From positions 3,100,001-3,164,000 of the forward strand of contig NW_025963868.1 in NCBI RefSeq assembly GCF_023055435.1: a stretch of DNA of 64,000 nucleotides, in the 5' to 3' direction. Source of the stretch: Haliotis rufescens (Eukaryota). Below are positions 1-64,000 of the stretch, in pieces. Position numbers and translations under genes: made by a program. The notes beneath the pieces are model-generated. The model searched no databases and had not been told where the DNA came from. It saw only the letters and a list, made by a program, of their open reading frames with translations. Positions within the stretch are counted from its first letter, which is position 1. Each line of letters begins with the position of its first letter.

Positions 1-493
1 CCCACCGTTGGGGCCGGTGTTAGCAGAAACACCAGCACCCACACACACATCATTCCTGCCCACTTAAAGGTTTTAACAAATGACTGTGGTCCAGGCTATG
101 TCCGGACTGCAACACAATGCAAATACCCAAGTCCTGCTAACTCGCAGACTGAGGGGTTTTAGCAAAAGACTGTGGTGTATGCTATACCATGACAGCTGTA
201 TCAGTTTCCTTCCTCACAAGCTCAAGAGTAATGTATGGCAATGGATTGCTCTAAATGATTCATTCAGGGAGCCTTAAATCAGCTGTTTGGCGACAACATT
301 GTCGTATGTTTTGTTTGAACAAAATCAAGGTTGACGCAGAGAAAAAGAATTTAAAAATGTGTCGTTTTACCTTTGGCCTTTAAATTCTCTCAAAATGTAG
401 TAATATATCTACAGATGTAAAGACAACTTTTTCAAGGCTGATGTTGGATTAAGAATGTTGTCATTTTGTTCATTAAACACACAAAAATACAGA

Positions 494-522
494 AATCAAT
501 CAATCAATCAATCAATCAATCA
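494..522. repeat. (AATC)n microsatellite
   Basis: About 7 AATC units read directly. Confidence 0.9.
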
Positions 523-579
523 ACGTGGACTCCACCAAAGACATGCATCATTTCGGGCTTTCCCTCCATAGCAATATTA

Positions 580-2091
580 TACTGAACAACAAAAGTTCCT
601 ATGCCATAAAATTTAATGCAAAGTTATGTTTTTTTACCAAATCTCAAGCAATATCTGTTTGCAACAGATAAAAGACTCATGTAAGTGTTCAAATGGTTGC
701 ATTTGCCATACTAACTTCAGAAAATGTGTGATTTCATAAAATAAAAAACACAACATGAACATGCCAAAATGTCAATTCACAAATCAATAGCGTGTTTGTC
801 CACCTCTGGTTGCGATGCAAACAACACATTTTCGTCTCATGGAATGGACCAGGCGTCGCACAAAGTCTTGTGGGATATCTGTCCATATCTGCTGGAGCAT
901 GTTTCGAAGTTCCTGGAGTGTCTGTGGAACACGTGGTTGACGTCAAAGGCGCCGATCCATCTCATCCCACATGTGCTCGATTGGTGAGAGATCAGGGGAG
1001 CGAGCCAGCCAGGGGATGACATTCACGTTGTTTTGTTGAAGAGAATCCTGAACAAGTCGAGCAACATGAGGCCGGGCGTTGTCATGTTGAAAGGTAATGC
1101 CTGGGCCATGACGACGCAAAAACGGTAGAACAACGTGGCCGATTATCTCGTCGCGGTAGCGCTGTCCATTGAGATTTTCCTCTACCACTATCAAACGGGT
1201 CCTCTGTCTTGCTGTAATCCCACCCCCATACCATAACGCTGCCATCCCCGAACCGATCTTCTTCCATGACACAATGATTTACTTAACGTTCACCTCGACG
1301 TCGGTACACTCGAATCCGTCCATCGCTGTGGCTGAGGTGAAAACGGGACTCGACAGTGAATAGAGCCTGTCCCCACTGCATGGCCGTCCAGCGTAGACGC
1401 TGTCTGCACCACTGTAGACGTGTTTGACGGTGGTTTCCTGTCAAAATTGGACGCCTGGCGGGTCTTCTGGCGACAATCCCTGCACATCTCAGGCGGCGAC
1501 GTACGGTTTGTGAAGGATTCGTCGAAGGCCAGGGATGCTTCTTGCAGTCACTGTTGCTGGCTGGAATCGATTTCGTAGGTGTGTTGTTCGAATCCAGTTG
1601 TCTTGTCGATTATTGGTTACGCGTGGCCTGCCCCTTCGAGGATGGTCTGTGACCGCATTCGTCTGTTGCCAACGTTGCCATAAACACCAAATGGTGTTTC
1701 TGTGGACGTTAAATTGTCTTGCAACATCACGCAACATCCTGCTTCAAGCATACAAATGGCTCGCAGACGCTCATTTTCGGACAGACGTGGCATTTCGTAA
1801 TGTTGAATAATTGCGTAATGTTGTTGTTTTTCTGAATGGTTGTTGTCAGCACGATGCTAAACAATGCGTATGGAATCCCGTTAACGCACATGTTTTTATG
1901 CCCATTCTTGGGTAGTGAAATGCATGGGTGTTGCATAAAAGTCAACTTTGGCATGGAATGCATGCTTTTCTGTAGCAGTTGCGTTTTTGTGACTTGATTA
2001 CATACATGTACTACAATATTGAAAACCAAACTTTACCTGTTTGAAAAATACACTAAAATATTGGTGTCACAGGAACTTTTGTTGTTGAGTA
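580..2091 (-). mobile_element. Tc1/mariner-family DNA transposon, full length but defective
   Basis: Terminal inverted repeats TACTGAACAACAAAAGTTCCT (580-600) and AGGAACTTTTGTTGTTGAGTA (2071-2091), flanked by TA at 578-579 and 2092-2093. Contains Tc1 transposase fragments. Confidence 0.93.
784..1793 (-). pseudogene. Tc1-like DD34E transposase, frameshifted
   Basis: Starts MPRLSENERLRAICML (ATG 1793). HTH region VARQFNVHRNTI..RGRPRVT, then FQHDNARPH and WLARSPDLSPIEHMWDEM, ending GGQTRY*. Split over several frames; the first catalytic motif reads VLFTVESRF. Confidence 0.9.
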
Positions 2092-2348
2092 TAGTTAGAA
2101 CACGTTGTGATATAACTGAGATATTGCTCAAAGCTCCCAACCCAACTCACTGTTGGAATGTTGCCTGGCTTCTATTTCAACACAATTTAATTATTAAAAC
2201 ACACGGAGGTTGTTACCTTTCTCACACGGAGGACGATCTATTCCGTTTTTTGACCACTTTGGCTTTTAAGACTATTTTGAAATTTCGAAGGCGCACCACC
2301 TCGCGAAAACATTATGACCAGATTATAAATAATCTCTTATTCGAAATT

Positions 2349-3755
2349 TGTTTGTCATAACTACATTGTATTTGAGGTAGCGGTAGGGTATCCATGAGAC
2401 ATCGTTACGTGGACAATATGTTTGTCATAACTGCATTGTACTTGAGGTAGCGGTAGGGTATCTATGAGACATCGTTACGTAGACAATATGTTTGTCATAA
2501 CTACATTGTACTTGAGGTAGCGGTAGGGTATCTATGAGAAATCATTACGTAGACAATATGTTTGTCATAACTGCATTGTACTTGAGGTAGCGGTAGGGTA
2601 TCCATGAGACATCGTTACGTGGACAATATGTTTGTCATAACTACATTGTACTTGAGGTAGCGGTAGGGTATCCATGAAACATCGTTACGTAGACAATATG
2701 TTTGTCATAACTACATTGTACTTGAGGTAGCGGTAGGGTATCTATGAGACATCGTTACGTGGACAATATGTTTGTCATAACTACATTGTATTTGAGGTAG
2801 CGGTATGGTATCTATGAGACATCGTTACGTAGACAATATGTTTGTCGTAACTACATTGTACTTGAGGTAGCGGTATGGTATCCATGAGACATCGTTACGT
2901 AGTCAATATGTTTGTCATAACTGCATTGTACTTGAGGTAGCGGTAGGGTATCTATGAGACATCGTTACGTAGACAATATGTTTGTCATAACTACATTGTA
3001 CTTGAGGTAGCGGTAGGGTATCTATGAGACATCGTTACGTAGACAATATGTTTGTCATAACTACATTGTATTTGAGGTAGCGGTAGGGTATCTATGAGAC
3101 ATCGTTACGTAGACAATATGTTTGTCATAACTACATTGTATTTGAGGTAGCGGTAGGGTATCCATGAAACATCGTTACGTAGACAATATGTTTGTCATAA
3201 CTACATTGTACTTGAGGTAGCGGTAGGGTATCTATGAGACATCGTTACGTGGACAATATGTTTGTCATAACTACATTGTACTTGAGGTAGCGGTAGGGTA
3301 TCTATGAGACATCGTTACGTAGACAATATGTTTGTCATAACTACATTGTACTTGAGGTAGCGGTAGGGTATCTATGAGACATCGTTACGTAGACAATATG
3401 TTTGTCATAACTACATTGTATTTGAGGTAGCGGTAGGGTATCTATGAGACATCGTTACGTAGACAATATGTTTGTCATAACTACATTGTATTTGAGGTAG
3501 CGGTAGGGTATCCATGAAACATCGTTACGTAGACAATATGTTTGTCATAACTACATTGTACTTGAGGTAGCGGTAGGGTATCTATGAGACATCGTTACGT
3601 GGACAATATGTTTGTCATAACTACATTGTACTTGAGGTAGCGGTAGGGTATCTATGAGACATCGTTACGTGGACAATATGTTTGTCATAACTACATTGTA
3701 CTTGAGGTAGCGGTAGGGTATCCATAACACATTGTTACGTAGACAATATGTTTGC
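2349..3755. repeat. 70-bp tandem repeat, about 20 copies
   Basis: Unit ATGTTTGTCATAACTACATTGTACTTGAGGTAGCGGTAGGGTATCTATGAGACATCGTTACGTAGACAAT, highly homogeneous. Confidence 0.95.
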
Positions 3756-4018
3756 ATTTGTACATAAAATCGAGGGAAATGTTTTTCTTGTGTACAAAAA
3801 TGCAAATTGGTGAATAGTCTTTTTTTAGAAATACCCCCGATATGAGGATTTCTTATTTCTGTCCAGCTATCTTGTGTGTGAATAAGCATTGTGTCTAGTT
3901 ATTATAGTTTAGTATATAAGTGAGTATTATTCACTTGGTTATGCGTTGAAATTGTGTTGAGGTGTTTAGGAGAACATATGTCCATATTGTTCTCAGTCTG
4001 GTTTGTTTTTTACTGGAT

Positions 4019-4322
4019 GTCATACCAAAAGACGTTAAAAGATGGCACTTCTTGGTACTCTGCCTGGCGCTCGGCATTAAGGGGCTAAAACAAGGACTGG
4101 TCGGCTCAGAGTCGGTATACTGTGTATGAGGGGTCTTCATGTTAAACTGCGGCATGGTATCTCAGTGAGGTAACACAATACCATCGTCATTAGTCCAGAC
4201 ACGCACGCACGCACGCACGCACGTACGCACGCACGCACGCACGCACGCACGCACGTGTATGCACGTCGCTATATAAATGCAATAATCTTGGACGTGACGT
4301 TAAAACTCCATTTCACCTCACA
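4019..4322 (+). mobile_element. SINE family A, 5'-truncated, with an internal (GCAC)n tract
   Basis: Matches the body and 3' end of the 9196-9552 element (GTCATACCAAAAGACG...CATTTCACCTCAC). Confidence 0.8.
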
Positions 4323-4845
4323 TCTTTTCGGGAGGGTGTGAGTTCAGTGGGAACTTGATGCTTGACAATGCATACAAGGATGTATTATCTCAGTAACATT
4401 AACGATTTTTAAGACATAGAACAAGAAAGCTAGGTGGCATTATCCTATTTGAAGTCATGAATAGTTGACATCGTTTACATAGCTATTGTATGGAAATGTA
4501 TCGGTGTATCAATTTCAGGGATCTTTTATTTCAGATTCCATTGGTATAAGAAGGCTTTACAAACTGCATCATTTCTATACATGACTAGGGTAGGGTCAAG
4601 GTTATCATCAGGAATCGAGTTCTTCACATATTTGTTCAGGCGTATTTAAGTTTCAGAAACAATACGTCAGCCTTTAGTGAGATACATGTACATCATGACG
4701 GATAGATTCCCGGCACAGTGATGCCCTAACAAAAGTCCTATTAATTCCGCAAATTTCTTATACAAACATGGACATATTTGACATGATCATATTTTGTATT
4801 TTGTAGATATCTATATGAAATTAATACTTATATTTCAAAGATATT

Positions 4846-5068
4846 TGGGGGCGGTGGGGTAGCTTAATAGTTAAAGCGTACAATGTGTGAAGCCCATTTC
4901 TGGTGTCCCCCGCCGTGATATTGCTTAAATATTGCTAAATGTGCCATAAAACCATACTCGCTCGCTCGCTCGCTCGTTCACTCACTCACTCACTCACTCA
5001 CTCACTCACTCACTCACTCACTCACTCACTCACTCACTCACTCACTCACTCACTCACTCACTCACTCA
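4846..5068 (+). mobile_element. SINE family B, internally deleted, with an expanded (CACT)n tail
   Basis: Matches 13187-13355; long (ACTC)n tail at 4957-5068. Confidence 0.8.
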
Positions 5069-5910
5069 CGGATATTTCATTGCTTAACTTGAAGTGACAT
5101 TAGCCACGAGTTGTTTACGGAAGTGGAAATGACAGAATCCGAACCGGAAGCTGGTATATTTGATCAGGGACTATTAGGTAGGAAGGTATCAATTTCTGAG
5201 GCAGCCCAAAAAAACCAGAAGTATTAACGTCTTAATGATGACAATTGAACTGAAACCATGAATTAGTTTTTTTGTTCTTTTTTTTATATCCAAAATTGAA
5301 ACCGTGCAAAAGGGACAGTCATGTGTGTCAACCAGTCAGGTATATATACCAGTCTTTGGTAGGCATTTAGAAGTTGGAAGAACATGAATACAAGACACTT
5401 TTTATGAATAACATTTATATTATTCTTTGTCATGACATTTCAGAGCGATTTCTTGCTCCTTCATCAAGTTAAATACCTCGCATCACTGCTATATGTTCTG
5501 CTTGGGTTTATTTCATTTATTTATTTATCTATTTATTTATTCATGTTTAAGCCAACACGACGTGATATCATGTTTCCTTAGGAAATTGAATGTCACGGAA
5601 ATAAAAGATGACAGCAACCAGGAAAATGCTCAGGTTTTTGTGGATATTCAGTTTCATAAAATTTCTTTTGATACGCAGTCGGGTAGAAACCACGTTGATT
5701 TCATTATCATGACTCAAAACCTCAACATTTGATACTGACAGTCCAATACCTAAACTGTCATCAACGGAATGTACGGGACTTGCCCTCGGTTTCGTCACGT
5801 GCAAGACCATTGAACAGGTTACATATGTTACTTATATTAATCTTTTGAAAGAGGACATACACAGATGGGATGTCGTTATTACAAGTTATATGCCAGCACT
5901 TGATTACATT

Positions 5911-5988
5911 TGTGATACACAACAATGTGATACACAACAATGTGATACAAAACAATGTGATACACAACAATGTGATACACAACAATGG
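5911..5988. repeat. 15-bp minisatellite, about 5 copies
   Basis: TGTGATACACAACAA repeated. Confidence 0.85.
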
Positions 5989-6071
5989 GTATGTGACGAC
6001 TAAACTCTGGGGACACGTTTTTAGAGCGTATGAGCTTGAAAGACGGTAGTAACAAGGACCTACAGTAAACT

Positions 6072-8548
6072 ACATGGTTCTACAGTAGCTGCGTTATATA
6101 CCTGTAATGCATGGTTCTACAGTAACTGCGTTATATACCTGTAATGCATGGTTCTACAGTAACTGCGTTATATACCTGTAATGCATGGTTCTACAGTAGC
6201 TGCGTTATATACCTGCAATGCATGGTTCTACAGTAACTGCGTTATATACCTGTAATGCATGGTTCTACAGTAGCTGCGTTATATACCTGTAATGCATGGT
6301 TCTACAGTAGCTGCGTTATATACATGTAATGCATGGTTCTACAGTGATTGCGTTATATACATGTAATGCATGGTTCTACAGTAGCTGCGTTATTTAACTG
6401 TAGTACATGGTTCTACAGTAACTGCGTTATATACCTGTAATGTATGGTTCTACAGTAGCTGCGTTATATACCTGTAATGCATGGTTCTACAGTAGCTGCG
6501 TTATATACCTGTAATGCATGGTTCTACAGTAGCTGCGTTATTTAACTGTAATGCATGGTTCTACAGTGATTGCGTTATATACCTGTAATGCATGGTTCTA
6601 CAGTAGCTGCGTTATTTAACTGTAGTACATGGTTCTACAGTAACTGCGTTATATACCTGTAATGCATGGTTCTACAGTAGCTGCGTTATATACATGTAAT
6701 GCATGGTTCTACAGTAGCTGCGTTATATACATGTAATGCATGGTTCTACAGTAGCTGCGTTATATACCTGTAATGCATGGTTGTACAGTAGCTGCGTTAT
6801 TTAACTGTAATGCATGGTTCTACAGTAGCTGCGTTATATACATGTAATGCATGGTTCTACAGTAGCTGCGTTATATACCTGTAATGCATGGTTCTACAGT
6901 AGCTGCGTTATATACATGTAATGCATGGTTCTACAGTAGCTGCGTTATTTAACTGTAGTGCATGGTTCTACAGTAACTGCGTTATATACCTGTAATGCAT
7001 GGTTCTACAGTAGCTGCGTTATTTAACTGTAGTACATGGTTCTACAGTAACTGCGTTATATACCTGTAATGCATGGTTCTACAGTAACTGCGTTATATAC
7101 CTGTAATGCATGGTTCTACAGTAGCTGCGTTATATACCTGTAATGCATGGTTCTACAGTAGCTGCGTTATATACCTGTAATGCATGGTTCTACAGTAGCT
7201 GCGTTATATACCTGTAATGCATGGTTGTACAGTAGCTGCGTTATTTAACTGTAATGCATGGTTCTACAGTAGCTGCGTTGTATACCTGTAATGCATGGTT
7301 CTACAGTAACTGCGTTATATACCTGTAATGCATGGTTCTACAGTAACTGCGTTATATACCTGTAATGCATGGTTCTACAGTAGCTGCGTTATATACATGT
7401 AATGCATGGTTCTACAGTAGCTGCGTTATATACCTGTAATGCATGGTTCTGCAGTAGCTGCGTTATATACCTGTAATGCATGGTTCTACAGTAGCTGCGT
7501 TATATACCTGTAATGCATGGTTCTACAGTAGCTGCGTTATATACCTGTAATGCATGGTTCTACAGTGATTGCGTTATATACCTGTAATGCATGGTTGTAC
7601 AGTAGCTGCGTTATTTAACTGTAGTGCATGGTTCTACAGTAACTGCGTTATATACCTGTAATGCATGGTTCTACAGTAGCTGCGTTATATACCTGTAATG
7701 CATGGTTCTACAGTAGCTGCGTTATATACCTGTAATGCATGGTTGTACAGTAGCTGCGTTATTTAACTGTAATGCATGGTTCTACAGTGATTGCGTTATA
7801 TACCTGTAATGCATGGTTCTACAGTAGCTGCGCTATATACCTGTAATGCATGGTTCTACAGTACCTGCGTTATATACGTGTAATGCATGGTTCTACAGTG
7901 GCTGCGTTATAGACCTGCAATGCATGGTTCTACAGTAACTGCTTTATATACCTGTAATGCATGGTTCTACAGTAGCTGCGTTATATACCTGTAATGCATG
8001 GTTCTACAGTAGCTGCGTTATATACATGTAATGCATGGTTCTACAGTAGCTGCGTTATATACCTGTAATGCATGGTTCTACAGTAGCTGCGTTATATACC
8101 TGTAATGCATGGTTCTACAGTAGCTGCGTTATATACATGTAATGCATGGTTCTACAGTGATTGCGTTATATACCTGTAATGCATGGTTCTACAGTAGCTG
8201 CGTTATTTAACTGTAGTACATGGTTCTACAGTAACTGCGTTATAAACCTGTAATGCATGGTTCTACAGTAACTGCGTTATATACCTGTAATGCATGGTTC
8301 TACAGTAGCTGCGTTATATACCTGTAATGCATGGTTCTACAGTAACTGCGTTATATACCTGTAATGCATGGTTCTACAGTAGCTGCGTTATATACCTGTA
8401 ATGCATGGTTCTACAGTAGCTGCGTTATATACCTGTAATGCATGGTTCTACAGTAGCTGCGTTATATACCTGCAATGCATGGTTCTACAGTAGCTGCGTT
8501 ATATACCTGCAATGCATGGTTCTACAGTAGCTGCGTTATATACCTGTA
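6072..8548. repeat. 37-bp satellite array, block 1 (about 67 copies)
   Basis: Unit ATGCATGGTTCTACAGTAGCTGCGTTATATACCTGTA with recurrent variants (TATTTAACTG, GTGATTGCG). Confidence 0.96.
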
Positions 8549-8559
8549 ACAAGGAACAA

Positions 8560-8735
8560 CAATAAACTACGATTATAACGAACCCAAAGGGACCACTTAT
8601 TTTAATTCGATATAACCGTAGTTCGTTATAACCATGTATATAGGATATATACAGCAAATGCCTTTGACGAAAGAACAGTACGTTATATCCGTCAGTTCGT
8701 CATAAGCGTGTTCGTTTTTAACGTAGTTGTACCTG
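8560..8735. mobile_element. Degenerate MITE, mariner/Tc1-like
   Basis: Imperfect inverted ends AAACTACGATTATAACGAAC ... GTTCGTTTTTAACGTAGTT and internal TTCGTTATA(T/A)CC sub-repeats. Confidence 0.55.
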
Positions 8736-9195
8736 CTACATTTGCTAAAATGGAAAGAGCAGATCTATTGCCATTGCTCATATGATATAACTGAAAGAGT
8801 AATTTGTTTTTGTGACTCAATGTTGTTTGTTCAGGTGAACACTTGACTTACCTTTTCATGTGTTTGTGATGGGCGTCATCTGCGAGGCAGGCTACTCTCG
8901 CCTTTTAGCGAACACCTGGTATTATCACTACTTGATGGTAAATAATAAACTATACTTTTCCTACGATTGTGGGTTTTATTGTTTTTAACAACTCTTCGGA
9001 GATTCATTGTGTGCTATAAATGATTGGGTTTCAGCGGGGCTAGTAACTTGTAAATCATGCGTGGTTCTACAGCAGCTGGGCCACACAATGTAATGTCTGG
9101 TACATGGTTCTACAATAACTGCGTTATATCCCTGTAATGCATGGTTCTACAGTGATTGCTTTATATACCTATAATGCATGGTTCTACAGTGATTA

Positions 9196-9552
9196 GACCG
9201 CCTCCGTGGTCTAGTGGTAGAGCGTCCGCCCGGAGAGCGGAAGGTCAGGGGTTCGATCCCCGGCCGCGTCATACCAAAAGACGTCAAAAGATGGTACTTG
9301 TTGTTACCCTGGCTGGCGCTCGGCATTAAGGGGCTAAAACAAGGACCGGTCGGCTCGGAGTCAGAATACTGTGTCTGAGTAGGGTATTCTTGTTAAACTA
9401 CGGCATGGTATCTCAGTGAGGTAGCACTATAAATCGTCATCAGTCCGGACTAGTACAAGCAGCCACACAAACACACACACGTACATGCACGTCGCTACAT
9501 ATATGCAATAATCTTGGACGCGACGTTAAACCCCATTTCACCCCACCTCACC
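9196..9552 (+). mobile_element. tRNA-derived SINE family A, full length, inserted in the 37-bp satellite
   Basis: A-box TGGTCTAGTGG and B-box GGTTCGATCCC in a tRNA-like head, shared body, CCTCAC-type tail. Several other copies in the window. Confidence 0.9.
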
Positions 9553-11045
9553 TCTACAGTAACTGCGTTATAAACCTGTAATGCATGGTTCTACAGTGAT
9601 TGCGTTATATACCTGTAATGCATGGTTCTACAGTAGCTGCGTTATATACCTGTAATGCATGGTTCTACAGTGATTGCGTTATATACCTGTAATGCATGGT
9701 TCTACAGTAGCTGCGTTATATACCTGTAATGCATGGTTCTACAGTAACTGCGTTATATACCTGCAATGCATGGTTCTACAGTAGCTGCGTTATATACATG
9801 TAATGCATGGTTCTACAGTAGCTGCGTTATTTAACTGTAATGCATGGTTCTACAGTAACTGCGTCATATACCTGTAATGCATGGTTCTACAGTAGCTGCG
9901 TTATATACCTGTAATGCATGGTTCTACAGTGATTGCGTTATATACCTGTAATGCATGGTTCTACAGTAGCTGCGTTATATACCTGTAATGCATCGTTGTA
10001 CAGTAGCTGCGTTATATACCTGTAATGCATGGTTCTACAGTAACTGCGTTATATACCTGTAATGCATGGTTCTACAGTAGCTGCGTTATTTAACTGTAAT
10101 GCATGGTTCTACAGTAACTGCGTTATATACCTGTAATGCATGGTTCTACAGTGATTGCGTTATATACCTGTAATGCATGGTTCTACAGTAACTGCGTTAT
10201 ATACCTGTAATGCATGGTTCTACAGTAGCTGCGTTATTTAACTGTAATGCATGGTTCTACAGTAACTGCGTTATATACCTGTAATGCATGGTTCTACAGT
10301 AGCTGCGTTATATACCTGTAATGCATGGTTCTACAGTAGCTGCGTTATATACCTGTAATGCATGGTTCTACATTAGCTGCGTTATATACCTGTAATGCAT
10401 GGTTCTACAGTAACTGCGTTATATACCTGTAATGCATGGTTCTACAGTAACTGCGTTATATACCTGTAATGCATGGTTCTACAGTAACTGCGTTATATAC
10501 CTGTAATGCATGGTTCTACAGTAGCTGCGTTATTTAACTGTAATGCATGGTTCTACAGTAACTGCGTTATATACCTGTAATGCATGGTTCTACAGTAACT
10601 GCGTTATATACCTGTAATGCATGGTTCTACAGTAGCTGCGTTATATACCTGTAATGCATGGTTCTACAGTAGCTGCGTTATATACCTGTAATGCATGGTT
10701 CTACAGTAGCTGCGTTATATACCTGTAATGCATGGTTCTACAGTAACTGCGTTATATACCTGTAATGCATGGTTCTACAGTAGCTGCGTTATTTAACTGT
10801 AGTGCATGGTTCTACAGTAACTGCGTTATTTAACTGTAATGCATGGTTCTACAGTAGCTGCGTTATATACCTGCAATGCATGGTTCTACAGTAGCTGCGT
10901 TACATACCTGTAATGCATGGTTCTACAGTAACTGCGTTATATACCTGTAATGCATGGTTCTACAGTAACTGCGTTATATACCTGTAATGCATGGTTCTAC
11001 AGTAGCTGCGTTATATACCTGTAATGCATGGTTCTACAGTAGCTG
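9553..11045. repeat. 37-bp satellite array, block 2 (about 40 copies; a few more units at 9100-9195)
   Basis: Same unit as 6072-8548. Confidence 0.96.
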
Positions 11046-12156
11046 GGCTACACCCATGTAATGTCTGGTGCACGGTTCTACACTGAGTTCTCACGTAATT
11101 AAGCTTAGTGGATTTCTCGTTGGTTCCTTATTCAAGTTAAGGCAACGTAGCTTTACACTGAACGGAACAGCAAATAATGTGCCTACAGTTCACCAATACT
11201 CTCACCTCGCCCAGGTATTCAGAGGACATTTTCTTATGTTATGTTATCTTACGTCGCCCTCATATTATATTGTCAGCTGCATTAAATACACTATTAATTA
11301 ATGATCCAGGGCACTGAACAAGAAAACAATTCTTTTCCTTAATATCGATTTAATCACACCATCACATGATAAACACGAAAGAAGTGCGACATGGACCAAT
11401 CAGTGTGACTTGAACTTGAAAGTTGTGTAGAAACATAAACTATACGACAACGCTATTCAAATCGATTTGGCAGTTTGAATGCCAAGTTTAACGTGCTGTG
11501 ACGTCAAGAACTGGTCAAATGAAAATTTGTTTGTTGTTGAACGCAATATTCCAGCTGTATGACGTTGGTCTTTAAATAATACATTGAAAGCGTGTACAGT
11601 CAGTGATAGCATATAAAGTGTTATAAGAATTCATACTAGTTATATTGCAGTTTGGGATTGTTCTTTAAGCAGGGATAACAGAGCACTTTAGATTTAGTGT
11701 GTTTTGAAAAATACTGAAGTGACATTTTAAAATAAATTTGCATCCGATATTGATCGGATCAGGAAAAGAAAACATTTCAAGGCGACGAGGAAATGAGAAG
11801 AGGAAATGAGAGATGACACAGATTTTATTAAGTTTGAAAACCCTATTTCCCTCATTTTTCCGTGTAACGAGGAGACACATTTGCATTATATGACGATATC
11901 ACTGTGGTATGAATCATTTAACATTAAAAATCAACAGATTATTAGGTAAAATAGTTTAAATTTTAACACTTTAACATTTTAACACCCTAAAATTGCACAG
12001 TGAAAGAGAACATGGTTGGTATAATCACCGATAAGACAAGGAACAAAAGATTACTCTATTTACAGATATGGCAACGTATACTATGGTTGTCTGACTGACA
12101 GAGACAGCGATTATAAAAAATGAAACACGATTATTTACTCTTATAATCATAATCTT

Positions 12157-12159
12157 GTG

Positions 12160-12191
<32 letters not shown>

Positions 12192-12242
12192 TGCGTGTGT
12201 GTGTGTGTGTGTGTGTTTATATGTGTGTGCGTATGTGTGTGT
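12157..12242. repeat. Compound (GT)n/(GTGC)n microsatellite
   Basis: Read directly. Confidence 0.9.
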
Positions 12243-12621
12243 TAGCGAGTGTGCCTGTGTCTATATTTATTAATTAATTATTAATTCTATTAATCTTATT
12301 AATCTTACGTACAAATATATAATATAAGATACTAATATATAATATAATATAATATACATATACATATTATATACACATAAAGGAGTTTTGACAAGCACGA
12401 ATACCTGGATTCTGGTTTTTTTATATTTTAAACTTATACACCTGATGAGTGAGTGAGTGAGTGAGTATGGTTTTACGCCGCTTTTAGCAATATTCCAGCA
12501 ATATCACGGCGGGGGACACCAGTAATGGGCTTCACACATTGTACTAGGCTACCCGACTGCCCACACCTGATGAAATCACTTGTTTATATATTATATATAC
12601 ATACATATACACATGTGTGTG

Positions 12622-12806
12622 NNNNNNNNNNNNNNNNNNNNNNNNNNNNNNNNNNNNNNNNNNNNNNNNNNNNNNNNNNNNNNNNNNNNNNNNNNNNNNN
12701 NNNNNNNNNNNNNNNNNNNNNNNNNNNNNNNNNNNNNNNNNNNNNNNNNNNNNNNNNNNNNNNNNNNNNNNNNNNNNNNNNNNNNNNNNNNNNNNNNNNN
12801 NNNNNN
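12622..12806. other. Assembly gap (N run)
   Basis: Run of N. Other gaps lie at 35635-35823 and 45863-45990. Confidence 1.
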
Positions 12807-12951
12807 GGTTAGAAGTCATCGATCCACTGCATCTATCTCACGTCAGCCTGCATCTGCTCCTGTTGTTGTACAGTGAAGGATACAGAGACGCGTAGATGTG
12901 GAAGCGTTACTCTGACTGAAGATCCTTGTAGTCTCGCAGTAAGCCCTAGAG

Positions 12952-15900
12952 TCAGCAGTAGAATTTAGACCCGTGGCCTGACTTAGCCGAACTGACATCC
13001 TCGTCATTGAATGTAGCATTGTGGAGCTCGCTGGTGGAACAATATTCTCTGTTACTCACTCCTGGCAGGTAGGCAGCTTGCCTGTGGTTTATAATAGAAG
13101 AGATAAAAATTATGGGGAAAGGAATGTAGGAAACAGAGGTTTCTCATTCAACACTTGAACACTGGGGACATTCTATTTCGATATTAGGGGCGGTCGGGTA
13201 GCCTAGTGGTTAAAGCGTTCGCTCATCACACCGAAAACCCGGATTCAATTTCCGACATGGGTACAATGTGTGAAGCCCATTTCTGGTGTCACCGCCGTGA
13301 TATTGCTGGAATATTGCTAAAAGCGGCGTAAAACCATACTCACTCACTCACTCACTATTTCGATATTCAAATAATTTGACTTTATACTTGAAATTGAATT
13401 ATTATAAAAATGGAACATACATTATATGTCTGTCAAATTTGTAGCCCAAACGAAATACATGTAACGAAAAACCCAACGCGTTCACGAATCATTAAAAACG
13501 CTAAGTGTTTACGTAATAACGCATACAGTTTTATATGTGGTGTAATATTGTTTGTTGTTTGCTTGTTGTTTAACGCCGCAATCAGCAATATTCCAGCTAT
13601 ATGATGGCGGTCTGTAAATAATCGAGTCTGGACCAGACAATCCAGTGACTGACATCATGACCATCGATCCACGTAATTGGCATACGATGACATGCATCAA
13701 CCAAGTCAGCGGGCCTGACCACCCGACCCCGTTAGTCGCCTCTTATGACAACCATAGTCCCATTTTACGGCAAGCATGGGTTGCTGAAGACCTATTCTAC
13801 CCCGGATCTTCACAGGTCATGTTGTGTAATAACTTCAGTAAGAGACGTATTCTTTGAATCATTTGCCTGAAGTAGTTGAATGTTTATTAGATCGCAATAA
13901 TACAGCATTCAATGTCTAGAGATTTATTATTTTGAACTAGTTTTAACTTTATTACTGATTTCCCGAAAGAAAAAGAACCGTGACATATTCCCTATGTTTA
14001 TGCAATGAAACAGTCGTGTTCTTAGTCAGATAACTCCTTAGTACCTGATGCTGGAGAAGGACAACCGGACACCCTCGGCAAAGACTGTGGCGTAGGGAGA
14101 CTCGTTGCTGACATTTGACGCTCTGTTGTTCCGTACTGTCAGGTAGGCAGCGTACCTAGAGGTGACAAACTTACAGTAACAGAAATACTATATGACAAAA
14201 TAAATAAATAATTACTCTTCCTCTGAACCTTTTCATTGAATGTCAACTTTTACTAAGTCAAAATCCTAATGTAGACCAAACTCAATTTACGTTTTATCTT
14301 TTATTTGTTAGATAAATTGTACAAAGATGTGATGACCATTAAGAAATGTACATTCGTTAAATTCTGTTGTGATATCTGTTTTACTTACCTTAATTTCCGA
14401 TTTTCTGAAAAGCAAAACAAAGAGCTATTACCAGTTGTTACACAGTAGTATAAAGTCCAGTACATACATTCGGCAAGTGTCACTGTTATCAGGAAATATT
14501 TCCGTGATTGCTCCATCTCCCAAAGATCACTGGCACTTTCAGTCACATGCTTGCAGCTTCAGTCAATGCCAACAACTTACCTCTCACTCTCCTGCATCTT
14601 CGTATCATCAGGCAGACAACAGCTTACCTCGCACTCTCCTCCATCTACGTATCATGCAGACAACAGCTTACCTCTCACTCTCCTGCATCTTCGTATCAGG
14701 CAGACAACAGCTTACCTCTCACTCTCCTGCATCTATGTATCAGTCAGACAACAGCTTACCTCTCACTCTCCTCCATCTATGTATCAGGCAGACAGCAGCT
14801 TACCTCTCACTCTCCTGCATCTTCGTATCATGCAGACAACAGCTTACCTCTCACTCTCCTGCATCTATGTATCAGACAGACAACAGCTTACCTCTCACTC
14901 TCCTGCATCTTCGTATCAGGCAGACAACAGCTTACCTCTCACTCTCCTGCATCTATGTATCAGTCAGACAACAGCTTACCTCTCACTCTCCTCCATCTAT
15001 GTATCAGGCAGACAGCAGCTTACCTCTCACTCTCCTGCATCTTCGTATCATGCAGACAACAGCTTACCTCTCACTCTCCTGCATCTATGTATCAGACAGA
15101 CAACAGCTTACCTCTCACTCTCCTGCATCTTCGTATCAGGCAGACAACAGCTTACCTCTCACTCTCCTGCATCTTCGTATCAGGCAGACAACAGCTTACC
15201 TCTCACTCTCATGCATCTTCGTATCAGGCAGACAACAGCTTACCTCTCACTCTCCTGCATCTTCGTATCAGACAGAAAACAGCTTACCTCTCACTCTCCT
15301 CCATCTTCGTATGATGCAGACAACAGCTTACCTCTCACTCTCCTGCATCTACGTATCAGACAGACAACAGCTTACCTCTCACCCCCTGTATCTATGTATC
15401 AGGCAGACAACAGCTTACCTCTCACCCCCTGTATCTATGTATCAGGCAGACAACAGCTTACCTCTCACCCCCTGTATCTATGTATCAGGCAGACAACAGC
15501 TTACCTCTCACTCTCCTTCATCTATGTATCAGGCAGACAGCAGCTTACCTCTCACTCTCCTGCATCTACGTATCAGGCAGACAACAGCTTACCTCTCACT
15601 CTCCTCCATCTATGTATCAGGCAGACAGCAGCTTACCTCTAACTCTCCTTCATCTATGTATCAGACAGACAACAGCTTACGTCTCACTCTCCTGCATCTT
15701 CGTAGCAGGCAGACAACAGCTTACCTCTCACGCTCCTGCATCTTCGTATCATGCAGACAACAGCTTACCTCTCACTCTCCTGCATCTTCGTAGCAGGCAG
15801 ACAACAGCTTACCTCTCACTCTCCTGCATCTTCGTATCAGGCAGACAACAGCTTACCTCTCACTCTCCTGCATTTTCGTATCAGACAGACAACAGCTTAC

Positions 15901-18900
15901 CTCTCACTCTCCTGCATCTTCGTATCAGACAGACAACAGCTTACCTCTCACTCTCCTGCATTTTCGTATCAGACAGACAACTGCTTACCTCTCACTCTCC
16001 TGCATCTTCGTATCATGCAGACAACAGCTTACCTCTCAATCTCCTGCATCTTCGTATCAGTCAGACAACAGCTTACCTCTCACACTCCTACATCTACGTA
16101 TCAGACAGACAACAGCTTACCTCTCACTCTCCTGCATCTTCGTATCAGGCAGACAACAGCTTACCTCTCACTCTCCTCCATCTATGTATCAGACAGACAA
16201 CAGCTTACCTCTCACTCTCCTCCATCTATTTATCATGCAGACAACAGCTCACCTCTCACTCTCCTCCATCTATGTATCAGGCAGACAACAGCTCACCTCT
16301 CACTCTCCTCCATCTATTTATCATGCAGACAACAGCTCACCTCTCACTCTCCTCCATCTATGTATCAGGCAGACAACAGCTTACCTCGCACTCTCCTCCA
16401 TCTATGTATCATGCAGACAACAGCTCACCTCTCACTCTCCTCCATCTATGTATCAGGCAGACAACAGCTTACCGCTCACTCTCCTCCATCTATGTATCAT
16501 GCAGACAACAGCTTACCTCTCACTCTCCTCCATCTATGTATCATGCAGACAACAGCTTACCTCTCACTCTCCTCCATCTATGTATCATGCAGACAACAGC
16601 TTACCTCTCACTCTCCTCCATCTATGTATCATGCAGACAGCAGCTTACCTCTAACTCGCCTGCATCTATGTATCAGTCAGACAACAGCTTACCTCTCACT
16701 CTCCTCCATCTATGTATCATGCAGACAACAGCTTACCTCTCACTCTCCTCCATCTATGTATAATGCAGACAGCAGCTTACCTCTAACTCGCCTGCATCTA
16801 TGTATCAGACAGACAACAGCTTACCTCTCACTCTCCTCCATCTATGTATCATGCAGACAGCAGCTTACCTCTAACTCGCCTGCATCTTCGTATCATGCAG
16901 ACAACAGCTTACCTCTCACTCTCCTCCATCTATGTATAATGCAGACAGCAGCTTACCTCTAACTCGCCTGCATCTATGTATCATGCAGACAACAGCTTAC
17001 CTCTCACTTTCCTCCATCTATGTATCAGGCACACAACAGCTTACCTCTCACTCTCCTCCATCTATGTATCAGACAGACAACAGCTTACCTCTCACTCTCC
17101 TCCATCTATGTATCATGCAGACAACAGCTTACCTCTCACTCTCCTCCATCTATGTATAATGCAGACAGCAGCTTACCTCTAACTCGCCTGCATCTATGTA
17201 TCAGACAGACAACAGCTTACCTCTCACTCTCCTCCATCTATGTATCATGCAGACAGCAGCTTACCTCTAACTCGCCTGCATCTTCGTATCATGCAGACAA
17301 CAGCTTACCTCTCACTCTCCTCCATCTATGTATCATGCAGACAGCAGCTTACCTCTAACTCGCCTGCATCTATGTATCATGCAGACAACAGCTTACCTCT
17401 CACTTTCCTCCATCTATGTATCAGGCACACAACAGCTTACCTCTCACTCTCCTACATCTTCGTATGAGGCAGACAACAGCTTACCTCTCACTCTCCTACA
17501 TCTTCGTATGAGGCAGACAACAGCTTACCTCTCACTCTCCTACATCTTCGTATGAGGCAGACAACAGCTTACCTCTCACTTTCCTCCATCTATGTATCAG
17601 GCACACAACAGCTTACCTCTCACTCTCCTACATCTTCGTATGAGGCAGACAACAGCTTACCTCTCACTTTCCTCCATCTATGTATCAGGCACACAACAGC
17701 TTACCTCTCACTCTCCTCCATCTGTGTATCAGGCAGACAACAGCTTACCTCTCACTCTCCTCCATCTGTGTATCATGCAGACAACAGCTTACCTCTCACT
17801 CTCCTCCATCTGTGTATCAGGCACACAACAGCTTACCTCTCACTCTCCTCCATCTGTGTATCAGGCAGACAACAGCTTACCTCTCACTCTCCTCCATCTG
17901 TGTATCAGGCAGACAACAGCTTACCTCTCACTCTCCTCCATCTGTGTATCAGGCACACAACAGCTTACCTCTCACTCTCCTCCATCTGTGTATCAGGCAC
18001 ACAACAGCTTACCTCTCACTCTCCTCCATCTGTGTATCAGGCAGACAACAGCTTACCTCTCACTCCCCTGCATCTATGTATCAGGCAGACAACAGCTTAC
18101 CTCTCACTCCCCTGCATCTACGTATGAGGCAGACAACAGCTTACCTCTCACTCTCCTGCATCTACGTATGAGGCAGACAACAGCTTACCTCTCACTCTCC
18201 TGCATCTACGTATGAGGCAGACTAGAAGAACCACAACAAGGACCAGGAGGACACAGGTGACAGTGTACCCGACGATGTGTACTTGGACCCCCTCGTCTGG
18301 AAATGGCGATGGATGCATGGTATCAGATAGATGTGTTGGACTCGCATAATTTGTAATCAACTGTATTATTAGTGAGGTTGTATGTTCATATTCGATAAAT
18401 GTTACACTGCATCAAGGGAGTCAATGACAACTCCCAGCGAGGCTAAAACAAAGTTGGAAAAGGAATTTCAAAATGTTGATATGCAATGTTCAATGTTCAG
18501 TTAGAATTTAACGTCGCATCGGCATTATTTCAGCCAAACAGCGACGAGACCATGTTGATATATTCACAATCGAGTTATTTATGCAAAGTAATAGTTAAAA
18601 ACAATTTATGAAACATATTTGAGCATACTATATTTAAAAACAATTCAAGGAACATTTTTGAGCATAAGAATGAATTAGGATAAATATCTTCAATACAGTT
18701 GTGTTTTATTTGATTTTGAATCAACAGTTTGTTGAAACAGAATGTTTGAAGTATTACATTGGAGTGATGTTACTATCAGATTATAGCAAGGTCGACTTTC
18801 TAACCAATATTGTGCGTGTTCCGGTAAGACGAGGTGAAAATGTAATAAGTTATTACAGGTTTAATCCAAATAAATGCTTGTATGTTACAGGTTCTGATAC

Positions 18901-21900
18901 CAAGCTTTATCGCCAGCAATGTTGTGGAAGTCTTACAGAAAACTTCCAGCGTCAGGTTCCGTGATGTATTCCCATGCGTGTTGTTGGCGTGACACGTGTA
19001 CTGTCCAGACACAGATCTGTCTACAGCTGGTATATACAACACAGCCTCCCTCTGTCCCGTGATCACCCTCTGTCTGGACCAGGTCACCGTACAAGCGGGC
19101 TTACAGTCAGCAGAACATCTCACTGTGGTAGGTTTCCCTTCTTCTGCCTTTAGCCTGTCACTAGCGCCGTTAAACTGTATATGTTCAGGTCCATCTGTGA
19201 GCAATCGAAATTGAAAGTCGAAAGATAAATATGTCGTGGCCCACTGATTGCCATCAAGCTCATCACACGCATTAAAGGAAGATCCCGGCGGCATTGTGTC
19301 AGGTAAGTATGAAATTTCATTCGGTTGAACAGAGTGAATTAGACTGAAATTGATTTCTCTTGAAGGTAAAGCCAGATATAAAGGGAGGTTATTCACTGTA
19401 GAGGGCGCCACCGTGAGGGGTATATATAGGAATTGTAAAGCCCGGGTAGTTCAATCTCTCCTGTGGTGTCGCCGTTACAGTGCGGTATGTTTATTCTATG
19501 TTTATGTCCGGTGCATTATGGTGATGAACATTTTCTGTTTCTGTGAAAATTTCAATGCAGAGTAAATGCCTCGGCTTGTGCCACAAGGAAGCCACACTGT
19601 GTGTTTGTTGTTTATATCTGGCTTGACGAGAAGCGTCATGGGCGTCACATGTTCAGTGACGAATCAAGGTTTCTTTCAGATCTTATGGATGAGTCGTTTT
19701 TGGAGAAGTTTACAATGGATAGCTTACATAGTTAATGAATGAGAACATTGTAAGGTCTAGTTTTAAAGTTTCACTTCATGGCTCTGTAGAATCGACGCTT
19801 TAGTATAGTAACTGAGCCACCGGGAAATCCGTTTAGAATACAGATTTTCTTCCCAGAATTTTAACACGTGCAATAGATATTCTAGGAACAATAATATGCC
19901 ACACTGTAAACTATCAGAATAAGAATCAGTAATGGGAATTATGTTGTTTAGACTGAAGACATCGAGCATTCTCCCGTCTTTGTAGAACTATAATATATAC
20001 ATGAAACTGATAACCATAATTGTTGTCTGAATAAGGAATGTATGCTGTATGGCTGTAACATACATAACGCTCTTCACATGACCCGGTGGTATTCGACAAT
20101 CATGTTCATGTTTCAATGGTCCACGTTTTCATTATAACTTTATTCTTGTTTAATGACACCCCTGATCATTGGAACACATCTCCGGGACACTAAGCCCCCG
20201 TGAAATCCGTTTAGGATACATCTTTTCAAAAGATATTCAAGCAACAACAATATACTACATTGTAAACTATCAGTATATTAAATCAATACTGATAAACGAA
20301 GGCTTCTTTAAACAGTTCCATTCTACAAGCACCGTCTCCTTGAATCAATGTCTTGTTGTTGAGATGTGAAATTGTCAGCATCTAGTATTCCCCCGCCTTT
20401 GAAGACATATACTATTTACAAGAAACTGTTAACCACAATTGTTGTATGAATAAGGAATCGGTACCACGGAATGAACTGTTTTCAGCAAGATATCGCTCAG
20501 TTGAGGTTAGGTAAACCAGGTATATGCTGTATGCCAGATACATAATGCTCTTCATGTGACCCGGTGGTACTCTACTATCATGTTTGAATGAATATAAGCT
20601 GGAACACGATCCAACATTTTTATCATAACACGACCACATTCTAAACAAACAGATCAAAACAATATCGACATAAATGATTCAATGCAAAGGCAAACATTTA
20701 AAGCCAATGTTGGTAAATGACCACTACTCATTCAAAATGTCATGAAATTTGGTTTATGTTGAGAGGGCAGTCGGTCTCATGATCATTTGTATCGTTTGTT
20801 TGTAAGATTTTAAATTTTGACCTTGTTTTGAGCTTTGTGTTTTACCATGCTAAAACGTTCTCTAAAAATGCGTATTTTGGCTCTGTAGTAAAGTTCGCTG
20901 AAATAACCAGCCTGGGGACTATGAACTCACGCATGTATGTCTCTCCTAATGATGACATCATAATTTGCCCAATGCATATAATTTAGTATTGTTTTTTGTA
21001 TTCTCTGTATTTATGCCAAGTGTTAAATGTCTATCTTTGTTGATACATGTATTTAAAACTGTATGACAAGAGGAAGACCTCAACAATCCAATAGTCAACA
21101 CTCCCTTCATGTCGGGCAATATGCCTGCAGCTCCTTGGTGTCTACATTTCACAACATTAAGTTACAATCGAGCATGATCTTTCTACCAAGATTTCAAAAA
21201 CCTTCATGCAACGCTTGCTCTGAACCTGTTTGTTCAATGTTATAACATCAGCAAAGCTTGTCAAAACGTTTTATGGTAAATATGTGCCTGATTTCCAAAT
21301 CTGACGCATCAGTGACAAAAAGGATGTCCGATGCAATGATGTCTTGTACCATGTGTTTCAGGTGAACAATTGACTTGACTTTGCATGTGTTTGTGACGGG
21401 TGCCACCGGTGGGGCAGGAAAAGATTATCTTTTCGCAAACACCTGGAATCATCACTTTATATATATTTGATAGTAATTCATAAATATTTGTACGTGACAA
21501 AGTCGGAATCGTACAATCGACCTTGTTTTTGGCAGATCTTTTTCATGAATATGGAAAAGGTTTTGTCGCTATTATTTACAAAAAAATGTCACTCAGCACC
21601 AAAGTTGAAAAGATGAAGTATATTTCGTTTTAAATACCCAAAGCAAAGTAAGTTCTTACTCACAGTGAACCTCCAGTACATGTCCGTGACTCCAGTCAGA
21701 CTCCAGCCCCTCCTCCACAGCCTGGCAGGTGTAGATGTCTCCCTGGTTCTCTCTGCTGATGTGGGTTATTGTCAGGTCATCTCCACCTGTATGAGACCCG
21801 TCACCAGATTCTAGCATGGTCCTGTTCCTCCTCCAGGTGTAGGTCATGTTCAGTGGGGGGTGTTCCAGGGGCAGACTCCGAGAGGAGGAGGAGCATGTCA

Positions 21901-23237
21901 GGGTGACATTATCACCTGATACAGTTGAGGCAGGTCCTGTGACGTTAGGTGTGGTCGGCTTCTCTGTTAAAATATTAATATTTCAAAATTAAACAAGCGT
22001 CATAATACTGAATCATTTTATATATCAATTACATAGAGTAAGTGAGTGAGTGAGTATGGTTTCATGCCGCTTTTAGCACAAGTAATATCAGGACGAGCGA
22101 CACTAGAAATTGGCTTCACACATTGTACCCATGTGGGGATCGAACCCGCTTCTTCGGAGTGACAAGCGAACGCTGTAAGAACTTGATTACCCATCGCCCC
22201 AGGTAAATGGAAATCGAATTAACAATGATTTATCATGATGTCTCGACCATTAAATTACTGCAATATTCGAACCTCGTCATCTCTATATCTTATCTTCAGC
22301 AACATGTTGAATCTCCAGAGTTTTCAATCCTTATAACTTAACGTAAATTATATTGTCGACCTTCACCTTTCTGTTAAGGGAAAGAAATATATGTTTTTTT
22401 CGGGTTTCTTCATTAAGCTGTGTTAGGGTTTTACAGCGATAATACCCATGGCACACTTTCCGTGACACAGCTGTACAAGACGTCGGCTTCTCCAATACCT
22501 CTCCTGTTCCATTAACAGATTGTGTCCCGCTCCTGTCCTTCCCCTCCTGACTGTTTTACTTCCTCGTCAACTCTAGGGGTCTACTGTTGATGATACTAGC
22601 AATATAAGCGTTACGTCGATACTTTTTAATGTTTTGTTTTCATAACCGCAATGTATTATAAAACACATTCATTTTTTAACTATTATTCTGTGAGTCTCAT
22701 ATAATACGTACGTGATACAACGAGGACCTGTCTACATCCAGGTACCATCATATTACTGGATGTTTGACATGAGTAAGAACCAGCATCCTGTACAGTAACA
22801 TTGTAGATGGTAAACCTCAGCTGTCCGGTCTGTGATAGTGAGTCCTCCCCTGTGTATCTGATCCTGGTCGTGTAGCCGGTGTGACTGCTGTTGAGTACCA
22901 ATACCCGGTGTGACAGAGGCAGGACCACTAACAGTTTTACCGAACCATTCCTCCATACGAAATATGTGTAGCTGACATTAGCTGGGCTCATAGTTATGTT
23001 AACATCGTAGCCAACACGTGTGACAGTGTGTCGGTAGTCAGCTGTCACGGAGGCCAGACCTGCACATAAATGAAATACTCATCATAGAAACTCATTGATA
23101 AATGAATATTGACAGTTGACAGAAAACAACAACATAAAAACAACTATATATAATGCCAATTCTGTTGACGAAGACAGATACATACCACACCCATACAGTC
23201 CTCCCGCCACAACGTAAAACAAGAACATAGTCGCCAT
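12952..23237 (-). CDS. IgSF type-I receptor, gene 1 (SP-V-Ig-Ig-TM, ITIM-bearing tail, ITAM lost)
   Basis: Predicted exons, all GT-AG and phase-compatible: 23186-23237 (MATMFLFYVVAGGLYGC), 22712-23059 (V-like, DAGSYSC), 21664-21963 (VTLTC..YTW..DIYTC), 18937-19194 (VRC..VTW..GQYTC), 18189-18296 (TM YTVTCVLLVLVVVLLVCLIRRCRR), 14389-14404 (16-nt micro-exon, ENRKLR), 14045-14155 (YAAYLTV..ESPYATV), 12952-13081 (QAAYL..SKFYC*). Confidence 0.82.
13187..13355 (+). mobile_element. tRNA-derived SINE family B, full length
   Basis: tRNA-like head (TAGCCTAGTGG ... GGATTCAATTTCC), GATATTGCTGGAATATTGCTAAAAGCGGCGTAAAAC 3' end, (ACTC)n tail and a 12-bp TSD TATTTCGATATT. Other copies at about 12446-12545(-), 22038-22200(-), 29225-29376(-), 45991-46129(-). 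Confidence 0.9.
13548..13818 (-). mobile_element. SINE-like repeat family C
   Basis: About 270-bp element sharing the CAGCAATATTCCAGC 3' motif, with an (AAAC)n tail. Copies at about 25665-25908, 29647-29863, 41773-42016, 46400-46651. Confidence 0.75.
14570..18222 (-). repeat. 44-bp minisatellite (about 83 copies) derived from the gene 1 TM-exon 3' end plus its 5' splice site
   Basis: Minus-strand unit GTCTGCCTCATACGTAGATGCAGGAGAGTGAGAG|GTAAGCTGTT; the first unit is the real exon end (donor after 18189). Confidence 0.93.
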
Positions 23238-24299
23238 GGCGTTCAGTTAATACTGACAGATTTCAGCTTCTGACTATGAGAGTGATGTGTCACCAAATAG
23301 TTTCACTTGACTATTTCCGTATTGAATGAAGAATATCCTTGTTTACCCAAACAGTAGTGAATAGGCCGGGTGTAGATATTCTTGTATGGATGAATATTGG
23401 ATGCTGTATTGTGATGCAACTTACTTGGCACCAGGCCTCTAAATGCTGTCGGGTTGGGTATACATATATATCTAAATACTATGACTCTATAAGCCCTCTA
23501 TTGTTCTCGTTTAATTACTCTAATGCACTCCCAAACAAGGTGTAAGTGTAACTATTGATATCACATCACCAATATAGTGCAGGTCATCTTAGTAGTGAAC
23601 ACGTCTTCAACAGAGTTATAACTGGTGGCACTAATGCAGAGCCAGTGACACTAGAACTGGGTGGCTGCTTAACGCAAGGGAGATGTACCCTCCATGTAAA
23701 GGGGGACAACTCAGTACACATTCTATCACGTGTGCTTTTCAGAACTGAAAGTGTCTGCTGGAAGATTTAATCCAAATCATGAAGCACAGATTATTTTTCT
23801 CTTTCCCCCCCTTTCTTTCTTTTACCCATCATAACTGTCTATACACAAGGTGTGCATGTATCCAGATGAATACTGATTATGCTGACGTCTATTTTCTGTT
23901 ATCAGAAGAAGGATCGTCTTGTTTTTCAACATAATATTTTGTGATTCTGATAAGGTAAAGTCACTGTGTTGGACTGTATCAGCTCTCTACTGTTCACGCC
24001 TTACTCCAATGCACGTAAAAACAAGGTGTGAATGCAGCTGTTAGTTTCACATTACCAATAAAGTGCAGATGACAATAGCGGTGGTAATGTCGGCAACAAT
24101 ACAGAACCAGTGACACTAGAAATAGGTGGCTGTGAAATCAAGGGAAATTCACCACTGAAAGTGTCTGCTTGTGGTTTAATCTTAATCATATAGCAGAGAT
24201 TTTTTTCTCTAGCTTTCTTTTTATTTATTATTTTTATTTTATTATTCATTACTTTTTATGTGCAAAACATGCGCATGTCCAAATTGGCAACAATTATGC

Positions 24300-24760
24300 T
24301 GGCGTCTATTTTCTGTCATTTGTTGGGCGATACAGGCACGACACCTTGATGGCATACTGTTAATTATATCGTGTATGTTTGTTCTTTGTATTGCCCGTCA
24401 TTCCGCCTGAAGAGCTATCCCAGGCTGGGCCCCGTTGACGGGTGCTAGATCTCTATTGTACACCTTCCGTGCCGACAACATCCCACAGATGTCCTATTGG
24501 GGACATGTCAGGGGACTTAGCAGGCCAGTCCAATGTCCGTATGACATCTCGTCGGAGATAATCGGTGACGACCTGGAAACGAAGTGGTCTTGCATTGTCA
24601 TCTTGTAGTTCAGAATGTCTACAGATAATTCTAGCAATTGGAACACAGGACGCACACTTTCGTCAACATATCGTTGGCAAGTTAAAAGTCCATTCCCAAT
24701 AACCAAATGAGTGCGCCTGTCATGTGTGATACCGCCCCACACCGCCCCACACCATGACAC
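24300..24760 (-). pseudogene. Tc1-like transposase remnant upstream of gene 1
   Basis: VWGGITHDRRT..QRYVDE..QDDNARP..DWPAxSPDMSPIGHLWD motifs, degraded. Paralogous copies lie upstream of genes 2 and 3. Confidence 0.8.
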
Positions 24761-26699
24761 TAATGTAATTAAACTAACTTTTCAAGGTGCCGTTTTTGTA
24801 AGGCCTGCCACGCCCTGGTCTCATTTTGAATTGCAGCCGACGTGGTTTGATGGAATGTATGCATATGCTAATCTTCATATCACGTGACCAGACGTTTCTC
24901 TTGTTTGAAAGCAAATGCGTTTATTCTCATTTCAGAGCAGCCCGACCTAATGGAAGCATGTCAGTGCGATTTACTTAATCATAAAAATACGCTATTTCAA
25001 CTATGACAGTTAGGAGTATCACAATATATCTTCACACATTGAAGCGACCGTATCGCTAGCTAGTCATACAACCCTGCATGGAGCCGCACAACCATTGTGA
25101 ATAAAGGATAAATATTCAAATCAAAATATTTTTTTTACGTTTTAGGATATTTTTAATTAACTATTCTCCCACATTTGCAGACTTGTAAAAAACAAAACAG
25201 AAGAAAAAATGCAATTTGACTGCATATGTTTCTCACAAATCGTCACATCTCGCTGGCCTGTGGCAGAAGTACAAGGTCGAGCGCAATGAACTGTGTAGGA
25301 TAGTGGATGATATCAGGCCATATCTCCTAGGATTGCATTTTGACGTCATCAGGTACCAAGAAGTCACAATCAAATTATATCACTAATCTCTCTGCTGTTG
25401 AAGCGGGTTAGGTGTACTTTTTACACTCGAGACACTGGTTATTTCAGAGATGAACCTATTCTGTTGTAAATCTTGAGGTTGTTCATTAAATAGATTTATC
25501 TCCTATTCTACTATAAGATTATGTTGCTAAGGCGTTCGTCTTTAAACGACATTTATCGATGTGTTATAAATGAGTCAATTTACAACTGAAAAGTTGTGTC
25601 TTCTAAAAAGTCACTGGGTATAGTTAGAATAATCTCTTAACAATATACTTTTGTTTTCTTCTTTCTTTGTTATAGTGTTTAACGCCGCACTCAGCAATAT
25701 TCCAGTCATATTGTGGGTGGATAAACTTAATCGAGTAAGACAATCGACAAGACAATCCAGTGACTGACATCAAGAGCATTGATCTATGCAATCGGGATAC
25801 GATGACATGCACCAACCAAATCAGCAAGCCTGACCACCCGATCCCTTTAGTCGCCTCTTACGATAAGCATGGGTTGCTGAAGACCAATTCTAACCAGGGT
25901 CCTCACAGATTCTCAACAATATGTGTAAAAAAAACATGACTTGTACTTTCATCATCAGAGCATATATGTAGTTAGATATGTTTTGTTAGCGAGGACTAAC
26001 GCTGAATTGTAAAATAACACTTGTAAGTATTATTACCCTGCGAATATATGTCTTACAAGAATTGTGTATGTGACATTTGCATGCTTTGGAGCAAAGGCAC
26101 ATATGTTAGTTTTTAATTCATTTACGACTTGTTACATCATGTGCACCTACAACATTCTATCAATGCAAAACATATACACATTTACTGAGTGTGCTTTTGA
26201 ACAAAGCTTTAAGGTATTCGTTCAAAAGAGTGAGTGAGTGAGTGAGTGATTGAGTGAGTGAGTTTCTCCACTTTGAAACTTATTTCAGTTATATGACGAC
26301 GTTGTCAGCTTAATAAGTAAGAACAAACCGAAGTGTTGCAAGGCTCTTACAACTTTATTAAAAACCATGATCATACAAAGTTGACAAACATAGAAACATA
26401 ATCAGTGAGAATTTGGAAACGAACCCAGCATCATATGATCAGCCCATTATACCATTCGTCACCACTCGCCCCTTTACGTAACCTGCTAAAAACATAATCC
26501 TTTATCCATCATTACTCGCATATGATTTGTGCCAAAATACCACAAACCAATCACAATGCGCGTCAGGATTGAGGTACTTTAATAAAAAATAACCCAGGGT
26601 ACTTTAATCAATTATGACAATATGTGGTCATTTAATTTTTGTTTTAAAATGTGGATCATTATTTCGGCATTACAAGTATGGTTCTTCGGTTCTTCGGTC

Positions 26700-27490
26700 C
26701 AGACAGACAAGAAGTAGTATCATACTACAAATATCTTGGCTTAACAATTTCATGTCGATATTTATTTACAAAAGCCGGTCACCAATTAAGGCAATTTTAG
26801 CAGAAGTGGAAGGCACCTGATATATATACACTATCAATGTAGAGTTATCTCATACTGGAAACGTTTGCTCAGACAACCAGATACATGATAATCTAGACGA
26901 TGCTAGTACATGCTTAAGCGCCTTGATGAATTTGGGGATATAAACTGGGCCTGAGCTGTTAGAGAAATTCTTTTTTCCCATGGATTTGCATACGTGTGGG
27001 AATACCAGGATGTTGGAAATAAAATGATGTTCTGAACAATGTTTAAATAACGATGTAAACATATGAATTTTAAAGGCTCGTCTGCTGATATCAGATGTTC
27101 AAAAATCGTGACATGCTTATTCAATGTTAAAGATGGAAATAATACCAGAAATGTATTTAACAACTATTCGATCTTTATCTTTACGCAGATGTTTAACGAA
27201 GTTCAGGTGTGGTATACAAGCCCTCAATATACAATTATACAGACATTCCAGAGATAATGATGTTCTCACATCGATGTGCCCTTTCTGCAAATATTACCAA
27301 GAAGTTGAATACCATATATTATTGATATGTCCAGTATATGAAGTTATAAGAATCAAATACCTGCTAACTATTATTGTACGTACCCATCACAAAGAAAATT
27401 TGTAAAGTTAATGAACAGCAAAAATAGCCATATTCTTCTCAGACTTGCAGTTTGTGTTTATAAGATATTTGAAAGAAGGATAAGACATTG
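26700..27490 (+). mobile_element. Non-LTR retrotransposon 3' remnant (internally deleted copy of 42790-43820)
   Basis: YYKYLG and LTKFRCG..CPFC..E.EYHILLICPVY C-terminal CCHC region. Confidence 0.75.
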
Positions 27491-28199
27491 AATATTAATA
27501 AAACTGTGTACACATATTCAACTACAATCTAATCACTATACAAGTGGTGCTCCATGACGAATTTTCCTACAATAAAATGTCATTGTACTATTGGACTCAT
27601 GGCCACACATACGAAATAAATCTGTCTGTGTGTCATTACAAAGTACATGTACATGGATAACATAATCTTGTGCAAATCCTCACCTGTGCGTTTATCTTCA
27701 GTTCAGAGATCACTCGACAACGAAATGTTCTTTTTCAGAAGTACTATGTGGTGATAAATATTTGAAATAGTGGTGCTCACAAACAAAGGGTCATAATCGG
27801 GACGCATCTGGGATCATTGGGCGGAGGCAACAGTGAATTGCAGAACCTGGGGTGAATGGACAACCCGTGGCACTCACACTTAAATTATTAAGCGTCAAGT
27901 AACGTGTCAACTGTTTCAAATAAAAGCAAATATAACGATAAAAAAGTGACATATATATTGTTAAAGCGTAAATATTATTAAATATATATAAAAAAACCAG
28001 ATTAATGTAATATTGATTTATAAACATATTTTTTCTCATTATTATTGTATAGCAAGTTAGAAGCTTCAAGCTTACAAGCTACAGCCTGGCTCATAATGTA
28101 TAAAAGACTGCATTGCGCAAACGCAGCCGTTCACCAGAGCCTCGCTGGTGGCCTTGTATCGCGCATCATGGTAAACTATTTCCCATAAAGTTCCTCCAT

Positions 28200-28778
28200 A
28201 AAGGAAGCTGAAGAATAGACAAACATGTAGATGTGGAACTGTTCCCTCTCACGAGGCTGAATCTGGTACTGTGGTCCTCTATAGAGGATGCTGAAGGGTG
28301 GAGACACGTGTAGATGTGGAACTGTTCCCTCCCACAAGGCTGCACCTGGTACTGTGGTCCTCTGTAGAGGAAGCTGAAGGGTGGAGACATCCCGTTACAT
28401 TACTCTTCACCTGATACAGTGGTCCTCTGTAGAGGAAGTTGAAGGGTGGAGACACGTGTAGATGTGGAACTGTTCACTCCCACGAGGCTGCACCTGGCAC
28501 CGTGGTCCTCTGTAGAGGAAGCTGAAGGGTGGAGACATCCCTTTACATTACTCTTCACCTGATACAGTGGTCCTCTGTAGAGGAAGTTGAAGGGTGGAGA
28601 CACGTGTAGATGTGGAACTGTTCCCTCTCAGGAAACTACTCCTGGTACCGTGGTTCTCTGTAGAGGAGCCTGAAGGGTGGAGAGACACTCTCTTACATTA
28701 CTCTTCATCTGGTACTGTGGTACTCTGTAGAGGAAGCTGAAGGGTGGAGAGACGTGTAGATGTGAAACTGTTCCCTCA
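28200..28778 (-). repeat. Degenerate tandem copies of the final-exon module (EQFHIYTSLHPSASSTE) running into the gene 2 3' UTR
   Basis: GGAACAGTTCCACATCTACAC and CACCCTTCAGCTTCCTCTACAGAGGACCAC recur several times downstream of the stop at 28705-28707. Confidence 0.85.
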
Positions 28779-31700
28779 GTAGTCGCTCATAATCATGCAA
28801 GGATAAGGAATCCTCGTCGTTGATGGCAGCACTGATGTCACAGGATAGCCTCTCGCCCACCACAGTGAGATATTCACCACACCTATGATTAGAACAATTA
28901 CATCACAATTTAAAGATGACATTAACTTACACAGACGTATGCAGGTATGTTACTTAAATGCGGCTGGCAATGCAACCTATTATATGAAGTGAAATCATTT
29001 CGTTCCAAGCAAATTATCCATCTCGAACACAACAACAACACCACCAGTTAACCGGTTCTGTACTAAAAGTACATTTGTGTGATTACCATCACAAGATGCA
29101 CAAAATACTATCACTTCATCTTTTGCAACACATAAAACCAAATCCAGGCTCGGTTTATTCAGCGAGTGTCTTAGTTTTCACAGGTAGTTTGAGTAAAGGA
29201 TGTCGTTGAACACTAGCGTGAGAGAGTGAGTGAGTGAGTGAGGTTTTACGCCACTTTTAGCAATAGTCCAGCAATATCACAGTGGGGCTTCACACATTGT
29301 ACCCATATCGGGAATTGAACCCGGGTCTTCGGCGTGACGAGCGAACGCTTTAACCACCAGGCTACCCCACCGCCCCATTTTATACAAGAGACAGCAACAG
29401 GTCATGCATTTGGGGTTGTTCTAATGGTAAGTAGTTAACCCGTATTGGATACATACTTCTCAAGCATTTAACCTGAAACAATACAAAATGTATGTACCTG
29501 ATGTCTTGGTCATCTGAAAGTAAAGCAAAAAGAGCATTTGTAAAGTTCTGTAATAAAGGAATCTTTGTAATGTATTTTTTACTGAATAAGAACAACACTG
29601 GCAAAATGAGCCTTCAGCCCTTTTAGACATTTGAAGTAGGGAAACGTTTGTTTGTTTGTTTTTGTCTGTTGTTTCACTCCTTGCGTAGCAATATTCTGGC
29701 TATATGACAGGGTCTGAAATAATCGAGTCTGGACCACACTATCCATTGACTGACGTCGTGCATCAACCAAGCCAGTGATTTTAACCGCCCGAACGCGTTA
29801 CTTGCCTTTTATCACAAGCCTGCTAATAGGCTGAAGAAGACCAATTCTAACCAGGATCTTCATGGCGTGGTGTGGCGTGGTGTGGTGTGTGGGGTGATGA
29901 GTCTACTTATGGTTGATTGCATTGTAAGAGAGTAATTTGTTTACTCACCTTTCACGTCCTTGCAGACAAGAATAGCAACTGCTGCAACCACAACAGCCAC
30001 AGCAGTGAGCATAACAGAGTAGACGGCTACGACAGGGACGATGTCGTCTACGTTTACGTCATCTTCTGGCGTAAGACAAAGGTGAATCACATGTTTATTC
30101 AAAATGATAAGTCAATGCCTACCAATCAGGGACATTTTTTAAACATAGAGACTCCCCATTTTATATTCCATGTTACTTTGAATATACAAATTGATATTCG
30201 GATATAGGCTATGTCTAGCGAATCTTTTATTTGTATACCTGAAAATAGTTTTTGGGTGTGAACATTTCTTTTTTCAAGAAAACGAATCTGAGTAAACCAC
30301 GATCCTTTTCAAGCTAACGAAGCCCTGTCTAGACCTCAGATGTCACTACAACGAAGTTCAAAAAACGAAACGAACAATGAACAATGGCCATAACTTATGA
30401 CGAGGAGTATGACCACTACAGCTAACAAACCAACTGAATCTTTTTCTCAAACATGACGTATTACACCACCCAGGTGATGAGTCATGATGATTCATTTCAA
30501 AGTGTCATAAAAGAAGTATTATGACTTTTAAAATAAAGTATGTCCGCTGGTGCATTTGACTTATTCTTCGATAGGTATAATAAAATCGTTATTGTTATCT
30601 TTTTGTTTTAAAATATTAAGCAATATATTTGACTCCTATTGTGTGCTTCTTGGCTTCAGGAGTTAAATTGGCTTACAGTACGTCGTTCGATAAGTACCAA
30701 ATACGGCAGTTCGAGTTATACGGGCGTTACAAAATCGCATCAACAGACAACCTTTAGAGACCAACCTTCTATCTCCTGGTAGCTCCCTTCTTGTCCCTCA
30801 TCCCGGGTAAATGAGACGACGCTGTTGAAAATGAATAAAAAAGTGATCGAAATAAGACGAAAAGATCGAGGCAAATTAACTGTGGAACACTATCAATTTA
30901 CATTGTGCTCCATATTGTAGAGATGTAGTTTCGCTCTTATGCCATGCAAGGTCATATGACTGTACAGAGGTGAACAATTTATTCATTTCACTTGAATATC
31001 GATGGCAAATACTCACCGGTTATTAATGTTTCCTCCCTCTGAAAGTTACAATGTTCTGCAGTTAATTATATATAATAATGACTCTGATCATTGCATACCA
31101 TTAAAATGCTGGTAACTAGTTTGAATTTTGCACAATGATATTCTTGTATTCTTTTTACACGTTTTGGAGGTTTAGAAGTTTAATAGACACTGCACTGATA
31201 TAATAAAAATAAAGGTCCATCAGTGCTAAACGTTTCTTAGAAGTCACAACTTGACTGCAGATACCAAATAATGGTATGTGTTTAGTTATTACTTAAGGGT
31301 ATGTTCGTTTACAGCTTTCCAAATCAACTACATATATAAGCAAGAACTGTAATGATTCAAGACGACCCTTGTAACATTAAAGAAACATCATCGGAATTAA
31401 TTCATATGGCGTTTGAAATACTAATGATGACTAACAAAACCAACCATCTATTTCCTGGTAGCTCCCGTCTGTTTCTGTGTCCCGGGTATACGTGACCACG
31501 CTGATGTAAAGGATGTTGGAAGTGATTGAAAAAGAAGAAACTAATCAAGGCAAACTCGTCACAAGATAATTTGTGAAACACTATCAGTTTAGATTGTACT
31601 CTAAATGACATAGATAGTTTGGTTTTATAGTCATGCGAGGTCAAATTACTCTGTTTCAGATTTACCCGTTTGCCTTGATGGATAGCAGGTACTCACCGGT

Positions 31701-34700
31701 TATGGAAGTATCCCCTCCCTGAAAGATATAATTTTGTGTTGTTAATCATGTATACAAAATGTAAGATGAAATGTGATAGCTACACGAACTTTGCACAACG
31801 ATATGTGACTGTTTACCCAAGATTGAGGAAAAGTGTCAAAGAAGTATTAATATTGTCATGAAGGCAGTACAACTGTCGACCTTGAAGCTGAAGGTCCATC
31901 AGTGCTATACGTGTCTTCAGAGTAACAAGATCACGACAGAGAAACAAAGCAATGATAAATGTTATAGGCGTTGTGTTATCTTTCTCATCATAGCGACAAA
32001 GAGGGTTTTGTCCTTCAGATTGCCATAACATGTCCACAATTCCACGTATCCTATCGATCGTCACATGCGCACAGCAAAGTCAAAGAGAAAGTGACAAAAC
32101 TACCTCTGAATGATATGAATCATACTTCATACAGTCTTTCTGTTTATCAACAGCGTCGGTATTGTAAGAGCGATGAAATCATGCTATGTTGGTTTGAACA
32201 GAGTCACAGAGAAGGAAGACATTTTCAAATAGAAACCATCCCAGTTGCCTTTTTATTCACATTATCGAAGTTTTCAAATAAGCTTAATTCATATTTATTC
32301 CACTTTCACCACGTCTTCTGACACACTGTATTTATGAGAGAGTAAGGTTTTTCATAGGATCTCAGTTGTAGTATCTCTGAAAGGATATGAAACTCATCCC
32401 TTATGTGCTGGTCACTGATTCCCTTTCCTCGCACAGTCTTGGTTTTGATCCTTGATGATTACTAATAATGACAATCAAGGTCGTCTTTACATTTAATCAA
32501 AATTCAAACACAAGCAAAATTAACTAATGAGCTGTAGGATAGATCCACTTATATAAATAACACAAGCTGATCATATCATATATTACTTGTTAGGATGAAA
32601 CACTTCCTGAGGTAAAAAGCAAGCTCATACAATTATTCAATAACATTTTGTGTTCCTTATGCATTGTGCTGAACTAGCAGTTATTTTATCACCATTCATT
32701 TGAAAGCGTTTACATTGATATTCTATCGTGACAACTATTTCCGCGTGGCGATTCACTGGACTACCCTCACACATCGCATAATGTGAGGACTTTCAAACCC
32801 AGAATAGCTTGTGTAGAATTTGCAGTTGTTTCAGTCGATCAAATAACCCACTTCTCAGGGGTAGTTAATGTTACTGAAGGACGGTTGCTGATATCTTGTT
32901 AAAACAAACCAGTGGTCAATAATGTGAACAACGACCCACACAACCTGGTTAAATTTGGTGTGCACGCATCTATATCCTCCCATGTTCAATTAGGAGACAA
33001 ACGAATTCTGTTTTCAATAAAGAGATTTCGAACGAAGATTTGATACCTGTAAATTTCATTTGAAACCGAACGGAATATCACTTTACACTCTCTCAGTATT
33101 TGTTCGTCAAGATTTCCGACGGAACACTGACACACTTGCTGGAAATACTGTAGGAACCGCAATACGTTATTCAGCAAGGTGAATGAAGAAAGATCAATAT
33201 TGGAATTTGCCAAACGAAAGTGAGAAAGAAGTGCTTCTGAATAAGTATTTTCTTTTGCGGTTTTCTGCACTATCATGGTGTAACTTAGATTCGATACCGC
33301 CAGCGGACCAATAAGAATTGATGATTCTAAAACGTCATGGTAGAATAGTTAATGTGACTCTCACGTTGTACTCAATCACTCTCACATCGCAGTTTTACCT
33401 TTACGTGTCTGTTTTCTACAAACAACAACTATGACAACCACAGCGATGACGACGATCAGGACAGAACAGACAGCAGCCACAGGGACGAGGAAAACGTCGC
33501 TAGCGTCAGTAACCTCATGTGCTGGAACATTCAAAATGGAAAACATGTAGTTTGTCATGATTGTAATCGTGTTGTTTTTTTTATAGATAACCTCTTGGAG
33601 TGCCAGATGGTTGGCTGGAATATTTCATACCAGAGCCATTCCATATCATGCGTATTTTGGTCGGGTGTGGTATTCTTTCTTGTTATTCCTCTCAGTAGAG
33701 TGAGTGAGTGGGTGAGTGTATGGCTTTACGTCGCTTTTAGCAATATTCCAGTAATATTACAGCTTGAATCCTGGAAGATTCGCTTGTCGCGAATGTTGAG
33801 AGCCATTCGAAGACTTGTGTTGAATTACATAGTACATAAACAATGTGTTAGGATTTCTGTCTTAATATTCTTTTGCCACTAGCCTTTGTAGAAAGTTCTG
33901 GAAGCTAGATACACGATATAAGTGGGCGCGTGCCTATCTGTTCTTACAAATTTTAGCTGAGATTACGCAGGGACCCGCTTATATGTGAAGATTACTTTTC
34001 ACCCTGGATTCCTTGCCAAGGCCTATCTCGGAAGCACGACAACTGTTGCGGCGAGGTGCTTATTATTATTATTATCATTGTCATTTCCGTTGTTCTCATA
34101 TTTTATACTGCCAATGAATATTGTACTACCATTCTATTGTGCATTGCAATTGTAATTGCTGTGCAGTAGTTTGTATTGATTTGTAAACTCAGGGAATTTT
34201 GTAATACATTTGCTGATTGTATAACATTTGTTAGCTTTCAATTTGGGACATAAACATAGGTTTTATCCAATCAATGCTGGCATGTTACATATTCAGGTAC
34301 TAAAGTCTATCATCAGCAATGTTGGGAAAGTCTTACAGAAAACTTCAAGCGTCAGGTTCCGTGATGTATTCCCATGTATGTTGTTGACGTGACACGTGTA
34401 CTGTCCAGACACAGATCTGTCTACAGCTGGTATATACAACACAGCCTCCCTCTGTCCCGTGATCACCCTCTGTCTGGATGTGTCCCACCAGGTCACAGTG
34501 CAGACGGGGTTACAGTCAGCAGAACATCTCACTGTGGTAGTTTTCCCTTCTTCTGCCTTTAGCCTGCCACTTGCACCGTTAAACTGTATCTGGTCTGGTC
34601 CATCTGGAATGTGTGAAGTGCTAAGTAAGTCTACATTGTACCTCCAGGCAGCAATGGAAAATGCCAATGCACGCAATAACTGATCCAAAACCTGTCCAAA

Positions 34701-37700
34701 ATGATTTCTGAGAGACAAATGTGCAGTTTGTTTCTGTGACGTTTATGTGAGAATACTTATATGTACACGTGCAGTTTGTGTTTGTAATAAATTTGAAGAA
34801 AAAAAGGTTTCCTTAAACAGACGGATGGACCTACGGACAACAGATGAATGAAACCCATAATATAATTTTACGCAATTTAACAAAAAAGGGATCGTGGGTG
34901 ATTAGCAACAATGCAAATAACGTTCATATTTTATGATACCTGCAAGGAATTCTTTCAGGTAAAGTGTATTCAAGCAGAAAGTATTCTCAGACAAGGAATG
35001 CAAAGTGTTACTTTGAAACAGAAGTAAACGGGGCGAGAGAAAAATGAGAGTAGCGCACAAATAGCAAGTAAAGATAAGGTAAGAGATCTATTCAGACACA
35101 TTGCTTATGACTTCATATATGATGTGTTAATCCGGCATGATCGTTGTATACCGTAAAGAAAGGTGAGACGTCCAAATCAAAACCACCAAGTATTACGTTT
35201 ACAATGGATAGTTTACATAAATGAGAAGGCAATTGAAAAGTTGATGAGAGACAACAATGTAATTTATAATGTTAAAGTTTCACTTCATCGCTCTATAGAA
35301 TCGACGGTATAGTAAAGTATCTAAGCTATCAAGAAATCATTTTAGAATACATAGAATTTCAACCCGTGATCTAGATATTCTTGGAACAACAGTACATTTG
35401 TATATCATTTTGTAAACTATCAGTATTTGAAATCGGTACCGGAAACGAATGCTTCTTAAAACAGTTCCATTCTAAAAGACCACCTCTGTGGTCTAGTGGT
35501 AGAGCGTCCGCCCGCGGAGAGGAAGGTCCGGGGTTCAATTTCCGCCTGCGTCATACCAAAAGCCGTTAAAAGATGGTGCTTGTTGTAACCCCGTCTGGTA
35601 TCTCAGTCAGCTAGCACTCTATATTGTGATAAGTNNNNNNNNNNNNNNNNNNNNNNNNNNNNNNNNNNNNNNNNNNNNNNNNNNNNNNNNNNNNNNNNNN
35701 NNNNNNNNNNNNNNNNNNNNNNNNNNNNNNNNNNNNNNNNNNNNNNNNNNNNNNNNNNNNNNNNNNNNNNNNNNNNNNNNNNNNNNNNNNNNNNNNNNNN
35801 NNNNNNNNNNNNNNNNNNNNNNNCGCGACGTTAAACCCAATTTCACTTCACCTCCGTTCTAAAAACACCGTCTCCTTGAATCATATTGTTGAGTTGAGTT
35901 GTCAGCATGTAGAATTCACCCGCCTTTGAAGAAATTTACTCAGTAAATGAAACTGATAACCACAATTGTTGTATGACCAATGAAATCAGTACAACGGAAT
36001 GAACCGTTTTCAGGAAGATATCGCTCAGTGGAGGGTAGGTCAACCAGGTTTCGCTGTATGCTGTGTGGCTGTATGATACATCATGCTCTTCATATGACCC
36101 GGAGGTACTCGACTATCATGTTCAGCCTTCATGTTTGAATTGTCCATCATAAATACAGCAGGAACATGATCAACGTTCTTACCGTAATACCACCACTTTC
36201 TAAAAAAACAGGTCCAAACAATATCGACTAATATATGTGCTAAGCTAAACATTTGAAGCCAATTTTGGTTGGTAAATGACCACTTCTCAGAGAGTGCTGT
36301 GAACTTTTTGTAGTCATCATACATTTCGAATTCCCTTTGAAAAGGCCTAGGAAGCTGAAACCTTGCATGACTGATTTTGGCTATGGTGCCTTTAATTCCG
36401 ATCCGACCCGCCAATATACTTTGGTAGTAATTATTCAGAACATGAACGTTCTCTGTAGACAATACACAAGACTTCAACAAATACAGCTGTTACAAAGCTG
36501 TCGTTTATAACCACAGTTGCAAAGACAAGGAAAACTTCGTTCTCATTCCTTAAACAAGGTAAGTGCTTACTCACAGTGAACCTCGAGTACATGTCCGTGA
36601 CTCCAGTCAGACTCCAGCCCCTCCTCCACAGCCTGGCAGGTGTAGATGTCTCCCTGGTTCTCTCTGCTGATGTGGGTTATTGTCAGGACATCTCCGCCTG
36701 TGTGAGACCCGTCACCAGATTCCAGCAGGGTCCTGTTCCTCCTCCAGGAATAGATCATGTTCAGTCGGGGGTGGTCCGGGGGCAGACTCCGAGAGGAGGA
36801 GGAGCATGTCAGGGTAACATTCTCACCTGATACAGCTGAGGCAGGTCCTGTGATGGCAGGTGTGGTCGGCTTCTCTGTTAAACATATTGATCTTTAATAA
36901 TTAAAGCAAGGCCATAATATTGCATCACTGTATATATCAAGTTCATAGAGTAAGTGAGTGAGTGAGTGAGTATGATTTTATGTCGCTTTTAGCAATATTC
37001 CAGTAATAACAGGGCGAGCAACACCAGAAATTGGCTTCACACATTGTACCCACGAGGGGATAGAACCGGGTCTTCGGCGTGACGGACCGCCCCCGTGGAC
37101 TAGTGATGTAGAACGTCCGCCCGGAGAGTGTAAAGTCCGGGGTTCGATTCCCGGCCGTGTTATACCACAAGACGTTAAAATATGGTACTTGTTGTTACCC
37201 TGTCCGACGCTCAGCACGTAACACCGTCAAGATGCAACAAGGAGACGACTTCAGAAACTGCAGGGTGTTTTTATTCCCAACGTAGTCTTCCCTGGACCAC
37301 CTGAGACTGAGAGCTTGTCTGGACTAGATGGGACCACGACAGGAACTGCCATGCCTTGTACTATGCTATCTATTTAATTTATCTGTTATCACCTGCTACA
37401 TCCACAGTTGACATATTAATAACTTTTAAGGTACACAGCGGCCTGATATAATCTTTAGTAATCACGACTAACCACATGTGCAGTGATGCTGGTTCTATAT
37501 TATAATATACGTATAATTATTAGTATACATGTATGTTATCGTGTCTTGGCTTATTAGGAATATAGATTTTACTTGGCCATATTACCCTTGGTGCACTTTG
37601 TTACAAGCATTAAGGGGCTAAAACAAGGACTGGTCGGCTCGGAGCAAGTATACTGTGTCTGAGTGAGGATTCATTTTAAACTGCGGGATGGTATCTCAGT

Positions 37701-38997
37701 GTGCTAGCACTATAAATCGGCATCAGTCCGGACTAGTATAAGCAGCCACACACATACACGTGCATGTATGTCGCTACATAAGAGCAATAATCTAAGACGC
37801 AACGTTAAAGCCAATTTCACCTCACCTTACCTCACCTCACCTCACCTCACCTCACCTCACCTCACCTCACCTCACCTTCGGCGTGACGAGCGAACGCTTT
37901 AACAACTAGGCTACCCCACCATGTCTCGACAATTATATTATTGCAATATTCGAACCTCGTCATTTCTATATCTTATCATATACAACACGTTGACTTTATT
38001 TCCCCAAATGTTGTCAGTTTTCCATTGCTATAACATAACGCAAATTAAATTGTCGAGATCCAGTTCAAATTTCTGATGAGTGAAAGTGATACTAGTATAT
38101 ATATTTGCGGGTTTTCTTTCAATCATGCCATATCTTGGAATTTAATTTGTAATCGATGGCAGGAGATTTAAATTCTTAAATTCCAAAGGATAGCGTTAGT
38201 CCCCATGTCACATTACCCGTGTAACAACTGCACAGGTTGTAAATGTGACGTCGATGACGCCGCCTTGCCGAATACCTCAACTCTCCTGTCCCATCATAAA
38301 GTAGTGTTCCGCTTCTTATTAATGGTTTTACTTCCTCTAGAACTCTAAAGGTCTGCTGCTAATGACAATACAAGCGTTCCAGCGATGTTTTTAATGTTTT
38401 GTTTTCATAACGGCAATGTATTTTTATTCATTTCTTGACATATTATTTTTTAACTATTATTCTGTGAGTTCCATATAATACTTACGTGACACAACGAGGA
38501 CCTGTCTACATCCGGGTATTATCTGTTTATTGTTTCCTTGACAGTAGTAAGCACCAGCGTCCTGTACAGTAACATTGTAGATGGTAAACCTCAGCTGTCC
38601 AGTCTGTGATAGTGAGTCCTCCCCTGTGTATCTGATCCTGGTCGTGTAGCCGGTGTGACTGCTGTTGAGTACCAATACCCGGTGTGACAGAGGCACGACC
38701 ACTAACAGTCTCCTCCATACGTAATAGTGGAATCTGACATTAGCAGGATTCATGGTTATGTTAACATCGTAGCCAACACGTGTGACAGTGTGTAGGTAGT
38801 CAGTCACGGAGGCCAGACCTGCACATAAAACAAATACTCATCATAGAAACTCATTAATTAATGAATATTGACAGTTGACAGAAAACAACAACATAAAAAC
38901 AACTATATATAATGCCAAGTTCTGTTGACGAAGACAGATACATACCACGCCCATACAGTCCTCCCGCCACAACGTAAAACAAGAACATAGTCGCCAT
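28705..38997 (-). CDS. IgSF type-I receptor, gene 2 (SP-V-Ig-Ig-TM, ITAM-bearing tail)
   Basis: Exons 38946-38997, 38486-38818 (V), 36575-36874, 34337-34603, TM-A 33399-33521, 31697-31718 (22 nt), 31445-31500 (VVTYTRDTETDGSYQEID), 31017-31038 (22 nt), 30766-30821 (VVSFTRDEGQEGSYQEIE), 29498-29513 (16 nt), 28705-28882 (CGEYLTV..LHDYERLLREQFHIYTSL..*). All GT-AG, with an open frame throughout. Confidence 0.82.
29949..30062 (-). CDS. Alternative transmembrane exon TM-B of gene 2
   Basis: Phase 1-1 exon (Y)DVNVDDIVPVVAVYSVMLTAVAVVVAAVAILVCKDVK, donor GTGAGT, CAGAAG tandem acceptor. An intact copy is present in gene 3. Confidence 0.72.
35478..35856 (+). mobile_element. SINE family A spanning an assembly gap
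   Basis: tRNA-like head and family A tail with a TTCTAAAA TSD. The same insertion is in gene 3 (52005-52191, truncated) but absent from gene 1. Confidence 0.8.
36950..37920. mobile_element. Nested insertion: SINE B(-) interrupted by SINE A(+), itself interrupted by a solo-LTR-like element
   Basis: SINE A is flanked by a 13-bp TSD CTTCGGCGTGACG. The insert at 37217-37605 has (C)GTAAC...GTTACA ends and a 4-bp TSD AGCA. Confidence 0.82.
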
Positions 38998-40049
38998 GGC
39001 GTTCAGTTAATACTGACAGATTTCAGCTTCTGACGTACTATGAGAGTGATGTGTCACAAAATAGTTTCACTTGACTATTTCCGTATTGAATTAATTATAT
39101 CCTTGTTTACTCAAACAGTAGTTAATAGGCCGAGTACAGCTATTCTCCTATGGATGAATATTGAATGCTGTATTGTGATGCAACTTACTTGGCAACAGGC
39201 CTCTAAATGCTGTCGGGTCTGGTATACATATATATCTAAATACTATGACTCTATAATCCCTCTATTGTCCTCGTTTATTACTCTCTAATGCACTCCCAAA
39301 CAAGGTGTAAGTGTAACTATTGATATCACATCACCAATATAATGCAGGTCATCTTAGTAGTGAACACATCTTCAACAGAGTTATAACTGATGGCACTAAT
39401 GCAGAGCCAGTGACACTAGAACTGGGTGGCTGCTTAACGCAAGGGAGATGTACCTTCCATGTAAAGGGGGACAACTCAGTACACATTCTATCACGTGTGT
39501 TTTTCAGAACTGAAAGTGTCTGCTGGAAGTTTCAATCCAAATCATGAAGCACAGATTATTTTTCTCTTTCTCCTCCTTTCTTTCTCTTCCCCATCATTAC
39601 TGTCTATACACAAGATGTGCATGTATCCAGATGAATACTGATTATGCTGACGTCTATTTTCTGTTATCTGAGCCAGGATCGTGTTGTTTTTCAGTATAAT
39701 ACTTTGTGATTCTGATAAAGTAAAGTCACTGTGTTGGACTGTATCAACTCTCTATTGTTCACGCCTTACTCCAATACACGTAAAAACAAGGTGTGAATGC
39801 AGCTATTAGTTTCACATCACCAATATAGTGCAGATGACAATAGCGGTGGTAATGTCGGCAACAAGTGACACTAGACAAGTGACAAGTGACACTAGAACTA
39901 GGTGGCTGTGAAATCAAGGGAAATTCACCACTGAAAGGGTCTGCTTGTGGTCTAATCTTAATCATATAGCAGGGATTATTTTTTCTAGCTGTCTTTTTCC
40001 CATCATTAGATTTTATGTGCAAATCATGCGCATGTCCAAATTGGCAAGA

Positions 40050-40760
40050 ATTATGCTGGAGTCTATTTTCTGTCATTTGTTGGGCGATACAGGCACGACA
40101 CCTTGATGGCATACTGTTAATTATATCGTGTATGTTTGTCCTTGGTATTGCCCGTCATTTCGTCTGAAGAGCAATTCCTAGCTGGACCACGTTGACGGGT
40201 GCTGGATCTCTGTTGTACACTCTCCGTGCCGACAACATCCCACAGATGTCCTATTGGGGACATGTCAGGGGACACAGCAGGCCAGTCTAATGTCCGTATG
40301 ACATCTCGTCGGAGATAATCGGTGACGACCTTGGTACGATGTGGTCTTGCATTGTCATCTTGCAGTTCACAATGTCTACGGATAATTCTAGCAATTGGAA
40401 CAACGGCAGGACGCACACTTTCGTCAACATATCGCTGGCCATTTAGTCCATTCCAAATAACCAAATTAGTGCGCCTGTCATGTGTGATACCACCCCACCC
40501 CACCCCACCACCCCGAAAACCGATAACCGAGAATCGTTGCCATGGTAACCGCTCGATGCTACGTTCCCAACAACGTTTTCAGCCATCTGTGAAACTGTGG
40601 CAAAAACTTGATTCGTCTGTAAACACGATGTAAGGTCCATGGCGCACAGCCCGTTCATGGTGTTGTCTTGCCCACCCGAATCTTACCACCTTTGGTGAGT
40701 TGTTAGGGTCACAGCCTTCACAGGACGCCTTGCTTTTGCCTTCCTGTTATTGTATGGAAT
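40050..40760 (-). pseudogene. Tc1-like transposase remnant upstream of gene 2
   Basis: WGGITHDRRT..LNGQRYVDE..QDDNARPH..DWPAVSPDMSPIGHLWD (ORF 40117-40503) plus FTDESSF upstream. Confidence 0.85.
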
Positions 40761-42789
40761 TCTCTACTGATGAGAGGAGCAGACTTGAATCTATTAAATA
40801 ATGCAATAAATGTAATGAGACCAACTTTTCAAGATGTCGTTTTTTGTAAGGCCTGCCACGCCCTGATCTTATTTTGAATTGCAGCCGACGTGGTTTGATG
40901 GAACGTATGCATATGCTAATCTAAAATGCTAATCTGCATATCACGTGACCAGACGTTTCTCTTGTCTGAAAGCAAATGCGTTTATTCACATTTCAGAGCA
41001 GCCCGGCCTAATGGAAGCATGTCAGTGCGATTTACTCAATCATAAAAATACGCTTTTCAACTATGACAGTTAAGAGTATCACAATATATCTTCTCACATT
41101 GAAGCGACCGTATCACCAGCTAGCCCTACAGTCCTACATGGAACCGCACAACCATTATAAACAAAGGATAAATACTCAAATGGAAATATTTCTTTCACGT
41201 TTTAGGATATTTCTAATTAACTTTTCCCCCCACATGTGTTTAACAACATGTGCAGACTTGTAAAAAACATAACAGAAGAAGAAAATGCAATTTGACTCTA
41301 TATGTATCTCACAAATCGTCACATCTCGCTGGCCTGTGGCAGAAGTACAAGGTCGAGCGCAATGAACTGTGTAGGATAGTGGATGATATCAGACCTTATC
41401 TCCTAGGATATATAACTACAATGAAATTGCAACGCAATCTTTTGCATTTTGACGTCATCAGGTACCAAGACGTCAAAATCAAATCATATCACTAATCTCT
41501 CTGCTGTTGAAGCGGGTTAGGTGTACTTTTTACACACGAGACACTGGTTATTTCAGAGATGAACCTATTCTGTTGTAAATCTTGAGGTTGTTCATTAAAT
41601 AGATTTATCTCCTATTCTACTCTGAGATTATGTTGCTAACGCGTTCGGCTTTAAACGACATTTATCAGTGTCTTATAAATGAGTCAATTTACAACCGTCA
41701 AGTTGTATCTACTCAAAGTCACTGGGTATAGTTAGAATAATCTCTTAACAATATACTTTTGTTTTCTTTCTTTCTTTGTTATGGTGTTTAACGCCGCACT
41801 CAGCAATATTCCAGTCATATTGTGGGTGGATAAACATAATCGAGTAAGACAATCGACAAGACAATCCAGTGACTGACATCAAAAGCATTGATCTACGCAA
41901 TCAGGATACGATGACATGCATCAACAAAATAAGCAAGCTGACCTACCGATCCCTTTAGTCGCCTTTTACGATAAGCATGGGTTGCCAAAGCCCAATTCTA
42001 ACCAGGGTCCTCACAGATTCTCAACAATATGTGTCAAAAATAAACATGACTTGTACTTTCATCATCAGAGCATGTATGTAGTTAGATATGTTTTGTTTCC
42101 GAGGACTAACGCTGAATTGCAAATTAACACTTGTAAAGTAAATATTATTACCATGCGAATATATGTCTTACAAGAAATTTGTATGTGACATTTGCATGCT
42201 TTGGAGCAAAGGCACATATATTAGTTTTTAATTTGTTTTCGACTTGTAACATCATTTGCACCTACACAATTACATCAATGCAAAGACACAATTACTGTGA
42301 TTTTGAACACAGAATATTTATTAATTATCTTTGAATGATCTCTGCTTTAAAGATTTCGTTCCATGGAGTGAGTGAGTGAGTTTAGGTTATCTCCACTTTG
42401 AAACTTATTCAGTTATATGACGACGTTGTCAGCTTAATAAGTAAGAACAAACCGAAGTGTTGCAAGACTCTTACAACTTTATTGAAAACCATGATCATAC
42501 AATTTTGACAATCGTAGAAACATAATCAGTGAGAATCTTGGAAACGAACCCAGCATCATATGATCAGCCCATGATACCATTCTTCACCGCTCGCCCCTTT
42601 AAGTAACCTGCTAAAAACATAATCCTTTATCCATCATTACTCGCATATGATTTGTGCCAAAATACGACAAACCAACCACAATGCGCGTCAGGGTTGAGGT
42701 ACTTTAATCAATTATGACAATATGTGGTCATTTAATTTTTGTTTTAAAATGTGGATCGTTATTTCAGTATTACAAAGTATGGTTCTGCG

Positions 42790-43820
42790 GTTCTTCGGTC
42801 CAGAAAAACTAGCAGTAGTATCATACTACAAATATCTTGGCTTAACAATTTCATGTCAATTTTTTTTTACAAAAGCATGTGAAGTACTTTCAAGGCAAGC
42901 AGATAAAGTCAATGTATTCAGCGAAGCAGTTTATTAGTCAATTTAGAAATATACCTGTTGAACCGCTCTTTAGGATATTTGATGGTAAAATACAGCCAAT
43001 ACTGACGTACGGCTCGGAACATTGGGAAACCTTATATCGCCACGGTATTGAGAAAATGCATACAAAAACTTGTAAGTTTGTTCTTGGCGTCGGCTACCGG
43101 TCACCAAATAAGGCAATTTTAGCAGAATGAGGAAGGCATCCGATACATATACACTATCAATGTAGGGTTATCTCATACTGGATACGTTTGCTCAGACAAC
43201 CAGATACATGATACTCTAGACGATGCTAATACATGCTTAAGCGACTTGATGAATTTGGGGATATATACAAAGGTTCAGCTGTGAGAGAAATTCTTCTTTC
43301 GCATGGATTTGCATACGTGTGGGTATACCAGGATGTTGGAAATAAAAATAAAATGATGTTCTAAACAATGTTTAAACAACGATATAAAGATATGTATTGT
43401 CAAGGCTCGTCAGCTGATATCAGATGTTCAAAATCGCTACATGCTTATTCAATGTTTAAGATGGAAATAATATCAGAAATGTATTTAACAACTATTCGAT
43501 CTTTATCTTTATGCAGATGTTTAACGAAGGACAGGTGTGGTATACATGTCCTCAATATACAATTATACAGACATTCCAAAGATAATGATGTTTTAACATC
43601 GATGTGCCCTTTCTGCAAATATTACCAAGAAGTTGAACACCATATATTATTAATATGTCCAGTATATGAAGTTATAAGAATCAATTACCTGCCTAACTAT
43701 TATTATACGTATCCATCACAAAGAAAATTTGTAAAGTTAATGAACAGCAAAAATAGCCATATTCTTCTTAGACTTGCAGTTTGTGTTTATAAGATATTTG
43801 AAAGAAGGATAAGACATTGA
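42790..43820 (+). mobile_element. Non-LTR retrotransposon (LINE) 3' remnant
   Basis: YYKYLGL, IFDGKIQPILTYGSEHW, NKAILAE and C-terminal CPFC..EVEHHILLICPVY are typical of the post-RT region of LINE ORF2. Contains stops and frameshifts. Confidence 0.82.
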
Positions 43821-44213
43821 ATATTTATAAAACTGTGTACACATATTCAGCTACAATCTAATCAGTATACAAGTGGTGCTCCACGACGAATTTTCCTAAA
43901 ATAAATGTTATTGTACTATTGGCCCCATGGCCACACAAACGAAATAAATCTGTCTGTCTGTGTGTCATTACAAAGTACATGGATAACATAATCTTGTGCA
44001 AATCCACACCTGTGCGTTTGTTTGTCTTCAGTTCAGAGATCACTCGACAATGAAATGTTCTTTTTCAGAAGTACTACGTGGTGATAAATATTTGAAATAA
44101 TGGTGCTCACAAATAAAGGGTCATAATCGTGACGCATCTGGGATCATTGGGCCGAGGCAACAGTGAATTGCAAAGCCTGGGACGAGTGGACAACCCGTAG
44201 CACTCACACTTGA

Positions 44214-44576
44214 GGTGAGGGAAAATGGGGTTTAACGTCGCGTCCAGAATTAGTGCACTTATATAGCGACGTGCATGCACGCGCGCGTGTGTGTGTGTGT
44301 GTGTGTGTGGCTGCTTGTACTAGTCCGGACTGATGCCGATTTATTGTGCTAGCTCACTGAGATACCTTGTCGCAGTTTAACATGAATACCCCACTCAGAC
44401 ACAGTATACTGACTCCGAGCCGACCAGTCCTTGTTTTAGCCCCTTTATGCCGAGCGCCAGACACGGTAACAACAAGTACCATCTTTAAACGTCTTTTGGT
44501 ATGACGCGGCCGAGGACGAACCCCGGACCTTCCGCTCTCCGGGCGGACGCTCTACCTCTAGACCACGGAAGCGGTC
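44214..44576 (-). mobile_element. SINE family A, full length, specific to this duplicate
   Basis: 13-bp TSD CACTCACACTTGA; the paralogous site at about 27871 is empty. Confidence 0.9.
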
Positions 44577-44999
44577 CACTCACACTTGAATTACCAAGTG
44601 CCAAGTTATGTGTGTAGTGTTTAAAATAAAAGCAAATATAACGATAAAAAAGTGACATGTCTATTGTTAAAGCGTAAATATTATGATATATTTAAAAAAC
44701 AGATTCATGTAATATTGATTAAAAAACATATATTTTCACATTATTATTGTATAGAAAGTTAGAAGCTTCAAGCTTACAAGCTACAGTCTGCCTCATAATG
44801 CATATATCGTTGCAATCGACAACCAAGTGTGCTGACGTGTTATATAAAAGGGGAAACTCGACTATATCTCATAAATGTCAATGTGGTTCTTAGTTCGATA
44901 TATGGAAGCCAGCAAACGCCAGAGCCTCGCTGGTAGCCTTGTACCGCGCATCATGGTAAACTATTTCCCATAAAGTTGCACCTGGTGCGATGTTTCCCC

Positions 45000-45433
45000 G
45001 TGAAGGAAGCGGAAAGATAGACAAACATGTAGATGTGGAACTGTTCCCTCTCTGAAGGCTGCACCTGGTACCGTGGTCCTCTGTAGAGGAGCCTGAAGGG
45101 TAGAGAGACATCCCCTTACATTACTCTTCACATGGTACTGTGGTCCTCTGTAGAGGAAGCTGAAGGGTGGAGAGACGTGTAGACGTGGAACTGTTCCCTC
45201 TCAGGAAACTACTCCTGGTACCGTGGTCCTCTGTAGAGGAAGCTGAAGGGTGGAGAGACGTGTAGATGTGGAAATGTTCCCTCTCAGGAAACTACTCCTG
45301 GTACCGTGGTCCTCTGTAGAGGAGCCTGAAGGGTGGAGGGACACCCCCTTACATTACCCTTCACCTGGTACTGTGGTCCTCTGTAGAGGAAGCTGAAGGG
45401 TGGAGAGACGTGTAGATGTGGAACTGTTCCCTC
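45000..45433 (-). repeat. Tandem final-exon module copies in the gene 3 3' UTR
   Basis: Same module as 28200-28778, with a different copy arrangement. Confidence 0.85.
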
Positions 45434-48400
45434 AGTAGTCGCTCATAATCATGCAGGGATAAGGCATCCTCGTCGTTGATGGCAGCACTGATGTCACAGG
45501 AAAGCCTCTCGCCCACCACAGTGAGATATTCACCACACCTATGATCAGAACAATTACATCACAATTTAAAGATGACATTAACTTACACAGACGTATGCAG
45601 GTATGTTACTTCAGTGCGGCTGGCAATGCAACCTATTATATGAAGTGAAATCATTTCGTTCAAAGCAAATTATCCATCTCGAACCCCCAAACAACTCCAC
45701 CAGTTAACCCCTTCTGTACTAAAAGTACATTTGTGTGATTACCATCACAAGATGCACCAAATACTATCACTTCATCTTTTGCAACACATAAAACCAAATA
45801 CAGGCTCTGTTTATTCAGTGAGTGTCTTAGTTTTCTCAGGTAGTTTGTGTAAAGGAAGTTGTNNNNNNNNNNNNNNNNNNNNNNNNNNNNNNNNNNNNNN
45901 NNNNNNNNNNNNNNNNNNNNNNNNNNNNNNNNNNNNNNNNNNNNNNNNNNNNNNNNNNNNNNNNNNNNNNNNNNNNNNNNNNNNNNNNNNACTTTTAGCA
46001 ATAGTCCAGCAATACCACAGTCGGGCAAACCAAAAATGGGCTTCACACATTGTACCCATATCGGGAATTGAACCCGGGTCTTCGGCGTGACGAGCGAACG
46101 CTTTAACCACTAGGCTACCCCACCGCCCCATTTAACACAAGAGACAGCAACAGGTCATGCATTTGGGGTTGTTCTAATGGTAAGTAGTTAACCCATATTG
46201 GATACATACTTCTCAAGCATTTAACCTGAAACAATACAAAATGTATGTACCTGATGTCTTGGTCATCTGAAAGTAAAGCAAAAAGAGCATTTGTAAAGTT
46301 CTATAATAAAGGAATCTTTGTAATGTATTTTTTACTGAATAAGAACAACACTGGCAAAATGAGCCTTCAGCCTTTCTTGACATTTGAAGTAGGGAAACGT
46401 TTGTTTGGGGTTTTTGGTCTGTTGTTTCACTTCTCGCGTAGCAATATTCTGGCTATATGACAGGGTCTGAAATAATCGAGTCTGGACCACACTATCCATT
46501 GACTGACATCGTAAACATTGATCTGGGCAATTGGGATACGATGACGTGCATCAACCAAGCCAGTAATTTTGACCGCCCTAACACGTTACTTGCCTTTTAT
46601 GACAAGCCTGCTAATAGGCTGAAGAAGACCAATTCTAACCAGGATCTTCATGGCGTGGCGTTGCATGCCGTGGCGTGGCGTGGTGTGGTGTGTGGGGTGA
46701 TGAGTCTACTTATGGTTGATTGCATTGTAAGAGAGTAATTTGTTTCCTTACCTTTCACGTCCTTGCAGACAAGAATAGCAGCTGCTGCAACCACAACCGC
46801 CACAGCAGTGAGTATAACAGAGTAGACGGCTACGACAGGGACGATGTCGTCTACGTTTACGTCATCTTAAGACAAAGGTGAATCACATGTTTATTCAAAA
46901 TGATAAGTCAATGCCTAACAATCAGGGACATTTTTTAAACATAGAGACTCACCATTTTATATTCCATGTTACTTTGAATATACAAATTGATATTCGGATA
47001 TAGGCTATGTCTTGCGAATCTTTTATTTGTATACCTGAATATATTTTGTGTGTGTGAACATTTCTTTTTTCAAGGAAACGAATTTGAGTAAACTACGATC
47101 CCTTTTAAGCTAACGAAGCCCTGTCTAGACCACAGATGTCACCACAACAAAGTTCAATAAAGGAAACGAACAATGAACAATGGCCATAACTTATGACGAG
47201 GAGTATGACCACTACAGCTAACAAACCAACTGAATCTTTTTCTCAAACATGACGTTTTACACTATCCAGGTGATGAGTCATGATGATTCATTCCAAAGTG
47301 TCATAAAAGAAGTATTATGACTTTTAAAATAAATGTATGTCCGCTGGTGTATTTGACTTATTCTACGATAGGTATGATAAAATCGTTATTATTATCTTTT
47401 TGTTTTAAAATATTACGCAATATATTTGACTCCTATTTGTGCTTCTTGGCTTCAGGAGTTAAATTGGCTTACAGAACGTCGTCCAATAAGTACCAAATAC
47501 GGCAGTTCGAGTTATACGGGCGTTACAAAATCGCATCAACAGACAACCTTTAGAGACCAACCTTCTATCTCCTGGTAGCTCCCTTCTTGGCCCTCATCCC
47601 GGGTATATGAAACCACGCTGATGAAAATGAATAAAAAAGTGATCGAAATAAGACGAAAAGATCGAGGCAAATTAACTGTGGAACACTATCAATTTACATT
47701 GTGCTCCATATTGTAGAGATGTAGTTTCGCTCTTATGCCATGCAAGGTCATATGACTGTACAGAGGTGAACAATTTATTCATTTCACTTGACTATCGATG
47801 GCAAATACTCACCGGTTATTAATGTTTCCTCCTTCTGAAAGTTACAATGTTCTGCAGTTAATTATGTATAATAATGACTCTGATCATTGCATACCATTAA
47901 AATGTTGTTAACTAGTTTGAATTTTGCACACTGATATTCTTGTATTCTTTTTACACGTTTTAGAGGTTTAGAAGTTTAATGGACACTGCACTGATATAAT
48001 AAAAATAAAGGTCCATCAGTGCTAAACGTTTCTCAGAAGTCACAACTTGACTGCAGATACCAAATAATGGTATGTGTTTAGTTATTACTTAAGGGTATGT
48101 TTGTTTACAGCTTTCCAAATCAACTACGTATATAAGCAAGAACTGTAATGATTCAAGACGACCCTTGTAACATTAAAGAAACATCATGGGAATTAATTCA
48201 TATGGCGTTTGAAATACTAATGATGACTAACAAAACCAACCTTCTATTTCCTGGTAGCTCCCGTCTGTTTCTGTGTCCCGGGTATACGTGACCACGCTGA
48301 TGTAAAGGATGTTGGAAGTGATTGAAAAAGAAGAAACTAATCAAGGCAAACTCGTCACAAGATAATTTGTGAAACACTATCAGTTTAGATTGTACTCTAA

Positions 48401-51400
48401 ATGACATAGATAGTTTGGTTTTATAGTCATGCAAGGTCGAATTACTCTGTTTCAGATTTACCCGTTTGCCTTGATGGATAGCAGGTACTCACCGGTTATG
48501 AAAGTATCCCCTCCCTGAAATATATAATTTTGTGTTGATAATCATGTATACAAAATGTAAGATGAAATGTGATAGCTACACGAACTTTGCACAACGATAT
48601 GTGACTGTTTACCCAAGATTGAGGAAAAGCATCAAGGAAGTATTACTATTGTCATGAAGGCAGTACAACTGTCGACTTTGAAGTTGTTGGTCCATCAATG
48701 CTGTACTTTTCTTCAAAGTAACAAGATCACGACAGAGAAACAAAGCAATGAAAAATGTTATAGGCGTTGTGTTATCTTTCTCATCATAACGACAAAGAGG
48801 GTTTTGTCCTTGAGATTGCCATAACATGTCCACAATTCCATGTATTCTATCTAACGTCACATGTTTACAGCAAAGTCATAGAAAAAGTGACAAAACTACC
48901 ACTGAATGATATGAATCATACTTCATACAGTCTTTCTGTTTATCAACAGTGTCGGTTTTGTAAGAGCGATGAAATCATGCTCTGTTGATTTGAATAGAGA
49001 CACAGAGAAGGAAGATATTTTCAAATAGAAACCACCCCAGTTGCCTTTTTATTCACATTATCGAAGTTTTCAAATATGCTTAATTCATATTTATCCCACT
49101 TTCACCAAATCTTCTGAAACACTGTAGTTATAAGAGAGTAAGGTCATTTATAGGATCTCAGTTGTAGTGTCTCTGAAAGGATATGAAACTCATCCATTTG
49201 ACGCTGGTCACAGATTCCCTTTCCTCACACAGTCTTGGTTTTGATCCTTGATGATTACTAATAATGACAATCAAGGACGTCTTTACATTTAATCAAAATT
49301 CAAACACAAGCAAAATTAACTAATGAGCTGTAGGATAGATCCACTTATTTAAATAACACAAGCTGATCATATCATATATTACTTGTTAGGATGAAACACT
49401 TTCTGAGGTAAAAAGCAAGCTCATACAATTATTCAATAACATTCTGTTTTCGTTATGCATTGTGCTGAACTAGCAGTTATTTTATCACCATTCATTTGAA
49501 AGTGTTTACATTGATATTCTATCGTGACAACTATTTCCGCGTGACGATTCACTGAACTACCCTCACACATCGCATAATGTGATTACATTTATACTCCATG
49601 AAGGACTTTCAAGGACTAGCTTGTGTGGAATTTGCAGTTGTTTCAGTCGTGTAAATTAACCCACTTCTCATGCGTAGTTAATGTGACTGAGGGCCGGCTT
49701 CTGATATCTTGTAAACCACACACCAGTGGTCAATAATTTGAACAACGACCCACACAGCCTGGTTAAATTCGATGTGCACGCATCTAATATCCCCATGTTC
49801 AATTACGAGACAAACGAATTCTGTTTTTAATGCAGAGATTTCGAACGAAGATTTGATACCTGTAAATTTCATTCGAACCGAACGGAATATCACTTTACAC
49901 TCTCTCAGTATTTGTTTGTCAAGATTTCCGACGGAACACTGACAGACTTGCTGGAAATACTGTAGGAACCGCAATACGTTATTCAGCAAGGTGAATGAAG
50001 AAAGATCAATATTTGAATTTGCCAAACGAAAGTGAGAAAGAAGTGCTTCTGAATAAGTATTTTCTTTTGCGGTTTTCTGCACTGTCATGGTCTAACTTAG
50101 ATTCGATACCGCCTGCGGACCAATAAGAATTGATGATTCTAAAACGTCATGGTAGAATAGTTAATGTGACTCTCGCGTTGTACTCAATCACTCTCACACC
50201 GCAGTCTTACCTTTACGTGTCTGTTTTCTACAAACAACAACTATGACGACCACAGCGATGACGACGATCAGGACAGAACAGACAGCAGCTACAGGGACGA
50301 GGAAAACGTTGCTAGCCTCAGTAACCTCACGTGCTGGAACATTCAAAATGGAAAACATGTAGTTTATCATGATTATAATCGTGTTTGTGTTTTGAAAGAT
50401 AACCTCTTGAAGTGCCAGGTGTTCTGTATTTAACATGGCTGGCTGGAATATTCATACCAGAGCTGAGATGACGCAGGGACCCGCTTATATTTCAAGATTA
50501 CTTTTCACCCTGGATTCCTTGCCAATGACTATCTCCGTTGCGGCGAGGTGCTTATTATTATTGTCATTGTCATTGTCATGTCATGGAATTACATTGTATA
50601 ACATTTGTTAGTTGTTTGTTGGTTTCAAGTTCTTTCACGTACATATTTCTGGGTACACATATTCTTTCAATTTGGGAATCGACACGTAACATACTCAATC
50701 AATGGGTTGTAATAATGTATTATTTTAAATATCTGAGTATTCAAGCAAGATGAATTGAAATGTCATCAGTCTGTTATATGTTTCATCCAAATCAATACTG
50801 GCATGTTACATATTCAGTTACTAAAGTCTATCATCAGCAATGTTGGGAAAGTCTTACAGAAAACTTCAAGCGTTAGGTTCCGTGATGTATTCCCATGTAT
50901 GTTGTTGACGTGACACGTGTACTGCCCAGACACAGATCTGTCTACAGCTGGTATATACAACACAGCCTCCCTCTGTCCCGTGATCACCCTCTGTCTGGGT
51001 GTGTCCCACCAGGTCACAGTGCAGGCGGGGTTACAGTCAGCAGAACATGTCACCGTGATAGGTTTCCCTTCTTCTGCCGTTAACCTGTCACTAGAGCCGT
51101 TAAATTGTATCTGGTCAGGTCCATCTGGAATGTGTGAAGTGCTCAGTAAGTCTACATTGTATCGCCAGGCAACAATGGAAAATGCCACTGCACGCAATAA
51201 CTGATCAAAAACCTGTACAAAATTATTTCTGAGAGACAAATGTGCAGTTTGTTTCTGTAACGTTTATGTGAGAATACTTATATGTACACGTGCAGTTTAT
51301 GTTTGTAATAAATTTGAAGAAAAAAAGGTTTCCTTAAACAGACGGACGGACCTACGGACAACAGATTACCGAAACCCATAATATAACTTCACGCAATTTT

Positions 51401-54400
51401 ACAAAAAAGGGATCATCTGTGGGTGATTAGCAACAATGCAAATAACGTTCATATTTTATGATACCTGCAAGGAATTCTTTCAGGTAAAGTGTATTCAAGC
51501 AGAAAGTATTCTCAGACAAGGAATGCAAAGTGTTGCTTTGAAACAGAAGTAAACGGGGCGAGAGAAAAAATGAGAGTAGAGCACAAATGGCAAGTAAAGA
51601 TAAGGTAAGAGATCTATTCAGACACATTGCTAATGATCTCATATATGATGTGTTAATCCGGCATGATCGTTGTATACCGTAAAGAAAGGTGAGACATCCA
51701 AATCAATACCTCGCAGTATAACGTTTACAATGGATAGTTTACATAAATGAGAAGGCAAATGAAAAGTTGATGGGAGACAACAATGTAAGGTCTAGTTTTA
51801 AAGTTTCACCTCTTCGCCCTGTAGAATCGACGCTTTAGTAGGGGAACTAAGCCACCAAGAAATCATTTTAGAACAAACAGAATTTAAACACGTGCTCTAG
51901 ATATTCTGGGAACAACAGTACATTTGTATGTCATATTGTAAACTATCAGTATTTGAAATCAGTACCGTAAAACGAATGCTTCTTAAAACAGTTCCATTCT
52001 AAAAGACCGCTTCCTTGGTCTAGCGGTAGAGCGCCCGCCCGGAGAGCGGAAGGTCCGGGGTTCGATCACCGGCTGCGTCATACCAAGAGCCGTTAAAAGA
52101 TGGTGCTTGTTGTTACCCTGTCTGGCGCTCGGCATTAAGGGGCTTTAAAAAGGACTGGTCGTGTCAGTATACTGTATCTATGTGGGGTATTTGGTTGGTA
52201 AATGACTGCTGTGAACTTTTTGTAGTCATCATTCATTTCGAATTCCCTTTGAAAAGGCCTATGAAGCTGAAACCTTGCATGACTGATTTGGCTATGGTGC
52301 CTTTAATTCCGATCCGACCCGCCAATATATTTTCATAATAATTATTCAGAACATAAACGTTCTCAGTAGACAATACACAAGACTTCAACAAATACAGCTG
52401 TTACAAAGCTGTCGTTCAGGACCACAGTTGCAAAGACAAGGTATACTCCGTTCTCATACCTTAAACAAGGTAAGTTCTTACTCACAGTGAACCTCCAGTA
52501 CATGTCCGGGACTCCAGTCAGACTCCAGCCCCTCCTCCACAGCCTGGCAGGTGTAGATGTCTCCCTGGTTCTCTCTGCTGATGTGGGTTATTGTCAGGAC
52601 ATCTCCGCCTATATTTGGCCTATCACCAGATACTAGCATGGTCCTGTTCCTCCTCCAGGTGTAGATGTCTCCCTGGTTCTCTCTGCTGATGTGGGTTATT
52701 GTCAGGACATCTCCGCCTGTGTGAGACCCATCACCAGATTCTAGCAGGGTCCTGTTCCTCCTCCAGGTGTAGGTCATGTTCAGTGGGGGGTGGTCCGGGG
52801 GCAGACTCCGGGAGGAGGAGGAGCATGTCAGGGTGACATTCTCACCTGATACAGCTGAGGCAGGTCCTGTGATGGAAGGTGTGGTCGGCTTCTCTGTTAA
52901 ATATATTGATCTTTCAAAATTAAATCAAGGCCATAATATTGCATCACTGTATATATCAAGAACATAGAGTAAGTAAGTGAGTGAGTGAGTATGATTCTAT
53001 GTCGCTTTTAGCAATATTCCAGCAATATCAAGGCGAGCAACACCAGAAATTGGCTTCACACATTGTACCCACGAGGGGATAGAACCGGGTCTTCGGCGTG
53101 ACGGACCGCCTCCGTGGACTAGTGATGTAGAACGTCCGCCCGGAGAGTGTAAAGTCCGGGGTTCGATTCCCGGCCGTGTTATACCACAAGACGTTAAAAG
53201 ATGGTACTTGTTGTTACCCTGTCTGACGCTCAGCACATAACACTGTCAAGAAGCAACAAGGAGACGACTTCAGAAACTGCAGGGTGTTTTTATTCCCAAC
53301 GTAGTCTTCCCTGGACCACCTGAGACTGAGAACTTGTCTTGATTAGATGGGACCACGACAGGAACTGCAATGCCTTGTACTATGCTATCTATTTAATTTA
53401 TCTGTTATCACCTGCTACATCCACAGTTAACATATTAATAACTTTTAAGGTACACAGCGGCCTGATATACCGTATTCGACGTAATAAGCGCCCAGGGCGC
53501 TCTCAAAATTAGAAATAGGGGGCTCTTATTAGAATATTATTTTGGTGAAAAAAAAAACGGAGTTGAGAGATAAATTTCTTGGTTTATGCTGACAGCCTGA
53601 AATGTTTATGTATTAATTGCCCATACTTTAGGGCGCATATAACACACGAGTGCGTCTTATTCGCGAAAAAATAAGTCTTGTGTACATTGCTCAATCGGAA
53701 GGGATGCCAATTGGGATTGTTCACTAGCCAATATATTAGCAAATATCGCCGTGGGCGCTTATTAGAGCGGGGCGCTTATTACGTCGAATACGGTAATCTT
53801 AATTAATCTCGACTACCCACATGTGCAGTCATGCTAGTTCTATATCATAATATACGTACAATTATTAGTATATGTTATCGTGTCTTCTCTTATTAGGAAT
53901 TAAGATTTTATTTAGCCATATTACCCTTGGTGCACTTTGTTACAAGCATAAAGGGGGTAAAACAAGGACTGGTCGGCTCGGAGTCAGTATACTGTGTCTG
54001 AGTGGGGTATGTACGGCACGGTATCTCTTTGTGCTAGCACTATAAATCGGCATCAGTCCGGACTAGTACAAGCAGCCACACATACACACAAGCTCACGTG
54101 CATGTACGTCGCTACATAAGAGCAATAATCTTAGACGCGACGTTAAACCAAATTTCCCCTCACCTCACCTTCGGCGTGACGAGCGAACGCTTTAACAACT
54201 AGGCTACCCCACCATGTCTCGACAATTATATTATTGCAATATTTGAACCACGCCATCTCTATATCTTATCATATGCAACACGTTGACTTTATTTCCCCAA
54301 ATGTTGTCGGTTTTCCAATGTTATAACATAACGCAAATTAAATTGTCGAGATCCAGTTCAAATGTCTGATGAGTGAAAGTAATATATATATTTTCGGGTT

Positions 54401-63822: not shown

Positions 63823-64000
63823 ATGTCTTCGCAATACGGACGCAAGTTAAACCCACAACGTAGACTTCGAGATCCATTAGGGGTCAAAGCAATTCGTCAG
63901 TCTGTAACTATAACTAATAACCCTAGTACCATCGATCAGAATCAAACGCTTCTGGTTCGCTTTCCTAATCTCGGCGCACACGATGTGTTAGTTCCGGGAA
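63823..64000 (+). CDS. Probable major capsid protein (double jelly-roll), N-terminus, truncated by the window end
   Basis: Not in the ORF track. Open frame MSSQYGRKLNPQRRLRDPLGVKAIRQSVTITNNPSTIDQNQTLLVRFPNLGAHDVLVPG resembles the first jelly-roll strands of Polinton-like MCPs; only 59 aa are visible. Confidence 0.55.
   Translation, partial: MSSQYGRKLNPQRRLRDPLGVKAIRQSVTITNNPSTIDQNQTLLVRFPNLGAHDVLVPG

Follow-up and report, generated by a model that had tools for sequence, protein, structure and literature searches.

An abalone Ig-receptor gene with a fossil ITAM and a tail probably trimmed from a dual ITIM-ITAM ancestor

Gene 1 of a Haliotis rufescens cluster of Ig receptors likely acquired its present ITIM-only tail by the trimming of a tail that carried both an ITIM and an ITAM, and its likely role is that of an inhibitory partner to its neighbours, genes 2 and 3; as a reading of sequence features we give this a probability of roughly 0.6. 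The evidence comes from the window, by which we mean the whole 64,000-nt stretch analysed. Paralogues beyond it are known here from proteins and sequencing contigs alone, and the P-numbered relatives cited below are automated models with names such as 'cell adhesion molecule-like', which are automatic best-hit labels.

The window contains three tandem minus-strand genes, each with a signal exon followed by three Ig exons. Gene 1, a V-C2-I receptor, has an open, in-phase model of eight exons with GT-AG ends and 440 residues, in the order: the signal peptide exon (23186..23237), with an N-terminus identical to that of P0001; the V-type Ig exon (22712..23059), which is 100% identical to P0001 of H. 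rufescens and 84.7% to gene 2, has Pfam Ig matches under the cut-off, and has 48 further matches besides P0001, 47 of them named as Haliotis proteins; the C2-like second Ig exon (21664..21963; Pfam Ig_2, E 2.5e-9; 89-91% to genes 2 and 3); the I-set third Ig exon (18937..19194; Pfam I-set, E 6.6e-10; 88-91% to genes 2 and 3); the transmembrane (TM) exon (18189..18296), homologous to P0016, P0050, P0051 and P0052; a 16-nt cytoplasmic mini-exon (14389..14404), which agrees in length and phase with 29498-29513 of gene 2; exon A (14045..14155), with AYLTV and SPYATV; and the last exon, exon B (12807..13081), which is coding to 12955, continues as a fossil frame and extends into an N gap. The 5' end of exon B is a tandem duplicate of the 5' end of exon A (0 of 2000 shuffles as good). 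Gene 2 (28705..38997) has an open 12-exon V-C2-I model of 513 aa, with two hydrophobic exons, a YQEI loop between them and an ITAM in the last exon (28705-28882). Gene 3 (45361..55301) has the same layout in an open 12-exon model of 555 aa, its ITAM likewise lying in the last exon (45361-45538). A Pfam search returned no family for the receptor tails.

The disrupted ITAM of gene 1

The ITAM consensus is Yxx[I/L]x6-9Yxx[L/I] (PMC9546547), and in genes 2 and 3 the last exon conforms to it with YERL-x7-YTSL. The tail of gene 1 as coded today lacks such a motif and has one strict ITIM ([I/L/V/S]xYxx[I/V/L]), namely SPYATV (14083-14100); AYLTV misses that consensus at position -2. The minus-strand frame of exon B from 13080, read past its stop, reproduces exactly the translation quoted in the sequence-only reading, which had proposed a fossil ITAM here. 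Three in-frame stops interrupt it: TGA (12954-12952), TAG (12948-12946) and TAA (12909-12907). Alignment of the dead frame with relatives reveals YKDL-x8-YASL on the minus strand at 12883..12930, with YKDL starting at 12930 and YASL at 12894. This fits the consensus with a spacer of eight residues, lies behind the TGA and the TAG, and is split between its two tyrosines by the TAA, which occupies the position of a Glu in the relatives. The dead frame ends with RCRLT and a stop codon at 12840 (12838..12840), and this aligns with the ends of P0059 and P0061 (RCRVM and stop) as the ancestral end of the tail.

The post-stop DNA aligns with the last exons of the neighbours beyond shuffle expectation: gene 2 beats 1999 of 2000 dinucleotide shuffles (one as good) and gene 3 all 2000 (none as good). 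The ITAM string that had been quoted for both genes is right for gene 2, while in gene 3 a single residue is changed (NDEDAL). Stronger support for the fossil ITAM comes from the existence of intact versions of the gene 1-type tail, and we hold it to be real with high confidence.

It had been noted from the outset that the stops might be assembly errors, and exon B does abut a 185-N gap at 12806. However, all 36 of the sampled words are contained in 6 of the 24 listed runs, which come from three studies and represent six samples of organism A (all six runs are flagged as possible assembly sources, yet the samples are separate). In a seventh sample, X7, one contig of depth 12.2 spans bins 12807-13160, leaves the TAG unchanged and, as the sole cover at the TGA, has no difference there among the rows listed. 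The linker is also common to other species, where it is ungapped. These words and the X7 contig refute an assembly error for the TAG and the TGA, and we leave this explanation of the stops only a negligible chance.

The first two stops lie in a lesion (12924..12960, minus strand) composed of two imperfect copies of an ancestral T-A-D-Y stretch (12960-12945 and 12941-12924), the first of which is out of frame. The copies match in 15 of 18 columns, which is marginal when taken alone (36 of 1000 shuffles as good). With the frame shifted by one base the sequence reads TAD, and TADY is present in all five printed relatives (P0051, P0052, P0053, P0055 and P0059); the post-hoc chance of the TAD match is about 3.5e-4. 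Relative to genes 2 and 3 the excess is 51 nt (12996-12946), starting with GTCAGT and ending with CTCTAG, and had been read as extra sequence holding two stops. Against P0059, however, the net excess is 7 codons, not 17: a net insertion is there, but the ancestral linker accounts for 10 of the 17 'extra' codons. Probably, then, a frameshift and duplication of net 21 nt created the first stop; this is argued on translations, because the relatives are known here as proteins, not as DNA. An origin of the 51 nt as a copy of the exon A donor flank was rejected, with 1424 of 2000 shuffles as good.

In the mechanism we propose, a small frameshift and a tandem duplication of ~20 nt in the linker (net +21 nt) would have put T-A-D out of frame, and by this one-base shift and duplication the out-of-frame A-D codons would have become TGA. 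The stretch past the TGA would then have decayed, with a Glu codon turning into TAA and later a TTG into TAG. The mRNA of gene 1 would escape decay because the stop lies in the last exon, and would encode a 440-aa V-C2-I-TM protein with SPYATV and AYLTV in its tail. Gene conversion would have kept the ectodomain like those of the ITAM-bearing neighbours, or else unequal crossing-over would have swapped it in. Upon ligand binding the ITIM of gene 1 would attract a phosphatase of the SHP or SHIP type, and Syk signalling from the neighbours would be dampened.

The stops had been proposed for comparison with sister species. X14 (organism C) yields a 487-nt contig of depth 18.2 that spans 12807-13087 ungapped, with 13 differences. 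Its matching depth starts exactly at 14045, the intron bins are empty, and its leftover 134 nt fit exon A, the mini-exon and 7 nt; from depth, bins and leftover length we infer the exon A-B join. Both X14 and X13 (organism D), which are classed as RNA by guess, have TTG in place of the TAG and YEDL in place of YKDL. Each of the 40 difference rows listed has close to full share in at least one run, and the TGA is not among their positions. Since X14 is the sole cover there, the TGA appears to be common to gene 1 and organism C, and on the listed rows to organism D as well. The TAA probably persists in both, with no full-share row at 12909 among the rows listed, although the site sits under paralogue cover. 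An order of TGA first and TAG last would be that predicted for decay after truncation. In X8 (organism B), whose contigs leave 12925-12983 uncovered, conservation of exon A is weak on the listed rows (0 of 59 against 10 of 177, p 0.053). Two interspersed repeats in the intron dominate the contig matches across the tail region, and the RNA runs of organism A are small-RNA libraries or hold next to no words.

These contigs bear on two ways in which an ITAM tyrosine might still be expressed. The sequence-only reading had suggested that the first two stops could be spliced out: a cryptic intron of 51 nt (or 114 nt) would leave a half-ITAM isoform with a single YKDL. The indel relative to genes 2 and 3 has GTCAGT and CTGACTCTAG as its borders, the acceptor scores 5.3 (real sites span 1.8-14.9, and it is in the top 3% of the 134 AGs within introns), and the donor at 12996 is in the top 9% of 146 GTs, though the matrix is crude, being built from 29 sites and scoring the acceptor of the soluble exon at -3.6. 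Outside organism A, however, the change of TAG to TTG in organisms C and D removes the acceptor (CTCTAG to CTCTTG), which counts against splice rescue, and their RNA-like contigs span the stretch ungapped. Moreover, 30 of the 51 nt align with the coding linker of P0059, the shortest of 29 modelled introns is 125 nt, far above 51, the donor at 13059 scores 0.2, and the TAA would still interrupt the ITAM. Splice rescue is thus unlikely, with odds that we set well below one in ten. A hemITAM has an acidic triad directly before a single YxxL; in the spliced product four residues would separate the acidic run from the tyrosine.

A TGA followed by C is a leaky stop context, and C does follow the TGA of exon B. 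Read-through could then give an ITAM-bearing long form where the TAG is TTG, as in organisms C and D with their YEDL. Two further stops follow in H. rufescens, however, the TAA probably stands in C and D also, and the TGA itself resembles a frameshift by-product; we consider such a form highly improbable.

Some minor features of these exons may be added. The donor of exon A is weak and, if it were unused, the protein would end two residues later with the ITIM retained (window 14045-13888); three AATAAA signals within 160 nt past exon A mark a possible alternative 3' end. Exon B has two more in-frame acceptors, at window 13048 and 13030, which correspond to junctions in isoforms P0055 and P0052 of H. 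rubra; their scores here are weak, and splicing at any of the acceptors still runs into the TGA.

Intact relatives and the ancestral tail

The clade of gene 1-type tails was reached by searching with P0016, a relative of exon A, and with exon B as an X-read-through; its members are gene 1, P0059/P0061, P0051-P0055, P0016 and P0050. The intact tail P0059 (XP_071095538.1) was matched among 1.84 billion representatives with E 2.6e-8, and the best matches of exon B over 66 residues are P0061 (XP_071095537.1; 57.6%) and P0059 (53.0%). Both are H. cracherodii proteins, modelled without a TM exon, whose tails run SSHGS-DATA-DYETL-x8-YTAL and carry the ITIM SPYATV together with an intact ITAM. A word search that used the read-through exon matched none of 19 candidates, and P0060, the second match of the tail search, was dropped as repetitive and unrelated.

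The ITIM, as SPYA[TR]V, is present in all nine tails of gene 1 type, and the ITAM with its eight-residue spacer is retained in six of the nine (four loci or models when isoform pairs are counted once), the three without it being gene 1, P0016 and P0050. The latter two, from H. rubra, join the gene 1-type tail to Ig domains and terminate exon B in differing ways. With the ITIM in 9/9 and the ITAM in 6/9, the parsimonious reading is of an ancestral tail with both motifs from which gene 1 lost the ITAM. The presence of an ITAM in both other tail types likewise makes loss in the gene 1 line parsimonious, and on the same reading the ITIM would predate that loss. A strict ITAM is found in 22 of 49 relatives. 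Multi-copy contigs in all four runs differ at 12891, 12888, 12876 and 12846, where they encode T, A, P and V as P0059 does; hence a P0059-type paralogue is probably present in organism A too.

An activating-to-inhibitory switch had been proposed earlier on the basis of genes 2 and 3. Loss of an ITAM survives from this proposal, but the ITIM would already have been ancestral and the tail trimmed from a dual one. The direct form of the switch would make gene 1 a receptor of gene 2/3 type that received an insertion and an ITIM exon, in keeping with its ectodomain, 89% identical to theirs, and with its post-stop DNA, which matches theirs. Yet the TM exon, mini-exon and exon A of gene 1 show 64-68% identity to the dual-motif clade and only about 33% to genes 2 and 3, which are thus no model of the ancestral state of this tail; also, the eight-residue spacer and the end of gene 1 are those of P0059/P0061, while the spacer of genes 2 and 3 has seven. 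As regards the tail a direct switch is already largely refuted, and we accord it hardly one chance in twenty.

A third tail type, with LTYAD and YEEI, occurs on the same ectodomain family in P0005, P0023, P0032 and P0056 (H. rubra, H. asinina) and is a candidate for a further inhibitory partner.

Shared ectodomains and the product of gene 1

Genes 1-3 are adjacent, and over Ig2+Ig3 gene 1 is 89.4% identical to genes 2 and 3 as against 65-69% to its ITAM-bearing tail relatives; the ITAM-keeping models of the tail clade have ectodomains 61-70% identical to gene 1 where alignable. The tails diverge (~33% identity) and bear opposite motifs, an ITIM in gene 1 and an ITAM in genes 2 and 3. On sequence features, gene 1 with genes 2 and 3 is a paired-receptor pattern.

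An ectodomain tree of 51 of the 54 rows (P0012, P0031 and P0051 omitted) groups the sequences by species, not by tail type: gene 1 falls with gene 2/3 types of H. rufescens and H. cracherodii (98/88), and P0016 and P0050 among H. rubra ectodomains (99/93). Monophyly is rejected both for the six tail-clade rows (p-AU 9e-5) and for the three ITAM-less rows (p-AU 1e-5), in a set seeded with the gene 1 V domain and with an earlier tree viewed before the clade tests. Ongoing conversion or repeated shuffling could account for the grouping by species.

The main rival to an ITIM-only membrane receptor accepts the fossil ITAM but takes much of the membrane form to be a fossil as well: in H. rufescens gene 1 would mainly make a soluble decoy or be a decaying gene, with its ITIM a passenger. 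The NCBI model of gene 1 is a soluble protein of 332 aa, and an alternative last exon (18402..18442, minus strand) translates as the C-terminus of that model, P0001. Further, a tandem array of 83 44-bp units (14570..18222, minus strand) repeats the 3' end of the TM exon with its splice donor. It places 77 copies of the donor GAG/GTAAG after the TM exon, use of a later one leads to a stop after 14 codons, and the array may push gene 1 towards the soluble form. The listed X14 differences in exon B before the stop (3/3) and both of those in exon A alter residues, and the H. rubra models end exon B differently. Set against this, the eight exons of gene 1 are open and in phase, RNA-like tail contigs occur in organisms C and D, and SPYA[TR]V is kept in 9/9 tails. 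We judge a soluble or decaying gene improbable, though at close to one chance in four it deserves serious weight.

The topology of genes 2 and 3 adds a complication to the proposed pairing. Their hydrophobic exons (33399-33521 and 29949-30065 in gene 2; 50211-50333 and 46752-46865 in gene 3) flank an acidic loop that contains a pair of YQEI motifs; both exons have an acidic N-side and look N-out, and the exon phases permit skipping of either one. Among the 49 relatives, each of the 22 proteins with a strict ITAM has at least two hydrophobic segments. With two N-out segments the ITAM would lie outside unless one exon is skipped; hence, judging from these segments, the TM exons must be used alternatively, or a helix must be re-entrant, or the ITAM must be outside. 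The ITAM may not always face the cytoplasm, and genes 2 and 3 are labelled 'activating' on the basis of their motifs.

Known receptor systems and further features of the window

Among molluscs, the oyster receptors CgIgR, with ITAM-Syk coupling (PMC6994640), and CgNCAM1, with ITIM-SHIP2 coupling (PMC11841013), resemble the abalone cluster as Ig receptors with such motifs and reported downstream enzymes. They differ in having five Ig domains or three Ig and FN3 domains, and appear as single genes, with no pair described in the accessible parts of these sources (PMC6994640, PMC11841013). The mammalian CEACAM family, as in dog CEACAM1/CEACAM28, offers a closer parallel, with ectodomains of V and C-type Ig domains in a tandem cluster, block exchange of the exons for TM and tail, and homogenised ectodomains; in CEACAM21 and CEACAM29, ITAM-type tails are shortened by a premature stop or a lost donor (PMC2110893). 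However, the ITIM tails and the ITAM tails of CEACAMs form distinct lineages, and a truncated tail is left with no motif (PMC2110893), whereas the ancestral abalone tail would have had both motifs and its truncation leaves the ITIM; the likeness is one of the Ig fold and of these features. Siglecs 5/14 and 11/16 and PILR alpha/beta are likewise linked genes with similar ectodomains and different intracellular parts, but their activating partners use DAP12 (PMC13358205), while the ITAM of genes 2 and 3 is in their own last exon. The Alr cluster of Hydractinia is an invertebrate tandem IgSF cluster in which ITAM/ITIM tails diverge more than ectodomains; it differs by an FN3-like extracellular segment, by its allorecognition role and, in the accessible part of PMC9546547, by the lack of any described fossil ITAM.

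Most known pairs of activating and inhibitory Ig receptors come from vertebrates. Our literature search found neither an abalone family of gene 1 type nor a molluscan receptor pair in the titles and abstract starts covered, a scope outside which most subscription journals fall; the accessible text of a review of invertebrate IgSF (PMC11999971) has 0 matches for abalone, Haliotis or paired. It is possible, and we offer this tentatively at somewhat less than even odds, that abalones possess a paired immune-receptor system of their own, which would be convergent with the mammalian Siglec and CEACAM pairs, in which ITAM receptors and ITIM-only partners share species-homogenised ectodomains and the inhibitory arm came from the killed ITAM of a dual tail. 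While motif loss by a premature stop is ordinary in such receptor families, a mollusc cluster in which the origin of the inhibitory tail can still be read would, if this is true, allow a test of whether ITAM/ITIM balancing arose more than once, and by which route. One genus holds intact dual, trimmed and ITAM-only tails, which makes tail-swap reporter assays straightforward.

Several further features of the window were observed. In gene 3 the second Ig exon (window 52548-52772) has an in-frame internal duplication of 108 nt, and a loss of 7 nt at the acceptor of the second TM exon (46865) leaves AAG as an in-frame site. Tandem copies of the second half of the ITAM, in units of 83 and 148 bp, occur in the 3' UTRs of genes 2 and 3 (28192-28777; 45004-45433), and in some of the copies FHIY is still legible. 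A cluster of intronless ORFs of 220-427 aa at window 58522-63896 includes a duplicated pair (59953-61405); four of its ORFs, when scanned, gave no Pfam family above the cut-off, and our impression, and only that, is of a mobile or viral insertion. Downstream of gene 1 lie large satellite arrays at 2345-3754 and 6073-11045 (70 bp x 20; 37 bp x >100), and near 943-1609 there are what we take to be fragments of a Tc1-like transposase.
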